Positions 1 through 64,000 of a stretch of DNA of 64,000 bases are shown in pieces. The DNA is from Saprospiraceae bacterium (lineage in GTDB: Bacteria; Bacteroidota; Bacteroidia; Chitinophagales; Saprospiraceae). Under the pieces are notes generated by a model. That model saw nothing but the letters and a program-made list of their open reading frames with translations, made no database searches and was not told the origin of the DNA. The translations under genes were made by a program, and so were the position numbers. Location: contig JBDTUE010000001.1 in the NCBI GenBank assembly GCA_040007895.1, positions 888-64,887 of the forward strand, written 5' to 3'. Each line of letters begins with the position of its first letter. Position 1 is the first letter of the stretch.

Positions 1-1
1 A

Positions 2-130
2 CTGACCGGTAATATGCCCACTGAACAAATGATTTATTTCTTTGATGAAATTCATGAAGAGCTTGGAATTAACTGGAAGGAATTAAATAAATCTATGCAG
101 ATCGCTGAAGATTTATTTCACACGAATTGA
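2..130 (+). CDS. 3' end of a gene entering from upstream; the C-terminus resembles the DRE-TIM metallolyase / hydroxymethylglutaryl-CoA lyase family (partial)
   Basis: Frame 2 is open from the window edge to TGA at 128-130 (LTGNMPTEQMIYFFDEIHEELGINWKELNKSMQIAEDLFHTN). The G-N-x-x-T-E ... G-I-x-W-x-x-L pattern resembles HMG-CoA lyase / IPMS-type C-termini. Only 42 codons are visible and the ORF is not in the track. Confidence 0.3.
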   Translation: MTGNMPTEQMIYFFDEIHEELGINWKELNKSMQIAEDLFHTN

Positions 131-978
131 TTTTTATTCGTAGCTATAAATTCCATTTCGAATTGATAGAATAGCTCAAACAATTTTTTTGTGAGTTCAC
201 CCGGTTGACCATCATTTATTTTATGCTGATCTAAAAAATGAACGGGCATGACCTGTTTAGTCGAACTTGAAAGAAAGGCTTCTTTACAGGTTAATGCTTC
301 TTCAAGGGATATAGGCCGTTCTTCTACATTTAGAAATCCGGCGGCTAATTGTAAAATATATTTTCTGGTAATTCCTTTAAGTACGTTTTTATCAGGAGTT
401 ATTAATACATTATCCCAGGTGAGAAAAAATATATTAGCTCTGGATGTTTCACTGATCAATCCATTTTGAACATATAACACATCATCATAACCTCCTTGAA
501 CGATCTCTGGCCAATGCATCATGGGTACGAGGTAATTTAAAGATTTGATCTCCGGTGTTTCCCTGACATAATCTATTATTTTTAATTTAAGGGGTTTCAT
601 CTGATCAAATTCATGATATATCTTAAAGCTCAGGGCACCTGCTAATATGATAAAAGTCGGCGGTCCATCCAATGAAATGCCGTTTGATGAGACTCCACCG
701 GTTAGAATTAATCGAAACGTGCCATCGTTAATCTTATTTTTCTCAATGAGTTTTTCAATGATTCCCATAGCATCCGTGGCAGACATCGGGACTTTCAAAT
801 TCAATAATTCGGATGACCGGTAAAACCTGGCTAAATGATCTTTGACGAATACAGGGACCCCATCGTGAACTTTAAAAAAATCAAACACACCATATCCTCT
901 GAGCAGACCAAGGTCAAACACAGAAAGTTGAGCCTGATCTTTCGATACGATATTACCATTGATAAATTGATACTGCAT
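118..978 (-). CDS. Class IV (fold type IV) PLP aminotransferase; branched-chain / D-amino-acid aminotransferase or ADC-lyase family
   Basis: 286-aa ORF. The N-terminus (FINGNIV...DLGLLRGYGVFDFFKV) and the EIKSLNYL lysine motif are typical of class IV aminotransferases. It lies 8 nt downstream of the biotin carboxylase gene. Confidence 0.8.
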   Translation of the reverse strand: MQYQFINGNIVSKDQAQLSVFDLGLLRGYGVFDFFKVHDGVPVFVKDHLARFYRSSELLNLKVPMSATDAMGIIEKLIEKNKINDGTFRLILTGGVSSNGISLDGPPTFIILAGALSFKIYHEFDQMKPLKLKIIDYVRETPEIKSLNYLVPMMHWPEIVQGGYDDVLYVQNGLISETSRANIFFLTWDNVLITPDKNVLKGITRKYILQLAAGFLNVEERPISLEEALTCKEAFLSSSTKQVMPVHFLDQHKINDGQPGELTKKLFELFYQFEMEFIATNKNQFV

Positions 979-986
979 ACTATATT

Positions 987-2429
987 TTAATTGGCCGGTA
1001 GTACTACCTGGTGAGATTCTACATTATGAAGATACAAAGCTAACGCAGCCGCCGCTCTTGAGTGTAATAATTGTGTATCACCATGAAGAATATTATTTAA
1101 TTCCTGATCAAGGAAATTAACATGATAATCTCCGCTTACAATAGAAGGATGATCCAGTACAAGGATGCCAAATGGAATAGAGGTGATAATACCAGAAATC
1201 TCAAATTCATCTAAAGCAGATCTGAGTAATTGAACACAGGAAGCTCTATCGGGAGACCATGCAATCAATTTTGCAATCATTGGATCATAATATACAGAAA
1301 CGACTTTTCCTTCTTTATACCCTGCATCAATGCGGATGTGTGGGGAGACTGGAATATTAAATGAATTGATTTTCCCGGTAGAAGGAGTAAAATGATTATC
1401 CGGATCTTCTGCATACACACGCCACTGTATCGCATGACCTTTAGCAATCAGATCGTTCTGAGTAAGAACCAGAGGTTTCCCTTCTGCGATGTCAAATTGC
1501 AGATCAACTAAATCCAGACCGGTGACCATTTCAGTAACTGTGTGCTCTACCTGGAGCCTGGTATTCATCTCCAGGAAATAATAATGACCATCATTATCAA
1601 TAATAAACTCAACGGTACCTGTACTGACATATCCTGATTTGCTGGCCAATTTAATTGCATCTTCTATCAGGTGGCTCCGGAGATCAGCTGACAAATGATT
1701 AGCAGGAGATTCCTCCATGATTTTCTGATGCCTTCGTTGTAAGCTACATTCCCGTTCTGGTAATCCTAATACATTACCGTACGTATCGGCAATGATTTGT
1801 ATTTCGATATGCCTCGGAGATTTAATTAGTCTTTCAATAAAGATATCATCATTACCAAAAGACGCTTTGGCTTCTGCTTTTGCTAATTCAATACCTTCAG
1901 ATAAGGCTGCGGCTTCCTCTATCATTCTCATTCCTTTTCCGCCGCCACCGGCTGCAGCTTTAATCATAACAGGAAATCCTATTTCATTGGCTATTTGTAT
2001 AGCCTGTGCTGTCTCAGATATTGGATATTGATTTCCAGGAACGAGAGGAATACCCAGGCTATGAGCTAATTTCTTTGCTGAGATTTTGTTTCCCAGCAGA
2101 TTCATTGCATCTATACCGGGACCAATAAAATGAATACCCGCTTCTGATACTGCTTTGACAAACTTTGCGTTTTCACTTAAAAAGCCATACCCCGGATGGA
2201 TAAAATCTACTTTGGCTTCCCTGGCTACTGCAATTATTTTTTCAATATTGAGATAACTCTGGCTTGCGGGAGCGGGTCCTATTGAATAGATTTCGTCAGC
2301 ATATTCCAGGTGAAGACTTTCTTTGTCAGCTTCAGAATAAATAGCAACACAAGTCCAGTTTCTTTTGCGTGCGGATTTAAATATCCTGATAGCAATTTCT
2401 CCTCTATTTGCAACTAATAATTTAGGCAT
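987..2429 (-). CDS. Biotin carboxylase (ATP-grasp, AccC-like) with no BCCP domain
   Basis: MPKLLVANRGEIAIRIF N-terminus, the AAAGGGGKGMRMI glycine loop and EMNTRLQVEHTVTE are all biotin carboxylase hallmarks. The 480-aa protein ends without a biotinyl (MKM) domain. Confidence 0.9.
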   Translation of the reverse strand: MPKLLVANRGEIAIRIFKSARKRNWTCVAIYSEADKESLHLEYADEIYSIGPAPASQSYLNIEKIIAVAREAKVDFIHPGYGFLSENAKFVKAVSEAGIHFIGPGIDAMNLLGNKISAKKLAHSLGIPLVPGNQYPISETAQAIQIANEIGFPVMIKAAAGGGGKGMRMIEEAAALSEGIELAKAEAKASFGNDDIFIERLIKSPRHIEIQIIADTYGNVLGLPERECSLQRRHQKIMEESPANHLSADLRSHLIEDAIKLASKSGYVSTGTVEFIIDNDGHYYFLEMNTRLQVEHTVTEMVTGLDLVDLQFDIAEGKPLVLTQNDLIAKGHAIQWRVYAEDPDNHFTPSTGKINSFNIPVSPHIRIDAGYKEGKVVSVYYDPMIAKLIAWSPDRASCVQLLRSALDEFEISGIITSIPFGILVLDHPSIVSGDYHVNFLDQELNNILHGDTQLLHSRAAAALALYLHNVESHQVVLPAN

Positions 2430-2458
2430 TTAAAACAACAAAATACAATATCTTTAAG

Positions 2459-4447
2459 ATGTTACGTAACCTTCAGATGACAGAGCCAGTATTTGTTCCT
2501 TCCCATGAAATGATCTCTACGTCAAATCTATTTCAATATATGGATTGGCTAAAAAATCAAGGGGGCCCCGATACTAAAGATTATGCTCAACTATGGAAGT
2601 GGTCTACTGAACAAACCGAAGAGTTTTGGAAGAGTATAATCAAATATTTCCATATAACTATCGACGTTGAACATAGTAGTGTAAAATCAGAGGAACCCAT
2701 GCCCAAAACCAAATGGTTTGAGGATGCGACTATTAACTATGGAGAATATTTAGTAAAAAGGGGATCGCCGGAAAAAATAGCGCTGGTTGAATGTAATGAA
2801 ACGGGAACCTCCATAGAAATCACCTGGGAAACTATTATTAATGAAGCAGGCAATTTGCAAATCTACCTTGAATCATTAGGTCTTAAATCAGGTGATAGGG
2901 TAGCGGCTTATTTGCCGAATATTAAAGAAGCCTCGATTTCATTTATAGCATGTTTGGCTAATGGTTATGTCTGGTCCGTCTGTTCTCCGGACTTTGGAGA
3001 AGGTAGTGTGATAGATCGATTCCAACAGATTGAACCTAAAGTACTCCTGGCAGTGGACCAATATCGTTACGGAGGAAAACATTTTGACAGGAAGGAATCT
3101 TTGAAAAAAATTGTTCATTCTATTTCAACGATTCAGTCGCTGATTTTAATCAATGTGGATGACAAAACAGATTATGTTGGTTTAAAGGTGGAAACCATTT
3201 TGTGGAATGAAATAATAAACAAATATGATAAACCGGTATTGAAGTTTAGGCAATTATCATTTAATCATCCTATTTGGATTTTGTATTCTTCCGGCACGAC
3301 TGGATTGCCTAAAGCTATCACACATAGCCATGGAGGTATGTTGCTTGAACATTTGAAGTATGTTCATTTTCACAATGATGTCAAACCAGGTGAAAGATAT
3401 TTTTGGTTTACGACTACCGGATGGATGATGTGGAATTATCTTCACGCTACCTGGTTGGCTGGGGCTATTATAATATTATTCGATGGTAATCCAATGTACC
3501 CGGATATCCATAACTTATGGAATCTGGCTGAATCACAGGGTATAGAACATTTTGGAGCCGGAGCGCCTTTCGTTCATGCCAGTATGAAATCTGATACTGC
3601 ATTACCAACATTGGTGAAACTAAGGAGTATAAGTAGTACAGGATCTCCTTTAAGTGCAGAAGCATACAGCTGGTTATATAAATCTATACAACATCCTTTT
3701 TATGTTTGGTCGATGAGTGGTGGTACAGATGTATGTACAGCCTTTGTCGGTGGATGTCCTATAAGACCCATTTATACGGGTGAAATCCAATGCCGAGCTT
3801 TAGGATGTAATCTCCATGTTTTTGATGAAAATGGAAATTCTGTTCAAAACAAAGAAGGAGAATTAGTAGTTACTCAATCTATGCCTTGTATGCCGATTTA
3901 TTTCTGGAATGATCCTTCTGATAAAAAATACCTCGAATCATACTTTGGGACTTATCCCGGAGTTTGGAGACATGGTGATTGGATTACATTGACCGAACAT
4001 GATAGTTTGATTATTTCAGGAAGATCGGATACGACCTTAAAAAGATTTGGGATACGGATAGGTACTTCAGAAATTTATGCAGCGCTTCAAACCATTCAGG
4101 AAATTGAAGATTCTTTGATCATTCATATCGAGGATAAGGAAGGAGAATCCGTAATGCCATTGTTCGTAAAATTAAAAAATGAATTAGAACTCAGTAAACA
4201 ATTAATAAGTACTATCAAAAACCAAATTAAATCACATTGCTCTCCAAGACATATCCCGGATCATTTTATTCAAGTTAAAGACATTCCTTATACATTAAGC
4301 GGAAAAAAAATGGAAGCCGCAGTAAAGAAATTGTTTATGGGAAAACAACTTAGTGAGATTGCGGCGCAAGGAGCTATGCGCAATCCTGAATGTTTGATTG
4401 AATATGAAATGATAGCAACTTCTGGATTTATGAAGTCGCACCATTAG
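2459..4447 (+). CDS. Acetoacetate-CoA ligase (acetoacetyl-CoA synthetase), AMP-forming
   Basis: 662 aa with the ILYSSGTTGLPKAI AMP-binding motif and an N-terminal LWKWSTEQTEEFWKSI region typical of AACS. The start could instead be Met7 (2477). Confidence 0.8.
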   Translation: MLRNLQMTEPVFVPSHEMISTSNLFQYMDWLKNQGGPDTKDYAQLWKWSTEQTEEFWKSIIKYFHITIDVEHSSVKSEEPMPKTKWFEDATINYGEYLVKRGSPEKIALVECNETGTSIEITWETIINEAGNLQIYLESLGLKSGDRVAAYLPNIKEASISFIACLANGYVWSVCSPDFGEGSVIDRFQQIEPKVLLAVDQYRYGGKHFDRKESLKKIVHSISTIQSLILINVDDKTDYVGLKVETILWNEIINKYDKPVLKFRQLSFNHPIWILYSSGTTGLPKAITHSHGGMLLEHLKYVHFHNDVKPGERYFWFTTTGWMMWNYLHATWLAGAIIILFDGNPMYPDIHNLWNLAESQGIEHFGAGAPFVHASMKSDTALPTLVKLRSISSTGSPLSAEAYSWLYKSIQHPFYVWSMSGGTDVCTAFVGGCPIRPIYTGEIQCRALGCNLHVFDENGNSVQNKEGELVVTQSMPCMPIYFWNDPSDKKYLESYFGTYPGVWRHGDWITLTEHDSLIISGRSDTTLKRFGIRIGTSEIYAALQTIQEIEDSLIIHIEDKEGESVMPLFVKLKNELELSKQLISTIKNQIKSHCSPRHIPDHFIQVKDIPYTLSGKKMEAAVKKLFMGKQLSEIAAQGAMRNPECLIEYEMIATSGFMKSHH

Positions 4448-4526
4448 ATTATTGTTACCCCTGAAGAATTGTTCTAAGTACCTCATCGGGTAAGGACTTT
4501 AAAAATAACACTAAGTATTTCAGGGA

Positions 4527-5219
4527 TTATATGCGGCTATAAAGAATACCCATCAAAAGACCGATCACCAGCGAAATAGAGATCAGGATAATTGTTTTAA
4601 ACAATGAATTTCGCTTCTTCAATTTCGTATCAGTTTCGTTCATCGGACTTGTAAGCTGATTTAATATTTTAATTTTTTGATTAAAGTCACCTTTTAACGT
4701 TGATCTTATTTGATTCAAATTATCGAGGGATTGATTGATGTCATCAGGAATAACCGCATTCAGCATTTCTTTGATTCGTTTAGCCATAGTCGGTGACATA
4801 CCGTTTGTAGATATGGCAATTTTTAGCTGACCTTTCTGCACTATACTTGAAAGATAAAAATCACATAAGTCGGGCTTGTCAGCTGTATTGACCAGAATAT
4901 TTTTTTCAGCAGCCATAGCTTTAATAGCCTGATGCAAATCCGGATCATCTGTAGTCAGGAAGATTAAATCTTTTCCCTCAAGATCATGAGGTTCAAATGG
5001 TCTTTGCTCGAAGGTGCAATCAGGAAATTTATTAATTAACTCAAGGATTTCATTCTTTATCAATGGTGCAATGATCCTGATCTTGGCCCCTGGAGAATTT
5101 GATAAAATGGCTCTCAATTTTTCTAAAGCTACATTTCCTCCACCTACAATCAATGAATTTAATTCTGACATTTTTACAAACACCGGAAATAATTCATTTT
5201 TATTGATGGTACTGGTCAT
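4527..5219 (-). CDS. Precorrin-2 dehydrogenase / sirohydrochlorin ferrochelatase (CysG N-terminal domain, SirC/Met8-like) with a C-terminal transmembrane tail
   Basis: LIVGGGNVALEKLRAIL Rossmann motif, ...NILVNTADKPDLCDFYLSSIV..LKIAISTNGMSPTMAKRIKE aligns with the CysG N-domain. The last ~25 aa (LFKTIILISISLVIGLLMGILY) are hydrophobic. Confidence 0.85.
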   Translation of the reverse strand: MTSTINKNELFPVFVKMSELNSLIVGGGNVALEKLRAILSNSPGAKIRIIAPLIKNEILELINKFPDCTFEQRPFEPHDLEGKDLIFLTTDDPDLHQAIKAMAAEKNILVNTADKPDLCDFYLSSIVQKGQLKIAISTNGMSPTMAKRIKEMLNAVIPDDINQSLDNLNQIRSTLKGDFNQKIKILNQLTSPMNETDTKLKKRNSLFKTIILISISLVIGLLMGILYSRI

Positions 5220-5220
5220 G

Positions 5221-5403
5221 TTACCATGAATTTTTATTCTGGATGATGATATAAATATTCTGATAGGTGGTTCCTCTATGCCACTTGGGTATTAAATTTA
5301 AAGAAATCCCTAGTGAAGCCCAGACTGTATCAGGATGCATTCTTTTCACAACCTGGTGAACATTCAAGGGTAGTGACGATAATATTAATGCCTTGAAAAA
5401 CAT
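5221..5403 (-). CDS. Hypothetical 60-aa ORF wedged between hemB and the sirC-like gene
   Basis: ATG at 5403 lies 5 nt after the hemB stop codon, and TAA at 5221-5223 lies 1 nt before the sirC ATG (5219). No recognisable motif, so support is positional only. Confidence 0.25.
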   Translation of the reverse strand: MFFKALILSSLPLNVHQVVKRMHPDTVWASLGISLNLIPKWHRGTTYQNIYIIIQNKNSW

Positions 5404-5408
5404 GTTTG

Positions 5409-6404
5409 TCAATATTCAAAATCATTAATCCATTTTTTGGCCTCTGTCGCTGCATACGAAATGATGATGTCAGCACCGCTACGATTCAATGCAGCCCACG
5501 CTTCCACGTGTGCTGATTGCCTGTTGACCATACCTATTTTTGCCATAGTTTCAATAGCAGCATATTCACCACTTACCTGGTAAGCAGCCAATGGGGAATG
5601 AACTCTTGATTTGATTAAAGAAATAATATCGGTATACAAACCTGAAGGTTTTACCATCAGGATATCTGCTCCTTCCATTTCATCTCTTAATGCACAGTTG
5701 AGAGCGTCTGCACTATTTAAAGCAGATAATTGATACGATTTCCTATCCTTTAAAGCTGTGCCTTTTGGCGAGGAATGACAAGCATCTCTGAACGGGCCAT
5801 ACCATTGAGAACTAAATTTGGTTGAATAACTCATGATCATCGTATCATGATTTCCTTGTATATCCAGGGCCTGACGGATAGATTTGATTCTGCCATCCAT
5901 CATATCACTGGGTGCTATACAATCTACGCCGGCGGCGGCGAGTTCAAGCGCATATAGCGTTAGTACATTTACGGATTCGGCATTCAGCACTTTAGTACCT
6001 TCCTTATTCATTAATCCACAATGTCCATGTGTAGTATAACTGCAGAGACATACATCTGAAGCCAGCCAAATATTATCTCCGTATTGATTTTTTAAATCAC
6101 GAATAATGCTCGAAGCAAATGAAAAATCAACAGGGTGTTCACTTTTATGTTCAGGGACTGGGAATAACAAAAATTTAGCAATTCCTTCCCGTAGGGCATT
6201 ATCTATGACCACATGAATAGTTTCCACAGTTTGGACTTGTACTCCATTCATGAATTCAACTAATCTTGGAGTCTTGAGGTTCTCTTCGACAAAAATGGGT
6301 AGGATAAAACTTTTATGATTCAGCCGGAGTGGACTTACCAACGAACGCACCAAAGCATTCGATCTCAGGCGGCGATATACTGAAGGGTATACTTCTTTTT
6401 CCAT
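5409..6404 (-). CDS. hemB: Porphobilinogen synthase (delta-aminolevulinate dehydratase)
   Basis: YRRLRSN..LVSP..L....FILPIFV N-terminus, CLCSYTTHGHCG metal site, ADILMVKP and YQVSGEYA motifs. The start overlaps the upstream fusion gene by 40 nt. Confidence 0.95.
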   Translation of the reverse strand: MEKEVYPSVYRRLRSNALVRSLVSPLRLNHKSFILPIFVEENLKTPRLVEFMNGVQVQTVETIHVVIDNALREGIAKFLLFPVPEHKSEHPVDFSFASSIIRDLKNQYGDNIWLASDVCLCSYTTHGHCGLMNKEGTKVLNAESVNVLTLYALELAAAGVDCIAPSDMMDGRIKSIRQALDIQGNHDTMIMSYSTKFSSQWYGPFRDACHSSPKGTALKDRKSYQLSALNSADALNCALRDEMEGADILMVKPSGLYTDIISLIKSRVHSPLAAYQVSGEYAAIETMAKIGMVNRQSAHVEAWAALNRSGADIIISYAATEAKKWINDFEY

Positions 6405-9115
6405 TTGGTGAAAGCATCAAAGGTAGGAAATACGATGGGGTTGATTCCAAGTTCTTTTAACTGATCATAGGTTTTGCCCGGAAGACAAACATGTATTATC
6501 TCTTCGGGTAATAGTGCTTTTACCGAATCATAATGTGCAAAACAATTCCAAAAGATCAATTTTGAAGATGTCAGTTTGTACTTATCTATAAGACTGGATT
6601 GATATTGAATATCATACGTAGACACCGTCTGGAAACCTTCATTAGCCCATTTCATGGCAGAAGATTCACTAGTCAAAATCTTCATTTCATCAGGATTAAT
6701 AGACATTAATTCTGTTTGGAATAGAGAATGAATAGATTTAAATCCCATCGAATCAGCACAACCTTCTACCCAAATCCCTAATTGTGCTAATTTGTACCAG
6801 GTCGTAGTACCAGCTGCCCATACTCGATGATTAATGAATGATTCCGGCGCTATTTCATTTACGGCAGAAATATGGGAAATGAAATAGGAATTGGAAGCAC
6901 CAACAATTTTGCCCGGAGATGAATACGTTTTTATACTTGTAAATCCGAGTTGATCTGAACTAATAATATGATCTGGATGAACATGATCTAAATTAAGTTC
7001 AAGACCGTACCAGTCTTCAAACTCATTTCCATACTGGTCAATACCTTTAGCAAGAATTGTTTCCTGTTGATTAAGTGTTATGGAAGAGACACCAAATTTT
7101 TGAATACAACCACTACCGTAGTTATTTGCAATCCGTTTCTCAGCCACACACTGTTCATGATTCTTTACATCTTTGATTGTAGCTAATACTTCGTTTGCAA
7201 ACAAATTGGATTTCAAACATTCCGTCACAATAGCACCCTGACACGGAGCCGGCAGACAATCTATTAAGGGCAAAACCATGATCTTTTTATCATGCAACAA
7301 TCCAGTGATCAGCGTAGCATTTTCATTATTCTTAAACATTCGATCGATTCCGGCAAATGCCAAAATAATGCCGTCATACTCACCCGTCTTTAATTTGGAT
7401 AACCTGGTTTCTATATTTCCACGGATGGGTACAGCTTCCAGTTTAATATCGGAAGATAGTTGAGGCAATGCTTTTTTGAGAAAATCAAGTGCCATTAACT
7501 CTCTCCTGAAAGAACATGTGCCAATTCTAATCGTTTTATTCTCTTTTATATTGTCGATGATGTTAGAATTAAAAATAACAATATCTCTTACTTCTGCCCG
7601 GTCAACCACAGCAAACGTATGATCACCAAAAAAATGTTCTGTGCTCATATCTTTTAATGAATGCACAGCGATATCGGCAACTCCCTGGTCAAGATCATTA
7701 AAAATGTCTTCTGTAAAAAAATCTATTCCTTCCTGAGTATGCAAAGGAATGTTGATTAACCGGTCACCTTTGCTATCTTTTAACTTTACTTCAATTTCAA
7801 GGTTTGGAAAGTGGACATTAATCTTTGACTTTACAATTTCGATCTGGGCTATTGATAGTCGTGAGCTTCTTCCGGTTATTATTATTTTTTGGTTTAAAAC
7901 AGAATTCAGACTTTTTGCTAAATGTTGAATGTCAGCAATACTATGTCTAGGTGTAATAGTAATTCTTAAACATTCCTGACCTTTTTTTACCGTTGGTTGA
8001 TTAATGGGTTGTACATATATTCCAAATTCATTCAACAATCTATCGGCAATCGCTTTACATCTGCTTGCATTGCCTATCAGAATATTAGTGATATGTGTTT
8101 CTGCTCCGGTAAAATGAATGTTGAATTGAGCTAAACCGGATCTGAGTATAACGATATTTTTAAAAAAATCATTTCTTAAAACTTGATTTGTCTTAATTTC
8201 ATGGATACTATTAACTGCAGTTACACAAATCGAAGGGGGTAGGGATGTAGTGAAAATAAACCCACTCCCGAAACTTCTGACAAAATCTATCCAATTATTG
8301 GATGCAGCGATATAGCCACCAAAAACTCCGATGGCCTTGGAAAGTGTACCATTAATAAAATCAACTGATCTTTCCAAGCCAAACTTTTCAAGCATGCCAG
8401 CTCCGGTATTCCCATAAAGCCCCACCGCATGAACTTCATCTATGTAAGTAAGGCATTGATATCTTTTTGCAAGTTCAATAATGGCTGAAAGAGGTGTCAC
8501 TGTTCCTGAAATAGAATAAACACTCTCAAATACAATTATTTTAGGTGCTGATGCAATAGTGGTTTTTAAAATATGTTCAAGATCAGCAACATCATTGTGT
8601 TTAAAAATTAGTTTTTTATTGGAGGTTGCCCTCATACCTTCAATCATGGACGCATGATTCTCTTCGTCAGATATAAATATTAAATCCGGAATCATTCGCC
8701 CCAATGTACATAACGTAGTCTGATTTGCCTGGTAAGCACTGTTGAACAAAAGAGCATTTTCTGTTTTATGCCAGCCAGCAATTCTTTTTTCAAGTTGACG
8801 ATGGTAAATAGTGCTACCTGATATGTTACGGGTACCACCGCTTCCTGTCCCTACCTTTGAAGTGGTTTCATTACTGATATCGACATTGCCAGACCAACTA
8901 CCTAAAGCTAGATAATCATTCGTACACCAATTAGTGGCTTGCATAGAGATTCCCTGATCATTAATATATTGAAATTTGGGAAATGTAGTAATCTGCTTAT
9001 CAATAGAAATAAAGTGTCTGTAAGATCCGCTTGATTTAAGGGCATCTAATTTTGATTTGATAAACTCATCAAAATCAAAGGAAGAAACCGAAATATCAGG
9101 ATCTTTTTCTGACAT
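6365..9115 (-). CDS. Tri-domain fusion: 5-aminolevulinate synthase (about aa 1-405), hydroxymethylbilane synthase HemC (about aa 410-700) and a uroporphyrinogen-III synthase-like HemD domain (about aa 700-916)
   Basis: One uninterrupted 2751-nt ORF. ALAS strings: NWCTNDYLALG, GTGSGGTRNISGST, NHASMIEGMR, YIDEVHAVGLYG, NGTLSKAIGVFGGYIA, YVQPINQPTV. HemC strings: GRSSRLSIAQ, DIAVHSLKDM, PAPCQGAIVTEC, GSGC. The tail has VWAAGTTTWYKLAQLG and LPGKTYDQLKELG, which are HemD-like. Confidence 0.85.
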   Translation of the reverse strand: MSEKDPDISVSSFDFDEFIKSKLDALKSSGSYRHFISIDKQITTFPKFQYINDQGISMQATNWCTNDYLALGSWSGNVDISNETTSKVGTGSGGTRNISGSTIYHRQLEKRIAGWHKTENALLFNSAYQANQTTLCTLGRMIPDLIFISDEENHASMIEGMRATSNKKLIFKHNDVADLEHILKTTIASAPKIIVFESVYSISGTVTPLSAIIELAKRYQCLTYIDEVHAVGLYGNTGAGMLEKFGLERSVDFINGTLSKAIGVFGGYIAASNNWIDFVRSFGSGFIFTTSLPPSICVTAVNSIHEIKTNQVLRNDFFKNIVILRSGLAQFNIHFTGAETHITNILIGNASRCKAIADRLLNEFGIYVQPINQPTVKKGQECLRITITPRHSIADIQHLAKSLNSVLNQKIIITGRSSRLSIAQIEIVKSKINVHFPNLEIEVKLKDSKGDRLINIPLHTQEGIDFFTEDIFNDLDQGVADIAVHSLKDMSTEHFFGDHTFAVVDRAEVRDIVIFNSNIIDNIKENKTIRIGTCSFRRELMALDFLKKALPQLSSDIKLEAVPIRGNIETRLSKLKTGEYDGIILAFAGIDRMFKNNENATLITGLLHDKKIMVLPLIDCLPAPCQGAIVTECLKSNLFANEVLATIKDVKNHEQCVAEKRIANNYGSGCIQKFGVSSITLNQQETILAKGIDQYGNEFEDWYGLELNLDHVHPDHIISSDQLGFTSIKTYSSPGKIVGASNSYFISHISAVNEIAPESFINHRVWAAGTTTWYKLAQLGIWVEGCADSMGFKSIHSLFQTELMSINPDEMKILTSESSAMKWANEGFQTVSTYDIQYQSSLIDKYKLTSSKLIFWNCFAHYDSVKALLPEEIIHVCLPGKTYDQLKELGINPIVFPTFDAFTKWKKKYTLQYIAA

Positions 9116-9117
9116 AC

Positions 9118-10788
9118 TTATTCTTTTGTTATCAATTGAGGGTTTTGATAAATGAAATCACCAAATGAACTGAACTCTTTTTTCTTTACACTATATTGTT
9201 GAAGGAGTGGATCTAGAATACTTAAAATTTGTTCCTCGTTGACACTTTCGTACGATTTCATGTTTAAGCGTAAGCCCAACCGGTCTCCGCCGAGGTGCAG
9301 ATTATAATGTCCATATGAAGTTCCAACCAATCCTATCTCAGCTACATATGGCCTCCCGCATCCATTAGGACAGCCTGTCATACGGATACTGATTGGATCA
9401 TCCAGAAGTTCATACTTAGCCAGGAGTGGTTCAATCTTACCAACTAAAGTCGGCAGATATCGTTGACCTTCTGCAAGTGCAAGTGGGCAGGTATTCATGG
9501 CGACGCAAGCTATTGCATTCCTTCTCATAGGTGTAGCCTGCTCGGTATGCGAGATTATCTGGTATCGATATAAAATTTCTTCTATCTTCTTTTTATTTTT
9601 TTGACTTATATCACTAACAATCAATTTTTGATTGGCAGTGAACCTGAAATTTGCGAGACCGGTTTGTGCAATTTCATACAAAGCTGTTTTAAAGGCTACT
9701 TTTTCATTGGCTATTCTCCCGTTTTCAATGAATAAAGTATAATGCCATTTCCCTTCATGGTTCTGTAACCAACCAAAATGATCTGTGCGTTCGGTAAATT
9801 CATAAGATCTTTCTTTTTCAAATTTAAATCCACATCTTGATTCTACCTCTGCTTTGAATTGATCCACTCCCATTTTATCAATGGTATATTTTAGCCTGGC
9901 TTGTTTTCTATCTCCCCGATTGCCATGGTCGCGCTGCACGGTCATGATTTCATAGATAGCTTTTAGTGTTTTTTCTTCGGTATCAGTGAACCCAATGACG
10001 GTACCTAATCTTGGATAAGTCTCTTTATTTCCGTGCGTGGTACCTAATCCTCCACCAATAGAAATATTGAAACCTTTTAATTTATCGTTTTCAATAATAG
10101 CAATAAGGCCAATGTCATTCGTAAATACATCCACATCATTATTAGGAGGGATGGCTATTGCTATTTTAAATTTTCTTGGTAGATATCGATCCTGGTATAA
10201 TGGATCTGTTTCGTCTTCTTTTTTCAATAAAGGCTCTCTGTCGAGCCAGATCTCATAATACCCATTTGATTTTGGTAAAGCAAGCGTACTGATCTTATCT
10301 GCATATTGAAAAACTTCCTCATGAATTTTGCTTTCTTTTGGATGAGCGCTGCAGATTACATTCCTGTTTACATCCCCGCAGGCAGCAATACTGTCCAGAC
10401 GTTGGGCAGCAAAATCTTTAAGTGTGGGCTTTAAATGGGATTTTAAAATCCCATGCAATTGAATGGTTTGTCTTGTGGTGATTTTAATTACACCGGTACT
10501 ATGCTCACCGGCAATATGATGCATCGCAATCCACTGGGCTGGTGTCAAAAATCCACCTGGCAATCTCAACCGGATCATAAAGGAATATAACCACTCAAGT
10601 TTTTTCTGAGCCCGTTCATCCCGTTGATCGCGATCGTCCTGCTGATACATACCGTGATGTTTGATGAGGGATTGGTCATCTTCACGGATAGCTCCAGTGA
10701 GATTGTCTTCGAGACTTTGACTAAGCGTGCCCCGTAAACCATCGCTTTTCATCTTTATTTTTTCAACTTGTGAAAGGACTACACTCAT
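9118..10788 (-). CDS. cysI: Assimilatory sulfite reductase (NADPH) hemoprotein beta subunit
   Basis: 556 aa with TTRQTIQLHGI, and the CPLALAE and TGCPNGCGRP siroheme/4Fe-4S cysteine cluster. Confidence 0.95.
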   Translation of the reverse strand: MSVVLSQVEKIKMKSDGLRGTLSQSLEDNLTGAIREDDQSLIKHHGMYQQDDRDQRDERAQKKLEWLYSFMIRLRLPGGFLTPAQWIAMHHIAGEHSTGVIKITTRQTIQLHGILKSHLKPTLKDFAAQRLDSIAACGDVNRNVICSAHPKESKIHEEVFQYADKISTLALPKSNGYYEIWLDREPLLKKEDETDPLYQDRYLPRKFKIAIAIPPNNDVDVFTNDIGLIAIIENDKLKGFNISIGGGLGTTHGNKETYPRLGTVIGFTDTEEKTLKAIYEIMTVQRDHGNRGDRKQARLKYTIDKMGVDQFKAEVESRCGFKFEKERSYEFTERTDHFGWLQNHEGKWHYTLFIENGRIANEKVAFKTALYEIAQTGLANFRFTANQKLIVSDISQKNKKKIEEILYRYQIISHTEQATPMRRNAIACVAMNTCPLALAEGQRYLPTLVGKIEPLLAKYELLDDPISIRMTGCPNGCGRPYVAEIGLVGTSYGHYNLHLGGDRLGLRLNMKSYESVNEEQILSILDPLLQQYSVKKKEFSSFGDFIYQNPQLITKE

Positions 10789-10841
10789 TATATAAAAGTT
10801 ATTTCAATTATTTTAAATTCTTAATAATCAATCTTTATACA

Positions 10842-12524
10842 TTAATAGACATCGGCTTTGTAAATTCCGGATTCTTTTAATTCATTCCAATAGGCTTCTG
10901 ATTCCGGAGCACTTTTCCCGCTATGTGCATAAATGACATCAATCATAGCTTTTTCTACATCTTCACTCATTGGACTACGTGTACCGCTGATAAAGATGTG
11001 TGCGCCTTGTTTTATCCATTCGTAAATTTCTTTGCCTTTTTCTGCAATGCGATGTTGAACATAAATCTTTTCTTTCTGATCTCTCGACCATGCAAGGTCT
11101 ACGTGATGCAATGTACCGGTAGATGCATATTGCTGGATCTCTGATTGGTAAAAGAAATCACTGGTAAAATGTTGTTCTCCGAAAATCAACCAATTCCGCC
11201 CGCTGGCTCCCGAAGAATCTCTTTCTTCTATAAAAGAGCGCATAGGGGCCATACCTGTGCCGGGTCCTATCAATATAATATCCGTTTCAGGAGAAGGTAA
11301 CCGGAAGGATTTATTTTTATGGATATAAAATTCCAATTCAGTTCCTTCTTCAAAATCAGATAACATTTCACTACATAAGCCATATCTCTTTTCTCCATCG
11401 ATCACGAACGTACTCTTACTTACCAAAATATGAACTTCATTTTCCCTGACCTGGGGCGATGAACAGATAGAATATAATCTTGGCAATATCTCGGTTAGTG
11501 AAGGTATAAGTTCTATAAACTGGTAAGGTTTCGATACTGGATAAATATTTAAAAGATCAATTAAGTCCATCCTGACTTTTGGAATACTTTGGCCAATGAT
11601 CTCGGCATACTTTTGAACCTGAGATTCTTTAAGGTATGCAATATTGAGTCTGTTAGTAAAAATGTCCAGTAAAGTATGTCCTGATCCTTTATAAGGTACG
11701 CTTAAATTAGGATCGACATTGACTGTTGTAAATATCTTTTCCAACACAGATTTCTTATTCCTGGGTATTATCCCCAAGGCATCACCAGGTTCGTACATTA
11801 CCGGTTCTTCCGTCTTTATTTCTATATGGTTTGTTTCTTTATTCGCAGTACGCCCGTTTAAATTGATTTTAGTTTTTATAATACCGTGATAATATTTTTT
11901 TCCCGTATTTATTTTCGGAGCTATAGGTAGTGTTGTTTCAATTTCATCTGCAGGGAATGAATTGATATAGGTCTGAAACCAGGTAGAAGCGATACTTTGA
12001 TATTCAAGATCACATCGTTGAATCGGAAAGATTGCCTGTGCTCCCAGTTGAGTTAATTTTTCATGAACATCTTCACCCGCTTTACAAAACATAGGGTAGG
12101 AGGTATCCCCTAAAGCAAGGACCGCAAATTCAAGATTTGGATATTTAACTTCCGAAGACATCAGATAATCAAAAAACTTTTTAGAGGAAGGTGGTGGATC
12201 TCCATCACCATGGGTGCTGAGAATGATTACAAGATTTTTTTCATGTGCCAATTCTTCCGGTTTGTACGTGTCCATCCCGGCAACTTTTACTTTGGCTCCC
12301 TGTTTTTTGCCAATTCCAGAAAATTCGATAGCAAGTTTTTTAGAATTGCCCGTATCTGTGCCGTATAGTATTGTAAATTTTTTAAGGCTGCTCGTTGAAA
12401 CAGTTTCCTTTGGAATAGTAGCTGAGATTAATCCCGCTATATAACCATTCATCCAAATCAACTCCTCTTTGGAAATCTTCTCTATAAAATCATTAAGCGT
12501 CCGTAGTTTTCCTTCAGATAACAT
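10842..12524 (-). CDS. cysJ: Sulfite reductase (NADPH) flavoprotein alpha subunit
   Basis: Flavodoxin domain (ILYGTDTGNSKKLA) followed by an FAD/NADPH domain (RLYSICSSP, GPGTGMAPMRSF, ...YKADVY C-terminus). Confidence 0.9.
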   Translation of the reverse strand: MLSEGKLRTLNDFIEKISKEELIWMNGYIAGLISATIPKETVSTSSLKKFTILYGTDTGNSKKLAIEFSGIGKKQGAKVKVAGMDTYKPEELAHEKNLVIILSTHGDGDPPPSSKKFFDYLMSSEVKYPNLEFAVLALGDTSYPMFCKAGEDVHEKLTQLGAQAIFPIQRCDLEYQSIASTWFQTYINSFPADEIETTLPIAPKINTGKKYYHGIIKTKINLNGRTANKETNHIEIKTEEPVMYEPGDALGIIPRNKKSVLEKIFTTVNVDPNLSVPYKGSGHTLLDIFTNRLNIAYLKESQVQKYAEIIGQSIPKVRMDLIDLLNIYPVSKPYQFIELIPSLTEILPRLYSICSSPQVRENEVHILVSKSTFVIDGEKRYGLCSEMLSDFEEGTELEFYIHKNKSFRLPSPETDIILIGPGTGMAPMRSFIEERDSSGASGRNWLIFGEQHFTSDFFYQSEIQQYASTGTLHHVDLAWSRDQKEKIYVQHRIAEKGKEIYEWIKQGAHIFISGTRSPMSEDVEKAMIDVIYAHSGKSAPESEAYWNELKESGIYKADVY

Positions 12525-13332
12525 GAATAGTTTGATTTTTGGTTATTGCGTTGATTGGATTAAAAACCGAAGCGGTATCCACTATTGTATTCAAAAATTC
12601 TGGAATGATTTGATGAATCATCTTACCAATAATAATGATAGACGGTGACTTGAATGAAATCTCTGAATCCATTTTCATAAAAGAGGATAACGTAAATATG
12701 GAAGTGCGCTGAGCTTTACTGGTTGCTTCTTCAATAATAGCAAGCGGCATTTCCGGATCTGCTTCATGTTCTACTAAAGCTTTAATTAGTTTTTTTAATG
12801 GACTTACTGACATATAAAAAACCAAGGTATCACTGGTCGTTGCCCAATGTTTTAATGTATTTTCATCAGGATTATTCGTTGAAGACATTGTATGAATCTG
12901 AACACCTTCAGCGATATCTCTGCCTGTCAATGCAATTCCAAGGCTTGCCGCAGCGCCCGAAGCTGCCGTAATACCCGGGATTATTTCATAAGAAATTCCT
13001 GCATTTAAGAGCGATTTGATTTCAGCCTGAACATTACTATATATTGCAACGTCACCACCTTTTAATCGGACTGTCTTCAATCCACTAAGTGCTTTTTGAA
13101 CTAAGAGTGAGTTGATACTTTTTTGATCTGTGGATTCTTTCTCATAACCCTGCTTTCCAACAAAAATAATTTCAGCATGTTTATTAGCATAAAGAGTAAT
13201 GATTTCTGGATTGACTAAACGGTCAATCAATATACATTCCGCTGAGTTTAATGCTTCAACTAAACGCATAGTCACTAAGCCCGGATCTCCGGGGCCAGCA
13301 CCAGCAAAAATGATATGTGGTTTATGCGCCAT
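12514..13332 (-). CDS. cobA: Uroporphyrinogen-III C-methyltransferase (SUMT)
   Basis: FAGAGPGDPGLVT N-terminal motif, VRLKGGD and IPGITAASGAAA are typical of the tetrapyrrole methylase family. It sits between cysN and cysJ. Confidence 0.9.
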   Translation of the reverse strand: MAHKPHIIFAGAGPGDPGLVTMRLVEALNSAECILIDRLVNPEIITLYANKHAEIIFVGKQGYEKESTDQKSINSLLVQKALSGLKTVRLKGGDVAIYSNVQAEIKSLLNAGISYEIIPGITAASGAAASLGIALTGRDIAEGVQIHTMSSTNNPDENTLKHWATTSDTLVFYMSVSPLKKLIKALVEHEADPEMPLAIIEEATSKAQRTSIFTLSSFMKMDSEISFKSPSIIIIGKMIHQIIPEFLNTIVDTASVFNPINAITKNQTIHVI

Positions 13333-13335
13333 GAA

Positions 13336-14601
13336 TTATTGTGCGATGGATTCCTGGGGAATTTGAAATAAAATAGCGGCAACTGTTTTATGGCTGGTTT
13401 CATCTATAAGGATAGCGCTACCGGTTGTTTTTGAAACTTCATAAGGATCATACGCTAAATCTGATGCAGTTTGAATCTGAACATGAGCAACCTGGTTGAG
13501 TTCTAATCTCTGAATGTCGGTCTCATGATTTAATGTGTTTACATTAATCCGGTAATGAATCGCCTTGACAGCAGCTTTAACCAATCTGCTATGTTGTTGA
13601 AGTAAATACTTATTGCCAACGATCAGTGGTTTTTCATCCATCCAGCAAAGTATAGCTTCATGAGTTTTAGTTACAATGGGTAATTCTGTAGATTTTACAA
13701 TTAAATCACCTCTGCTGATATCGATATCATCTTTTAAATGAAGCACTGCAGGTGTTCCGGCTTCGACGGAATCAACCACTTTTCCATGATGTTCAATCAT
13801 GGATATCGTAGAACTTAATCCCAAGGGTAATACGGTAACATGATCACCGGTTTTGAATCCATCGCCGGCCACCTGTCCCGCATATCCTCTATAATCATGC
13901 AGATCTTCCGTCTGTGGTCTTATCACGTATTGAACCTGGAACCTGGTTTCGCCTTCTTCATCGGATTTGTGCAATTCAATAGTTTCAAGCAAGGGTAATA
14001 AAGGTGTTCCGGTATACCAAGGCATGAAAGATGAAGGATGCACTACATTGTCTCCGCTTAATGCTGAGATGGGAATAAACTGAACTTGTCGCAGGTTCAA
14101 CTTCTCTGCTATTTCTTTATAGTCTTCTACTATTTGATTGTATCGTGCTTCATCGAAATCAACTAAATCCATTTTGTTAATTGTTACGACGATCTGTGGT
14201 ATTTTCAATAAGGAAGCAATGATGGAATGCCGGCGGGTTTGTTCTATCACTCCCTGGCGTGCATCAATCAATAAGATCATCAGCTCAGAATTAGAAGCAC
14301 CGGTGACCATATTGCGGGTGTATTGAATATGACCAGGAGCATCAGCGATGATGAACTTTCTCAATGGACTTGAAAAATATCTATACGCTACATCTATGGT
14401 AATACCCTGTTCGCGTTCAGCACGTAAGCCATCCGTGAGTAATGCGAGATCGATTTGTGTAGTCTTCTTTGCTTTGGATACTTTTTCCAATTGTTCGATC
14501 TGATCTATCCAGATGTTTTTACTGTCATATAACAACCGGCCTATCAACGTACTCTTACCGTCATCTACACTTCCTGCCGTAATTAATCTTAATAACTCCA
14601 T
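13336..14601 (-). CDS. cysN: Sulfate adenylyltransferase subunit 1 (GTPase), with no fused APS kinase domain
   Basis: GSVDDGKSTLIGRLL P-loop, DAPGH and NKMD GTPase motifs. At 421 aa it has no CysC extension. Confidence 0.95.
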   Translation of the reverse strand: MELLRLITAGSVDDGKSTLIGRLLYDSKNIWIDQIEQLEKVSKAKKTTQIDLALLTDGLRAEREQGITIDVAYRYFSSPLRKFIIADAPGHIQYTRNMVTGASNSELMILLIDARQGVIEQTRRHSIIASLLKIPQIVVTINKMDLVDFDEARYNQIVEDYKEIAEKLNLRQVQFIPISALSGDNVVHPSSFMPWYTGTPLLPLLETIELHKSDEEGETRFQVQYVIRPQTEDLHDYRGYAGQVAGDGFKTGDHVTVLPLGLSSTISMIEHHGKVVDSVEAGTPAVLHLKDDIDISRGDLIVKSTELPIVTKTHEAILCWMDEKPLIVGNKYLLQQHSRLVKAAVKAIHYRINVNTLNHETDIQRLELNQVAHVQIQTASDLAYDPYEVSKTTGSAILIDETSHKTVAAILFQIPQESIAQ

Positions 14602-14622
14602 TTCTATAAAACTTAATATCGA

Positions 14623-15531
14623 TTAAAAATATCCATTGATTTTTCGATCTTCCATAGCTGCTTCTGTTTGTCTGTCATCGATGCGGGTTTCTCCACGCTC
14701 ACTGATCTTACTGGACAAAATTTCAGAAATAACACTGTCTAGGGTATTTGCTGTAGATTCCACAGCAGCAGTACAGGTCATATCGCCAACTGTCCTATAG
14801 CGTACTTTTTTCTTTACTAAGATATCCGTTGGATCCAGTGTGATAAAAGGTGATACAGCTATGTACTGGCCTTCGTGCGCGATTACTTCTCTTTCATGAG
14901 AAAAGTATATGGAGGGCAAAGGAATATTTTCCTGGCGGATATAATTCCATACATCGATCTCTGTCCAGTTGCTGATAGGAAATACTCTTACATTTTCACC
15001 TTTGGTGATACGTCCGTTAAATATATTCCAGAGTTCAGGACGTTGCAGTTTAGGATTCCATTGTCCGAATTCATCCCTGACAGAAAATATTCTTTCTTTA
15101 GCTCTTGCTTTTTCTTCATCCCGGCGGGCTCCTCCGATGCAAGCATCAAATTTGAATTCTTCTATGGTATCCAGTAATGTATGAGTCTGCAACCAATTGC
15201 GACTGGCAAATTTACCAGTCGGCTCCGTTAAGTTCTTCGCCTTGATCGTATCCTCGACTTTCCGTACGATCAGTTTTGATTTCGTTTTTAAAGCAAGATC
15301 ATCTCTATAATCCAACGCTTCCTGGAAATTATGTCCGGTATCAATATGAACTAATGGAAACGGAATAGGAGCAGGGCTAAATGCCTTGATCGCAAGATAT
15401 ACTAATGTAATCGAGTCTTTCCCCCCACTAAACAATAATGCCGGACGCTCAAATTGTGCTGCGGTCTCCCGCATGATATAGATGCTTTCTGCTTCCAGCT
15501 CTTTAAGATGATGTATATGATGATTCAACAT
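14623..15531 (-). CDS. cysD: Sulfate adenylyltransferase subunit 2
   Basis: LKELEAESIYIMRE..., FSGGKDS PP-loop and DEEKARAKERIFS. The track start at 15576 overlaps cysH by 41 nt. The ATG at 15531 (MLNHHIHHLKELE) leaves a 4-nt gap and matches the usual CysD N-terminus. Confidence 0.9.
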   Translation of the reverse strand: MLNHHIHHLKELEAESIYIMRETAAQFERPALLFSGGKDSITLVYLAIKAFSPAPIPFPLVHIDTGHNFQEALDYRDDLALKTKSKLIVRKVEDTIKAKNLTEPTGKFASRNWLQTHTLLDTIEEFKFDACIGGARRDEEKARAKERIFSVRDEFGQWNPKLQRPELWNIFNGRITKGENVRVFPISNWTEIDVWNYIRQENIPLPSIYFSHEREVIAHEGQYIAVSPFITLDPTDILVKKKVRYRTVGDMTCTAAVESTANTLDSVISEILSSKISERGETRIDDRQTEAAMEDRKINGYF

Positions 15532-15535
15532 AAAT

Positions 15536-16270
15536 TTAATTCGATGTTTTGACCGGAGCATGGACGTGAAGTCCACACTCTTTATTTTCTTTATTTTCCC
15601 ACCACCATCTACCAGCTCTGAAATCTTCGCCTGGATTTATAGCCCGGGTACAAGGCGCACAACCAATCGATACAAAACCTTTATCATGAAGTGGATTATA
15701 TGGAATGTCGTGCGACCTGATAAAGGATTTTAATTCTTCAGTGCCCCATTGAAGTAGTGGATGTACTTTGATGACTTGATGTTGCTCATCCCATTCTACC
15801 ATTGGCATATGACTACGATCTGGTGAATGTGAAGCCCGAATCCCGGTAATCCAGATTTTTTTACCTGCTAAAGCTCGTTGTAGAGGTTCTACTTTCCGGA
15901 TAAAACAACATTGTTTTCTGTTATCCACAGATTCATAAAAACTATTAGGGCCATGGACTTCAATAAATTGAGCCAGAGAATTTTCCTGTGGGTGGTATGA
16001 TTTTATTGGTCTTTTATATTTCTCAAGAGTACGAGACCAGGTAGAATATGTTTCTGGGAAAAGTCTCCCTGTATCCAAAGTAAACGTTTCGATTCCGGAT
16101 TTACTTTCAGCGATCAGGTGAAACAGGACCTGATCTTCTTCACTGAAACTGGTAGATAAAGTAACAGCATGAGGATACCTTGTGTCCAGGGTCCTTAATA
16201 AGGTTACCAGATCCGTTTCTTCCTCAAGAAGTTGATTGATGTTATCGATATCGTTTTGTAAACTGGTCAT
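15536..16270 (-). CDS. cysH: Adenylylsulfate (APS)/PAPS reductase, thioredoxin-dependent; carries the Fe-S cluster cysteine pattern of the APS-reductase type
   Basis: KQCCFIRKVEPL plus SIGCAPCT (CC...CxxC) and the C-terminal KECGLH motif. Confidence 0.9.
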   Translation of the reverse strand: MTSLQNDIDNINQLLEEETDLVTLLRTLDTRYPHAVTLSTSFSEEDQVLFHLIAESKSGIETFTLDTGRLFPETYSTWSRTLEKYKRPIKSYHPQENSLAQFIEVHGPNSFYESVDNRKQCCFIRKVEPLQRALAGKKIWITGIRASHSPDRSHMPMVEWDEQHQVIKVHPLLQWGTEELKSFIRSHDIPYNPLHDKGFVSIGCAPCTRAINPGEDFRAGRWWWENKENKECGLHVHAPVKTSN

Positions 16271-16681
16271 TTTTTTTATTAAATAAAGTTGACAACCTGG
16301 GTTGTTTCATATTACACCGACTAAATTTTTGGAATGGAATGATCAAAAAAACAAGACGGCTGATGAATCAGCAATAGCAACAACAACAATAATACGCACA
16401 AGGAGAAGTTGTTGGGTTTCCGTTATGAGGTTGTCTTATCTTCATTCGATTTTTAACAGCGACAAAGATAATACCAAAAATCCTAACCTGACTAAGTTTG
16501 TGGACCAAAATCTTTTTGTATTGTGATTTTCAAAAAGTTAAGAAAAATTAAAATTCGACTAATGAGTTCCTGCTTCAAATAGATGGACTTTAGTTTAAAA
16601 ATTGAAATTATCTTCCTTGCATTCCTTAAAGATTCTTAGAATACACATAGCTTTACATCCATTCACCAACCAGGGATTTTT

Positions 16682-19600
16682 ATGAAATTACGCACTCGAC
16701 TGTTTAGTTTATTTATCGTTTTTGCCATTTTTCAAGCATGTAAAAATGAATCTGTAACGGCGCCAAATCCTGAATTAATAGGAAAAGTATTCAGATCATT
16801 TACAAAGGGAATTATTTCCTCCAAATCGCTTTTGAAATATGTTTTCCTTGAAGATATGGTTTCTGAAGAAATGGTTGGCAAACCTCTTGCCAAATCTCCG
16901 GTTTCATTGTCCCCGGCTAGTCCAGGGATTTCATACTGGGAAACTCCAAATACGCTTGTATTTAAACCAAATCAAAACTTAAAAAGTGGTAGTCAATATA
17001 CAGCAACAGTCAATCTTGAATCTATACAACCATCACTGTCTAAAGAGCTGCCAAAACTAGTATATACCTTTCAAACCAGGGAAATATCTTTTACGGTATC
17101 TAAGCCATCATTTATCCTGAAGGCAGATCGCAATTTTCAACTCATCGGTGAAGTTCAAACTTCTGATGTATCTGATCCCCTATTGATAGAAAAGATATTA
17201 AATGCGCAACAAGATCAAAACAAGCTGGATATTTCCTGGGTCCATCATCCCGAATCAAATAGTAGCAACTATACTATTAATAATATAACCCGGGCAAAAT
17301 CTTCACAGATATCAATTCATTGGGATGGTACTCCGCTCAATCTTAATAGCAAAGGTGATTATTTGATTCCAGCAATTGATCCAGATGTATTCAAACTTTT
17401 AGATGTGACTTTTGAAGCAGATCCTCAGGCTAGATGGGTTTCTTCATTTTCTGATAATCTTTTATCAAATCAAAACCTGGATGGTCTCATTACAGTTAAA
17501 GGAAAAGCGATTACACTTCGTCATGTGATTGAAGGGAACAATGTGTATTCTTATATCACCGGGCAGATCGATGGCGATATAACTCTTACATATTCTCCCG
17601 GGATCACTTCTTCCAATAACAAAAAGCTGACTGAGTCTACCTCCTGGGAAGTGAATGTACCCGGATCAAACCCTCAGGTCAGGTTTGTGGGAAAAGGAAC
17701 TATCATACCCCAGGCAAATGATATCATACTACCATTTGAAGCGAAAGGACTAAAAGCAATTGATGTCGAAGTATTTAAAATCTTTGATAATAATATTCTT
17801 CAATTTTTACAATCCAACCAACTCGACGAATCCAATGATCTATACAGAGTAGGCAGATTGGTATCGCAGTCAAAAATTGAATTAAATACGATTTCATCTA
17901 CAATCGGGACCAATACATGGAACCATTTTGCCATAGACTTGAATACCTTATTGAAAACAGATGCTAACGCCATTTACCAGGTGCGGATTGGTTTTAAACC
18001 TTCCTATACTTCGTTGACTTGTTTGTCTAAATACAAAGAATCGCCTCTTGAATCGGATGAATTAACCAGTTTTTATGAGGATAATTATTACGGTTCTGAA
18101 GGTTATTACGAGGATTATAAATGGGAAGACCGGGATGATCCTTGTAAACCCGCTTATTACAACCGGGATCAGTTCATTGCGAAGAATGTCCTGATATCTA
18201 ATCTGGGCATCATCGGTAAAGTTTCCGACAAACAACTATTCGTTGCAGTGACCGATTTAAGAACTACTGAACCAATAGCAGGATGTTCAATAGATGTTTA
18301 TGATTTTCAACTTCAGAAGATAGCAACCCTTACCACGGACGCTGAAGGTATAGTGCAACAAATGATTTCAGGCATTCCTTATGCGTTGATTGCAAATTAT
18401 CAGGGATCCAAAGGCTATCTGCGTATGGCTGAAGGTCAGAACTTATCTATGAGTGCATTTGATATTGATGGCCAGCAAGTGAATAAAGGATTGAAAGGAT
18501 TGATTTATGGAGAACGCGGAGTGTGGAGGCCAGGAGATAGTATTTATCTGAATTTCATTTTGAATGATAAGGAATTGAAACTACCGGCTAATCATCCTGT
18601 TAAACTGAATGTCTATGATGCACAAAACAAACTTGTCATTCAAAAGATCACTTCTCAATCTATCGGTCATATCTATTCATTTAATTTCAAGACATCCGCA
18701 GACGCACCTACCGGAAATTGGAGGGCATCTATCAAGGCAGGTGGGGCCGATTTTACTAAAACCCTGAAAATTGAAGCGATCAAGCCAAATCGATTAAAAA
18801 TCAAATGGGATGCTGGTGAAGAGATTACTGCGGCACAAAATTCTATTAATTTGAATGCAACGTGGTTGACGGGATTACAGGCTTCAGGTTTATCGGCTAA
18901 AATAAATTCGAAATGGTCACCTTCTGCTACCGGTTTCCCGGCTTATAAGGATTATGAATTTCAGGATCCCGCCAGGATGAATAACGATCAAACGAATCTT
19001 ACGTTGTTTGAAGGCCCGTTAGATGCTAGCGGTAATGCCAATGTCCCATTGAAAATTTCAAAAGATTTTAAGCCATCGGGCAAAATGAATCTTCGTTTTA
19101 ATATTGAAGTTTCAGAACCGGGCGGAGATTTTAGTTCGCAGGTCCAATCATCTGTTTATCATCCCTACAAAAATTATGCAGGTGTAAAATTGCCTGCTGA
19201 TCCATGGGGCTATAAGACGTTAAACCTGAATAATTCATCAACTATAAGTTTTGTCGACATCGATACGAAGGGTAAGTTTCAGGCAAACCGAAAACTATCG
19301 GTAGGGTTGTATGAATTGGAATGGAGATGGTGGTGGGAACAAAGGGACAATGCGGTAGCAGGTTTTAATTCATCCAATCATACCAAAGCAATACAAAAAG
19401 CTAATATCACTACCAATTCAAATGGCCTTGCAGAATGGAAAGTAAGTATAAATCATTGGGGCCGCTATTTAATAAGAGTATGTGATACGGAATCGGGCCA
19501 TTGCAGTGGTGACTTTGCTTATGCGGGTTGGCCAGATGAAGGTAATGATCAAAACCATTTTGATATGGCCACCTTACTGAGATTGGGTACTAACAAGGAA

Positions 19601-22189
19601 AAATATCAATCTTCAGAAACTATTGAACTCAATGTTCCGGCGCCTGTGTTATCTAAAATGCTAGTTACACTCGAGAATGGAAGCAAAGTACTTGAAGCAC
19701 ACTGGGTCACCGTCGATAAATCACCTTTCATTTTTAAATTCCAGGCATCAGCCGCTATGGCTCCGGCAGTATATGCTCATGTCACACTCATTCAACCACA
19801 TGGTTATTCTAATAATGATTTACCCATGAGAATGTATGGAGTGATTCCTATACCTATTGAAAACGGAACTGCTAAACTTAATCCTAAAATAACAAGCAAT
19901 GACTCGTTTAAACCTGAACATTCAGAAACGATAGAAATATCAGAGTCAGGCGGGAATCCAATGGCGTACACGCTTGATATCATAGATGAAGGATTATTGG
20001 ATATCACGAATTATAAAACCCCGGACCCTTACGCTGCATTTTATTCTAAAGAGGCATTGGGTGTCCGTACGTGGGATGTGTATGACCATGTGTTAGGTGC
20101 ATATGGCGGTAAACTGGAAAGTATATTAAGTATCGGGGGGGATGAAGGATTAAATGGAAATGCTAAAAGCAATGCGGTAAGCCGGTTTAAATCTCCCGTA
20201 ATACATCTTGGTCCATTTCAATTGAATAAAAATGAAAAGAAAAAACATTCGATCACTATTCGCAATTATGTCGGATCGGTTAAAATAATGGTCGTTGCGG
20301 CCGGAGATGATGCTTATGGTAATGCTGAAAAAGCAGTACCGGTTAAAAGCCCGATCATGATCTTACCCACGCTTCCAAGAATATTAAGTACCAATGAAAC
20401 AATCAAACTCCCGGTGAATATATTCGTAACTGATCCTGCATTGACCCAGGGTACGGTCACCATAAAGGATAAAAACAATCAATTGAAATTTGATTCAAAT
20501 TCAAAAAATACCACTTTCAACGGGGCAGGGGAGTACATGGAATATTTTGATTTTACTACCTCTGATTTACCCAATACAACTACTATTCAACTTGAAGCTA
20601 AATCAGGGAATCAAACTACAAGTCAGACCATTGAAATTGAAACCCGGAATCCGAATCCTTTCCTCACTGAAACTACAACGACAATTATAGAACCAGGTTC
20701 TTCAAAAAGCATTCCGTTCAAATCCCCGGAAGGTGTAAGCCGGAGTACCACTATGGTTGAAGTATCTAATTTTCAACCAATAAAATTGAATAGTTATCTC
20801 GACGAACTTATACAATATCCTTATGGATGCGCCGAACAAACCGTATCCGCTGCCTTTCCTCAATTGTACCTGGATCAGTTTACTACTATGAATGCAAACC
20901 AGATTCAACAAACTAAAATCAATATTGAAAAATGCATTTCTTTATTATCTAAATTTAATAAGTCGGATGGATCTTTCAGCCTTTGGCCCGGTACTTCCAG
21001 TGAGACCGATCTATGGGTTACCAGTTATATTGGGCATTTCATGTTAGAAGCTCAGAAAAAAGGGTATTTAGTTCAGGATTATTTGATTTCAGGATGGAAG
21101 ACTTTTCAAAAACGAATGGCCAATCTTTATGATCCAGCCCAGAAATCATTGTACAAACCTAATCATGGTTTAGATCAGGCGTATAGATTGTATACATTGG
21201 CCTTGGCTGGTTCGCCGGATCTTGGGGCTATGAACCGATTAAAAGAGTATCCGGAGATTGGAATAAATGCCCGTTGGAGATTAGCTGCTGCATTCGCTCT
21301 TGCAGGGCAAAAAGAAGTAGCCAAAACAATGATGGTTGCCGTTCCAGATAAGACGGATTATGTAGAATCAGGTTACACATATGGTAGTCCCCTTCGTGAT
21401 CAGGCTATGATCATGGAGACCTATCTTGAAGCAGGTGAAAAAGATAAAGCAGCAGGTATAGCTTTAGAAATTTCAAAACAACTTAATTCAGATCGTGAAT
21501 ACAATACACAGGCACTTGCTTATGCCTTACAGGTATTGGGTAAATTCCTTGGCAATAGCGATGCGAAAGAGGTTGCGTGGAGTTTTAAATATCAAACGAA
21601 TGGAGAATCCAAACAGTCTGTAAATGCTATTACAGCTTCATTTCTTATTGATCCCAAAATCAGTAATGCCACCGGTAAATCAATTTCCATTGAAAATACT
21701 TCTTCTAAAATTATTTATGTAGTCACCAGCGTAAAAGGACAGCCAGCAAAAGATATCCAGGAAGATGCATCAAGTAATTTAAAACTCAGTGTATTATACC
21801 TCGATGACAATCATCAAAGTTTAAGTCCTGCGAGTCTGAATAAGGGGGATCATATTACCATAGAAGTCACTGTTCAAAATACCGGTGTTAAGTCTTATAA
21901 TAACCTGGCCTTGACACAAATCCTGCCATCCGGCTGGGAAATTATCAATGAAAGAATTACGGATGACGTAGCAGGTGCTGACCATACATCCAATTTTAAA
22001 TATCAGGATATCCGGGATGATAGAGTATTCACTTATTTTGGACTCAACCAACGACAATCGAAAACGATTAGTTTACATGCGAGAGCCAGCTACCAGGGGA
22101 CGTATCATTTACCGGCTATTACTTGTGAAGATATGTATGATGTACTCTCCTATGCACGTATTAAGGGTAGTGAGACGGTGGTCAATTAA
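16682..22189 (+). CDS. Bacterial alpha-2-macroglobulin family lipoprotein with a thioester motif
   Basis: 1835 aa with a lipoprotein signal (FAIFQAC-KN). YPYGCAEQTVSAAFPQL is the CxEQ thioester site, followed by an alpha-helical TED-like region. Size and domain order resemble YfhM-type A2M. Confidence 0.9.
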   Translation: MKLRTRLFSLFIVFAIFQACKNESVTAPNPELIGKVFRSFTKGIISSKSLLKYVFLEDMVSEEMVGKPLAKSPVSLSPASPGISYWETPNTLVFKPNQNLKSGSQYTATVNLESIQPSLSKELPKLVYTFQTREISFTVSKPSFILKADRNFQLIGEVQTSDVSDPLLIEKILNAQQDQNKLDISWVHHPESNSSNYTINNITRAKSSQISIHWDGTPLNLNSKGDYLIPAIDPDVFKLLDVTFEADPQARWVSSFSDNLLSNQNLDGLITVKGKAITLRHVIEGNNVYSYITGQIDGDITLTYSPGITSSNNKKLTESTSWEVNVPGSNPQVRFVGKGTIIPQANDIILPFEAKGLKAIDVEVFKIFDNNILQFLQSNQLDESNDLYRVGRLVSQSKIELNTISSTIGTNTWNHFAIDLNTLLKTDANAIYQVRIGFKPSYTSLTCLSKYKESPLESDELTSFYEDNYYGSEGYYEDYKWEDRDDPCKPAYYNRDQFIAKNVLISNLGIIGKVSDKQLFVAVTDLRTTEPIAGCSIDVYDFQLQKIATLTTDAEGIVQQMISGIPYALIANYQGSKGYLRMAEGQNLSMSAFDIDGQQVNKGLKGLIYGERGVWRPGDSIYLNFILNDKELKLPANHPVKLNVYDAQNKLVIQKITSQSIGHIYSFNFKTSADAPTGNWRASIKAGGADFTKTLKIEAIKPNRLKIKWDAGEEITAAQNSINLNATWLTGLQASGLSAKINSKWSPSATGFPAYKDYEFQDPARMNNDQTNLTLFEGPLDASGNANVPLKISKDFKPSGKMNLRFNIEVSEPGGDFSSQVQSSVYHPYKNYAGVKLPADPWGYKTLNLNNSSTISFVDIDTKGKFQANRKLSVGLYELEWRWWWEQRDNAVAGFNSSNHTKAIQKANITTNSNGLAEWKVSINHWGRYLIRVCDTESGHCSGDFAYAGWPDEGNDQNHFDMATLLRLGTNKEKYQSSETIELNVPAPVLSKMLVTLENGSKVLEAHWVTVDKSPFIFKFQASAAMAPAVYAHVTLIQPHGYSNNDLPMRMYGVIPIPIENGTAKLNPKITSNDSFKPEHSETIEISESGGNPMAYTLDIIDEGLLDITNYKTPDPYAAFYSKEALGVRTWDVYDHVLGAYGGKLESILSIGGDEGLNGNAKSNAVSRFKSPVIHLGPFQLNKNEKKKHSITIRNYVGSVKIMVVAAGDDAYGNAEKAVPVKSPIMILPTLPRILSTNETIKLPVNIFVTDPALTQGTVTIKDKNNQLKFDSNSKNTTFNGAGEYMEYFDFTTSDLPNTTTIQLEAKSGNQTTSQTIEIETRNPNPFLTETTTTIIEPGSSKSIPFKSPEGVSRSTTMVEVSNFQPIKLNSYLDELIQYPYGCAEQTVSAAFPQLYLDQFTTMNANQIQQTKINIEKCISLLSKFNKSDGSFSLWPGTSSETDLWVTSYIGHFMLEAQKKGYLVQDYLISGWKTFQKRMANLYDPAQKSLYKPNHGLDQAYRLYTLALAGSPDLGAMNRLKEYPEIGINARWRLAAAFALAGQKEVAKTMMVAVPDKTDYVESGYTYGSPLRDQAMIMETYLEAGEKDKAAGIALEISKQLNSDREYNTQALAYALQVLGKFLGNSDAKEVAWSFKYQTNGESKQSVNAITASFLIDPKISNATGKSISIENTSSKIIYVVTSVKGQPAKDIQEDASSNLKLSVLYLDDNHQSLSPASLNKGDHITIEVTVQNTGVKSYNNLALTQILPSGWEIINERITDDVAGADHTSNFKYQDIRDDRVFTYFGLNQRQSKTISLHARASYQGTYHLPAITCEDMYDVLSYARIKGSETVVN

Positions 22190-22283
22190 TTTTTTTATTG
22201 TAATCATGTATGAACAATTCAAATTGCATCAATATTAGAATAGTACTTTGTTCAAATAAAATGAATTGTTTATTTCAGCCACT

Positions 22284-23069
22284 ATGATCAGTAATCTTAA
22301 ACTTCTTGATAATAAAAAGGTAATTGTCGTTGGCGGAGCAGGAAGTCTGGGACAGGCAGCAGTACAATTATTTGTTCTTCACAGTGCCAGCATCTTAGTG
22401 GCTGATGTGAATATTGAACAAAATTTATATAATCACAATGATGTTCATTACCTGAAAACAAATGTTATTGAAGAATCAGAGATGAACAAGACTATCGAAT
22501 ATGCTCATAATTTATGGGGGAAGATTGATGGTTTATATCATATTGCAGGTGGATCGGGCAGGAAATTTGGTGATGGTCCTCTGCATGAAATGACTATTGG
22601 AGGATGGAATCACACTTTATCATTGAATCTTACTTCCGTGATGATTTCTAACCGGGCAATAATTCAATACTGGTTAAAAAATAATTCTGCAGGTTCAATC
22701 GTAAACACCGGATCAGTGTTGGCTTCATCTCCGGCACCTCATTTTTTTTCTACACATGCCTATGCTGCAGCTAAGTCAGGTATTGAAGGTTTTTCTAAAT
22801 CAATTGCATCTTATTATTCCGTTCAAAATATCCGTGTGAATGTTATTGCTCCAGGGTTAATTGCCACTCAAATGTCTTCAAGAGCTCAATCGGATACAGC
22901 CATATTAGATTATATTAAAATAAAACAGCCTCTTGACGGGGGTAGGATAGGGGTTCCCGTTGATTGTGCAGGTGCTGCGTTGTTTTTATTATCTGATTTG
23001 TCTTCTTTCATTACCGGTCAGGTAATTCATGTAGATGGCGGTTGGTCGTTGAATGAAGGACAATGGTAA
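22284..23069 (+). CDS. SDR-family oxidoreductase
   Basis: VVGGAGSLGQAA dinucleotide motif, NTGS and YAAAKSG catalytic motif. The track start at 22266 is TTG, and the first ATG is 22284. Confidence 0.85.
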   Translation: MISNLKLLDNKKVIVVGGAGSLGQAAVQLFVLHSASILVADVNIEQNLYNHNDVHYLKTNVIEESEMNKTIEYAHNLWGKIDGLYHIAGGSGRKFGDGPLHEMTIGGWNHTLSLNLTSVMISNRAIIQYWLKNNSAGSIVNTGSVLASSPAPHFFSTHAYAAAKSGIEGFSKSIASYYSVQNIRVNVIAPGLIATQMSSRAQSDTAILDYIKIKQPLDGGRIGVPVDCAGAALFLLSDLSSFITGQVIHVDGGWSLNEGQW

Positions 23070-23233
23070 ACGAATGTCTCGAATGCTTCGAATAACGAAT
23101 GACGATTTACGATTGACGATTGACGATTGACGAATGACGAATGACGATTGTCGATTGTCGATTGTCTCGAATCAAGGAGAAATTTTATCAATCTTTCGGA
23201 CTTTCGGACTTTCTTCCTTTCAGACTTTCAGAT
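23070..23233. repeat. Simple tandem repeat block: about 14 heptamers (ACGATTG / ACGAATG / TCGATTG) at 23070-23175, then five octamers (CTTTCGGA / CTTTCAGA) at 23193-23232
   Basis: Read directly from the sequence. It fills the 178-bp gap between the convergent SDR and prolyl oligopeptidase genes. The motif families match those at 38768-38947. Confidence 0.9.
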
Positions 23234-23247
23234 TAATTTCATCAAAG

Positions 23248-25413
23248 CTACCCTTTCATATATTTAACAGGACTATTGGTATTGTAAAAGAAAAACGACC
23301 AGATATCAGTCTGTTCGTCTATGATTTTTGAGGTGGGTTTCCCTGCTCCATGTCCGGCATCTGTTTCAATCCTGATCAACACCGGATTTTGACCTTTATG
23401 ATCAGCCTGTAGTGCAGCTGCAAACTTAAATGAATGGGCAGGCACCACACGATCATCATGATCCGCTGTTGTAACCATGGTGGACGGGTATTGAGTTCCA
23501 CTTTTTAAATTATGAAGAGGTGAATATTTAATGAGGTATTTGAATTGTTCTACAGAATCGCTGGAACCATATTCAACAGCCCATGCATGTCCTATGGTAA
23601 ACTTATGATATCTCAACATATCCATGACACCAACCGCCGGAAAAGCTACGGCAAACAAATCAGGTCGTTGCGTCATACAGGCTCCAACTAATAATCCTCC
23701 ATTGGATCCTCCTGAAATGGCTAATTTTTCTTTGGATGTATATTTTTCCTGGATTAAGTATTCTGCTGCAGCTATAAAATCGTCGAATACATTTTGCTTT
23801 TTTTCATGCATTCCTGCTTTGTGCCAGTCTTCACCAAATTCACCTCCACCACGAAGATTGGGCATAGCATATACACCTCCGTTCTCCAGCAAAATAAGCC
23901 TGGATGCACTGAAGGATGGACTCAATGAAATATTGAACCCTCCATAGGCATATAAATAACATGGATTGGTACCATCTAATTTTAGACCTTTTTTGTACAC
24001 TAAAAACATAGGAACCTGGGTACCATCTTTGCTTTTGTACCAAACTTGTTTTTGTTCAAAATCTGTGGGATTAAATTTTAAGTCAGGTTGAAAGAATAGT
24101 TTCGAACTGCCATCTTTTACCTGATATTCATAGATACTGCCCGGATCCGTAAATGAAGTATATTGGTAAAATAAAGAAGATTCATTTTCCTTACCTCCAA
24201 ATCCACCGGCACTACCTATACCCGGTAACACGATTTCTTTTTTATTCGAACCATCATAATCATACTGATAAACTTTAGAAGAAGCATTTTCTAAATATTC
24301 AGTGAATAGTTTTTTTCCTCCGGTATTGGCATTACTTAATAGATTTTTAGATTCCGGTACAATCGTTTTCCAGTGTTCTTCTTCCGGATGTGCAGGGTCT
24401 ATTTGTATAATTTTGATATTTGGTGCTTTAATATTAGTGGATACCAGGAATTGATCACCAATATTAGTAATGACGTTGCTCTCATTATCATACCCTTTAA
24501 ACAACACCGTAAATTTTCCATTCATATCATTTACTTTTCTGAATGAAGTTTCAAAGCCAGATGTTCCTTTTGAAGCATATAAGATTAGATACTTGCCATC
24601 TTCAGTGACCCCTGCATTGTGATTCATTAACGGTTCATTCCTGTTTTCATATACTTTAATATCCTTTTCCTGCGTAGTACCCAATTTGTGATAAAATACG
24701 GAATGAAACTTATTGGCGTCTGATAGTTCCATACCTGGTCGGGGTTCAGGATATCTGCTGTAGTAAAAACCTTTATCATCCCAACTTGCACCACTAAATT
24801 TTACAAATTTGATCACTTCAGGTAGTTCATGATTGGTTGCTACCTCCCGGATATGAATTTCCTGCCAGTCTGATCCGGCATTTTGCCTAGCATAGGTGAT
24901 ATATTTATCATCCCTTGAAGATCCGAGTAGATTGATCGCTACCGTACCTTTTGCAGATAAGATATTGGGATCAATAAATACTTCAGATTTGTTTTCATGT
25001 CCTTTTTGCAGATAAATAACTGCCTGGTTTTGCAATCCATCATTTTTATAATAGAAATAATAATCACCAACTTTCCGCGGTGAAGTCATTTTAGTATAAT
25101 TAAACAATTCTTCATATCGTTTCCGGATCTCTTTTCGATAAGGGATTTTAGATAGATATCCCGACGTCACTTCGTTTTGTTTTTTCACCCAATCTTCAAC
25201 TTTAGCCGCAGTATCATCCTCCATCCAACGGTAAGGATCTGCTAATGAAGTTCCATGATAATTTTCAACCACATCATCCGTATCCGTCAACGGATAGGAT
25301 ACTGGAATAATAGGATTGGTAGAAGTGGAATGCATATCCTTGGAGTTTTTACAAGTTATTAAAGCAATCGATACGACGAAAGCAAGGAACAATGTGAATA
25401 TTTTTGATTTCAT
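23248..25413 (-). CDS. Prolyl oligopeptidase (S9A prolyl endopeptidase), secreted or lipoprotein
   Basis: 721 aa with a signal peptide containing a Cys (ALITCKNS). DPYRWMED N-terminal motif, GGSNGGLLVG nucleophile elbow and a DHDDRV...GHG catalytic tail. Confidence 0.9.
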   Translation of the reverse strand: MKSKIFTLFLAFVVSIALITCKNSKDMHSTSTNPIIPVSYPLTDTDDVVENYHGTSLADPYRWMEDDTAAKVEDWVKKQNEVTSGYLSKIPYRKEIRKRYEELFNYTKMTSPRKVGDYYFYYKNDGLQNQAVIYLQKGHENKSEVFIDPNILSAKGTVAINLLGSSRDDKYITYARQNAGSDWQEIHIREVATNHELPEVIKFVKFSGASWDDKGFYYSRYPEPRPGMELSDANKFHSVFYHKLGTTQEKDIKVYENRNEPLMNHNAGVTEDGKYLILYASKGTSGFETSFRKVNDMNGKFTVLFKGYDNESNVITNIGDQFLVSTNIKAPNIKIIQIDPAHPEEEHWKTIVPESKNLLSNANTGGKKLFTEYLENASSKVYQYDYDGSNKKEIVLPGIGSAGGFGGKENESSLFYQYTSFTDPGSIYEYQVKDGSSKLFFQPDLKFNPTDFEQKQVWYKSKDGTQVPMFLVYKKGLKLDGTNPCYLYAYGGFNISLSPSFSASRLILLENGGVYAMPNLRGGGEFGEDWHKAGMHEKKQNVFDDFIAAAEYLIQEKYTSKEKLAISGGSNGGLLVGACMTQRPDLFAVAFPAVGVMDMLRYHKFTIGHAWAVEYGSSDSVEQFKYLIKYSPLHNLKSGTQYPSTMVTTADHDDRVVPAHSFKFAAALQADHKGQNPVLIRIETDAGHGAGKPTSKIIDEQTDIWSFFFYNTNSPVKYMKG

Positions 25414-25451
25414 CCTGATTGATTTAATTTAGTGGCCAAAATTAAAGAGTT

Positions 25452-26123
25452 ATGGCTTATTTCGAAGAATCATTTATAAAGTACTTTAAATCGCTTAAAA
25501 AGAATAACAATAAAGAATGGTTTGACAAAAACAAAACACTCTATGAAAATAAAGTAAAAAAGCCCTTCGAACATCTTGTTGGTGATATCATTGCTAAAAT
25601 GCAAAAACTGCATCCCGGGTTTCATTGCGAGATCAAGGATGCCATATTCAGGATCAACCGGGATGTACGGTTCAGCAATGATAAAACACCCTACAAAACC
25701 TATGTTTCAGCAGCGATCGTTCACGGGGGCCGTAAAAATATGGTGGATCCTGGATTGTATATTCAAATCACACAAGGTGGTTTGGAAATTGTAGGAGGTG
25801 TTTATATGCCTGATAAAGAACAATTGCATCGAATCAGATCTGCAGTTCAAACTCAACCAAAACAAGTGAAAAAACTTTCGGAGGATAAAAAGTTTACTAA
25901 CCTCTTTGGGTCAATAAAAGGAGAAAAGAATAAAGTATTACCACCTGAATTTAAAGAGGCTGCCAAATCAGAACCACTGATCGCAAACAAACAGTTTTAT
26001 TTTATGGCTTCATATACGGACGATAAGTTGATATTGGCAGATGATCTACTCACTTTCATAATGAAACATTATGAAACTGGAAGACCCTGGTCAGATTTTT
26101 TTACTGCCGCACTCAAAGCATAG
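25452..26123 (+). CDS. DUF2461 (TIGR02453) family protein
   Basis: NNNKEWFDKNKTLYE and FRINRDVRFSNDKTPYKT are the signature strings of this family. Confidence 0.75.
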   Translation: MAYFEESFIKYFKSLKKNNNKEWFDKNKTLYENKVKKPFEHLVGDIIAKMQKLHPGFHCEIKDAIFRINRDVRFSNDKTPYKTYVSAAIVHGGRKNMVDPGLYIQITQGGLEIVGGVYMPDKEQLHRIRSAVQTQPKQVKKLSEDKKFTNLFGSIKGEKNKVLPPEFKEAAKSEPLIANKQFYFMASYTDDKLILADDLLTFIMKHYETGRPWSDFFTAALKA

Positions 26124-26328
26124 TTTAGTTAAATTCTACGTGTTTTAAGCATACTTATAATATACTAAGCTTTAGGCGGGTGTATTGTTATTTAAGCAAT
26201 GTAATTGTTATCAATTATTAACAAATTGTTGACCATATAGTAGGGGTCTGATTATCCATAGGTTTTTATTTTTGTAGCCTAATTTCAAATTCAATTTTTT
26301 TAAAATAACTTTATAAAACTAAACACTA

Positions 26329-26862
26329 ATGAAAAAAGTTTTTTTCTTATTGGTTGTGGGCTTCGGTTTAATCGCAGCTTGCAAAAATGATAGCGCAGTA
26401 CGGGATGAAGCAAGAGCAGCCGTAGAAGGTGCTACTCCTGCGACTACAGATCCAGCTGCTGCTAATCCTGCAGACCCAAATGCTGTTGCCGCTACCGTTC
26501 CATCCGGACCTACGACTACCATTCAATTTATGGAAGAAGAATTCAACTTCGGTTCTATTAAACAAGGTGAAGTAGTATCACACACTTTTAAATTTAAAAA
26601 TACAGGTTCTGAACCTTTGATTATTACTGATGCTAAAGCTTCTTGCGGATGTACAGTTCCTAAAAAACCAAATGATCCTGTTGCTCCTGGTGAAACTGGA
26701 GAATTAGTTGTTGAATTCAACAGCGCTGGCAAATCTGGTGCACAAACCAAACAAGTTACTGTTACGGCTAATACCAATCCTCCTCAGTCTTTCATCCGTA
26801 TTGTATCTGATATCAAAGCCGGCGATGCTCCTGCAGCAGGTGCCGCAGCTGGAAAACACTAA
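26329..26862 (+). CDS. DUF1573 domain lipoprotein with an Ala/Pro-rich linker
   Basis: Lipobox (LIAACKN). FGSIKQGEVVSHTFKFKNTGSEPLIITDAKASCGCTVP is the DUF1573 core. Confidence 0.85.
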   Translation: MKKVFFLLVVGFGLIAACKNDSAVRDEARAAVEGATPATTDPAAANPADPNAVAATVPSGPTTTIQFMEEEFNFGSIKQGEVVSHTFKFKNTGSEPLIITDAKASCGCTVPKKPNDPVAPGETGELVVEFNSAGKSGAQTKQVTVTANTNPPQSFIRIVSDIKAGDAPAAGAAAGKH

Positions 26863-26923
26863 TACTACAAATTACAATAAACCGAGTATCGGGCATTCTC
26901 GGATGTTCGACTTCAAAACGCAG

Positions 26924-26956
26924 GCCGGCTCACATAGAGTTGGCTTTTGTGTTTTT
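26924..26956 (+). terminator. Putative rho-independent terminator after the DUF1573 gene
   Basis: GCCGGCTC-acata-GAGTTGGC stem (8 bp including G-U pairs) followed by TTTTGTGTTTTT. Confidence 0.45.
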
Positions 26957-27047
26957 GGAATGAACCTAATATACTTAAAGGCGAGTTCCATGAATAATTC
27001 TTGCCAAAAAAACAGAACTATAAGATTCTAACTATTTTTACCTTTCA

Positions 27048-27911
27048 ATGAAATCATATCTTTCCCTGATTAAATTCAGTCATAGCATTTTTGCATTGCC
27101 TTTCGCTATTATTGGAGCTTTATTAGGACATCGGGATGGTTATGACTTGAGCTTAATCTTATTTATCAAGATTATATTATGTATGGTACTGGCCCGCGGT
27201 GCGGCAATGGCGTTTAATCGTCTGGCAGATGAACGATATGATCGACTCAATCCCAGAACGGCCGGGCGTGAAATTCCATCGGGAGTTATTTCAAAACAAA
27301 ATGCATTGTGGTTTGTAATCTTTTGTTGTGTTGCATTTGTCATGACTACTTTTTTTATTAACAGGATTTGTTTTTATTTATCACCTGTCGCATTAATTAC
27401 AATTTTGGGATATAGTTTTACAAAAAGATGGACTGCGTTGTGTCATCTTATATTAGGATCCGGCTTGGCGTTGGCGCCAATTGGAAGTTATCTTGCTGTT
27501 ACAGGAAAATTCTCTTTGATACCGGTATTGTTTTCAGGTGTTGTTTTTTATTGGGTTTCTGGATTTGATATTATTTATGCATTACAGGATGAAGATTTTG
27601 ATAAGTCCCAGCGACTTCATTCAATCCCAGCTTGGTTAGGTAAAGAAAGAGCTTTAAAAGTGAGTAGGATTCTTCATTTGATCTGTGCATTGATTTTACT
27701 TTTTGTCAGCTGGCAATTGTATATTAAAGTGGATCTGAGATGGAGTTTCATGATTTGGGTGGCTGCAGCAATCTTTATTACTATGTTGGTATATCAACAT
27801 ACTATCGTTTCAGCGAAAGATCTTTCTAAAGTCAATTTGGCTTTTTTTACTACGAATGGACTTGCTAGTGTTATCTATGGTGCTTTACTTGGTTTAGCTC
27901 TATTAATATAG
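27048..27911 (+). CDS. UbiA-family polyprenyltransferase (4-hydroxybenzoate polyprenyltransferase-like; candidate menaquinone prenyltransferase of the futalosine route)
   Basis: 287 aa and polytopic, with NRLADERYDRLNPRT (NxxxDxxxD) and a second YALQDEDFD motif. Confidence 0.8.
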   Translation: MKSYLSLIKFSHSIFALPFAIIGALLGHRDGYDLSLILFIKIILCMVLARGAAMAFNRLADERYDRLNPRTAGREIPSGVISKQNALWFVIFCCVAFVMTTFFINRICFYLSPVALITILGYSFTKRWTALCHLILGSGLALAPIGSYLAVTGKFSLIPVLFSGVVFYWVSGFDIIYALQDEDFDKSQRLHSIPAWLGKERALKVSRILHLICALILLFVSWQLYIKVDLRWSFMIWVAAAIFITMLVYQHTIVSAKDLSKVNLAFFTTNGLASVIYGALLGLALLI

Positions 27912-27938
27912 ATAAATAGAAGATTCAAATAACGGTGT

Positions 27939-29387
27939 TTATCTGCTAGAGTGAGTCGGCTGCATTTTATCAAGTATTTCTTTCAACATGGTGAATGCTT
28001 TTTCAATGGTATCCATGTGCGTCCTGAATCCCAGGATGGCGCATCTGATCCAGACTTTTCCTTCAATAATTGTAGATGAAAAAAATACCCGCCCATCGGT
28101 TTGAATTGCATCCACTAATTTATTGTTGAATGCATTCTCATCACCTGTATTTGGGACATATCTGAATATGGTGACAGAAAGCATTGGCTTAGGCCCGGTT
28201 TCAAAACCCAGTAATTTGATTTGATTATAAAAATATTCAGTAAGCAATAATTTCTCTTCCAATGCTGCTTTGAAAGGGGCAAGACCGTGTAAATGTAAAG
28301 GCATCCACATCCTTGGCCCTCGAAAATGTTTGGTCAGTTCGGGAGACAGATCACATGGATTGTATTCATCGGCATTCACATCAAATGCATCCTTCATGTA
28401 ATTAGCCCTGTAATGATGACTCTTCATCACAGCTTGCGGATCTTTAAATAATAAAGCACCTATGCCATAGGGTAAAAACAAACCTTTGTGTGGGTCTATG
28501 GCCAGGGAATCACTTCGTTCTATTCCTTTGAGTAGTGGTTTACATACATCAATCAAATTGAAAAACCCACCATACGCCCCATCAATATGAAACCAGATTT
28601 TGTTTTCTTCACAGATATCTGCAATCTTATCCAGCGGGTCAATGGTCCCTGTATCCGTGGTTCCTGCTGATGCTATGATGATGAAAGGCATTAATCCTTC
28701 TCTTAGATCATTTAATACTTGCGATCTTAATTTATCGGCATCCATTCTATATTGATCATCCATTGGAATGATCCTGGAGACAGCTTCATTTAAGCCTGCG
28801 ATCCGGATTGCTTTATGTACACAGTGATGAATTTGTTCAGTAGTATAAATCACGGCAAGATGAAGATTGTGCCTGGTAAGATTGAATTTGTCCCGGGCAC
28901 TTACTATCGCAGTAAGATTTGCAATAGATCCGCCTGAGGTAATATTACCGTGTGCCGAGGCAGGGTATCCCATCACCTCGCACATCCAGCGAATGAGTTG
29001 ATTTTCCATTACTACAGCGCCGGGATTTGAAAAATAAATGCCGGCATACCGATTGCTCACGGCGGCCATCAAATCACCAAGACTACTGGCATAAATACCT
29101 CCACCCGGTATGTATCCGAGATGTCCACCGGATGCTGGATTTAATCCGAAATGATTTATCTCATTTTGAAATAAAGCTATTAAAGATTCAATAGGTTTTG
29201 GATCATCGGTAATGGTTAGTGATCGAAGTTCAGTTACGGTTCCTTTCCGGTAAGCAGGTCTTTCATCCATCGAATCCACGAACTCATTCAAATAATTGTT
29301 GCAGGATTCTATCCAGTGAGATCGGAGTGCAGGATCCGGTTCTAACTTTCGGGCCAGCCTCTCTAGTTCTTTCAATCGTTCTATCAT
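27939..29387 (-). CDS. Group II PLP-dependent amino-acid decarboxylase
   Basis: 482 aa with TSGGSIANL, HIDGAYGG and SLAIDPHKGLF (PLP lysine) motifs. Confidence 0.85.
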   Translation of the reverse strand: MIERLKELERLARKLEPDPALRSHWIESCNNYLNEFVDSMDERPAYRKGTVTELRSLTITDDPKPIESLIALFQNEINHFGLNPASGGHLGYIPGGGIYASSLGDLMAAVSNRYAGIYFSNPGAVVMENQLIRWMCEVMGYPASAHGNITSGGSIANLTAIVSARDKFNLTRHNLHLAVIYTTEQIHHCVHKAIRIAGLNEAVSRIIPMDDQYRMDADKLRSQVLNDLREGLMPFIIIASAGTTDTGTIDPLDKIADICEENKIWFHIDGAYGGFFNLIDVCKPLLKGIERSDSLAIDPHKGLFLPYGIGALLFKDPQAVMKSHHYRANYMKDAFDVNADEYNPCDLSPELTKHFRGPRMWMPLHLHGLAPFKAALEEKLLLTEYFYNQIKLLGFETGPKPMLSVTIFRYVPNTGDENAFNNKLVDAIQTDGRVFFSSTIIEGKVWIRCAILGFRTHMDTIEKAFTMLKEILDKMQPTHSSR

Positions 29388-29494
29388 GTTGATAAATATA
29401 GGGTTTAATTCTGCAGAGCAATACTCCGGAGAATGATATGAATAATATTAATTTTGAAGGTATATTTAATAAGCTAAAAAAATACGATTGATTC

Positions 29495-29959
29495 ATGCGC
29501 ATAGCCATATTTCCCGGATCTTTTGATCCTATTACGATTGGACATATTGATATTATTTATAAAGCATTGCCATTATTCGATAAATTTATCATTGCCATTG
29601 GAACGAATACTCAAAAAAAATCTTTATTTAGCCTGGAACAGCGGGAACAGTGGATTCGAGAAGAGTTTAAAAATGAAATGAAAATATCTGTTGACCATTT
29701 TGATGGGCTTACCGCTGAATATGCAAGTAAAATTTCGGCGCATTACCTGGTACGGGGACTAAGGAACGGAAGCGATTTTGATTATGAAAAAACAATATCT
29801 CAAGTCAACAAGGTTCTCAATAAAAACCTTGAAACTATATTTTTTATCAGCAGCCCCGAAGTAGCTCATATAAGCAGTACCATAGTGAGAGAGATTATTA
29901 TCGGTGGTGGTGATGCAAGTCCTTTTATTCCCCAAGCAGTTAAATTAAATCGACCCTGA
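29495..29959 (+). CDS. coaD: Phosphopantetheine adenylyltransferase
   Basis: IAIFPGSFDPITIGHIDII and ISSTIVREI motifs, 154 aa. Confidence 0.95.
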   Translation: MRIAIFPGSFDPITIGHIDIIYKALPLFDKFIIAIGTNTQKKSLFSLEQREQWIREEFKNEMKISVDHFDGLTAEYASKISAHYLVRGLRNGSDFDYEKTISQVNKVLNKNLETIFFISSPEVAHISSTIVREIIIGGGDASPFIPQAVKLNRP

Positions 29960-29962
29960 ACC

Positions 29963-31585
29963 ATGAGAGGTAACTATTTAATTCCAACCATAACTAATGA
30001 ACCTGTATTATCCTACAAGCCAGGATCGCAGGAGAGAATGGATGTAAAAGCTGCCCTGGAAAAAGCGAAAGCTACTTCGGTGGAGATAAAAATGAATATA
30101 GGTGGTAACAAAATTGCTTATGGAAATCCTGTTCCCATGCATCCACCGCACGAACATCAGCATATACTTGGTTATCATAGTATGGGCACCCGTGCTCATG
30201 TCATTTCAGCGATCAATGCTGCCCGTAAAGCGAAATCATCCTGGGAAAATTTACCCTGGCATGATCGGGCAGCAATATTCCTCAAAGCAGCTGATCTGCT
30301 TTCTGGTCCATACAGACACAAAATGAATGCCGCAACTATGTTGTGCCAATCAAAAAATATCTATCAATCTGAAATAGATTCCGTCGCAGAATTGGCAGAT
30401 TTCTGGAGATTTAATGTCCGGTATATGACCGAGATCTATGAAGTACAACCGAGTAGTTCTCCCGGAGTCTGGAATCAATTGGAATACCGTGCCCTGGAAG
30501 GTTTTATCGTCGCTATTACACCTTTTAATTTTACGGCGATTGCAGGTAATTTGCCATCTGCCCCTGCATTATTAGGTAATACCGTGATTTGGAAACCTGC
30601 TGAATCACAAATTTATTCTGCGGCTGTGATCATGGAAATATTAGAAGCAGCAGGACTACCCGAAGGAGTCATCAATATGATTACAGTAGATGGACCTACG
30701 CTTGGAGAAGTAGCGTTCAATCATCGCGAGTTTGCCGGATTACATTTTACAGGTAGCACGGCTGTCTTCCAAAATCTTTGGAAATCGATTGGGAATAATA
30801 TTTCTAATTATGCCACATATCCAAGACTGGTAGGTGAGACAGGAGGCAAAGATTTTGTAATTGCACATCCTTCTGCAGATGCCAAAGCAGTCGCGGTCGC
30901 ATTATCACGAGCTGCTTATGAATTCCAGGGACAAAAATGTTCTGCAGCATCAAGAGCATATCTTCCTAAATCTTTATGGAAGCAAATTAGCAATAATCTT
31001 TTAGCAGATATTGCAAGTATGAAAATGGGTTCACCGGAAGACTTTGGCAATTTTATCAATGCAGTAATCGATGAAAGAGCATTTGATAAAATTACAGGGT
31101 ATATTAAAACTGCTAAAAGATCAAAACAAGCTTCTATTATTGCCGGCGGTAATTTTGATAAATCCATTGGTTATTTTATTGAACCTACAGTCATCCTTGC
31201 GAATCGACCCGATTATATCACGATGCGGGAAGAGATCTTTGGACCCGTACTTACTGTTTATGTATATGAAGACAATAAATTTGATGATGTTCTTAATCTG
31301 GTAGACAGCACATCACCCTATGCTCTGACCGGAGCGGTGTTTGCTCAGGATAAGAACGTGATAAAGCATACTGCACAACGACTCCAACATGCAGCAGGTA
31401 ATTTTTATATTAATGATAAATGTACCGGGGCCGTTGTAGATCAGCAACCATTTGGAGGGGGACGTAGCAGTGGTACCAATGATAAAGCTGGTTCAGTACT
31501 TAATCTTTATCGCTGGGTATCTGCAAGAACCATAAAAGAGAATTTTAATCCACCGCATGATTATCGGTACCCTTTTCTTGAATGA
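29963..31585 (+). CDS. pruA: L-glutamate gamma-semialdehyde (1-pyrroline-5-carboxylate) dehydrogenase
   Basis: 540-aa aldehyde dehydrogenase with VGETGGKDF, FEFQGQKCSAASR and EEIFGPV. Size and N-terminus fit the PruA type. Confidence 0.85.
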   Translation: MRGNYLIPTITNEPVLSYKPGSQERMDVKAALEKAKATSVEIKMNIGGNKIAYGNPVPMHPPHEHQHILGYHSMGTRAHVISAINAARKAKSSWENLPWHDRAAIFLKAADLLSGPYRHKMNAATMLCQSKNIYQSEIDSVAELADFWRFNVRYMTEIYEVQPSSSPGVWNQLEYRALEGFIVAITPFNFTAIAGNLPSAPALLGNTVIWKPAESQIYSAAVIMEILEAAGLPEGVINMITVDGPTLGEVAFNHREFAGLHFTGSTAVFQNLWKSIGNNISNYATYPRLVGETGGKDFVIAHPSADAKAVAVALSRAAYEFQGQKCSAASRAYLPKSLWKQISNNLLADIASMKMGSPEDFGNFINAVIDERAFDKITGYIKTAKRSKQASIIAGGNFDKSIGYFIEPTVILANRPDYITMREEIFGPVLTVYVYEDNKFDDVLNLVDSTSPYALTGAVFAQDKNVIKHTAQRLQHAAGNFYINDKCTGAVVDQQPFGGGRSSGTNDKAGSVLNLYRWVSARTIKENFNPPHDYRYPFLE

Positions 31586-31642
31586 GAAATTATTTGTTTT
31601 AAGAGACAAATGAATTGACTTGTTTTTTATGCATCTAAAATT

Positions 31643-32191
31643 ATGAAAATATATACCCGGACAGGTGATGATGGAAAGACTTCTTTATACGGAGGAACCC
31701 GTTTGCCAAAACATCACATTCGCATCGAAGCTTATGGAAGCGTAGATGAATTAAATGCATGGATAGGTCTTATAAGAGATGAGCTTTCACTTGGCGCACA
31801 ATATCATGCTTTAAAAGAAATACAGGATAGATTATTTACGATTGGTTCCAACCTGGCTTCAGATCCTGATCATGAAATGCCAACTCCGGATATCATAGCA
31901 ACAGATATAGAATTTTTAGAAAAAGGTATTGATGAAATGACAGCGCTTTTACCACCGTTGAAACATTTCGTTTTGCCCGGAGGTCATAGAAGAGTAAGTG
32001 AAGCTCATATTGCCAGAACGGTTTGCCGTAGAGCAGAACGAAGAGTGATTGCTCTCAGTTTAGAACAAAAGGTAGAGCCCTTAATCATCATTTTTATCAA
32101 TAGATTATCAGATTATTTATTTGTACTCAGCAGGTGGATTGCCAAAGAAGTGGATGCTGATGAAGTAAAATGGATTCCGCGAAAATCATGA
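31643..32191 (+). CDS. PduO-type ATP:cob(I)alamin adenosyltransferase
   Basis: MKIYTRTGDDGKTSL N-terminus and the FVLPGG...ARTVCRRAER core. Confidence 0.9.
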   Translation: MKIYTRTGDDGKTSLYGGTRLPKHHIRIEAYGSVDELNAWIGLIRDELSLGAQYHALKEIQDRLFTIGSNLASDPDHEMPTPDIIATDIEFLEKGIDEMTALLPPLKHFVLPGGHRRVSEAHIARTVCRRAERRVIALSLEQKVEPLIIIFINRLSDYLFVLSRWIAKEVDADEVKWIPRKS

Positions 32192-32994
32192 TGACAAACG
32201 GATTACTCCTCGACCTTGAAAAGAAAGATCTGGATATACTGAATGAATTCCAACCTATAGACTGGCCGGATATTACCGTTGCATTTTCATTTTATTATAA
32301 TTCCTGGTATTGCCAACCTATGAAATTGGTTTTAAATCATGAAATCATAGGTATAGGAAATATCATTTTATTACATGATACAGCGTGGTTATCTCAAATT
32401 ATAATCAAAGAGAGTTTTAGGAACCAGGGTTGGGGGAAATATATAACGGAAGGCCTTATCAACTTTTGCAGGCAAAAAGTAAAATCGATTTCTCTATTAG
32501 CTACACCCCTGGGATATCCGGTTTATGAAAAACTTGGATTCAAAACGCAGGGTATATATCATTTTTATAAAGGAAACTCTTTCAATGAACCGATTTCCAA
32601 TACTGAAATCAAGGAGTATGATACGATGTGCCATTGTGATATTTTAGATATGGATAAAGAAGTCTCGGGTGAAATCAGGGCGAGAATTCTACAAGATCAT
32701 TGGGCATCCTCCAAAGTAATTCTTAATCAAAACAAAGTGATCGCTTATTATCTTCCTGCTTTGGGAGAAGGGATGATTATCAGTAAGGATCCCGGATCAG
32801 GACTTGAATTAATAAAATTGCATTTAAATACCCGGGATAAAATTGTTTTTCCTATCGAAAATGAAATAGCAGCAGACTTTTTACTATCGCATGGTTTTAA
32901 TCAATATCGTCAGGCACATAGAATGGTAATTGGTCAACCTATAGAATACAAACCAACATGGATATACAGTAGGATAGGGGGAAATCTCGGCTAA
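32188..32994 (+). CDS. GNAT-family N-acetyltransferase (N-terminal GNAT domain plus a C-terminal extension)
   Basis: FRNQGWGKYI acetyl-CoA loop. The ATG at 32188 forms an ATGA overlap with the upstream stop codon. The track start at 32170 is also possible. Confidence 0.7.
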   Translation: MMTNGLLLDLEKKDLDILNEFQPIDWPDITVAFSFYYNSWYCQPMKLVLNHEIIGIGNIILLHDTAWLSQIIIKESFRNQGWGKYITEGLINFCRQKVKSISLLATPLGYPVYEKLGFKTQGIYHFYKGNSFNEPISNTEIKEYDTMCHCDILDMDKEVSGEIRARILQDHWASSKVILNQNKVIAYYLPALGEGMIISKDPGSGLELIKLHLNTRDKIVFPIENEIAADFLLSHGFNQYRQAHRMVIGQPIEYKPTWIYSRIGGNLG

Positions 32995-32995
32995 A

Positions 32996-33556
32996 TCAGG
33001 AAGGTTGAAGTACTTTCTTTCTTGAAATGGACCACTGATAAATTCCAAACAATACAGCTCCGAATATCAGGTCACCTGCCAATGTATTCCAGAAATAAGG
33101 AATAGCAAATTCATAACAAGCAGTCAATCCAGTTATGGTCTGAGGCCATTGTTTGCTGTGCAGCCAAACACCATAATTTGATATCAGGAAAAAGATTAAG
33201 GATGACAGTATACTTGCAATAAATATAGAACTGAATTTAATCTTTCGGATAACTACGTTACCTATTAAGACCATAAGTAAAAAACCGCCATAAACATAAA
33301 GATCACCCATCCAGGTCCAACCCTGATAGTATTCAGGAAACATATGTTTGTACATCCCGTTATTCAAAAACAAATCCGACAGCCACAAAATAATCAATGG
33401 CAGAACATACGATATCCACGTTGGACGAAGCAATGCTCCTGCAAACATAGCTGTGGCTCCGACAGCTGTAAAATTTGGCGCATGAGGAATCATTCTACTC
33501 AGAATACCTGCTACTAACAGGCCGAGGATAAGATTGGATGAAAATATTTTTTTCAC
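32996..33556 (-). CDS. Small polytopic membrane protein (resembles DUF6580 / ECF S-component-like putative transporters)
   Basis: 186 aa with about 6 hydrophobic helices. RMIPHAPNFTAVGATAMFAGA N-terminal motif. The family call is from memory only. Confidence 0.55.
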   Translation of the reverse strand: MKKIFSSNLILGLLVAGILSRMIPHAPNFTAVGATAMFAGALLRPTWISYVLPLIILWLSDLFLNNGMYKHMFPEYYQGWTWMGDLYVYGGFLLMVLIGNVVIRKIKFSSIFIASILSSLIFFLISNYGVWLHSKQWPQTITGLTACYEFAIPYFWNTLAGDLIFGAVLFGIYQWSISRKKVLQPS

Positions 33557-33627
33557 TTGAGGGATTGAATACTTTTTTGATAATATTTTATGTAAAATTA
33601 CTTAAAAATTGAATATTTCTGATTCTA

Positions 33628-34140
33628 ATGGATACGGACATTGAAAAAGCTACTCCGGATGATTTTGCTGAAATTCTGGAATTATACCACATTGCAACCT
33701 CGGTTCATAAGAAATTAGGTATTATTCAATGGGATGATGAATATCCATCTGGTGAAACGCTGAAAGAAAACCTGGAAAGTGAAGTGACCTGGGTTATTAA
33801 GGTAGGTGACAAAATAATAGCCACCGTTACACTGGACGAAGATCAGGATCCGCAGTATAAGGATATTCAGTGGGCATATCCTTCTTCTAACGTATTGGTA
33901 GTACACCGGGTCTGTATTGATCCCTCATTTCAAGGAAGGGGATTGGCAAAACGTTTGATGCTTTTTTCAGAAACATTTGCCCGTGAAAATAATTATGAGG
34001 TGATCCGGTTTGATGCATTTTTAGGTAATAATGCATCTCAGCGATTATATCGAAACATGGGTTATCATGAAGCGATAGGTTATTGTTATTATCATCCTGA
34101 CATGATTATGTGCAATTGTTTTGAAAAGAGAGTATACTGA
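33628..34140 (+). CDS. GNAT-family N-acetyltransferase
   Basis: 170 aa with VHRVCIDPSFQGRGLAKRLM (Q/RxxGxG/A motif). Confidence 0.8.
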   Translation: MDTDIEKATPDDFAEILELYHIATSVHKKLGIIQWDDEYPSGETLKENLESEVTWVIKVGDKIIATVTLDEDQDPQYKDIQWAYPSSNVLVVHRVCIDPSFQGRGLAKRLMLFSETFARENNYEVIRFDAFLGNNASQRLYRNMGYHEAIGYCYYHPDMIMCNCFEKRVY

Positions 34141-34233
34141 AGTTGTAAATCAATTCTTATACTTCAATGTCAATGAACAATCACTTCCTGTAAAGCACCT
34201 AAAAATTCCTCTTACAAGTGTATATTTGATCAT

Positions 34234-36081
34234 ATGAAGCATATATATTTATTCATTTTACTCTCAGGAATATTCCCATTTTTAACCGATGCTCAACCGG
34301 ATCGCTGGCAGCAACGGGTTGACTATAAAATGGACATTGATTTTAATGTTTCTAATCACCAGTTTACAGGAACACAAAAGCTAATTTATTTTAATAATTC
34401 ACCAGATACTTTAAAGCGATTGTTTTATCATCTTTATTTCAATACATTTCAACCTGGTAGTATCATGGATGTAAGGTCATTAAACTTACCTGATCCGGAT
34501 GGAAGGGTTCGTGACAGAATATCAAAACTCCAGGAAAATGAAATCGGGTATCAACATATCTTGTCATTGAAACAGGATGGTATCCCCCTTCAATACACCA
34601 TAGAGGGAACTATCCTTGAAGTCAGATTAAATAAGTGGATCAGACCGAAATCGAAAACTGTATTGGAAATGCAATTCCAGGCACAGGTACCTGTTCAAAT
34701 CAGGCGAAGTGGTCGAAACAATAAAGAAGGAATCGCATATAGTATGAGTCAATGGTATCCAAAACTATGTGAATATGATTATCAGGGATGGCATGCTAAT
34801 CCATATGTTGCAAGAGAATTTTATGGTGTTTGGGGTGACTTTGATGTCACGATTCATATGGATAAAAAGTATTTGATTGCTGCTGGCGGGTATATTCAAA
34901 ACCCTAATGAAGTAGGATATGGTTATGAAAAAACCGGTGCTAAATTGAAATTACCATCTGGTGAAAAACTGACATGGCATTTCAAAGCACCCAATGTGCA
35001 TGATTTTATGTGGGCTGCTGATCCGGAATATAAACATACCCGTCTGGTCAATGATGATGGAATAGAAATGAATTTCTTCTATCAGGAGAATGATAAAACA
35101 AAGGATACCTGGGCTCAACTGCCATCTATAATGAACCACGTATTTAAAATCGCAGACAAACATTTTGGCCAATATCCTTATTCTTATTTTGCTTTTGTTC
35201 AAGGAGGTGATGGAGGTATGGAATATCCGATGTCAACACTCATCATGGGAGAAGGTACTCTTACGGGTCTCGTAGGTGTGGCTACGCATGAAATGATGCA
35301 TAGTTGGTATCAGGGGGTAATCGGTACTAATGAAAGTCTTTATGCCTGGATGGATGAAGGATTTACGAGTTATGCTGAAGATAAAATACTTGCAGAACTT
35401 AATACTTCAGGATCCACGGAGGACTATGCTACCAATGCGTATACCAGTGCATATCAGTCATATCTTAAACTGGCTATGAGTGGGCGGGAAGAGCCATTGA
35501 GTACACATGCTGATCATTTTAATTCAAATTATGCTTATTCAGTTGCAGCCTATTCAAAAGGAGAGGTTTTTTTACATCAACTGGAATATATCATAGGAAA
35601 ACAAAATTTTGAGCAAGGCCTGTTGAATTATTTTAATACCTGGAAGTTTAAAGAACCTAATGTAAATGATCTGATCAGGGTATTTGAAAAAGCCAGTGGT
35701 TTGGAACTGGATTGGTATAAAGAATACTTTGTAAACGGTACCAAACAGATTGACTATTCTATTGATTCAGTATATGGTGATGCAACAAAATCATTCGTTC
35801 GACTTCGCAAGGTATCTCCATTCATCATGCCTATCGACCTTCTTGTCACTCAGGATGATGGAACAGAAACCATTGAATATATCCCTCTAGATCTGATGCG
35901 GGGAGAAAAAAAACAGGAATGGCCGGATAAAAAATTTAATCTACATCCTGACTGGACATGGGTTTATCCCACATATACCGTAGCCCTCAATATTCCTTTC
36001 TCTTATTTAAAAAGAATTGAAATAGATCCGTCGTTGAGATTAGCAGATATTCACAGGGAGAATGGAGTATGGGCAAGGTAA
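34234..36081 (+). CDS. M1-family zinc metallopeptidase (aminopeptidase N-like), secreted
   Basis: Signal peptide, a HEMMHSWY HExxH motif and WMDEGFTSY, which supplies the third zinc ligand glutamate. Confidence 0.85.
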   Translation: MKHIYLFILLSGIFPFLTDAQPDRWQQRVDYKMDIDFNVSNHQFTGTQKLIYFNNSPDTLKRLFYHLYFNTFQPGSIMDVRSLNLPDPDGRVRDRISKLQENEIGYQHILSLKQDGIPLQYTIEGTILEVRLNKWIRPKSKTVLEMQFQAQVPVQIRRSGRNNKEGIAYSMSQWYPKLCEYDYQGWHANPYVAREFYGVWGDFDVTIHMDKKYLIAAGGYIQNPNEVGYGYEKTGAKLKLPSGEKLTWHFKAPNVHDFMWAADPEYKHTRLVNDDGIEMNFFYQENDKTKDTWAQLPSIMNHVFKIADKHFGQYPYSYFAFVQGGDGGMEYPMSTLIMGEGTLTGLVGVATHEMMHSWYQGVIGTNESLYAWMDEGFTSYAEDKILAELNTSGSTEDYATNAYTSAYQSYLKLAMSGREEPLSTHADHFNSNYAYSVAAYSKGEVFLHQLEYIIGKQNFEQGLLNYFNTWKFKEPNVNDLIRVFEKASGLELDWYKEYFVNGTKQIDYSIDSVYGDATKSFVRLRKVSPFIMPIDLLVTQDDGTETIEYIPLDLMRGEKKQEWPDKKFNLHPDWTWVYPTYTVALNIPFSYLKRIEIDPSLRLADIHRENGVWAR

Positions 36082-36194
36082 CAGCGATCTCAGCACGATA
36101 AGATGATACTAATTTCACAAAGAGTTGAAATATCGTTCTGCATTATTTTATTAACTTGGATTAAAATTATTCGATTTTTTAAATTACAAGTTCA

Positions 36195-37061
36195 ATGAAA
36201 AGTCTTCCTTCCTTTAAATATTTCACAATATTCATTTGGTGTATTGCTACGGTCTATTCAGTAGCTCAGAATACAATCTACAGGGATAAGATATTTCAGG
36301 ATACGATATCGCCTGCTAATTTTTTAATTATCAATAGATGGACAAAGGACAAAGTCTTTTCGTATAAAAACTACCCTTATGTTTCAAAAGAAAGTAATGA
36401 AGGCTGGGCCCTTGAGGTCGTTGATGAATATAAATGGCTGGTGCGGTTTAAACACGAGGCTTCAGGCCTCTACATGAAATCCTACCTGGATTCAATGTAT
36501 CTCGGATCCCTGGATAAAAAAGCAGATGAGGCTCTGTGGAGAATTGAAAAATATAATGACTATTATCGAATAGCTCATGTACTATCAGGCCTCTACCTGA
36601 ATACGGAGACTAAAAAACTGAGTCTGAGTAAAACTTTGCCAGGATGGTTTTCAGGTCATTGGAGACTGGAACGCAAGGCTGTGTACTTCAATACAGCTGA
36701 GATTATAAATCGCTGGACGAATCATAAATTGCAGCTTTCGGAAATTTGGACCGGAGATTCCCTTGTAAACCTGGAGTACTGGGTGGTTGAAAACCTTTAT
36801 GATTTGAATGCCACAGTCCATCTGAAGCATCTGGCTACAGGAAAGTATTTGAAATCATTCCAGGATTCTCTATATGCCGGAAATTTAGACAAAGCACAAG
36901 CTGATGCACAATGGATCATTGAACGCTATGGTGATTATTACCGGATAAAACACGAACCCACCGGACATTATCTCAATACGGAAACTGGAAGGTTAAGCGT
37001 AAGTGATGCTGTACCAACCTGGTTTTCCAACCAATGGAAGTTTGAATTGAAAAAGAAATAG
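36195..37061 (+). CDS. Secreted hypothetical protein made of two ~125-aa tandem modules; possibly ricin-B / beta-trefoil-like
   Basis: Signal peptide. Module 1 (INRWTKDK...ALWRIEKYNDYYRIAHVLSGLYLNTETKKLSLS...GHWRLERK) is repeated as module 2 (INRWTNHK...AQWIIERYGDYYRIKHEPTGHYLNTETGRLSVS...NQWKFELKK). The recurring (Q/x)xW motifs suggest the trefoil fold. Confidence 0.6.
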   Translation: MKSLPSFKYFTIFIWCIATVYSVAQNTIYRDKIFQDTISPANFLIINRWTKDKVFSYKNYPYVSKESNEGWALEVVDEYKWLVRFKHEASGLYMKSYLDSMYLGSLDKKADEALWRIEKYNDYYRIAHVLSGLYLNTETKKLSLSKTLPGWFSGHWRLERKAVYFNTAEIINRWTNHKLQLSEIWTGDSLVNLEYWVVENLYDLNATVHLKHLATGKYLKSFQDSLYAGNLDKAQADAQWIIERYGDYYRIKHEPTGHYLNTETGRLSVSDAVPTWFSNQWKFELKKK

Positions 37062-37074
37062 AAACTAGTTTGTC

Positions 37075-37254
37075 CTATACATTCCTATACGTAGTACCTA
37101 TAGCCAGCAAAACAAATCCAATTAATAACATTTCATAATTGTATTGAGACAAGGTATCGATGTGCATATAGTGAGCCAGCATGCCTAGACCACCAATAAT
37201 GACAGCAAGAATCCACAACATCTTGTTGGGAGCACTGGGTAAGAATTTTGCCAT
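37075..37254 (-). CDS. Possible 59-aa two-helix membrane peptide (not in the ORF track)
   Basis: Manual translation gives MAKFLPSAPNKMLWILAVIIGGLGMLAHYMHIDTLSQYNYEMLLIGFVLLAIGTTYRNV*, from ATG at 37254 to TAG at 37075-37077. Two clear hydrophobic segments. No homology is claimed. Confidence 0.3.
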   Translation of the reverse strand: MAKFLPSAPNKMLWILAVIIGGLGMLAHYMHIDTLSQYNYEMLLIGFVLLAIGTTYRNV

Positions 37255-37544
37255 ATTTTTTTGTTATAATTTTAATTGAATAGAATGTCTGATTGAGGAT
37301 AATGTAGACATCATGCTTGGATAGGTGCCAAATATAATCAATTAATGTTTGAAAAGGAAAATTTCAAAAAAGAGAGCAATCAGGTAGGAGGGTTTCAATT
37401 TTTAGTCTATTGTGGTAAACTGCATTTAAAGTCTACCCATTTATAGAATAAGTGAATCATTTTTAATTGACATTGCATTGATATAATTAATTTAATCCGG
37501 GTTAAACGACCCACCGGTTTTCCGTATTGAAGAATTTATCAGGT

Positions 37545-37578
37545 ATAAAAAAGGGCTCCGTCTCTCTTACGGAAGCCC
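37545..37578 (-). terminator. Rho-independent terminator about 90 nt downstream of ilvC
   Basis: The minus strand reads GGGCTTCCGT-aagagag-ACGGAGCCC followed by TTTTTTAT, a 9-bp GC-rich stem with one bulge. Confidence 0.65.
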
Positions 37579-37669
37579 TTACCTAATCATACAAATCAGG
37601 GAAAATAAGTTCTTATAATTTAAATTAGTTTAAGTTTTTGCTTTAGTAAAAACATATACTAAAATTGGA

Positions 37670-38716
37670 TTATTGTTTTTCCGGTCTTAAGCTACGGACA
37701 ACTTTGCCTGCCTGCCACATTTCTGAGTTTCTGAGTTCCGCCAATTCAACTTCTAGTTTAGCTCTATAATCCGGTTGACTATTGCTGTCAATAGAACGTT
37801 GAGCTTCATCGCCACGCGCCACTGATGCATATAATTCTTTAAATACAGGTAGGGTAGCATCCCGGAATTTATTTTTCCAATCCAGAGCACCACGCTGAGC
37901 TGTTGTGCTACAGTTTGCATACATCCAATCCATTCCATTTTCTGCAACCAATGGCATAAGACTTTGGGTAAGCTCTTCTACTGATTCATTAAAAGCTTCT
38001 GAAGGTGAATGGCCATTGGCCCTGAGTACAGAATACTGTGCTTCGAAAATACCCTGGATAGCTCCCATCAATGTACCTCGCTCACCGGTAAGATCACTGA
38101 ATACTTCTTTTTGGAAATTAGTTTCAAATAAATATCCGGATCCAATACCGATACCCAATGCAACAACTCTTTCTTTAGCTTTACCAGTAGCGTCCTGGAA
38201 GATTGCGTAACTTGAATTCAATCCCCGACCTTGTAAAAACATTCGCCGAAGACTGGTTCCGGAGCCTTTAGGGGCTACTAATATCACGTCAATATCAGCA
38301 GGCGGGATTATACCTGTTCGTTCTTTGTAGGTGATACCAAAGCCGTGTGAGAAATATAAAGCTTTGCCTGGAGTTAATAAGGGTTTGATCAATGGCCATG
38401 CTGCAATTTGGGCCGCATCTGAAAGTAAATATTGGACTATCGTGCCCTTTGTAGCAGCCTCTTCAATGCTGAATAAAGAAACACCGGGAACAAAACCATC
38501 CCGGATCGCTTTGTCCCAGGTAGGAGAGTTCTGTCTTTGACCAACGATCACATTGAAGCCATTGTCTTTAAGATTTAATGCCTGACCAGGTCCCTGAACA
38601 CCATATCCAAGGATAGCTATTGTTTCATCTTTTAATACAGCACGAGCATGCTCGAGTGAAAATTCGTCGCGGGTGACTACATTCTCTTCCACACCGCCAA
38701 AGTTTAGTTTTGCCAT
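37670..38716 (-). CDS. ilvC: Ketol-acid reductoisomerase (class I)
   Basis: ILGYGVQGPGQALNLKDNG NADPH motif, 348 aa, typical IlvC core. Confidence 0.95.
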   Translation of the reverse strand: MAKLNFGGVEENVVTRDEFSLEHARAVLKDETIAILGYGVQGPGQALNLKDNGFNVIVGQRQNSPTWDKAIRDGFVPGVSLFSIEEAATKGTIVQYLLSDAAQIAAWPLIKPLLTPGKALYFSHGFGITYKERTGIIPPADIDVILVAPKGSGTSLRRMFLQGRGLNSSYAIFQDATGKAKERVVALGIGIGSGYLFETNFQKEVFSDLTGERGTLMGAIQGIFEAQYSVLRANGHSPSEAFNESVEELTQSLMPLVAENGMDWMYANCSTTAQRGALDWKNKFRDATLPVFKELYASVARGDEAQRSIDSNSQPDYRAKLEVELAELRNSEMWQAGKVVRSLRPEKQ

Positions 38717-38767
38717 TTAATAATTGATTTGTTATTTATGTAATTGGAAATTATTTATTCTTCAAGT

Positions 38768-38947
38768 TATTTCGGATTTCAGATTTCGGTCTAATTCGTC
38801 AATCGTCAAGCTATTTCGGATATCGGATTTCGGATTTCGTTTTAATTTGTCAATTGTCAATCGTCAATCGTCAATCGTCCCACTATTTCGGATTTCGGAT
38901 CTCGGATTTCGGTCTAATTCGTCATTCTTAATTCGTAATTCGTCATT
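38768..38947. repeat. Composite tandem array of three higher-order units (38768-38810, 38811-38882, 38883-38947). Each unit is (ATTTCGG)n, then a TCTAATT-like junction, then (CGTCAAT / CGTAATT)n
   Basis: Read directly. Units 1 and 3 share the identical 19-nt junction ATTTCGGTCTAATTCGTCA. The array fills most of the 236-bp ilvN-ilvC spacer. Confidence 0.9.
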
Positions 38948-38952
38948 TGATC

Positions 38953-39543
38953 TCACATACTAAACACCTTCTCTCCCTGGTTTAAAAATTCATTTTCTGA
39001 AACATCTTCTCCGGGTTCATAATATTCAAATTGTTTGAGTTTTCTATGAAAACCATCACTGCTTTTAATGATAGCTATTCTGGCACTCCGCACAAATTCG
39101 ATGAGTCCATAAGGTTCAAGTATTTTGATTAGTTTATCAGTTTCTTCCCGGTGCCCTGAGACGGAGAATACCGTATAATCTTTCCGGATCACAACGACCC
39201 TTGCGCCATATTGATTAAGAAGACGTTCTACTTTTACTTCTTCTGCAATGATATCCGTCGGTACTTTATACATAGCCAGCTCCTGCCACACGATTTCTTC
39301 ATTGGTATTATAATATGCTTTTAGTACATCCACTTGTTTTTCTATTTGCCTGCAAAGTTTACGTACTACTTCTTCTGCTTCATTGATTACTATATTAAAG
39401 CGATGCACTGAATCGATTTCACTCGGAGAGGTATTAAGACTTTCGATATTTATTTTTCTTCGTGAAAAAATAATGGCTATTCTATTGAGAAGGCCTACCT
39501 GATTTTCAGTATAGACCGTAAGCGTATATTCCTGTTTAGACAT
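38953..39543 (-). CDS. ilvN: Acetolactate synthase small (regulatory) subunit
   Basis: 196 aa with an ACT-domain N-terminus (LTVYTENQVGLLNRIAIIFSRRKINIESLN), directly downstream of ilvB. Confidence 0.9.
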   Translation of the reverse strand: MSKQEYTLTVYTENQVGLLNRIAIIFSRRKINIESLNTSPSEIDSVHRFNIVINEAEEVVRKLCRQIEKQVDVLKAYYNTNEEIVWQELAMYKVPTDIIAEEVKVERLLNQYGARVVVIRKDYTVFSVSGHREETDKLIKILEPYGLIEFVRSARIAIIKSSDGFHRKLKQFEYYEPGEDVSENEFLNQGEKVFSM

Positions 39544-39568
39544 AATCGTTGAATTAATAAATAAATAA

Positions 39569-41323
39569 TTAAAGTTCCGCTTTACACAAAACGACTTCAG
39601 CTACTCCTCGTCCCTGTGGAACCATTGGAAAAACATTGTTTTCTTTCCCGACCATGACTTCCAGTAAAAAAGCACCTTTTGATTCAAGCATTTCTTTTAA
39701 AGTAGGTTGTATTTCTTCCCGTTTACTAATTGACTTACCCGGGATACGATATCCTTTGGCAACTTGTACATAATCAGGGCTGGTAATGTCTACGAAGCTA
39801 TATCTATTGGCATGAAATAATTCCTGCCATTGTCTCACCATGCCAAGGAAATTATTGTTGAGAATTATAATTTTTACATCGATATCAAATTGCATGATAG
39901 TACCTAATTCCTGAATAGTCATCTGGATACCTCCATCCCCGATAATAGCGATCACTTGACGATGTGGTGCTCCATATTTAGCTCCGATAGCAGCTGGTAA
40001 TGCAAATCCCATTGTGCCTAAACCTCCACTGGTAATATTACTTCTTGTTTCATTGTATTCCACATACCTGCAGGTAACCATTTGATGTTGCCCCACATCG
40101 GTAACCAGGATTGCATTGCCACCGGTGATGATATTAATCTGTTTAATGATTTCGCCCATAGTAAGCTCATCACTGGTAGGATTAAGTTCATCTTTGATTA
40201 CCTTATCTATTTCTTTTTGTTTGCATTGGTCAAACTTTTTAAACCAATCCGGATAGGATTTATGATTGACTAAAGCCGTAAGCAAAGGAAGTGTCTCTTT
40301 ACAATCTCCCCATACCGGAACTGTAGATTTTACGTTCTTGTCAATCTCAGATGGATCTATATCAAGATGAATGACTTTGGCCTGTTTAGCATATTTATCC
40401 AATCTACCTGTAACACGATCATCAAACCTCATACCGATCGCAATCAATACATCGCATTCATTGGTCAATAGGTTTGGACCATAATTTCCATGCATTCCAA
40501 GCATTCCAACAGCATTGGGATGATCTGTTGGTATAGCACTCATACCTAAAATAGTCCAGGCTGCAGGAATTCCGGATTTTTCAAGAAACTGGCTGAATTC
40601 TTTTTCTGCTCTTCCTAAGATGACTCCCTGTCCAAATATCACCAGCGGTTTTTCAGCCTGATTGATAAGGTCTGCTGCCTGTTGAATGTATTCTTTTCGT
40701 ATGATTGGTTTTGGTCTGTAACTTCGGATATGTTTGCATTTGGTGTACCCAGCGTAATGGATCATTTGAAGCTGTGCATTCTTGGTAATATCAATCACTA
40801 CAGGACCAGGACGTCCGGTCTTAGCAATAAAAAATGCTTTCGCCAGTATAGTTGGGATTTCTGCTGCATCCGTTACCTGGTAATTCCATTTGGTGATAGG
40901 ACTGGTGATATTAATTACATCAGTCTCCTGGAAAGCATCCGTACCCAGAAGATGAGCAAACACTTGTCCTGTAATACAAACTAATGGTGTACTGTCAATC
41001 ATAGCATCGGCCAAACCTGTTACTAAATTGGTTGCCCCCGGACCACTCGTGGCAAATACGACCCCGGTCTTCCCACTGGTCCGCGCATATCCCTGAGCAG
41101 CATGAATAGCACCTTGTTCATGCCTGACGAGAATATGAGTAAGCTGATCGTGATAATGCCATAAAGCATCATAGATAGGCATAATAGCTCCACCGGGATA
41201 GCCAAATATAATGTCTACGCTTTCGGCTAATAGGCATTTTAAAGTCACCTCAGAACCGGAGAGTGTAGTTTCAACCGGGCTTTCCTGGGTCTTTGTTTTT
41301 TCTTCCCTTGTCAAAGTAGACAT
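39569..41323 (-). CDS. ilvB: Acetolactate synthase large subunit (biosynthetic, ThDP-dependent)
   Basis: IFGYPGGAIMPIYDAL, GPGATNLVTG and the GDGGIQMTIQELGT...NN ThDP motif. Confidence 0.95.
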   Translation of the reverse strand: MSTLTREEKTKTQESPVETTLSGSEVTLKCLLAESVDIIFGYPGGAIMPIYDALWHYHDQLTHILVRHEQGAIHAAQGYARTSGKTGVVFATSGPGATNLVTGLADAMIDSTPLVCITGQVFAHLLGTDAFQETDVINITSPITKWNYQVTDAAEIPTILAKAFFIAKTGRPGPVVIDITKNAQLQMIHYAGYTKCKHIRSYRPKPIIRKEYIQQAADLINQAEKPLVIFGQGVILGRAEKEFSQFLEKSGIPAAWTILGMSAIPTDHPNAVGMLGMHGNYGPNLLTNECDVLIAIGMRFDDRVTGRLDKYAKQAKVIHLDIDPSEIDKNVKSTVPVWGDCKETLPLLTALVNHKSYPDWFKKFDQCKQKEIDKVIKDELNPTSDELTMGEIIKQINIITGGNAILVTDVGQHQMVTCRYVEYNETRSNITSGGLGTMGFALPAAIGAKYGAPHRQVIAIIGDGGIQMTIQELGTIMQFDIDVKIIILNNNFLGMVRQWQELFHANRYSFVDITSPDYVQVAKGYRIPGKSISKREEIQPTLKEMLESKGAFLLEVMVGKENNVFPMVPQGRGVAEVVLCKAEL

Positions 41324-41355
41324 ATTAGTTTTTTTTGTAATATAAGGAATATTTT

Positions 41356-43032
41356 TTAGAATTCATCTGTCACACAACCTTCGCTGGCGGAGGATACTGT
41401 CATGGCATATTTTTTTAAAATTCCTGAACTTGCTCTTAATGGTGGTTTAGTCCATAATCTCCTGCGATCAGCCAGTTCTTCTTCCGATAAAAGCACATCC
41501 ATTGAATTATTCTTAATATCCAAACGGATCGTATCACCATTTTTCACCAATGCTATCGTTCCTCCATCTTGAGCTTCCGGGGTGATATGCCCTATGACGA
41601 AGCCATGTGTACCGCCACTAAATCTTCCATCCGTAATCAGGGCAACCTTATCTCCTAAACCGGCACCCATCAAGGCACTGGTAGGTTTAAGCATTTCAGG
41701 CATACCTGGTGCCCCTTTAGGACCGCAATAGCGGATTACGATGACTTCACCACTGTTTATCTTTTTATCAATGATCGCATCATTCAAGTCTTGTTCTGAA
41801 TCGAATACATGTGCGGGACCTTCAAACAACTCTCCTTCTTTTCCCGTGATTTTTGCTACAGCTCCTTCGGTAGCGAGATTACCATATAATATTTGTAAGT
41901 GGCCGGTCTTTTTTATAGGATTATTGAATGGTCTTATAATTTGTTGATCAATCGGTAAAGAAGGAACATCCACTAAATTTTCTGCTAAGGTTTTTCCTGT
42001 TACTGTCATACAATCTCCATGCAGTCTTCCGGCTTCAAGTAACATTTTCATCACAGCAGGGGTACCACCAATTTCATGGAGATCTTGCATCACATATTTT
42101 CCACTCGGTTTTAAATCAGCGAGAAAGGGTGTTTTATTACTAATATGTTGAAAATCATCTATAGTCAATTTAAGGCCTGATGCTTTGGCCATGGCAATGA
42201 GGTGAAGTACTGCATTGGTGGACCCGCCTAAAATCATGATCAGTGTGATCGCATTTTCAAATGACTTCTGAGTAAGAATATCACTTGGCTTGAGGTCCAT
42301 TTTTATCAAATTAAAAATCGCAGCAGCTACCGTAGAACATTCCAGCTTTTTATTTGTCGATGCAGCAGGATTCGACGAATTGAATGGCAAGGCCATTCCT
42401 AATGCTTCTATTGCTGAAGACATCGTATTGGCAGTGTACATGCCACCACAAGCTCCAAAGGACGGAACTGCGCGATGAACCACTTCACGATAATCTTCTT
42501 CAGAAATTTTACCATTTACTTTTTGCCCTAAAGCTTCAAAAGCTGAAATCACATCCAGTTTATTGCCTTTATAATATCCCGGAGCAATCGTACCACCATA
42601 AACTAAAATTGAAGGCCTATCGAGCCTGCCCATAGCCATCATAGCGCCAGGCATATTTTTATCACAACCAACCACTGTCACCAGTCCGTCATACCACTGA
42701 GCCGAAACTACAGTCTCTATAGAGTCAGCGATGATATCCCGTGATGGTAAAGAATATCTCATTCCATCCGTCCCCATTGAAATCCCGTCACTCACACCGA
42801 TAGTATGGAATATAAGGCCGAGCAGCCCCGTCTTATTTATTTCGTCACGAATGTCGGCTGCAATACCATTGAGATGCATATTACATGGATTCCCTTCCCA
42901 TCCTGTACTGGCTATTCCTATCTGGGCCTTTTTCATATCAGCATCATCCAGCCCGATAGCATGTAACATAGCCTGTGCTGCAGGCTGTGAGGGATTTTGA
43001 GTTACTTGCTTACTATACTTGTTTAATTCCAT
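41356..43032 (-). CDS. ilvD: Dihydroxy-acid dehydratase
   Basis: [23 protein letters not shown] and [14 protein letters not shown] motifs, 558 aa. Confidence 0.95.
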
Positions 43033-43220
43033 TCTATATTTTTATGAATAGGTCAAATATTATTCTAAATAATGTAAGTTCAAAGGAAATCGACTCAGGA
43101 GGAGGCAAGATTTTTTCAGGTTCTACGATGGCAAATGGATATAACTAATCCAATGAATTCATAATAAAACGCTAAAATTCAAACGGTTAACCTCATTTTG
43201 AATAAGGAATTACTTGAATA

Positions 43221-44342
43221 TTATACATTAAATCGAAAATGCATAACATCTCCGTCTTGTACGATATACTCTTTGCCCTGCACTAATAGCCGACCGGCTT
43301 CTTTAGCTGCTAATTCCGAACCATATTTAGTATAATCCTGATAACTGATGACTTCAGCACGGATAAAACCTTTTTCAAAATCTGTATGAATTACTCCGGC
43401 TGCTTTAGGAGCCGTATCACCAATATGGATCGTCCAGGCCCGTACCTCTTTTTCTCCTGCTGTGAAATAGGTGATAAGATCTAATAGTTTATAACAAGAC
43501 CGGATGACTTTATTAACTCCGGGTTCTTCAAGTCCAATAGCTTCCAGATATTCCTTTCTTTCTTCTTTTGTCTCTAATTGAGCGATATCTGCTTCAATGG
43601 CTGCGCTGATGAGTATCACTTCAGCCTGGGCATGAGGTCCGGCGATTTTATTTTCAGCTTCTATAATTTGTTTTAATGCATTGGTATGTTTATTTCCGGA
43701 TTGAACAGATGCTTCATCTACATTACAAACATAGACGATGGGTTTACCGGTTAATAAGAACAATTCATCTACTAAAGGTTGGTCTTTAGGTTCACACGAA
43801 AATAAACGTGCAGACTTACCTATTTCAAGATGTTTTTTTAACTCTAGAGCAATTTCAAGTTGGCGCACTTCATCTTTATTAGCGCCTTTGGTTTGTTTCT
43901 TTAACCGGTCAATTCTTTTATCCAGGGTTTCCATATCCTTGAATAAAAGCTCCATGTCAATAATTTCTTTATCTCTGACCGGATCTATGGAACCATCCAC
44001 GTGAACTACATTGTCATCTTCAAAACACCTGACCACGTGAACAATTGCTTCTACTTCCCGGATCGTAGCGAGGAATTGATTACCAAGGCCTTCTCCCTGG
44101 CTGGCTCCTTTAATCAATCCGGCTATATCTACGATTTCGATTGTATTTGGAATTATCTTTAATGGCTTCACTAAGTTTGACAAAACATCAAGCCTTGGGT
44201 CGGGGACCACAATGATTCCTAAATTGGGATCTTTAGTTGCAAACGGATAATTAGCTGCCAGGGCTTTACCAGAAGTCAAGGCATTAAACAGGGTGGATTT
44301 TCCAACATTGGGCAAACCGACTATTCCTCCACGTAAGGGCAT
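43221..44342 (-). CDS. ychF: Ribosome-binding ATPase YchF
   Basis: GIVGLPNVGKSTLFNALT P-loop and a TGS-like C-terminus (...GKEYIVQDGDVMHFRFNV). Confidence 0.95.
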   Translation of the reverse strand: MPLRGGIVGLPNVGKSTLFNALTSGKALAANYPFATKDPNLGIIVVPDPRLDVLSNLVKPLKIIPNTIEIVDIAGLIKGASQGEGLGNQFLATIREVEAIVHVVRCFEDDNVVHVDGSIDPVRDKEIIDMELLFKDMETLDKRIDRLKKQTKGANKDEVRQLEIALELKKHLEIGKSARLFSCEPKDQPLVDELFLLTGKPIVYVCNVDEASVQSGNKHTNALKQIIEAENKIAGPHAQAEVILISAAIEADIAQLETKEERKEYLEAIGLEEPGVNKVIRSCYKLLDLITYFTAGEKEVRAWTIHIGDTAPKAAGVIHTDFEKGFIRAEVISYQDYTKYGSELAAKEAGRLLVQGKEYIVQDGDVMHFRFNV

Positions 44343-44361
44343 ATTTTTTTATTTTGAGGTG

Positions 44362-44369
44362 CAAATGTA
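44362..44369 (-). promoter_or_regulatory. Candidate Bacteroidota -7 promoter box (TACATTTG) for ychF
   Basis: The minus strand reads TACATTTG, matching TAnnTTTG. Its final G lies 20 nt upstream of the ychF ATG. No clean -33 TTG was seen. Confidence 0.35.
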
Positions 44370-44513
44370 CGTTTAAAGCCCGAAATCAGAGTCTGTTGGC
44401 CAGCTTTTGATATAGGATTAAAGTGAGTCTGGTATCAATTCAAAAATTAAGCATTAATTTGACTTATCATCATATAATAGTCATCCCAATATGATTTGTA
44501 ATATTTCGACATC

Positions 44514-45113
44514 ATGAACCATCTCTGCCACCTTTTTTTGTCTGGCGATGACCCCGGGGTGATGCTGGGTAATTTTGCAACGGATATGCTCAAACCTTCA
44601 GAACAACGATTAGTGCCGACAAGTATACAGAGCGGAATTAAACTTCATTTATTTATAGATCATACAATTGATACAGATCCTGTCTTTAAAGAATCTATTC
44701 AACTCATCAGAGCCACGCAAGGCAAATATGCCCCTGTAGTTGCGGATATATTTTATGATTTTTTAATGGTGCACCACTGGTCTGAGTTTTCAATCCTGGA
44801 TTATTTTGCATTTAAACAGTTTGTATATGACACTCTTAAAAACAATTTGGATAATTCACTTCCTATTCCAGTGAAAGAACGAATGTTGAGAATGATCAAT
44901 AATGATTTTTTATCTTCCTATATCAGCTTTGATTATATCCCGCATGCCTTCGGCTTCCTGAAGAAAAGGGCAAGATTTGAAAATCATTTCGATAATGCGC
45001 TACAGGATTTTAATCATCTTTTCCCTGAACTAAATGTCCAATTTTTAAAAGTACTTCCGATGATGATAAGCCGGGTAAAAGAATTCGGAATCAACCTTCA
45101 AAATTCAAGGTGA
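44514..45113 (+). CDS. acpH: Acyl carrier protein phosphodiesterase (AcpH family)
   Basis: MNHLCHLFLS...GNFATDMLK...IKLHLFIDHTID mirrors the AcpH N-terminus (MNFLAHLHLA...GNLLADF...H..ID..TD). Confidence 0.75.
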   Translation: MNHLCHLFLSGDDPGVMLGNFATDMLKPSEQRLVPTSIQSGIKLHLFIDHTIDTDPVFKESIQLIRATQGKYAPVVADIFYDFLMVHHWSEFSILDYFAFKQFVYDTLKNNLDNSLPIPVKERMLRMINNDFLSSYISFDYIPHAFGFLKKRARFENHFDNALQDFNHLFPELNVQFLKVLPMMISRVKEFGINLQNSR

Positions 45114-45804
45114 TCGTAAATGCCCGTGAAAGAATTTTCTCTAGCACGGATGATTCAGAATTAGTGCCATTGTAAATCAGAATGTTCCCGATTCCCTGGG
45201 AAAATTTAATCTCCGGAGAGAAAATAAAGTAAGGGAAAAAAAACTGCATGCCTGCTCCAATCTCCGCTGCAAAATCATTAGGTGATAATTTGATTAAGGA
45301 ACTAAATTTTTTGGTTCTGGATTTATTGGAAATATCATAGGAGTATTTAAGTCCACCTACAATAAAGACTTTCATGTCTTTATAAGGCAATGAAGTAAAA
45401 CGAACATGCAGGGGTAATTCTAAAAAAGTAGATTCAATCCTGCGGTCTACTTCCGATACCCGGTCATTATACCTGATATTCCTGTTTGCAAAAGAAAAAG
45501 TAGGGACAAATCTGAAATCAAAATGATCTCCGAATTTTACATTGGTGATGATACCGACGGAAAATCCGGGATTTTTAATGGATTCAGTAACCAACAAGCT
45601 ATCCTGTTTGATAAAATAATTGGAGCGGTATAATTTATAGGTAGACTGATTGTAACTTAATGCAAGTCCGAAATAGTAATTTTTTCCTGCAAATTGCCTG
45701 AAGTTATTACCTGCATATTTATCCTGACTTTGACCGATACTCCAGCTACACCATGAAGTGAGGAGAACGAATAAAATTACTTTTCTGCCAAATAAGCTGT
45801 ACAT
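45091..45804 (-). CDS. Outer-membrane beta-barrel protein, PorT/SprT-like
   Basis: Signal peptide, alternating beta-strand pattern, about 237 aa, C-terminal aromatic-rich strand. The position directly downstream of ubiE matches the PorT synteny recalled from other Bacteroidota. Confidence 0.55.
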   Translation of the reverse strand: MYSLFGRKVILFVLLTSWCSWSIGQSQDKYAGNNFRQFAGKNYYFGLALSYNQSTYKLYRSNYFIKQDSLLVTESIKNPGFSVGIITNVKFGDHFDFRFVPTFSFANRNIRYNDRVSEVDRRIESTFLELPLHVRFTSLPYKDMKVFIVGGLKYSYDISNKSRTKKFSSLIKLSPNDFAAEIGAGMQFFFPYFIFSPEIKFSQGIGNILIYNGTNSESSVLEKILSRAFTITLNFEG

Positions 45805-46508
45805 ATTCCTAAACTGAGGGGGTGAAGTTTTTTAAATGTAAATCCGGCTTCTTCCAATTTACCTGCAAATACCATACCGGCCGGAAAAGCTTGCATAGAT
45901 TCATGCAAATAATGATATGCTTTAAAATCCATAGAAAAAACTTTTCCGATCACAGGCAATATATAACGGGAATAGACAAAGAATAATTGCTTCGCAGGGA
46001 ATTTCTCCACTTTACTGAATTCAAGTACCATCAATGGTGATCCTGGTTGTAACACCCGAAATATTTCTTTAAGTCCCGTTTCTAGGTTTTCAAAATTACG
46101 GACGCCAAAAGCTACTGTGGCTCCATCAAAACTATTATCCGGGAATGGTAACGCTTCGGAATCAGCAGTTATAAATTCAATATGCTCTGTTTTCCTTTTC
46201 TTTTTTGCAATCTCCAGCATTTGACTTGAAATATCTACACCAGTAATTTTTAAAGGTTTGATTATCTGATGAGCCATGAATGCAAAATCACCGGTCCCTG
46301 TTGCAACATCCAATAATTGGTTCACCTGATAAGGGAGGATCATTTTCAATGCTTTTTTCCTCCATCCAATATCAATCCCCAATGATAAAAACCGGTTTAA
46401 AAAATCATAGGTCGGGGCAATGCTATCAAACATTTCCTTAACCTGTTGTTTTTTGGAGAGGTTATTTGAATAGGGTTTTATCATACTAAAAGGGCTTTCG
46501 GAATTCAA
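45777..46508 (-). CDS. ubiE: Demethylmenaquinone / ubiquinone C-methyltransferase
   Basis: FDSIAPTYDFLNRFLSLGIDIGWRK and the DVATGTGD SAM motif. Confidence 0.9.
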   Translation of the reverse strand: MNSESPFSMIKPYSNNLSKKQQVKEMFDSIAPTYDFLNRFLSLGIDIGWRKKALKMILPYQVNQLLDVATGTGDFAFMAHQIIKPLKITGVDISSQMLEIAKKKRKTEHIEFITADSEALPFPDNSFDGATVAFGVRNFENLETGLKEIFRVLQPGSPLMVLEFSKVEKFPAKQLFFVYSRYILPVIGKVFSMDFKAYHYLHESMQAFPAGMVFAGKLEEAGFTFKKLHPLSLGICTAYLAEK

Positions 46509-46655
46509 AAGTACTGCTACTAATCTCCTGCCAGAAATTAAGGTATTTCAATCAGGGTCAAAATTGCACTAATGATAGGTTAAATTATTGCAAATCAGGT
46601 TAATATAAATAGTCATTTCTTTTTAAATTATTACCTGAATGTGCAGTATTCTTAT

Positions 46656-46663
46656 TAATTTTG
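46656..46663 (+). promoter_or_regulatory. Candidate -7 promoter box (TAATTTTG) for gyrA
   Basis: Exact TAnnTTTG match. Its final G lies 21 nt upstream of the ATG at 46684 and downstream of the alternative ATG at 46639. Confidence 0.35.
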
Positions 46664-46683
46664 CCTTCCTTTCAGAAAAGCAC

Positions 46684-49218
46684 ATGGCAACAGACAAAAT
46701 CATACAGGTAAACATTGAAGACCAAATGAAAACGGCCTATATCGATTATTCGATGTCCGTCATCATTTCAAGAGCTCTACCAGATGTCAGAGATGGTTTA
46801 AAACCGGTGCAACGACGAGTATTATACGGCATGTCAGATTTGGGTTTAGATTATAATAAGCCATTTAAAAAAACAGCGCGTATAGTCGGTGAAGTATTAG
46901 GAAAGTATCATCCACATGGTGATTCATCGGTGTACGAAGCCATGGTGCGAATGGGTCAACCCTGGTCTTTGAGGTATCCATTGGTAGACAAACAAGGCAA
47001 TTATGGGAGTATAGATGGTGATGGCCCGGCGGCTATGCGGTATACTGAAGGTAGGCTTACCAGGTTGAGCTCAGAAATGTTGGAAGACCTGGACAAAGAC
47101 ACGGTAGACTTCAGACCCAATTTTGACGATTCGTTGAATGAACCGACGGTAATGCCATCCACGGTGCCTAACTTATTATTGAATGGTGCTTCGGGAATTG
47201 CAGTAGGTATGGCTACCAATATGCCTCCACATAATATCACTGAAGTGGTAGATGGCATTATGGCACAGCTTGATAATCCGGAGATTACCATTGCTGAGTT
47301 GATGCAGTTTATTAAGGGACCAGATTTTCCTACCGGTGCGATTATATATGGAACTGAAGGAATAAAAGATGCCTATGAAACCGGCAGAGGTAGAGTCGTG
47401 CTTAGAGGAAAAACAGAAGTGGAAACGGTCCATGGTCACGAAGCCATCATAATTACAGAGATTCCATATCAATTGACCAAGTCGGCCCTAATCGCAAAAA
47501 TCAATGAATTAAGACAAGATGAAAAAATAGAAGGCATTTATGATGTGCGCGACGAATCCGCCCGGGATGAACTTAAAATGCGATTGGTAGTTACTTTAAA
47601 AAAGGACGCAATTGCTCAAATTGTCTTAAACCAATTATATAAGTATACTCCACTTCAGAGTTCATTTGGAGTAAATAATATTGTTCTGGTTAATGGCAGA
47701 CCTAAGTTGCTCAACATAAAGCAAATTATTGCAGAGTTTATCAAATTCAGACTGGAAGTCATCGTCAGACGGACCAATTACCTGCTTAGGAAAGCCCAGG
47801 AAAGATCGCATTTACTTGAAGGATTGCTTATTGCCATTGACCACTTAGATGAGGTGATTAAATTGATCCGGGAATCCGCTAATCCGGAGATAGCTAAAGA
47901 TGCGTTGATAGCTCGTTTTACATTTAGTGAAATCCAGGCAAAAGGAATTCTGGCTCTGACCTTAAGACAATTGACAGGTCTTGAACGCGCCAAGCTCAAA
48001 GATGAATACGACGAACTGCAAAAAATGATCCAGCGATACAATGAGATCCTGGGTGATGTAAATGTGCAGAAAGGAATAATCAAAGATGAATTGCGAGTAC
48101 TTGTTGAAAGGTATGGGGATGAACGAAGGACAGCGATTACTGTCAATGAAAGTGAGATTAATATCGAAGATATCATACCCAATGAAGAAGTAGTAATTAC
48201 TATCTCACACCTGGGATATGTAAAAAGAACAAAAGTAACAGAGTATCGATCTCAGGGCCGCGGAGGCCGTGGTTCCAAAGGAAGTCATACCCGTGAAGAA
48301 GATTTTGTAGAGCATATGTTTACTGCGACTACACATGCTTATTTATTATTGTTTACTACCCTGGGTAAATGTTATTGGTTGAGGACTTATGAGATCCCGG
48401 AAGCAACCAAGACAGGTACAGGCAGAGCAATTCAGAATATAATTTCTCTTCCTCCTGATGATAAAGTAAGAGCATACATTTCGATAAAAGATCTTGGTGA
48501 CCTGGAGTTTAGTAACAATCATTTTATAATGTTTTGTACTAAAAAGGGTGTTATCAAAAAGACTTTGCTTGAAGAATTCTCCCGACCGAGAAACTCGGGT
48601 ATTAATGCAATCAGCATAAACCAGGGAGATCAATTATTAGAAGCCAGACTCACCAATGGAGTTAATGAAATTCTTATAGCCAATAAACAAGGCCGTGCCA
48701 TTCGTTTTAATGAATCTAAAGTTAGAGCTATGGGTCGAAATGCTGCGGGAGTGTCTGGAATGGATCTGGATGAAGAAAATGATGAAGTAGTGGGAATGAT
48801 TTGTGTGGATCCCGAAGACAAACAAGTGACTATCCTGGCTGTATCAGAACTAGGTAGTGGTAAAAGATCATTATTGGAAGATTATAGGGTTACCAACAGA
48901 GGTGGCAAAGGGGTAAAGACCATCAATATAACTGACAAAACAGGTACCCTTGTTTCCATTAAGTCAGTGACTGACCAGGAGGATCTAATGATCACCACGA
49001 TGCAGGGGATCATCATAAGGATGGATGTTGCAGATCTCAGAGTTATGGGTAGAGCAACACAAGGTGTACGACTGATCAGGTTAGATGATACTGATGAAAT
49101 AGCTGATGTAACCGTTATCGCAAAAGATCCTGATGTGCTAATAAAAGAATCAGATGGATCGGAAGGTATTGCTGAGACTCCTGATGTGGAAGGGACATCG
49201 CCAATCATTCCTGAATAA
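46684..49218 (+). CDS. gyrA: DNA gyrase subunit A
   Basis: [35 protein letters not shown], the YHPHGD motif and C-terminal beta-pinwheel repeats. The start at 46684 ([13 protein letters not shown]) is preferred over the track start at 46639. Confidence 0.95.
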
Positions 49219-49313
49219 TTTAATCTTAACACTATTTTTTTAAGTTTTAACTTTTTATCAACTTTACATGGTGGGACATCCCGTCTAATACATTAACAAT
49301 CAAAAACTGTAAA

Positions 49314-50675
49314 ATGAAAAAACTCTTCTTATTGACTTTATTGGCTGTGATAAATATCACATTTGGTTATGCGCAGGAAGATGCTGAAAAACTGGTTAAA
49401 AAAGCAGTGAAAGCCTTTAATGCATTTAATCTGGAACCCAATACAAAAGGAGCTTCTTTGGATGAAGCCAAAACAATCATAGATCAGGCCTTCCAGTCCG
49501 AAGCTATGAACTCTAATGTTGCCGCACTAATTGCTAAAGGGAAAATCTATGGTGGTTTTTCCACCAGAGATCAGACCCAAAAAATCCTTAATCCAACGTA
49601 CAAAAGCACGATCACATTTCCTGCTTCATTTATTGCTTACGAAGCATTGAGCAAAGCATTGAGCATGAATCTAAAGAAATATGAAAAGGATGATGCACTT
49701 AAAGGTCTTCAGGGATTGACCGGTGATATCAACAATATGGGAAATGATCTGTACAACCAAGGCAAATATGAAGAAGCCTACAATCATTTTGCAGCCTGCC
49801 TGAATATACATGAGTTAATGAAAGCAAATGCACTGCCCAGCGTACTTGAAAAACCAGAAGACTATAATAACCAAATATTTATTATAGCTGCGGCAGCAAT
49901 GAAAGCGAAAAAATTTACTGAAGCAAAAGCTTTTAACGATAAGCTGTTAGCGGCAAATTATCCGGATGGTGGTATTTATGAAAATCAATACGACCTGTTG
50001 ATGAATGCAGGAGATATGAAAGGAGCTGAAGCAATACTCGAAGATGGTCTCAACAAAATGCCTGATGACGTAGGTCTTATGTTTAAACAGATAAATCACT
50101 ATATCAAACAAGGCCGCCTTGAATCCTTAGTTGATAAACTGAAAAAAGCTATCGATAAAGAACCAGGCAACGTATCCCTCTACACCACGTTGGGAAATGT
50201 TTATGATAATCTATATCAAAGAGATAGTATGAGCCTGGGTAAAGACAGCAAAGGCAATTACAGTGTCATGGCGTCTATCGAATCTAATCCTAATTACAAA
50301 AATGCTGAGAATTACTTCATGTTGGCAACTACTAAGGACGCTAAAAATTCAGATGCACATTATGGCCTTGGTGCTTTCTATTACAATGTAGCTGCTAAAA
50401 TGACTAATATATTGAATAAACTGGCTGATGATTATTCAAAAGAAGGTACTAAAAAGTATGATGCTATAAAAACAGAAGTGTTTGCTTTATTTGAAAAAAG
50501 CCTTCCTTCTTTCCGCTTGTCCGAGGCCCTTAATCCGAATGACAGGAACTGTTTAATAGCCTTAAAGGAAATTCATGCAAGGAAAAATGAATTTGACATC
50601 TCCAATGAATATAAGAAGAGATTGGAAGTGATCGAGGCAGGTGGAAAAAATGAAACCAGCTATAATAAAAATTAA
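49314..50675 (+). CDS. Secreted TPR-like helical repeat protein
   Basis: Signal peptide. Repeated A/Y/L-rich helix pairs (GKYEEAYNHFAACLNI, KKFTEAKAFNDKLL, ...). The product call is tentative. Confidence 0.6.
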   Translation: MKKLFLLTLLAVINITFGYAQEDAEKLVKKAVKAFNAFNLEPNTKGASLDEAKTIIDQAFQSEAMNSNVAALIAKGKIYGGFSTRDQTQKILNPTYKSTITFPASFIAYEALSKALSMNLKKYEKDDALKGLQGLTGDINNMGNDLYNQGKYEEAYNHFAACLNIHELMKANALPSVLEKPEDYNNQIFIIAAAAMKAKKFTEAKAFNDKLLAANYPDGGIYENQYDLLMNAGDMKGAEAILEDGLNKMPDDVGLMFKQINHYIKQGRLESLVDKLKKAIDKEPGNVSLYTTLGNVYDNLYQRDSMSLGKDSKGNYSVMASIESNPNYKNAENYFMLATTKDAKNSDAHYGLGAFYYNVAAKMTNILNKLADDYSKEGTKKYDAIKTEVFALFEKSLPSFRLSEALNPNDRNCLIALKEIHARKNEFDISNEYKKRLEVIEAGGKNETSYNKN

Positions 50676-50703
50676 CAGGTCGCTTACCTAAAATATTTAA
50701 TCT

Positions 50704-50740
50704 AAAGAGTGTGGTGAAATACTGCACTCTTTTTTTTGTT
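50704..50740 (+). terminator. Rho-independent terminator after the TPR gene
   Basis: GAGTGTGG-tgaaata-CTGCACTC stem (8 bp including G-U pairs) followed by TTTTTTTTG. Confidence 0.7.
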
Positions 50741-50907
50741 TTATGGCGGCAGCATAACTTTTTTTTCTCGATCGGGAGGGTAGGAATCTTCCTCTTTTAG
50801 GTTCTATTCAATCAAAAAAATTATTCAGATAGGCTGCTTCAAACTAAAAGTAAATTTATTTGTTTGAGACTTCGGTGCGACGAGTTTTTAAATGTATGTA
50901 ATTGGAT

Positions 50908-50915
50908 TAATTTTG
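50908..50915 (+). promoter_or_regulatory. Candidate -7 promoter box (TAATTTTG) for the mqn radical-SAM gene
   Basis: Exact TAnnTTTG match, with its final G 19 nt upstream of the ATG at 50934. Confidence 0.35.
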
Positions 50916-50933
50916 CAGTAAACAGAAAAAAGA

Positions 50934-52112
50934 ATGTTGGATTCAGCCATTGACTTATTGATTAGAAATAGCACGGAAGAATCACTCTGGGATAAAGTAC
51001 AATCCAGTATGAGACTGACCGATGAAGACGCTTTGTATTTGTATGAACAAGCTGATCTTGGATTTACTGCGGCCCTGGCGGATTGGAAACGTGAACAAAA
51101 ACACGGAAACAAAATTTATTTCAATAAAAACATTCACATTGAGCCTACTAATGTATGTATTTATACCTGCAAGTTTTGTTCTTATTCCAGGCTGATCAAA
51201 GAACGAAGTGAAGGTTGGGAATATACCAAAGATGATATGCTCAGAATACTGGCAGAGCATGTTCATAAAGGAATTACTGAAGTGCATATTGTCGGTGGAG
51301 TATTACCTCAGTATGATTTAAAATTTTATGTTGATTTATTTCAATCTATAAAACTTCTTTATCCTTATTTACATATCAAATCACTTACACCGGTTGAATT
51401 GTATTATATCATTAAGAAAGGAAAAGTAACTACGAAAGAAGGCTTATCCATGCTTAAAAATGCAGGTCTGGATTCTTTGCCGGGAGGGGGAGCAGAAATA
51501 TTTGATGAAGAAGTACGTGAAATTATTTGCGCTGATAAGTGTGGGACTGATGACTGGCTCAATATTCACAAGGAATGGCATGCCCTGGGTGGAAGATCAA
51601 ACGCTACGATGCTCTATGCTCATATCGAAAAATACCATCACCGCATAGATCATATGCGAAGACTTCGTGAACTGCAGGATGAAACAGGAGGATTTCAAAC
51701 ATTTATTCCTTTAAAATTCAGGAATAAGGATAATGAAATGTCTTATATCCGGGAGGGAACATCGCTGGAGGATATGAAAAATTATGCGGTGAGCCGACTG
51801 TACCTGGACAATTTTGATCACATTAAAAGTTACTGGCCCATGCTGGGAAGGGATATGGCTCAATTATCCTTAGCCTACGGTGTGGATGATCTGGATGGTA
51901 CTATCGATGATTCTACTAAAATATATTCAATGGCAGGTTCAGAAGAGCAGAATCCGGCTATGACTACTGAAGATTTAGTGGAACTTATTCAAAAAGTTGG
52001 CAAAACTCCGGTAGAGCGTGATACCCTGTATAATATTATTCATCAATATACTGAACCATTAAAGACCAGCAGAATCAAAACCTATTTTTCATTACCAGTG
52101 ATTAATAATTGA
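50934..52112 (+). CDS. Radical SAM enzyme of the futalosine menaquinone pathway (MqnE/MqnC, CofH-like family)
   Basis: NVCIYTCKFCSY is a CxxxCxxC motif. 392 aa, and the stop codon overlaps the mqnA start by 4 nt. I cannot separate MqnE from MqnC by eye. Confidence 0.75.
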   Translation: MLDSAIDLLIRNSTEESLWDKVQSSMRLTDEDALYLYEQADLGFTAALADWKREQKHGNKIYFNKNIHIEPTNVCIYTCKFCSYSRLIKERSEGWEYTKDDMLRILAEHVHKGITEVHIVGGVLPQYDLKFYVDLFQSIKLLYPYLHIKSLTPVELYYIIKKGKVTTKEGLSMLKNAGLDSLPGGGAEIFDEEVREIICADKCGTDDWLNIHKEWHALGGRSNATMLYAHIEKYHHRIDHMRRLRELQDETGGFQTFIPLKFRNKDNEMSYIREGTSLEDMKNYAVSRLYLDNFDHIKSYWPMLGRDMAQLSLAYGVDDLDGTIDDSTKIYSMAGSEEQNPAMTTEDLVELIQKVGKTPVERDTLYNIIHQYTEPLKTSRIKTYFSLPVINN

Positions 52113-52903
52113 TGAGCCAGATGATTAAAGTGGCGATTGTCAACTATCTCAATACGACGCCTTTCATATATGGCCTTAAACATGGCCCGCTGAATGAAAA
52201 AATTCAACTCATCGAATGTATTCCAGCAGAGTGTGCATCATTATATCAAAGCGGGATGGTAGATCTATCTTTAGTTCCGGTGGGAGCTATGAATCAGGAT
52301 CTTGATCACCGGATCAGTGATTTTGGTATTGCCAGTGATGGTCCTGTGGCAAGTGTCTGTATCCTTTCAGAAGTCCCCCTTGATAAGATCACGTCAGTAT
52401 ATCTTGACTATCAGTCCAGGACTTCTATTTTACTGGCAAGATTATTATTCAACAAATTCTGGAAATTAAATCCGGTTTTTTTGAATGCTGAGGCGGGATA
52501 TGAAACAGATATTAAAGGTAATAAAGCCGGAGTAGTAATTGGTGATCGTGCTCTTGCCCTTAAATCCAGGTATGCCTACGTTTTTGATCTAGGCCAGGCA
52601 TGGAAAGAATACACCGCTTTGCCTTTTGTGTATGCAGTTTGGCTGCAAACCACAATTCTTTCTTCGGAATTCATTGAGCTTTTTAATCAGTCACTCGCAT
52701 TTGGCGTGAATAGTATTTCAGCTATTCTAAAAGATCATACCCCAACTCAGCAAGAAATGCTGTCAAAGTATTTCAGTGAAAATATCCGTTATCTATTAAC
52801 ACCTGACTACGATCAGGGGCTTGATCGATTTTTATCTGAATCCCGGATTTATACTAAGCAAATGAATGCTGAACCGGAAAGAGCTAATAAGGAATCAGTT
52901 TAA
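52109..52903 (+). CDS. mqnA: Chorismate dehydratase (futalosine pathway MqnA)
   Basis: IKVAIVNYLNTTPFIYGL N-terminus, VVIGDRAL and LPFVYAVW motifs typical of MqnA (VitK2_biosynth fold). Confidence 0.8.
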   Translation: MMSQMIKVAIVNYLNTTPFIYGLKHGPLNEKIQLIECIPAECASLYQSGMVDLSLVPVGAMNQDLDHRISDFGIASDGPVASVCILSEVPLDKITSVYLDYQSRTSILLARLLFNKFWKLNPVFLNAEAGYETDIKGNKAGVVIGDRALALKSRYAYVFDLGQAWKEYTALPFVYAVWLQTTILSSEFIELFNQSLAFGVNSISAILKDHTPTQQEMLSKYFSENIRYLLTPDYDQGLDRFLSESRIYTKQMNAEPERANKESV

Positions 52904-52954
52904 ATTATTTCCTATTTTCCAACAGTCTTAGCATTCCTTATTTTTTTTGACCGA

Positions 52955-53608
52955 TTAATAATTTTTTCGATCAAATCTCCATCCAAGTCTGGCACTAAGA
53001 AACAACCCGGTATATAAATCAATATTATCCGATCCCGTACTGGTAAAAATTTTACTCCAGTCGAGTGATTGCGAAAATTGGTAATTCATAGAAGGAGACA
53101 GTGTAAGCAAATCGGATATCCCAAGGTCTATCCCCAATCCCAGTCTGCCAAAGTATACATTTTGCGAAGTAGTGACAGCGACTGCGCTATTGGAAAGTGT
53201 ACTATGGGCTAAGCCAGGAGTAAGATTTACAAAAAATCCTTTTTTGAAGAATTGCCCTTGTTTGGAAAAAGTAGGGCACATACAATCATTATTAAAATCA
53301 AATGGATAAAACTGGAACACAGGAGCTAACTCAATGACTGTCCAGTTTAGTTTCCCCACTTTTTCATTGTTGATGGAGACACTTTCGTGTGCATATAAAG
53401 CATGAATAGCAGGTAAAAATTCAAGCCTGTACTTTTTCAACCTAAACCAATAATCAATGCCTGCTCCGACGAGCGTAGGAAAAAGTTTGGTGTTACTGGT
53501 AGCTTCCGCAATGCGGTTCTTAGGCCATGCATTAACTACTTTAACTCCAACCTGAGCAGTTGATGGGAACCAGGATAAAATTAAAAATAAACAAAAGTAT
53601 TTGTACAT
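52955..53608 (-). CDS. Hypothetical outer-membrane beta-barrel protein
   Basis: Signal peptide (MYKYFCLFLILSWFPSTAQ), alternating hydrophobic strands and a C-terminal ...RLGWRFDRKNY. ATG at 53608 is preferred over TTG at 53617. Confidence 0.5.
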   Translation of the reverse strand: MYKYFCLFLILSWFPSTAQVGVKVVNAWPKNRIAEATSNTKLFPTLVGAGIDYWFRLKKYRLEFLPAIHALYAHESVSINNEKVGKLNWTVIELAPVFQFYPFDFNNDCMCPTFSKQGQFFKKGFFVNLTPGLAHSTLSNSAVAVTTSQNVYFGRLGLGIDLGISDLLTLSPSMNYQFSQSLDWSKIFTSTGSDNIDLYTGLFLSARLGWRFDRKNY

Positions 53609-53662
53609 AAGTGTCAATGATTTAACGCCAAAAAAAGATCCTGAATTGCATAGCTTAAGCCT

Positions 53663-53670
53663 TACTTTTG
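53663..53670 (+). promoter_or_regulatory. Candidate -7 promoter box (TACTTTTG) for rimO
   Basis: Exact TAnnTTTG match, with its final G 21 nt upstream of an in-frame GTG at 53691. Confidence 0.3.
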
Positions 53671-53690
53671 CACTAAATTATTACAAGATA

Positions 53691-55004
53691 GTGAGATCAA
53701 AGGGGCTTCAGCAAAATAAGGTGCATGTCATTACACTCGGATGTTCAAAAAATACCGTGGACAGTGAAAACCTAATTACTCAGCTAAAGCATAATAAGTT
53801 TGAAGTGGATCATGATGCATCTAAATCTTCAGCGAGTATTGTCATTATTAATACCTGTGGATTTATTGAAATGGCAAAAAAAGAATCCATCGATACGATC
53901 TTACAATATGCGGAGGCTAAGAATGACGGCAAGGTTGATCGCCTCCTGGTTACAGGCTGTCTTTCACAACGGTATCAGAATGATTTAAAGACGGAGATTC
54001 CGGAGGTAGACGGTTGGTTTGGAACTATGGATATGCCTTCTTTGCTGGCATCCCTGAAAGCTGATTACAAAAAAGAATTGATCGGAGAACGGTTAATCAC
54101 AACGCCTTCTCATTTTGCATATATCAAGATCTCCGAAGGATGCAACAGGACCTGTAGTTTTTGTGCTATTCCATTGATGCGGGGCAAACATGTAAGTCGT
54201 ACCATTGAATCTTTAGTACAGGAAGCAACTTTTCTTGCAGACCGTGGAGTTAAAGAGCTCATGTTGATAGCGCAGGAATTGACTTATTATGGATTGGATA
54301 TTTATAAAAAAAGAATGTTGCCGGAATTATTAAATGCATTAAATAATGTACCCGGTATAGAATGGATCAGACTTCACTATGCTTATCCGAGTAAATTTCC
54401 ATTAGCTATCCTCGATGCGATGGTTGATAATCCTAAAGTTTGTAAATACCTGGATTTACCACTGCAACATGCGAGTGACAGAATGCTTTTTGCAATGAAA
54501 CGTCAAATAACTAAAGCTGAAACGGAAGAGTTAATAAATGCAATCCGGCTAAAAATTCCTGATATCACATTAAGGACGACTATGTTAGTAGGATTTCCGG
54601 GCGAAACGGAAGAGGATTTCAGGGAACTATGTGATTTTGTTATACAACACAGGTTCGATCGATTAGGAGTGTTTACATATTCCCATGAGGAAGATACGTC
54701 TGCATTTAATCTTACCGATGATGTGCCTGCCTCAGTCAAAATACAGCGCCAAAACAAACTGATGGAAATCCAACGTGAAATCTCCGCAGATAAAAATCAA
54801 TCCCACCTTGGATCAACATACAAAGTGATTATAGACCGAAAAGAAAAAACAGGTTGGGTTGGTCGCTCACAATCCGATAGTCCGGAAGTGGATCAGGAAA
54901 TTCATATACTAGATCCGAAAGCGAAATTACATGCTGGCCAATTCGTTCAGGTCATGATCGATGAGGCAGAAGATTACGATCTCATTGGTCATCTTATTCT
55001 ATAA
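53691..55004 (+). CDS. rimO: Ribosomal protein S12 methylthiotransferase
   Basis: VHVITLGCSKNTVDSE (UPF0004 domain), ISEGCNRTCSFCAIP radical-SAM cluster and a TRAM C-terminus. There is no ATG upstream of the conserved N-terminus. GTG at 53691 is proposed, and the track's TTG at 53601 would overlap the divergent gene. Confidence 0.85.
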   Translation: MRSKGLQQNKVHVITLGCSKNTVDSENLITQLKHNKFEVDHDASKSSASIVIINTCGFIEMAKKESIDTILQYAEAKNDGKVDRLLVTGCLSQRYQNDLKTEIPEVDGWFGTMDMPSLLASLKADYKKELIGERLITTPSHFAYIKISEGCNRTCSFCAIPLMRGKHVSRTIESLVQEATFLADRGVKELMLIAQELTYYGLDIYKKRMLPELLNALNNVPGIEWIRLHYAYPSKFPLAILDAMVDNPKVCKYLDLPLQHASDRMLFAMKRQITKAETEELINAIRLKIPDITLRTTMLVGFPGETEEDFRELCDFVIQHRFDRLGVFTYSHEEDTSAFNLTDDVPASVKIQRQNKLMEIQREISADKNQSHLGSTYKVIIDRKEKTGWVGRSQSDSPEVDQEIHILDPKAKLHAGQFVQVMIDEAEDYDLIGHLIL

Positions 55005-55006
55005 AA

Positions 55007-55462
55007 ATGAATCTGTCTACTTCATTATTAGATAAAATCAAAAACCCATTTATTCAGGCTATAATCGTATTGATTTTGTTTTTGTTAGCCAATGGAGTAG
55101 TGGGATTATTAAATGCGAATGGATTTGAAGCCGAAGAAAGACTGCCATGGACCTTGGCGATTGCTTTCCTGTTATTATTCATGGTGTACAATGCGGTGAT
55201 AGGATTATTGTCGAATAAAATAAAACGATATTGGCTGTATTCTATTTATTCCTTTGCAGGGCTTATGTTTACCAGTGCTTTTTTTGCACAAAAAATATCG
55301 GGAATCGTGATGGATGAAGCAGGTTCTTATCGATGGTTGTTTTTCGTTTTTTGCCCGGTTTATTTATTTTTTATAGTAATGGTTTCATTAATTAAAAAAA
55401 TAGTTGAAATGGCAGAAAAAGACGATACCCGGTTTGATAAATCCAATCACAACCTGAATTAA
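55007..55462 (+). CDS. Hypothetical membrane protein (about 4 TM helices)
   Basis: 151-aa ORF starting 2 nt after the rimO stop codon, with four hydrophobic segments. Confidence 0.55.
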   Translation: MNLSTSLLDKIKNPFIQAIIVLILFLLANGVVGLLNANGFEAEERLPWTLAIAFLLLFMVYNAVIGLLSNKIKRYWLYSIYSFAGLMFTSAFFAQKISGIVMDEAGSYRWLFFVFCPVYLFFIVMVSLIKKIVEMAEKDDTRFDKSNHNLN

Positions 55463-55477
55463 ACAGAGCATTTGGGT

Positions 55478-56245
55478 ATGAAACACTTTATATTGATTTT
55501 CTTTTGCTTAAGTTCTATGCTGTTATCTGGTCAATCCGGTTATACAGGTAATTTTCAGGGTGTATTAAATGGAGATCCCACCCTCATCACATTAAAAGTA
55601 ATGGACAACAAAGTCACGGGACTCTATAAGGAAACCCAAAATACCTATGATATCACCGGAGAAATAAGAAATGATTTGTTGTATGGCAAAATCATATTAC
55701 CTGCTAATCAATTATTATTAGGAACCTTTGAAGCGGGATTAATTCCAACCGGGATACATATGGATATCACCTTACTTGAGGTGACGCAGGTGGCAGTTGA
55801 TTTTATTCGTATGGCTTCTAACATAAATACTAATTCAAACTCAAGCTCAAATACAAATTCAAATTCAAACTCTAATGGAGTTTCGTCCAACGCAGATAAT
55901 TATTCGAGAGATCCTAAAGTAGTAGGTAATTGGATAAAAGAGGAAATCATCAATTCAGGTGCCGGGACTAATGCAGCGGGATTTGCCCTGGTGTATTACT
56001 TAAAGTTTAATCCGGATGGTTCTTTTAGCCAGGAGAAGGGAAGTAGTGCAGGAGGTTCCAATTGGAGTGCAGGTTCCCAAAGAGAAACTGATGTTTCAGG
56101 GCAATGGTATACGAAAGAACAAATAATGTTTGTCCGTCCTCAGGGCCAAAAGGAATTTGTGAGATTGAATCAATATCTTTTTCATGAAGGTCACCTGGTA
56201 TTCAAAACTCCTGAAGGAAAATATTTAATCTGGAATAGAAATTAA
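55478..56245 (+). CDS. Hypothetical secreted protein with an internal (N-S/T)n linker
   Basis: Signal peptide (MKHFILIFFCLSSMLLSGQ) and two domains separated by NTNSNSSSNTNSNSNSN. ATG at 55478 is preferred over TTG at 55472. Confidence 0.55.
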   Translation: MKHFILIFFCLSSMLLSGQSGYTGNFQGVLNGDPTLITLKVMDNKVTGLYKETQNTYDITGEIRNDLLYGKIILPANQLLLGTFEAGLIPTGIHMDITLLEVTQVAVDFIRMASNINTNSNSSSNTNSNSNSNGVSSNADNYSRDPKVVGNWIKEEIINSGAGTNAAGFALVYYLKFNPDGSFSQEKGSSAGGSNWSAGSQRETDVSGQWYTKEQIMFVRPQGQKEFVRLNQYLFHEGHLVFKTPEGKYLIWNRN

Positions 56246-56268
56246 ATATCGTAAACCAGGTAGTAGTT

Positions 56269-57459
56269 TTATTGAATTACTTTTAATTCTTTACCAACTT
56301 TAGTAAATGCAGCTACCGCTTTTTCGAGATGGCTTTGATCATGAGCTGCAGAGATTTGAACCCTGATCCTTGCTTTTCCTTTAGGTACTACCGGAAAGAA
56401 AAATCCGATTACATAAATCCCTTGTTTTAATAATTTAGCTGCGAATTCCTGGGCGACACTTGCTTCATACAACATGATCGGTACTATGGGATGAGTACCC
56501 GCCAGTATATCAAAACCGGCAGCAGTCATTTCTTTTCTGAAATATTGGGTATTGTGTTCTAATTTATCCCGTAAAGCGGTTGATTGGCTTAATAAATCCA
56601 ATACCCGGATCGAGGCTCCGGTGATAGCCGGAGCTAACGTATTAGAAAACAAATAAGGCCTCGATCGTTGCCGTAATATTTCTATGATTTCAGTTTTAGC
56701 CGCGGTAAAACCACCACTCGCGCCACCAAGTGCTTTACCAAAAGTTCCGGTGATGATGTCAATGCGACCCATCACATTTCTATATTCATGTGTACCCCGT
56801 CCTGATTTACCTAAAAAACCGGTGGCATGACATTCATCAATCATCACCATGGCTCCATACTGATCAGACAGATTACATATGACATCGAGTTGTGCAATAG
56901 TGCCATCCATTGAAAATGCTCCATCCGTTACTATGAGTTTTCTTCGGTATGCTGTGGCAGATTTTAATTGTTCCTCCAGGTCATTCATGTCATTGTGTTT
57001 GTACCGGAGGCGATTTGCTTTACAAAGCCTTACACCATCGATGATACTGGCATGATTTAATTCATCAGAAATAATGACATCCTGTTCATTGAGTAGTGGT
57101 TCGAAAATTCCTCCATTGGCATCAAAGGCAGCCGCATATAAAATTGCATCTTCCTGTCCAAGGAATGAAGCGATCTTTTGTTCCAGTGTTTTATGAATGT
57201 CCTGGGTACCACAAATAAACCGCACAGAAGACATTCCATACCCATGAGTATCGATGGTTTCTTTTGCAGCCTTAATGACTTCGGGATGACTTGAAAGCCC
57301 TAAATAATTGTTTGCGCAAAAGTTGATTACTTCGCCTGCTTCTTTAGTTTTAATCAAAGCCCCCTGAGGACTGGTGATGATGCGTTCTTTTTTATAAAGA
57401 TTGTTAGTCTGGAGTTGTTGAAGTTCAGATTGGAGGTCAGCTATAATTTGTTTATCCAT
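56269..57459 (-). CDS. kbl: Glycine C-acetyltransferase (2-amino-3-ketobutyrate CoA ligase)
   Basis: FCANNYLGLSSHPEV, SVRFICGTQ, IDECHATGFLG and GTFGKALGG (PLP lysine), 396 aa. Confidence 0.9.
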   Translation of the reverse strand: MDKQIIADLQSELQQLQTNNLYKKERIITSPQGALIKTKEAGEVINFCANNYLGLSSHPEVIKAAKETIDTHGYGMSSVRFICGTQDIHKTLEQKIASFLGQEDAILYAAAFDANGGIFEPLLNEQDVIISDELNHASIIDGVRLCKANRLRYKHNDMNDLEEQLKSATAYRRKLIVTDGAFSMDGTIAQLDVICNLSDQYGAMVMIDECHATGFLGKSGRGTHEYRNVMGRIDIITGTFGKALGGASGGFTAAKTEIIEILRQRSRPYLFSNTLAPAITGASIRVLDLLSQSTALRDKLEHNTQYFRKEMTAAGFDILAGTHPIVPIMLYEASVAQEFAAKLLKQGIYVIGFFFPVVPKGKARIRVQISAAHDQSHLEKAVAAFTKVGKELKVIQ

Positions 57460-57517
57460 GATAGAACAGGTTATTAATTAAAACTATATAAATCAGTAAG
57501 TATTTCTTTCATCAGGA

Positions 57518-59947
57518 TCACGATTTAGGTTTTTTACTTTTAGATCCGGGATACTTTACATTATTCTCCAGCCACGTATCCATCTCATATAACGTATGCA
57601 GTATATTTTCTTTAGCAGCATAACCATGACTTTCATAAGGCAGCATCACTAACCGGGCCGTACCTCCATTCCCTTTAATGGCATTATACAATCGTTCACT
57701 TTGGATAGGAAATGTTCCAGAGTTATTATCTGCTTCTCCATGAATCAACAAGAGCGGTTCATTGATTTTATCTGCATGCATAAAAGGCGACATATTATTA
57801 TACACGTCAGGTGCTTCCCAATACGATCGTTCTTCATTTTGAAAACCAAATGGGGTGAGTGTACGATTGTATGCACCGGATCTTGCAATACCGGCTTTAA
57901 ACAAGTCACAATGCGCAAGCAAATTAGCTGTCATAAATGCACCATACGAATGTCCACCGATTCCGATTCGATTTCGATCGCCTACACCTAATTCTACTAC
58001 TTTATTTACCGCAGCCTCTGCATTTTGGACTAATTGCTGTACATAGGTATCATTCGGTTCCGCATTTCCCACACCTACAATAGGCATTTCAGTTTGATCC
58101 ATTACTGCATATCCTCTTAATACCCAAAAAAGCGGAGATCCAGAACTCACTCTTGTAAACATATATTTTGAACCCCGAACTTGTGCCGCATCAGACGCTG
58201 ATTTAAATTCACGCGGATAAGCCCACATCATCACAGGCAACGGACCATCTTTAATTTTATCATATCCTTTTGGGGTGTATAATAATGCAGTTAGCTTTAT
58301 TCCATCGGCTCTCGTGTATTGGATTTTTTCTTTTTTGACTCCCTCTAATTGAGGTTGTGGGTTTGGGAAATTGGTAAGCGCGGTAGGGTTGAGGCCTTTA
58401 TAATTTCGAAGAAAATAATTTGGCTGATCAGTAAGCGATTCCCTGGATGTTATAAACGTACCGGCCAGGATATCTACTACCTGAATTGGATTTTCGTAAT
58501 ACGGCGCCAGGCACCTCCATAGTATATCCTGCTTTTTTGATTTAAAATCATATGAAGCGAGATAGGGCATATTGCCATCTTCCGATGCTCCCTGGCTTAT
58601 TGTATAGATTTTTGATTTATATTGATCGGTCAGGACCACAGATCGTTTATAATCATTTTTAGTCATGACCAGGTTGCCGGGATCTTTATAAGCATCATCA
58701 GAAGAAAAATCGAATAATGTGTCCGCTTTAAGTGCGGGAATCAAAGGATTAAATTTTTTAATCACGGTTTGACGAGTTCCAAACATTCCCTCTTCTGCAA
58801 TTGCCATCTGTTGATCGCACCAGGATATAGTCCGAAGTCTCAAACCTGATTTATATAGAGTTGCCGGATTGCCAGAAAATGGAGCCTCGAGTTGCAATAA
58901 TGCATCTCGTTCTGACATTGTTTTTTTGGGATCTCCGCCATCTAATGCCTGTATCCAGGTTACAGTGGAAGGCTGATCATCTCTCCACTGAAATCCTCTC
59001 GGATTCTTCGATGTAGCGTCAAATCCCTTAGGTCTGACTTCATCGATAGGATTATCCACTAAGACACGTATGGATTTACCATTGAGATCTAAAACTTCTA
59101 CCTGAGATGCAAACCTATAGTACGGGACTAAAAAGGAGAATGGTCTTTTTACCATCGATAATAAAAGATATCGATTATCAGGAGAGAGATCAAGACTGCT
59201 AATAATTCTATTCGTAGCTATTGGTTGATTTGTATTTTTTGAAATCTTTTCCAAATCACTGTTACAGTAAAATTCAAATTGTTTAGCATCATCACTATTT
59301 TTTAATAAATCCTGATAGGTAGCAGCAGGTGCTGCTACTCCTTCTGTCTCCTGAATCGTAGGACCTGATGGTATTGGATTAATGGTGGGTGGCATAGAAG
59401 ACTTCCTGACCGTTTTGGCTAAAATTGTTTCATCATCAATCCATGCATACGGATTACCCAAGGTCGAGTTGATCGTAGCTTTACTCCATCTTGTTGCTAC
59501 ACGCGAACTTAAATCTATAACCCATAGTTGATTGCCATCTTCTCCCTGGTGTACGAAAGAAGCTTTTTTCTCCGATGGTGAAAAACGGACAAACGATATT
59601 TTAGGATTGGCAGGTATGCCAGAGATGGAATATTCGGATCCGGACTTTGAATTTTTTAATTTAATAGAAATGATAAAAGGGACTCTGCTTTGAGCATAGG
59701 CTTTTGGATTGATACGTATTCCGCCAATTTTTAATTCGGGCTGTGCAAGATCGGCTATCTCTAAAAATGGATTGCGTTGTAATAAGAGCATCCAGTCAGC
59801 TTTTTGTGTGAACATAACTGCCGGAGTAGGTGGTGCTGTCACCAGGTCAAGAATGTCTTTGGGCGGAACCTGGTAGGTAGTCGCATCCTGAGCCATCCCT
59901 TTTAAGACAATAAATAGTATAATCAGAAAAAAATGAATTCGTTTCAT
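57518..59947 (-). CDS. S9-family serine peptidase (beta-propeller plus alpha/beta hydrolase), secreted
   Basis: 809 aa with a signal peptide. GIGGHSYGAFM nucleophile elbow and a HGEADNN...ESHGY catalytic tail. Confidence 0.85.
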   Translation of the reverse strand: MKRIHFFLIILFIVLKGMAQDATTYQVPPKDILDLVTAPPTPAVMFTQKADWMLLLQRNPFLEIADLAQPELKIGGIRINPKAYAQSRVPFIISIKLKNSKSGSEYSISGIPANPKISFVRFSPSEKKASFVHQGEDGNQLWVIDLSSRVATRWSKATINSTLGNPYAWIDDETILAKTVRKSSMPPTINPIPSGPTIQETEGVAAPAATYQDLLKNSDDAKQFEFYCNSDLEKISKNTNQPIATNRIISSLDLSPDNRYLLLSMVKRPFSFLVPYYRFASQVEVLDLNGKSIRVLVDNPIDEVRPKGFDATSKNPRGFQWRDDQPSTVTWIQALDGGDPKKTMSERDALLQLEAPFSGNPATLYKSGLRLRTISWCDQQMAIAEEGMFGTRQTVIKKFNPLIPALKADTLFDFSSDDAYKDPGNLVMTKNDYKRSVVLTDQYKSKIYTISQGASEDGNMPYLASYDFKSKKQDILWRCLAPYYENPIQVVDILAGTFITSRESLTDQPNYFLRNYKGLNPTALTNFPNPQPQLEGVKKEKIQYTRADGIKLTALLYTPKGYDKIKDGPLPVMMWAYPREFKSASDAAQVRGSKYMFTRVSSGSPLFWVLRGYAVMDQTEMPIVGVGNAEPNDTYVQQLVQNAEAAVNKVVELGVGDRNRIGIGGHSYGAFMTANLLAHCDLFKAGIARSGAYNRTLTPFGFQNEERSYWEAPDVYNNMSPFMHADKINEPLLLIHGEADNNSGTFPIQSERLYNAIKGNGGTARLVMLPYESHGYAAKENILHTLYEMDTWLENNVKYPGSKSKKPKS

Positions 59948-60032
59948 AAGTTTATTTTTATTAATTCAATTGGATGAATAAAAGAATATCAATGGCATTG
60001 GTATAATCACATTTAGTTGATTCAAATAGCAG

Positions 60033-60980
60033 TTATTGATTATACACAGGTTTTAAATGAAAAATCATATCCTCTGTCATTTTAGAAATATCGTATTTCT
60101 CATTCCAGCCCCAATCTATTCTTGCAGGACCATCGTCAATGCTCTCCGTCCACGAATCTGCTATCTGTTGTCTGAAGTCCACTTCATAATCAATTTTAAA
60201 TTCAGGGATATGTTTCTTAATCTCCTGGTATAAAAGTTCCGGGCTAAGACTCAGCCCCGCCAGATTATAACTCGTACGTATAGAAATTTTGTCTTCTGGA
60301 GCTTCCATCAATTCAATCGTAGCGCGTATTGCGTCATCCATATAAAGCATAGGCAGGGTAGTACCGGCATTCAAATAACATGTATAGCTTGCAGATTTTA
60401 GAGCCTGGTGGAAAATATCTACAGCATAATCTGTAGTGCCTCCACCTGGATGACTTTGCCACCCGATAATCCCCGGATATCTGAGACTGCGTACATCCAC
60501 TCCATATCGCTGATGATAATATTGACACCATAGTTCCCCTGCAAGTTTACTCATACCATAAACGGTGGAGGGCTCGGCTGCAGTGTGTTGTGGTGTTGCC
60601 ACTTTTGGAGTAGTAGCACCGAATACAGCAATCGTGCTTGGAAAAAATACTTTATCCATTTGATATTGCTGCGCTAGTTCGAGGATGCTTAATTGCCCAT
60701 TTAGATTTACGTTCCAGGTTTTTTTTGGATTCCATTCTCCATTGGCGCTAAGAATGGCTGCAAGGTGATAGACCTGGGTGACATGATGATCTTCTATCAC
60801 TTCAGCCATACGTTGCACATTCAATATGTCCAGCATTTCAAACAAGCCACGCTCAACTTTTGGTTTCCTGATGTCCGTACAGAGAACTTTATCATCGCCA
60901 TACTTTTCTCTTAGTGATGCAGCAAGTGCTGTTCCTACCTGGCCATTGGCTCCAGTTATTAAAATTTTAGTTGGTCGCAT
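60033..60980 (-). CDS. tdh: L-threonine 3-dehydrogenase, SDR (epimerase-like) type
   Basis: ILITGANGQVGTAL, STVYGMSKLAGE, LRYPGIIGW..PGGGTTDYAVDIFH and RQQIADSW..DDGPARIDWGW match the short-chain TDH family. It is co-directional with kbl. Confidence 0.85.
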   Translation of the reverse strand: MRPTKILITGANGQVGTALAASLREKYGDDKVLCTDIRKPKVERGLFEMLDILNVQRMAEVIEDHHVTQVYHLAAILSANGEWNPKKTWNVNLNGQLSILELAQQYQMDKVFFPSTIAVFGATTPKVATPQHTAAEPSTVYGMSKLAGELWCQYYHQRYGVDVRSLRYPGIIGWQSHPGGGTTDYAVDIFHQALKSASYTCYLNAGTTLPMLYMDDAIRATIELMEAPEDKISIRTSYNLAGLSLSPELLYQEIKKHIPEFKIDYEVDFRQQIADSWTESIDDGPARIDWGWNEKYDISKMTEDMIFHLKPVYNQ

Positions 60981-61109
60981 GCAGTAAAGTTATGAAGAAT
61001 ATAAGAGGATGGTGGACTCTGATTTAGGCATTCTGAATACTAAAAGTGAACTGAATACTTCCTGTCAAATATTTGTTTTCACATAGGTTCAGCAATTGAG
61101 TAATCCCAA

Positions 61110-61541
61110 TTAAAAATCATCAACCTCCTGCCATTTTTGATTCTGATCTTTTCGGAATACTTTATACTCATGACCGTTGACGAGACATACCGAAGTGGTA
61201 TTCAGAGCATGCTGATATCGAACTACCTGGGATATCCCGGCTGCATTTAATTTAATTTCAGGGGATTTACATTCGATGATCAGTGCAGGTTTAATGTATT
61301 GATCATAAACTATAATATCGCAACGTTTAATTTTTTTATCCAGGGTGATTTGTTTTTCTATGGCTATAGAGGAGATTGATATTTTTTTTTCGTTTACAAG
61401 GAAATGCACAAACAATTGCCTTACCATTTCTTCAGGAGTAAGGGATACCCATTTTTTCCGGATACTATCCCACACCTGAGTAATAGTATTAACCTTCCTG
61501 ATTTTTAATTGGTGGACATTAGAAAGGATATCCAGTTGCAT
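61110..61541 (-). CDS. HsdR_N-like (type I restriction enzyme R N-terminal domain) small protein with a PD-(D/E)xK-type motif
   Basis: 143 aa. EEMVRQLFVHFLV..., and CDIIVYD...PALIIECKSPE is the D...E-x-K pattern. Confidence 0.7.
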   Translation of the reverse strand: MQLDILSNVHQLKIRKVNTITQVWDSIRKKWVSLTPEEMVRQLFVHFLVNEKKISISSIAIEKQITLDKKIKRCDIIVYDQYIKPALIIECKSPEIKLNAAGISQVVRYQHALNTTSVCLVNGHEYKVFRKDQNQKWQEVDDF

Positions 61542-61544
61542 CCT

Positions 61545-62150
61545 TTATTGTTTGAATATTCCTCCGCTGACCTTTTTACCGTCTTTAAATTTTTCTTCAA
61601 CCATGATCGTGCCGTCTTCGCGGTAAAACCGGTAAATACCATCCTGTACATCATCCTTCATTTCGGACGCTCGCTCAACTCCTCCCCGCATATAATACTT
61701 TTTAGCCCAACCATTTTTTTTTCCTCTTTTATATTCTATTTGTTCATCGAGGCTTCCAAAGATGTAATGGGTGTACAATCCCTCCAATACATCATCTTTA
61801 TAACTGGCTTGTGTTTCAAGTTTATTGTCAAGACCAATCTTCACAAATGGGCCATTTTTCTTATCGTCGATATAATTAATAATGTTTAGTATAGCACCAC
61901 CGGGACTATATTGAAACCAGGCACCATTTTTCTTTCCGTTCAACACAGTTCCTTCTATTATTTTATTTCCAAGACTATCATACTTCATCACTATTTTTTG
62001 ATCACTGCCGGTCACATCAACCTGATCAAAAATCACCGGCTCAGATTTAGGAAGAATGCTCGGTATGTTTTTACACGATTGCAGTATCGACATCAAAAGG
62101 CAAAACACTATGAAGGTGGGAGGATTATTTTTTATAGAGAGTAGGTACAT
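61545..62150 (-). CDS. MORN-repeat-variant (YwqK-like) lipoprotein
   Basis: Lipobox (ILQSCKN). Repeated G-x-KNG-x-W/F-x-Y units (GKKNGAWFQY, KKNGPFVK, GKKNGWAKKYY, VQDGIYRFY). Confidence 0.7.
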   Translation of the reverse strand: MYLLSIKNNPPTFIVFCLLMSILQSCKNIPSILPKSEPVIFDQVDVTGSDQKIVMKYDSLGNKIIEGTVLNGKKNGAWFQYSPGGAILNIINYIDDKKNGPFVKIGLDNKLETQASYKDDVLEGLYTHYIFGSLDEQIEYKRGKKNGWAKKYYMRGGVERASEMKDDVQDGIYRFYREDGTIMVEEKFKDGKKVSGGIFKQ

Positions 62151-62160
62151 TATTTACTTA

Positions 62161-62769
62161 TTAAATTTGTTCGGGAGTTTGCCCCTGATGTTTAATTACA
62201 AAAGCGATAAGTGTTTCAGGATTCATTTGCAACCTGGTTGCTCCATCATTAATATCCTCTCTGGATACCTGAGCAGCAAAAGTCTTATCCTTTAATCTTT
62301 TCAATACACCTTTTACTTCCATGCCTTCATATCCTCCGGGTCTCATCAAAGAATAAGCATGCACAAATCCAGATAACTCATCGAATGCGTATAACATTTT
62401 ATCTAATTTCGACTGGGGTTCTACACCAAAGTGTAAAGGGCCATGCGAAGCAATTGCATGTAAAACTTCAGGATCAACATTTCTCGTTTCTAATTCTTCA
62501 ATGATTTTTTGGCAATGTAATTCAGGCCATTGATCCCAATCTGCATCATGCAACCAACCTGTCATTTGCCATTTCCATTGATCCGCTTCAGATAAATGTT
62601 CTTCTTCAGCAGCCCAGCATTTCAGCAAGTATCCTACCTGAAACATATGAAGTCTGAGTTTTACATTGGGAACCCAACTAGTAAGCAAAGATTTTGCCTC
62701 TTCCCTGGAGAGCAAATTACCTTCATTGGAAGGGGAGCCGAATACTTGCTTTTTCAGGACTCTTGTCAT
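62161..62769 (-). CDS. HD-domain metal-dependent phosphohydrolase
   Basis: 202 aa with the H...GWLHDADWD (HD) motif and a downstream AIASHG histidine. Confidence 0.65.
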   Translation of the reverse strand: MTRVLKKQVFGSPSNEGNLLSREEAKSLLTSWVPNVKLRLHMFQVGYLLKCWAAEEEHLSEADQWKWQMTGWLHDADWDQWPELHCQKIIEELETRNVDPEVLHAIASHGPLHFGVEPQSKLDKMLYAFDELSGFVHAYSLMRPGGYEGMEVKGVLKRLKDKTFAAQVSREDINDGATRLQMNPETLIAFVIKHQGQTPEQI

Positions 62770-62806
62770 GAAGTAAAATTAATGAAAAATGCCTGATAAA
62801 ATAATG

Positions 62807-62840
62807 TTCAATTTTCAACTACCAATTTTCAATTTCAATC
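62807..62840. repeat. Upstream arm of an inverted repeat: CAATTTTCAA-CTAC-CAATTTTCAA(TTTCAATC)
   Basis: Read directly. It is the reverse complement of the 14-mer family at 63313-63382, forming two perfect 10-bp blocks separated by 4 mismatches. Confidence 0.8.
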
Positions 62841-62918
62841 AGAGAAATCCCACTTAAAACCTGGTTGATGAATTAAATGATTGAATAATTAATACATTTA
62901 TTTAAAAATACACACACT

Positions 62919-63287
62919 ATGGAACAAAGAAAGTACAACCTTGAAGAACGCTTGATAAATTACACTTGCTCGATGATTGATATTGATGAAACCTTGCCCA
63001 ATTCAAGAGCTGGAAATTATATTGCTGGACAGTTAATCAGGTCTTGTCATTCTCCAACTTTTAATTACGCTGAAGTTCAAGGAGCGGAATCCAGGAAAGA
63101 CTTTATTCATAAAATGGCTATAGTTCTTAAGGAGTTGAAGGAATGTAGGGTAGCTTTAAAAATTATAATTAAGAAAAACTTGATCAATTATAGTTCGATT
63201 TCTGAAACCTCATTAGGAGAAACCGAAGAATTGATTGCAATTGTAGCCAAGAGCATCATTACGGCTGAAAGTAATAAAAGAATTTAA
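62919..63287 (+). CDS. Four-helix-bundle protein (23S rRNA intervening-sequence protein / Avd family, TIGR02436-like)
   Basis: 122 aa. LEERLINYTCSMIDI...LPNSRAGNYIAGQLIRSCHSPTFNYAEVQGAESRKDFIHKMAIVLKELKECRVALKII is the characteristic pattern of this family. Confidence 0.85.
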   Translation: MEQRKYNLEERLINYTCSMIDIDETLPNSRAGNYIAGQLIRSCHSPTFNYAEVQGAESRKDFIHKMAIVLKELKECRVALKIIIKKNLINYSSISETSLGETEELIAIVAKSIITAESNKRI

Positions 63288-63312
63288 TTTAAGATTCCGG
63301 TAGCAGATTTAG

Positions 63313-63382
63313 GAAAATTGACCATTGAAAATTGACCATTGAAAATTGACCATTGAAAATTGACCATTGAAAATTGCTCATT
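63313..63382. repeat. Perfect tandem array of four GAAAATTGACCATT units plus one variant (GAAAATTGCTCATT)
   Basis: Read directly. The period is 14 bp and it starts 26 nt after the four-helix-bundle stop codon. Confidence 0.95.
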
Positions 63383-63396
63383 TTTAGTTCCTTACC

Positions 63397-63427
63397 AATA
63401 AAAAAGGCCGTGCCCCCCGACACGACC
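63397..63427 (-). terminator. Rho-independent terminator, distal copy of a duplicated module
   Basis: The minus strand reads GGTCGTG-tcgggggg-CACGGCC followed by TTTTTTATT. Confidence 0.55.
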
Positions 63428-63585
63428 TTGAATGATTTACTGATACTAGGTTCAATAAATATGGCCCTAAAGGTAAGATATAATTTAAAATCTATAACCA
63501 TTTCATAATGAGTATTTCATACTGCTTGTATTTGAGTATAAAACATTAACTAATAATAGATAGAGGTTACTTTCCAACTTTAATC

Positions 63586-63618
63586 AAAAAAAAAGGGCCG
63601 TGCCCCCCGACACGACCC
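63586..63618 (-). terminator. Rho-independent terminator of the TonB-dependent receptor gene, proximal copy
   Basis: The minus strand reads GGGTCGTG-tcgggggg-CACGGCCC followed by nine T. It lies 37 nt after the stop codon at 63655. Confidence 0.7.
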
Positions 63619-63654
63619 TAAATAATTTATTGGATTTCTAGGTTCAATAAAATA

Positions 63655-64000
63655 TTAGTTGAATATATATCTTCCACCAAGCTGGATCTGCCATACATCA
63701 CCTAACCGGCTACCCGTGATAAGTGCTTTTTCAGGAAGAGCATTGTTGATTTCGGTAAAGCGATATACAGGTTGATTGTTAGCATTTTTACTTCGGAATT
63801 GTAACGGATTCGTAGTAGTAGTCACCGTACCAACTCCCCATTTATCATTAATCATATTTCCTGCATTGACTAAATCCAATCTGAATTGAAATGTATTCTT
63901 TCGACCTCCGATATACACATTAAAGTCCTGGGTAATACTTGCATCGAAGGTTGTAAGCCATGGCAATAAAGCTCCGTTTCTTTCTGAATAGGTACCCCTG
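63655..64000 (-). CDS. C-terminal part of a TonB-dependent receptor / outer-membrane beta-barrel (partial; continues past the window end)
   Basis: The frame stays open to position 64000 (the track M at 63966 is a TTG codon). The terminal strands ...FRLDLVNAGNMIND...VWQIQLGGRYIFN look like a TBDR barrel end. Confidence 0.6.
   Translation of the reverse strand, partial: RGTYSERNGALLPWLTTFDASITQDFNVYIGGRKNTFQFRLDLVNAGNMINDKWGVGTVTTTTNPLQFRSKNANNQPVYRFTEINNALPEKALITGSRLGDVWQIQLGGRYIFN

Follow-up and report, generated by a model that had tools for sequence, protein, structure and literature searches.

In the cysH operon of Bacillus subtilis (cysH-cysP-sat-cysC-sumT-sirB-sirC) and in nirBDC-cysG of Escherichia coli and Salmonella, the genes whose enzymes convert uroporphyrinogen III into siroheme share a transcript with those of the siroheme-requiring sulfate or nitrite reducers. 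In Streptomyces, the clusters for asukamycin and other C5N-unit compounds encode a second, product-dedicated 5-aminolevulinate synthase (ALAS), and the C5 route is also present. The hem genes of Lactobacillus reuteri and clostridia are embedded in cobalamin clusters, and clostridia also have hemA-sirC-hemC-hemD/cobA-hemB-hemL operons. Proteins that carry hydroxymethylbilane synthase (HemC) and uroporphyrinogen-III synthase (HemD) on one polypeptide are also known, e.g. in Leptospira.

The window (the whole 64-kb stretch of Saprospiraceae DNA analysed) contains ten co-directional minus-strand genes at 4527–16270. An ORF list and direct reading reproduced the gene set and every junction given in an earlier note on this DNA. 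In the order of transcription, the genes are:

15536–16270, minus strand: cysH, assimilatory APS reductase; 4-nt gap to cysD
14623–15531, minus strand: cysD (ATG at 15531), sulfate adenylyltransferase small subunit; 21-nt gap to cysN
13336–14601, minus strand: cysN, sulfate adenylyltransferase GTPase subunit; 3-nt gap to cobA
12514–13332, minus strand: cobA, uroporphyrinogen-III C-methyltransferase (SUMT); 11-nt overlap with cysJ
10842–12524, minus strand: cysJ, sulfite reductase flavoprotein-like; 53-nt gap to cysI
9118–10788, minus strand: cysI, sulfite reductase siroheme/4Fe-4S hemoprotein; 2-nt gap to the fusion gene
6365–9115, minus strand: ALAS-HemC-HemD fusion, 916 aa; 40-nt overlap with hemB
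5409–6404, minus strand: hemB, porphobilinogen synthase; 5-nt gap to the ATG of the small ORF
5221–5403 from ATG (5221–5412, 63 codons, from TTG), minus strand: orf60; 1-nt gap to the sirC-like gene
4527–5219, minus strand: sirC-like gene, CysG-N-type precorrin-2 dehydrogenase

Terminator-like sites are not in excess within the cluster (6 observed, 8.3 expected), and the sole intergenic one lies in the leader described below. Internal promoters are possible, because Bacteroidota promoters lie outside the coverage of the promoter scan. The junctions are all overlapping or tight, and a single transcript is plausible.

Family assignments were made from profile scores against curated NCBIfam cut-offs, together with Pfam domains. 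CysH is an assimilatory APS reductase (NF002537, 261.8 vs. a cut-off of 154; TIGR02055 for APS reductase, 240.8 vs. 235.3) with the CC...CxxC iron-sulfur motif and ECGLH; cysC is absent from the cluster, and CysN has no APS-kinase domain. CysD (NF003587, 439.1 vs. 195) and CysN (TIGR02034, 526.5 vs. 336.1) score well above their cut-offs. The mechanically called ORF for cysD begins at a GTG upstream of the ATG. The CysJ-like protein has the right FMN/FAD/NAD domain set (Flavodoxin_1, FAD_binding_1, NAD_binding_1) and lies below the equivalog cut-off (TIGR01931, 499.5 vs. 668). CysI, the client of the cofactor, is assigned clearly (NF010029, 729.8 vs. 457). CysDN, CysH and CysJI would together convert sulfate to sulfide.

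The fusion protein consists of three domains:

7889–9115, minus strand: ALAS domain, residues 1–409 (TIGR01821)
6974–7888, minus strand: HemC (hydroxymethylbilane synthase) domain, residues ~410–714 (PF01379, TIGR00212)
6365–6973, minus strand: HemD-fold (uroporphyrinogen-III synthase-like) C-terminal domain, residues ~715–916 (predicted fold)

The α-oxoamine synthases form a large family whose members cross-match each other's models, and it is conceivable, but very improbable, that the first domain is another member (Kbl, BioF or SPT-like) and that the cluster has no first step. The domain scores 484.5 on TIGR01821 (cut-off 338.55), whereas the true Kbl paralog in the window, which serves as an internal control, scores 299, below the cut-off. 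It gives 364 bits to Rhodobacter capsulatus ALAS (2BWN) among the bacterial ALAS structures, vs. 195 bits to the best non-ALAS structure of the family. The succinyl-CoA-site and glycine-site motifs are conserved, and in alignment with 2BWN, NHASMIEG, IDEVHAVG, SGGTRNISG and the PLP lysine (GTLSKAIG) are present. In addition, three architectures place the domain next to HemC, HemD, HemB and SUMT or in fusion with them.

The HemC domain is supported by PF01379 (E = 1.3e-43), TIGR00212 (169.9 vs. a cut-off of 164), matches to porphobilinogen deaminases in the PDB (1e-42), and the conserved cofactor cysteine (GSGCIQKFG). For the C-terminal part, the earlier hemD call holds at the level of fold, and the window protein itself lends it no sequence support, as it has no Pfam or NCBIfam match in this part and falls below the Pfam HEM4 threshold. 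The AlphaFold2 model is confident (pLDDT 90.9); HemD structures make up all 13 of its best PDB matches (E 5.5e-7 to 7e-4), with unrelated folds beginning at E 1.4e-2. Among relatives, 17 of the 51 family members give a weak HEM4 match. The model thus predicts a HemD-fold domain with confidence. As in the Leptospira fusions, HemC and HemD are on one polypeptide; unlike in those, the HemD part is very divergent and compact, and an N-terminal ALAS is added, which places steps 1, 3 and 4 in one protein and leaves step 2 (HemB) separate.

HemB (PF00490, E = 8.7e-104; NF006762, 342.4 vs. 297) is encoded by a gene whose overlap with the fusion gene, 25 or 40 nt, is kept in relatives. SUMT is assigned by TIGR01469 (224 vs. 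185) and the sirC-like protein by TIGR01470 (118.4 vs. 62.3), PF13241 and PF14824. The latter has one C-terminal transmembrane helix, a leftover of a lost TauE fusion: in alignment, the tail of the protein matches the initial helix of 491–498-aa SirC::TauE fusions. The protein is presumed to act also as sirohydrochlorin ferrochelatase; B. megaterium SirC has no ferrochelatase activity. The small ORF between hemB and sirC is present as previously listed, but is not a pathway gene. It has no Pfam match of its own, and relatives carry a DUF2490 gene (221–234 aa) at its position; in a six-frame test it aligns to DUF2490 residues 3–39 (E = 4.8e-5). This alignment identifies orf60 as a truncated N-terminal remnant of a decayed DUF2490 gene, which is probably non-functional.

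Every step from glycine and succinyl-CoA to siroheme is thus encoded, as the earlier note had claimed, and CysI, the siroheme user, is encoded in the same cluster. ALAS would condense glycine with succinyl-CoA to 5-aminolevulinate, which HemB, HemC and the HemD-fold domain would convert to uroporphyrinogen III; SUMT would produce precorrin-2; and the CysG-N/Met8p-type (SirC-type) dehydrogenase/chelatase would oxidize precorrin-2 and then presumably insert iron, yielding siroheme. As in the B. subtilis cysH operon and nirBDC-cysG, late siroheme genes are clustered with the client reductase. Those operons begin at uroporphyrinogen III, which the general C5 trunk supplies, whereas the present cluster also encodes the trunk itself, starting from glycine (ALAS, HemB, HemC, HemD). 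The Streptomyces clusters likewise place a C4-route enzyme outside Alphaproteobacteria in a one-product cluster, but they direct 5-aminolevulinate to the C5N ring of a secondary metabolite, not to a tetrapyrrole, and contain no HemB, HemC or HemD. The L. reuteri and clostridial clusters also co-locate early trunk genes with those of one end product. They use the C5 route (GluTR and HemL), are the only trunk of organisms that do not synthesize heme and, unlike the present genes, lie outside sulfur-assimilation operons.

Compared with alphaproteobacterial and mitochondrial ALAS (HemA/HemT; 2BWN, 7X98), the domain is 42–48% identical over its full length, retains the active-site motifs and passes the curated ALAS model. 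It differs in its Bacteroidota host, in being fused to HemC-HemD or SUMT, and in its link with siroheme instead of heme or bacteriochlorophyll. The Bacteroidota enzymes form a group apart from 80 sampled alphaproteobacterial ALAS (45% identity between groups vs. 60% and 70% within). A 2026 review restricts ALAS to alpha-proteobacteria, and a literature search found no paper on ALAS in Bacteroidota, so the arrangement can still be called unusual, as it was at first reading.

The same ten-gene order is present in L081–L084 and L090–L092, which represent five independent Saprospiraceae-type metagenomic lineages. The fusion protein of these relatives is 52–60% identical; four lineages share the flanking A2M gene, and two share the flanking genes on the CoA-ligase side. 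A one-off rearrangement, which the earlier note had named as refuting its view, is itself refuted, and the order is more than chance because it recurs in independent assemblies. The hem part of the cluster constitutes a portable module (ALAS, HemC-HemD, HemB, SirC, with DUF2490 and TauE optional), found elsewhere beside nitrate-assimilation genes. In seven Chitinophagaceae-type loci (L085–L088 and L095–L097), the module adjoins a NirA/Sir-type reductase, cysHDN-cobA, or nitrate/nitrite reductase genes, and SUMT::ALAS fusions lie beside a NIR_SIR reductase, with translational coupling between the two genes. Wherever an ALAS context had enough flank, at least one of SirC and a siroheme-dependent enzyme lay within 10 kb. 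In Chitinophagales, the module appears, by its neighbors, to move together with sulfite or nitrite reductases that depend on siroheme; in the Saprospiraceae-type lineage, it would have been inserted into a cysHDN-cobA-cysJI operon, with ALAS fused to HemC-HemD.

The region upstream of cysH contains four features:

16527–16541, minus strand: block TTAACTTTTTGAAAA, nearly invariant in five Saprospiraceae-type loci
16463–16478, minus strand: block TTTGGTATTATCTTTG, invariant in 5/5 aligned loci
16368–16445, minus strand: leader ORF encoding MKIRQPHNGNPTTSPCAYYCCCCYC and a stop codon, with 7 Cys among its last 10 codons
16345–16372, minus strand: short hairpin GCUGA/UCAGC followed by CGUCUUGUUUUUUU, overlapping the leader stop codon

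Block TTAACTTTTTGAAAA could belong to a promoter or be the site of a regulator, and TTTGGTATTATCTTTG contains what we take to be a Bacteroidota-type -7 promoter box (TAnnTTTG, here TATCTTTG, 16470–16463). In all six Saprospiraceae-type loci, a poly-Cys leader ORF of 17–29 codons with 6–7 Cys occupies this position, and the leader in the window holds the sole run of four TGY codons in the window (0.07 expected). The conserved leader suggests cysteine-responsive control of the whole operon and supports the sulfur regulation proposed at first reading. The hairpin and CGUCUUGUUUUUUU are a candidate intrinsic terminator/attenuator. Equivalent hairpins are strong in L091 (-13.4 kcal/mol, z -4.7) and L081 (-12.3), with the 5′ arm built from Cys codons in both. 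The window's own hairpin is weak (-5.3 kcal/mol, z -1.0), that of L084 lacks significance, and no clear antiterminator was found, so that the coupling mechanism is uncertain. In mycobacteria, poly-Cys short ORFs are cysteine-responsive attenuators (bioRxiv 10.1101/834739), and Cys leaders have been predicted in Actinobacteria (PMC1262725). The present leader resembles the mycobacterial ones as a short upstream ORF with a Cys-codon run ahead of cysteine/sulfur genes; it differs in phylum, in not being leaderless and in its downstream hairpin and U-run. Control by ribosome stalling, which operates there, is proposed here.

These data bear on whether ALAS-HemCD-HemB is instead a housekeeping trunk, i.e. 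a general uroporphyrinogen III route that also feeds heme from its own promoter and lies near cys genes by mere gene order. In Chitinophagaceae-type loci, the module stands apart, preceded by an operator-like repeat and a -7 box of its own, and could thus be transcribed independently of cysHDN. In the present lineage, however, the module lies mid-operon, ahead of sirC and only 2 nt from the end of cysI, which leaves no space for a promoter, and all of it is behind the poly-Cys leader; a trunk behind a cysteine-sensing leader would be a poor design for housekeeping heme supply. Moreover, the module is always SirC-terminated, another lineage carries ALAS and SUMT as one fusion, and a siroheme enzyme adjoins the module in every sampled context. 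Both SirC and SUMT commit uroporphyrinogen III away from heme. A housekeeping role is accordingly improbable.

It is less improbable, yet still unlikely, that the cluster is the only tetrapyrrole pathway of a heme auxotroph that takes up or dispenses with heme, makes only siroheme and has no C5 route. Some Bacteroidota are heme-auxotrophic. The cluster ends at siroheme, with no hemE, hemN, hemG or hemH, and the rest of the 64-kb window has no C5, late heme or other hem gene, which says little about the genome. A PduO-type adenosyltransferase (31643–32191) suggests corrinoid salvage, and every carrier found is either an uncultured MAG (for example GCA_044227925.1 or GCA_964581975.1) or a metagenome contig. 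Two points, neither direct, argue against sole-pathway status: the window has genes for menaquinone synthesis by the futalosine route (MqnE, MqnP-like, UbiE), which implies a respiratory chain that normally requires cytochromes, and the module is widespread in Chitinophagaceae (>120 stand-alone ALAS clusters at 90% identity). Chitinophagaceae are generally known as aerobic heterotrophs with ordinary heme synthesis.

The cluster is probably best explained as a cysteine-controlled unit that combines sulfate reduction with a dedicated C4-route siroheme supply for CysI. We infer that ribosome stalling at the leader Cys codons would tie the expression of all its genes to the supply of cysteine. We lean slightly toward these bacteria also keeping an ordinary C5/heme pathway elsewhere; in that case, the cluster would represent a second trunk, dedicated to one product and not coupled to heme-regulated 5-aminolevulinate synthesis.

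The sulfate-assimilation genes form a co-directional run on the minus strand, from position 16270 down to 4527 of the window. The ORF list and direct reading of the sequence reproduce exactly the genes and junctions that an earlier note had reported:

cysH, 15536-16270, minus strand, followed by a 4-nt gap
cysD, ATG at 15531, minus strand, followed by a 21-nt gap
cysN, minus strand, followed by a 3-nt gap
cobA, minus strand, followed by an 11-nt overlap
cysJ, minus strand, followed by a 53-nt gap
cysI, minus strand, followed by a 2-nt gap
fusion ORF of 916 aa, minus strand, followed by a 40-nt overlap
hemB, minus strand, followed by a 5-nt gap
small ORF of 60-63 codons, minus strand, followed by a 1-nt gap
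sirC-like gene (230 aa), minus strand, last of the cluster
alpha-2-macroglobulin gene, 16682-22189, divergent flank of the cluster
acetoacetate-CoA ligase gene, 2459-4447, convergent flank of the cluster

The junctions span -40 to +53 nt; in relatives, their lengths vary yet stay short. Terminator-like sites within the cluster show no excess over chance, and a scan for sigma-70 promoters, a model ill-suited to Bacteroidota, found fewer sites than in shuffles. A single transcript from the leader to sirC is plausible, with junction lengths and the terminator count as supporting evidence.

The products of cysH, cysD, cysN and cysI, SUMT, HemB and the CysG-N-terminal-type protein all score above the curated Pfam and NCBIfam cut-offs. 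CysH has the iron–sulfur cysteines (CC...CxxC, present as QCCF and GCAPC) and scores 240.8 on the APS-reductase model TIGR02055 (cut-off 235.3), which marks it as an APS rather than a PAPS reductase. As CysH is an APS reductase and the cluster contains no APS kinase gene, the predicted route runs from sulfate via APS and sulfite to sulfide. Of the predicted NADPH assimilatory sulfite reductase, the hemoprotein CysI reaches an equivalog score of 729.8 (cut-off 457), whereas the flavoprotein CysJ stays below its own (499.5; cut-off 668.15) and nonetheless has the full three-domain set.

The 916-aa fusion protein begins with a predicted 5-aminolevulinate synthase (ALAS), which is followed by HemC and a third domain of about 200 residues:

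ALAS domain, fusion residues 1-409, TIGR01821 score 484.5 (cut-off 338.55)
HemC domain (hydroxymethylbilane synthase), fusion residues ~410-714, TIGR00212 score 169.9 (cut-off 164, barely exceeded)

Against the Rhodobacter capsulatus ALAS structure, the first domain scores 364 bits, compared with 195 for its best non-ALAS relative in the PDB. In an alignment to 2BWN, the PLP lysine and the residues of the glycine/succinyl-CoA site lie in identical motifs (in R. capsulatus ALAS Arg21, Asn54, Thr83, His142, Asp214, His217, Lys248 and Arg374). The Kbl protein of the window served as an internal control and reaches only 299 on TIGR01821, below the cut-off of 338.55. By these sequence measures, the N-terminal domain is a 5-aminolevulinate synthase and is predicted to make ALA from glycine and succinyl-CoA. 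Kbl itself, the second alpha-oxoamine synthase of the window (56269-57459, minus strand), is a clear glycine C-acetyltransferase (TIGR01822 score 671.7) that shares 31% identity with the ALAS domain. In the HemC domain, the cysteine that carries the dipyrromethane cofactor lies in GSGCIQKFG and is near-invariant in the family.

For the C-terminal region of the window protein, which the earlier note had called HemD, Pfam has no match up to E = 1, and a PDB sequence profile search with it found no HemD; weak HEM4 matches occur in 17 of 51 family members (best E = 9e-4). When 50 relatives were aligned and the structure of the last ~200 residues was predicted, the model had a pLDDT of 90.9. The 13 best PDB matches in Foldseek are all uroporphyrinogen-III synthases, from seven organisms (E 5.5e-7 to 7e-4, probability 1.00, TM 0.38-0.61), and unrelated folds appear only from E 1.4e-2. 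Because the sequence searches found nothing, the identity of the domain is drawn from its fold together with the weak family-wide HEM4 signal. The earlier call holds by fold, that of a two-lobed flavodoxin-like HemD, and fails the HEM4 sequence-family threshold; the domain is thus a predicted HemD, which would cyclise hydroxymethylbilane with inversion of ring D.

The sirC-type protein has an NAD-binding precorrin-2 dehydrogenase domain, which scores 118.4 on TIGR01470 (cut-off 62.3) and also matches PF13241 and PF14824. CysG and Met8p have sirohydrochlorin ferrochelatase activity, whereas Bacillus megaterium SirC does not. Because genes for SirB, CbiX and CbiK are absent from the cluster and the window, the sirC-type protein is presumed to insert the iron as well. 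Between hemB and sirC, relatives have a gene for a 221-234-aa DUF2490 protein with a signal peptide and a weak outer-membrane beta-barrel signal. The small ORF in this slot (orf60, 5221-5412) aligns solely to DUF2490 residues 3-39, which identifies it as a truncated remnant; its reading as a small pathway protein is ruled out by this match to the N-terminus of the gene that fills the slot in relatives. A frequent arrangement in relatives is a fusion of the SirC-type protein to a TauE/SafE-family permease (491-498 aa). From this fusion, the 230-aa protein of the window retains only the first transmembrane helix (4527-4640). With DUF2490 cut to its first ~40 residues and TauE to one helix, both accessory genes have been lost in the window. 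Among the Saprospiraceae-type metagenomic loci, L092 also lacks DUF2490, and L081 and L084 lack TauE.

Among the matches listed, full-length ALAS-HemC-HemD proteins (890-919 aa) make up about 22 clusters, in addition to partial ones, and the named members of the full-length clusters are Saprospiraceae. Five independent relative lineages (L081–L083, counted as one, L084, L090, L091 and L092), with fusions 52-60% identical to that of the window, share the order cysH-cysD-cysN-cobA-cysJ-cysI-fusion-hemB-(DUF2490)-sirC(::TauE). Because of this sharing, the gene order is not a one-off rearrangement, a possibility that had been raised against the cluster. On the cysH side, the same macroglobulin gene is present in four of the five lineages; at the opposite end, two lineages share the CoA-ligase, biotin-carboxylase and aminotransferase genes.

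In Chitinophagaceae/Bacteroidota MAGs, ALAS and HemC-HemD occur as separate proteins. HemC-HemD proteins of 503-530 aa account for 95 of the 120 matches listed, and one search gave more than 120 clusters of stand-alone ALAS (407-421 aa; clustered at 90% identity). A metagenome scan with the HemC-HemD alignment returned four loci. The unit ALAS, HemC-HemD, HemB, (DUF2490), SirC, (TauE) is present in all seven Chitinophagaceae-type loci examined, next to varying genes: a divergent NirA/Sir-type reductase of ~700 aa (L086–L088), an Rrf2-regulator gene with cysH-cysD-cysN-cobA and a Sir-type reductase (L095, L097), or assimilatory nitrate/nitrite reductase genes (L085, L096). In a third architecture, SUMT is fused to ALAS (668-669 aa), and the gene directly follows that of an NIR_SIR reductase with a 4-nt overlap. 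A small Rdx gene (selenoprotein-W-like, PF10262) is a repeated neighbor, placed divergently ahead of the ALAS module or beside the Sir reductase (L095:9591-9881, L096:9530-9823, L097:7600-7893).

The genes for stand-alone ALAS and HemC-HemD overlap by 38-56 nt (L095:11190-11227, L096:11190-11245, L097:11190-11227), and this overlap is the likely starting point of the Saprospiraceae fusion. An overlap of 25 or 40 nt between HemC-HemD and hemB is kept in all lineages, including the window (6365-6404). Both overlaps suggest translational coupling and a route to fusion. The ALAS of all architectures cluster together, with ~60% identity among themselves and ~45% to 80 alphaproteobacterial ALAS. A midpoint-rooted neighbor-joining tree, from which the direction of transfer is not readable, places the Bacteroidota and alphaproteobacterial enzymes apart. 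A genome-collection scan with back-translated fusion patterns returned no Saprospiraceae genome, only alphaproteobacterial ALAS at 42-48% identity.

The 411 nt upstream of cysH contain the following elements, of which the two sequence blocks were compared with L084 and L090–L092:

TTAACTTTTTGAAAA, 16527-16541, minus strand, near-invariant block
TTTGGTATTATCTTTG, 16463-16478, minus strand, invariant block holding a Bacteroidota-type -7 box (TAnnTTTG)
MKIRQPHNGNPTTSPCAYYCCCCYC, 16368-16445, minus strand, leader ORF of 25 codons ending C-A-Y-Y-C-C-C-C-Y-C, with a hairpin and U-run after it
CCG(U/C)CUU ... AAG(N)CGG, ~16300-16358, conserved pairing

Each of the six Saprospiraceae-type loci has a poly-Cys leader ORF of 17-29 codons with 6-7 Cys, whose stop lies 97-120 nt ahead of cysH; the TGY x4 run of the window's leader is the sole one in the 64 kb. 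As judged from its sequence, the ORF has what is looked for in a leader-peptide attenuator, namely a run of codons for the regulating amino acid that is kept in relatives. Elsewhere in the window, the branched-chain amino acid genes ilvD-ilvB-ilvN-ilvC form a cluster of their own (37670-43032, minus strand).

Next after the leader ORF come a hairpin and then a conserved CCG(U/C)CUU-U-rich tract. The hairpin is strong in two of the six loci (L091, -13.4 kcal/mol; L081, -12.3 kcal/mol), where the Cys codons form its 5′ arm, weak in the window (-5.3 kcal/mol) and insignificant in L084. No convincing mutually exclusive antiterminator was found. The second pairing, CCG(U/C)CUU ... AAG(N)CGG, is also present in L084, L090, L091 and L092 and brackets, between leader and cysH, the U-run together with a conserved UUCCAAAAA segment. 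Rfam searches found no family at gathering score in the whole window and, for the leader region, only a chance snoRNA match (E 0.27), and the leader is therefore assigned to no known riboswitch or leader family. In mycobacteria, poly-Cys short ORFs are cysteine-responsive attenuators (bioRxiv 10.1101/834739), and by analogy the cysH leader may follow the same logic, with coupling through intrinsic termination, Rho or translation. In L091 and L081, a ribosome stalled at the Cys codons would block the hairpin.

In place of the poly-Cys leader, Chitinophagaceae-type modules have ATTAGTCTAC-N7-GTAGGAAAT, an inverted repeat that immediately precedes the -7 box:

L085:6640-6680, inverted repeat
L086:2930-2975, inverted repeat
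L095:9935-9975, inverted repeat
L096:9930-9975, inverted repeat
L097:9930-9975, inverted repeat
L087 and L088, inverted repeat on both sides of the divergent region

The repeat is found ahead of the divergent Sir gene as well, and a site resembling it precedes cysH beside the Rrf2-family regulator gene (L095:3046-3459). The repeat may be a CymR/IscR-like operator. In the window, matches to the corresponding pattern TAGTCTAC-N7-GTAGG are at chance level, and this operator-like repeat is rejected for the window lineage. The SUMT::ALAS lineage has a short ORF (MTEGSFGCCCEH) and, behind it, a strong terminator (GACCCTTCG...CGAAGGGTTTTTTATTT) in the stretch ahead of the Sir gene at 2331 (L093:2241-2330). 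The terminator's 5′ arm has its complement in the 5′ part of this ORF. This leader is a candidate second, independent Cys-leader design.

Under cysteine shortage, the leader would permit transcription of the whole stretch from cysH to sirC, and the sulfate-reducing enzymes would be made in step with siroheme for CysI, starting from glycine and succinyl-CoA. Use of ALAS instead of the Glu-tRNA route would free the siroheme supply from heme-controlled ALA synthesis. The earlier note had proposed that the operon carries its own complete glycine-to-siroheme pathway, as either a dedicated branch or the sole tetrapyrrole pathway of the organism. No other hem genes are present in the rest of the 64-kb window. 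A trunk placed behind a cysteine sensor is unlikely to be a housekeeping supply, and for this reason we lean somewhat towards a dedicated second trunk. That the cluster provides all tetrapyrroles of a heme auxotroph is improbable; against it stand genes of the futalosine route to menaquinone in the window, which point to a respiratory quinone and probably cytochromes, and so hint at respiration and a need for heme:

27048-27911, MqnP-like prenyltransferase gene
45777-46508, UbiE/MenG methyltransferase gene
50934-52112, MqnE gene
52109-52903, MqnA/D-family gene

The window also encodes a PduO-type cob(I)yrinic acid a,c-diamide adenosyltransferase (31643-32191); cobalamin synthesis genes are absent nearby, which suggests corrinoid salvage.

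The Bacillus subtilis cysH operon and enterobacterial nirBDC-cysG are known cases in which the final steps to siroheme are linked to cys or nir operons, trunk genes are known to be embedded in cobalamin clusters, and Streptomyces has an additional ALAS reserved for a secondary metabolite. Textbooks confine bacterial ALA synthase to alpha-proteobacteria. A 2026 review places ALAS in bacteria in the same group only (PMC13564367). Literature searches on ALAS in Bacteroidetes, Chitinophaga or Saprospiraceae, or on ALAS-siroheme clusters, found nothing relevant. Public annotation pipelines already label these Bacteroidota proteins 5-aminolevulinate synthase, so the sequences are not unseen; the ALAS-siroheme system as such appears to be undescribed.

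In environmental Bacteroidota, ALAS is a large, well-conserved family that is always tied to siroheme synthesis and siroheme-dependent reductases, and the clade is relevant to how ALAS originated. The metabolic design is one in which a single cofactor is given its own precursor supply, which would be regulated by the end product of the client pathway and independent of the ALA formation that heme controls. The poly-Cys leader would add a ribosome-mediated cysteine sensor in a phylum with few leader studies, and the ALAS-HemC-HemD and SUMT::ALAS fusions are natural candidates for studies of substrate channelling and for use in making ALA or uroporphyrinogen. For the Chitinophagales (Saprospiraceae and Chitinophagaceae), the chances stand about even that two trunks run in parallel, a C5 trunk for heme and a separately regulated C4 trunk (ALAS-HemB-HemC-HemD) for siroheme only, switched on with sulfate or nitrate assimilation. 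If so, duplication of a complete tetrapyrrole trunk for a single product would be a first in bacteria, ALA synthase would have its first physiological tetrapyrrole role outside alpha-proteobacteria and eukaryotes, and the question of ALAS origin would be reopened.

Follow-up and report, generated by a model that had tools for sequence, protein, structure and literature searches.

Among bacteria, 5-aminolevulinate synthase (ALAS) has been placed only in alpha-proteobacteria by a 2026 review. A fusion of HemC and HemD (HmbS-UroS) has been described in Leptospira interrogans, and both activities were reported for it (Guegan et al. 2003, as cited in PMC8698207). In E. coli and Salmonella, CysG joins three late steps of siroheme synthesis (methyltransferase, dehydrogenase and ferrochelatase). 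No description of an ALAS-HemC-HemD architecture was found in the literature searched.

We analysed a window of DNA (the whole 64-kb stretch) from a member of the Bacteroidota labelled Saprospiraceae at NCBI. An ORF of 916 aa is located at 6365..9115 on the minus strand, starting with ATG and containing no internal stops in the ORF listing. Its sequence is exactly that of GenBank MEP7320263.1. The preliminary description, made from the sequence alone, had read it as one uninterrupted frame with an undescribed architecture joining ALAS, HemC and a HemD-like domain, and had considered an ALAS unusual outside alpha-proteobacteria among bacteria. The frame proved intact, all ten motifs quoted for it were found (at aa 63, 91, 153, 224, 255, 367, 415, 481, 622 and 667), and the opinion on ALAS agrees with the review. 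The best explanation, to which we assign a probability of about 0.75, is a genuine trifunctional enzyme that arose by a single fusion event and lies within a sulfate-reduction and siroheme operon. One protein would thus unite three of the four enzymes building the common tetrapyrrole precursor, in an operon for siroheme and sulfite reductase. All of the enzymes themselves are known, and the novelty lies in their architecture, in the cryptic HemD domain and in the presence of ALAS in Bacteroidota. ALAS in these bacteria was already visible in databases, as the protein is deposited and auto-annotated under the label "5-aminolevulinate synthase" only.

The genes around the fusion are all on the minus strand. 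Porphobilinogen synthase, the step 2 enzyme, is encoded by hemB (5409..6404; PF00490, 347.5 bits; NF006762, 342.4 against a cutoff of 297) and has a cysteine-rich Zn-type site. As had been proposed, hemB is a separate gene, and its first 40 nt (6365..6404) coincide with the 3' end of the fusion according to the coordinates of both ORFs. The same 40-nt overlap was present in at least 10 related loci and probably couples translation of hemB to that of the fusion. At 4527..5219 lies a gene for a 230-aa precorrin-2 dehydrogenase/sirohydrochlorin ferrochelatase of the CysG N-terminal type (CysG-N; TIGR01470, 118.4 against 62.3; PF13241 and PF14824), with a hydrophobic helix at its C-terminus. The stop codon of cysI, encoding the siroheme-using sulfite reductase hemoprotein (9118..10788; NF010029, 729.8 against a cutoff of 457), is located 2 nt ahead of the fusion ATG. 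It is preceded by a cysJ-like sulfite reductase flavoprotein gene (10842..12524; Pfam Flavodoxin_1, FAD_binding_1 and NAD_binding_1), whose best model, TIGR01931, scored 499.5, below the cutoff of 668. The first siroheme-specific step is assigned to cobA, for uroporphyrinogen-III C-methyltransferase (12514..13332; TIGR01469, 224 against a cutoff of 185). Sulfate activation and reduction to sulfite are assigned to cysN (13336-14601; TIGR02034, 526.5 against 336), cysD (14623-15576; NF003587, 439 against 195) and cysH/APS reductase (15536-16270; NF002537, 261.8 against 154), which together occupy 13336..16270. Judged from spacing only, cysH-cysD-cysN-cobA-cysJ-cysI-fusion-hemB-cysG(N) would be co-transcribed as one tightly packed operon. 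Its predicted products would cover the reduction of sulfate to sulfide and all steps from glycine and succinyl-CoA to siroheme. Rfam and promoter/terminator scans of the locus added nothing. The context of sulfate assimilation, sulfite reductase and siroheme enzymes was absent from the preliminary description, and it points to function.

A split form of the cassette, with genes in the order ALAS, HemC-HemD, HemB and then CysG-N, was widespread in Chitinophagales. In most relatives ALAS and HemC-HemD were encoded by separate, overlapping genes. The fused proteins formed one clade (89/100 bootstraps). The fusion arose once, in one Saprospiraceae lineage, from two adjacent genes of the conserved Chitinophagales cassette. 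The triple fusion represents a derived state, and the unusual feature is wider than this ORF.

We lean towards the view that the ALAS-HemC-HemD protein and HemB also supply haem and are not a duplicate for siroheme only. It is quite possible, although we tentatively regard it as somewhat improbable, that they duplicate the early tetrapyrrole steps for siroheme only and are switched on together with sulfur assimilation. In that case haem would come from a separate housekeeping set elsewhere in the genome, either by the C5 route or from a stand-alone ALAS and a canonical HemC. Such a set exists at locus L018, where a stand-alone ALAS and a HemC of canonical type (305 aa) belong to a hemH-hemC-hemE-hemF-hemJ (haem) cluster. 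The stand-alone ALAS proteins of L018, L019 and L021, all from Saprospiraceae, formed a separate subclade, and the family as a whole has two versions. A dedicated copy is also favoured by the position of the cassette, which always adjoined genes for sulfite or nitrite/nitrate reductase and siroheme-specific enzymes, and by fusions of CobA with ALAS, which adjoin NIR_SIR genes and thus tie this ALAS clade to siroheme independently. However, no other haem enzyme was found among the ORFs scanned in the 64 kb. A weak argument in the same direction is that no assembly appeared twice among the 18 Bacteroidota loci within the 80 top matches listed by the genome scan, so that none of these genomes, most of them incomplete MAGs, was seen to carry both versions.

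The HemC (hydroxymethylbilane synthase) module comprises aa 410-705 (7001..7888, minus strand). It passed the TIGR00212 cutoff narrowly (169.9 against 164) and PF01379 by a wide margin (149.4 against 22.1). In the alignment with E. coli HemC (1pda), C670 (codon 7106-7108) corresponded to C242, R416, K488 and D489 to R11, K83 and D84, and R537, R538, R565 and R571 to R131, R132, R149 and R155. In the E. coli enzyme we take C242 to be the dipyrromethane cofactor cysteine, D84 the catalytic aspartate, and R11, R131, R132, R149 and R155 the arginine cluster. All the catalytic residues considered from E. coli HemC are present. The AlphaFold2 model covering the module had a pLDDT of 93.2, and Foldseek matched the module to PBGD structures with TM-scores of 0.66-0.79 (target-normalised). 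The preliminary description had named PF01379, PF03900 and PF02602 for the HemC and HemD segments; the first matched and the other two did not. The Pfam search of the fusion gave no match to PF03900, the C-terminal domain 3 of HemC. In the model, domain 3 is predicted to consist of three strands after C670, with no C-terminal helices ahead of the HemD-like domain. Sequence, residues and predicted fold support the assignment of aa 410-705 as HemC, as first proposed.

The tail, aa 706-916 (6368..7000, minus strand), was matched by no Pfam model at E<=10, PF02602 (HEM4) included, and by no NCBIfam model. Searches of PDB sequences with profiles A2 and A3 recovered no uroporphyrinogen-III synthase (UroS) at E<=10, and none of 10 divergent family members matched Pfam HEM4. 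The AlphaFold2 model of the tail had a pLDDT of 92, and that of HemC with the tail a pTM of 0.91. All 11 Foldseek matches of the tail at E<=0.001 were UroS structures, each with a probability of 1.00, and the next match had 0.25. The structures came from five organisms (H. pylori, T. thermophilus, S. amazonensis, P. syringae and P. aeruginosa). TM-scores were modest (0.37-0.58), which we assume reflects the hinge that is known to link both domains of UroS. HemD is the sole siroheme step for which the window operon has no other gene. The tail domain occupied the HemD slot, with no other HemD at the locus, in the window operon and in at least 15 related loci, as judged by inspecting the loci alone. 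Thus the HemD-like tail of the preliminary description stood as a predicted fold and failed as a sequence match; its assignment as a HemD-like module is supported by predicted structure and gene context, not by sequence.

It is unlikely, though by no means negligible, that these last 211 residues are a catalytically dead HemD-like fold, attached to HemC for structural or regulatory purposes only, while UroS comes from another, unrecognised gene. The identity of the tail to solved UroS was 8-14%, the missing sequence-model matches fit a dead fold, and earlier claims of a bifunctional HemC have proved wrong, as for Plasmodium HmbS. According to a review, UroS has no agreed catalytic residues; the activity of the tail is therefore not readable from sequence. 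However, UroS sequences barely align with one another, as the same review notes. The domain was found in 700 representative clusters, nearly always C-terminal to HemC. Six positions (four Gly, T882 and P893) were invariant in 23 diverse members, and T, W, D, Y, H and C positions were near-invariant. Such strong conservation argues for selection on function. C4 clusters and C5 clusters without another HemD both carry the domain in the place of HemD, and the two activities reported for the Leptospira fusion also speak against a dead fold.

The ALAS module comprises aa 1-409 (7889..9115, minus strand). It scored 484.5 bits with the ALAS equivalog model TIGR01821 (cutoff 338.55). Models of its sister alpha-oxoamine synthases stayed below their cutoffs on the fusion (bioF, 298.6 against 426; Kbl, 281 against 460; SPT, 231 against 500). 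A profile search of PDB sequences gave 497 bits for 2bwn and 286 for the best non-ALAS structure. The module was 45-49% identical to alpha-proteobacterial and mitochondrial ALAS taken together, 45-47% to the alpha-proteobacterial enzymes, and 29.5% identical to the Kbl encoded in the window at 56269-57459. That ORF carries both Kbl motifs quoted for it and showed the reverse pattern of scores (TIGR01822, 671.7 against a cutoff of 493; ALAS model, 299.1, below 338.55), which identifies it by sequence as a genuine Kbl. K260 (codon 8336-8338) aligned with K248 of R. capsulatus ALAS, H154, D226 and H229 with H142, D214 and H217, R33, N66, T95 and R384 with R21, N54, T83 and R374, and N97, I98 and K168 with N85, I86 and K156. 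In R. capsulatus ALAS we take K248 to be the PLP Schiff-base lysine, H142, D214 and H217 to bind PLP, and R21, T83, N54 and R374 to bind the carboxylates of succinyl-CoA and glycine. The PLP-related roles reportedly come from the work of Astner and colleagues in 2005. R33, T95, N66 and R384 were invariant across 22 fused proteins. In a neighbor-joining tree of ALAS sequences rooted with the window's Kbl as sole outgroup, the Bacteroidota-type (Chitinophagales) ALAS formed its own clade (192/200 bootstraps) beside alpha-proteobacterial and eukaryotic ALAS. The phylogeny suggested in the preliminary description thus grouped the fusion with ALAS and apart from KBL.

Equivalog model, PDB-sequence profile search and phylogeny agree that aa 1-409 should be regarded as a true ALAS distinct from the Kbl paralog, as had been claimed. 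It is very improbable that the module is a KBL, AONS or SPT-like enzyme, or a cyclising ALAS for the C5N units of secondary metabolites, and not a tetrapyrrole ALAS. These enzymes share the same fold superfamily, the bioF, Kbl and SPT models gave sizeable scores below threshold, and Streptomyces ALAS homologues serve antibiotic synthesis. However, only the ALAS equivalog model passed its cutoff, ALAS structures led all others by >200 bits, R33 and T95, presumably binding the succinyl carboxylate, are among the invariant residues, a genuine Kbl is encoded separately, and all adjacent genes belong to tetrapyrrole synthesis or sulfur assimilation.

A database survey for the same domain order, clustered at 90% identity, recovered about 20 clusters whose proteins measured 908-919 aa, with identities of 50-63%. 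One cluster had 14 members, all of 910 aa, from NCBI, ENA, JGI and Logan, and another fused protein was present on 13-15 contigs. GC and GC3 were even over the three modules and near the values of adjacent genes. All genomes found in the analysis were MAGs or metagenome contigs. An assembly or binning artefact, whether two real genes were joined chimerically or the stop between them was lost, can hardly be credited: a single-base error could merge the halves, which overlap as separate genes in most relatives, but the fused clusters come from independent projects, their members recur at equal length and on many contigs, the ALAS/HemC junction is conserved in the alignment, the fused proteins form a single clade and base composition is uniform. 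The fusion ORF is a real gene and not a chimera, because about 20 clusters from independent assemblies have the same architecture.

In the proposed mechanism, the PLP-dependent ALAS module would condense glycine and succinyl-CoA to 5-aminolevulinate. Step 2 would be carried out by HemB, whose separate gene starts 40 nt inside the 3' end of the fusion. The HemC module, at most about 5 linker residues after ALAS, would join four porphobilinogens into hydroxymethylbilane. The diverged HemD module, directly after the shortened domain 3 of HemC, would cyclise this unstable bilane to uroporphyrinogen III. With HemC and HemD joined, less hydroxymethylbilane should be lost spontaneously as uroporphyrinogen I, an isomer of no use. 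A simple linear channel through the fusion is excluded because step 2 is skipped. The protein may dimerise through its ALAS module, as expected from known ALAS dimers. Because one operon encodes both, the cell would produce apo-sulfite reductase together with the pathway for its cofactor.

Compared with alpha-proteobacterial and mitochondrial ALAS, represented by R. capsulatus HemA (2BWN), the ALAS module belongs to the same family, with the same predicted chemistry, full-length coverage, the PLP lysine and the substrate-contact residues. It differs in coming from Bacteroidota, in forming its own clade, not nested in any sampled alpha-proteobacterial group, in being joined to HemC-HemD and in lying inside a sulfite reductase/siroheme operon. 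The Leptospira protein, so far as the citing source describes it, has the same two consecutive enzymes in the same order in one polypeptide, and thus shares the rationale of handing on unstable hydroxymethylbilane. By that description the present fusion differs in a HemD unrecognisable by sequence, a truncated HemC domain 3 and an added N-terminal ALAS. GluTR-HemC-HemD-like fusions (P0258 and P0266; marine metagenome locus L084) share this HemC-HemD-like module (E ~1e-25 against the tail profile), and likewise place an ALA-forming first enzyme at the N-terminus and skip step 2. In contrast, they start with glutamyl-tRNA reductase of the C5 route and lie in a haem cluster (HemL-like and HemE); no other HemD was called in the 18-kb locus L084, where the fusion is followed by these two genes. 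The cysJIH-cysG genes of E. coli and Salmonella, like the window operon, tie siroheme synthesis genetically to assimilatory sulfite reductase, and CysG is likewise a multifunctional fusion protein of the pathway. The late steps joined in CysG are split between CobA and CysG-N in the window, whereas steps 1, 3 and 4, which belong to the early trunk, are fused there and placed in the operon.

The fusion is read without interruption from an ATG on the minus strand (6365-9115) and encodes 916 aa, which we divided into an ALAS module (aa 1-409), a HemC module (aa 410-705) and a HemD-like tail (aa 706-916). The single open frame asserted in the preliminary description was borne out, and all ten motifs quoted there for the fusion were found in place; the ORF at 56269-57459 likewise contains its two Kbl motifs. 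The linker between ALAS and HemC has at most about 5 residues (...SLNSVLNQ running into KIIITGRSS...). The protein is identical to GenBank MEP7320263.1, entitled "MAG: 5-aminolevulinate synthase [Saprospiraceae bacterium]", and is thus already auto-annotated as ALAS. An assembly chimera is excluded, because about 20 protein clusters (defined at 90% identity), 908-919 aa in length, have the same architecture at 50-63% identity, one of them with 14 members, all of 910 aa, from NCBI, ENA, JGI and Logan; another fused protein is present on 13-15 contigs, and the ALAS/HemC junction is kept in an alignment of 22 fused proteins. In addition, GC (0.355-0.366) and GC3 (0.26-0.33) are even over the three modules and near the values of neighbouring and housekeeping genes.

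The N-terminal domain had been proposed to be ALAS rather than KBL, and the evidence agreed. TIGR01821, the NCBIfam equivalog for ALAS, scored 484.5 bits (cutoff 338.55) and was alone above cutoff, the sister models for bioF (298.6 vs 426), Kbl (281 vs 460) and SPT (231 vs 500) all falling short. The window's own Kbl (56269-57459) served as a mirror-image internal control: it scored 671.7 bits with the Kbl model and 299.1 with that for ALAS. When a profile of 22 fused proteins was compared with solved structures, ALAS scored 464-497 bits and the best non-ALAS structure 286 bits. By alignment, R33, N66, T95, N97, I98, H154, K168, D226, H229, K260 and R384 of the fusion match functional residues of Rhodobacter capsulatus ALAS. 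Among the latter we take K248 to be the PLP lysine, H142, D214 and H217 the PLP-binding His/Asp/His, N54 and R374 the glycine carboxylate partners and R21, T83, N85, I86 and K156 the succinyl-CoA contacts; these roles were reportedly assigned by Astner and colleagues in 2005.

The HemC assignment was likewise supported. TIGR00212 was passed narrowly (169.9 against a cutoff of 164) and PF01379 matched strongly. E. coli residues R11, S13, Q19, S81, K83, D84 and R101 align with R416, S418, Q424, S486, K488, D489 and R506 of the fusion, R131, R132, R149, R155, R176 and Q198 with R537, R538, R565, R571, R592 and Q626, and the cofactor cysteine C242 with C670. PF03900 gave no match in this module; in the predicted models domain 3 keeps three strands after C670 and lacks the C-terminal helices. 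As modelled by AlphaFold2, aa 405-916 (pLDDT 93.2, pTM 0.91) superpose on solved porphobilinogen deaminases with TM-scores of 0.66-0.79, normalised to the target.

For the HemD-like tail, the profile search that had been suggested as a check failed: no Pfam family was matched even at E≤10. Neither a HemC-plus-tail profile nor a tail-only profile found a uroporphyrinogen-III synthase (UroS, HemD) among PDB sequences at E≤10, and Pfam searches with ten divergent family members gave no HEM4 match. Structure prediction, also proposed for the C-terminal part, returned a HemD-like fold. The model of aa 670-916, built from an 84-sequence alignment, reached pLDDT 92 and pTM 0.80, and all 11 Foldseek matches in the PDB at E≤0.001 were uroporphyrinogen-III synthases, each with probability 1.00, from H. 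pylori, T. thermophilus, S. amazonensis, P. syringae and P. aeruginosa. The next match had an E-value of 6.5e-3 and a probability of 0.25. The TM-scores to UroS were modest (0.37-0.58), which we tentatively attribute to the flexible hinge that joins the two domains of these enzymes. According to a review, UroS sequences show "very little alignment" among themselves, which explains the failure of the profile searches, and have no known essential active-site residue, so that the catalytic competence of the tail is not readable from sequence. Across 23 diverse members six tail positions are invariant (four Gly, with G769, G791 and G880 among them, T882 and P893) and 18 nearly so, T772, W773, D788, Y834 and H875 being examples; the domain thus appears to be under selection. 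An exhaustive search of 1.84 billion representatives with the tail profile gave 700 clusters at E≤0.001, and nearly all of the best 150 measured about 480-545 aa and had the domain on the C-terminal side of HemC. The predicted fold therefore supports the tail as a putative HemD, the only siroheme step for which the operon offers no other candidate gene.

From 16270 down to 4527, all genes lie tightly packed on the minus strand: cysH (APS reductase), cysD and cysN (sulfate activation), cobA (uroporphyrinogen-III methyltransferase), a cysJ-like gene (sulfite reductase flavoprotein), cysI (sulfite reductase hemoprotein, which uses siroheme), the fusion, hemB (porphobilinogen synthase, 5409-6404) and a gene of the cysG N-terminal type (CysG-N, precorrin-2 dehydrogenase/ferrochelatase, 4527-5219). 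The cysI stop codon and the fusion ATG are 2 nt apart, and hemB starts 40 nt inside the 3' end of the fusion, in agreement with the earlier claim of a separate, overlapping gene. Provided that the tail is HemD, this gene content covers the reduction of sulfate to sulfide and all steps from glycine and succinyl-CoA to siroheme. No riboswitch or other RNA regulator of the operon was found when the entire window was compared with Rfam (no match), and scans for sigma-70 promoters and terminators, made with a tool that does not cover Bacteroidota promoters, were not above chance. Outside the operon the window is ordinary chromosomal DNA, with gyrA, ilvD, peptidases and an alpha-2-macroglobulin gene among others. 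The latter (1835 aa, bacterial type, 16682-22189, plus strand) lies divergently upstream of the operon; on the other side, 987-4447 holds an acyl/acetyl-CoA synthetase-like gene, a biotin carboxylase and a class IV aminotransferase. These flanks recur in the related locus L088, an indication that the region as a whole was inherited vertically.

Some details of the downstream genes differ among relatives. The window HemB carries a cysteine-rich motif (DVCLCSYTTHGHCG), which we take to be the zinc-type metal site of porphobilinogen synthases. CysG-N of the window has 230 aa, the last of which form a single hydrophobic helix (SLFKTIILISISLVIGLLMGILYSRI). Most relatives have a homologue of about 494-514 aa that includes a TauE/SafE membrane domain; that of L087 has 197 aa. 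The window protein looks like a truncated remnant and may still be membrane-anchored. In several related loci (L085:10563-11255, L087:13687-14385 and L088:13710-14414) hemB and cysG-N are separated by a DUF2490 gene; the window lacks it and has a 190-nt gap there. A TonB-dependent receptor gene was found just downstream of the cassette, i.e. the ALAS, HemC-HemD-like, HemB and CysG-N gene set, in L001, L085 and L086. On the 2.6-Mb contig L001 the ALAD gene (hemB) is in two ORFs of 221 and 103 aa (11539-12535), either by frameshift error or as a pseudogene.

A working scheme can be proposed for the encoded proteins. The ALAS module would dimerise, as expected from known ALAS structures, and each chain would bear a HemC-HemD arm, whose rigid packing is suggested by the pTM of 0.91. 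ALA would leave the fusion and be condensed to porphobilinogen by HemB from the overlapping downstream gene, and porphobilinogen would go back to the HemC module. The unstable hydroxymethylbilane might then be handed to the adjoining HemD domain instead of being lost to spontaneous cyclisation to uroporphyrinogen I, and CobA and CysG-N would complete siroheme for CysI.

Among the best 80 matches in GTDB species-representative genomes the arrangement was confined to Bacteroidota (Chitinophagaceae, Chitinophaga, Segetibacter and Saprospiraceae/Saprospirales), and the lower-ranked listed matches were stand-alone alpha-proteobacterial ALAS with 44-47% identity. ORF analysis of these representatives located the fusion in L003 only; in the others the genes are split and often overlapping, in the order ALAS (402-431 aa), HemC-HemD-like (488-530 aa) and HemB (about 331 aa). 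By tblastn the complete window operon was found in L003 (fused) and L005 (split), and in most other loci the core of ALAS, HemC-HemD, HemB and CysG-N adjoins a sulfite/nitrite reductase-type gene. Divergent fused members retain the whole operon, the synteny of L088 with the window extends well past it, and at least 10 loci share the 40-nt HemD/hemB overlap.

In a neighbor-joining tree of ALAS domains rooted with the window Kbl, the Bacteroidota-type ALAS formed one clade in 192 of 200 bootstraps with the divergent protein P0024 excluded (13 of 100 with it included), and the fused proteins formed one clade inside it (89/100). These supports point to neighbouring genes having fused once, in one Saprospiraceae lineage, and to an ALAS clade that was not acquired recently from any of the alpha-proteobacteria sampled. 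P0024 (L083:1717-4389), of 890 aa, has the ALAS-HemC-HemD-like architecture but shares only 33% identity with the window protein and is placed outside the Bacteroidota ALAS clade. It is encoded beside an MFS transporter gene on a 4.6-kb contig and may stem from a separate triple fusion or from a far more ancient one. Two contigs carry labels from other phyla. L004 (CAZJYB010000018.1, labelled Anaerolineaceae) has a Bacteroidota-type ALAS 54% identical to that of the window, with no cassette partners, and reflects either misbinning or a transfer to Chloroflexota. L030 (JBNOAI010000007.1, 340 kb, labelled Leptospira interrogans) has an alpha-proteobacterial-type ALAS grouping tightly with L028 and is probably contaminated or mislabelled.

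The operon could be a siroheme-dedicated duplicate beside another tetrapyrrole set, or the only set of its genome. The 18 Bacteroidota loci among the best 80 matches of the genome scan all come from different assemblies; as far as MAGs can show it, this mildly favours one set per genome. CobA-ALAS fusions of about 668 aa (P0033, P0051 and P0107; L002:4499-6508) fall inside the Bacteroidota-type ALAS clade and are encoded next to NIR_SIR genes, directly downstream, which is independent evidence tying the clade to siroheme. In the Saprospiraceae MAG contig JAYSQG010000384.1 (L018:70-6253) a stand-alone Bacteroidota-type ALAS lies in a classical haem cluster, after ferrochelatase, a canonical 305-aa HemC (with PF03900), HemE, HemF and a UPF0093/HemJ-type gene, and L019 and L021 are similar; this gene order shows a probable role of ALAS in haem synthesis, too, in Saprospiraceae. 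A 219-aa ORF after the L018 ALAS has no family assignment. It bears no relation to the HemD-like tail, and its reading as a free HemD-like protein was rejected (hhalign probability 0.3). In L021 a TonB-dependent receptor gene directly follows the stand-alone ALAS.

Two proteins of about 800 aa (P0258 and P0266) consist of GluTR, HemC and a HemD-like domain matching the fusion's tail, and are the C5-route counterpart of the window fusion. On a 144-kb marine contig (L084:8001-14351) one of them is followed by an Aminotran_3 gene (HemL-like), a two-component system and a URO-D gene (HemE), so that the HemD-like domain is again placed where HemD is needed. The HemC-HemD-like module therefore takes the first enzyme of either the C4 or the C5 route at its N-terminus.

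Taken together, we consider it rather probable (about 0.6) that Chitinophagales (Saprospiraceae and Chitinophagaceae) natively use the Shemin route, with an old, vertically inherited ALAS clade in haem and siroheme operons that became fused to HemC and a cryptic HemD (steps 1, 3 and 4) in one lineage. If this is true, the view that among bacteria ALAS originated in alpha-proteobacteria and is limited to them does not hold, and ALAS and GluTR are interchangeable heads on one HemC-HemD module. A well-supported, compositionally native ALAS clade in Bacteroidota bears on the origin of ALAS and the ancestry of the mitochondrial enzyme. An unrecognised HemD domain would be present in hundreds of proteins of about 500 aa that are named "hydroxymethylbilane synthase", and pathway reconstructions would therefore wrongly call HemD missing in such bacteria. 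The operon would be a compact, self-contained gene set for siroheme from central metabolites plus its client enzyme. Fusions headed by ALAS and, in parallel, by GluTR offer a natural experiment on the reasons for joining the first enzyme to steps 3 and 4 while octameric HemB is kept apart, and one gene for three trunk steps could help the production of ALA, porphyrin, siroheme or B12.

A 2026 review states that ALAS is possessed only by alpha-proteobacteria, where it first appeared, and is absent from all other bacteria. Our literature search, of partial coverage and thus no proof that such systems are unpublished, returned no description of a Bacteroidota ALAS, of the cassette or of an ALAS-HemC-HemD fusion. 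In Leptospira, both activities were reported for a HemC-HemD fusion (Guegan et al. 2003, cited in PMC8698207). The observation of the preliminary description is confirmed and its interpretation supported. What is new is the architecture and taxonomic setting of known enzymes together with a family of cryptic HemD domains; the system as such is not of a new kind.
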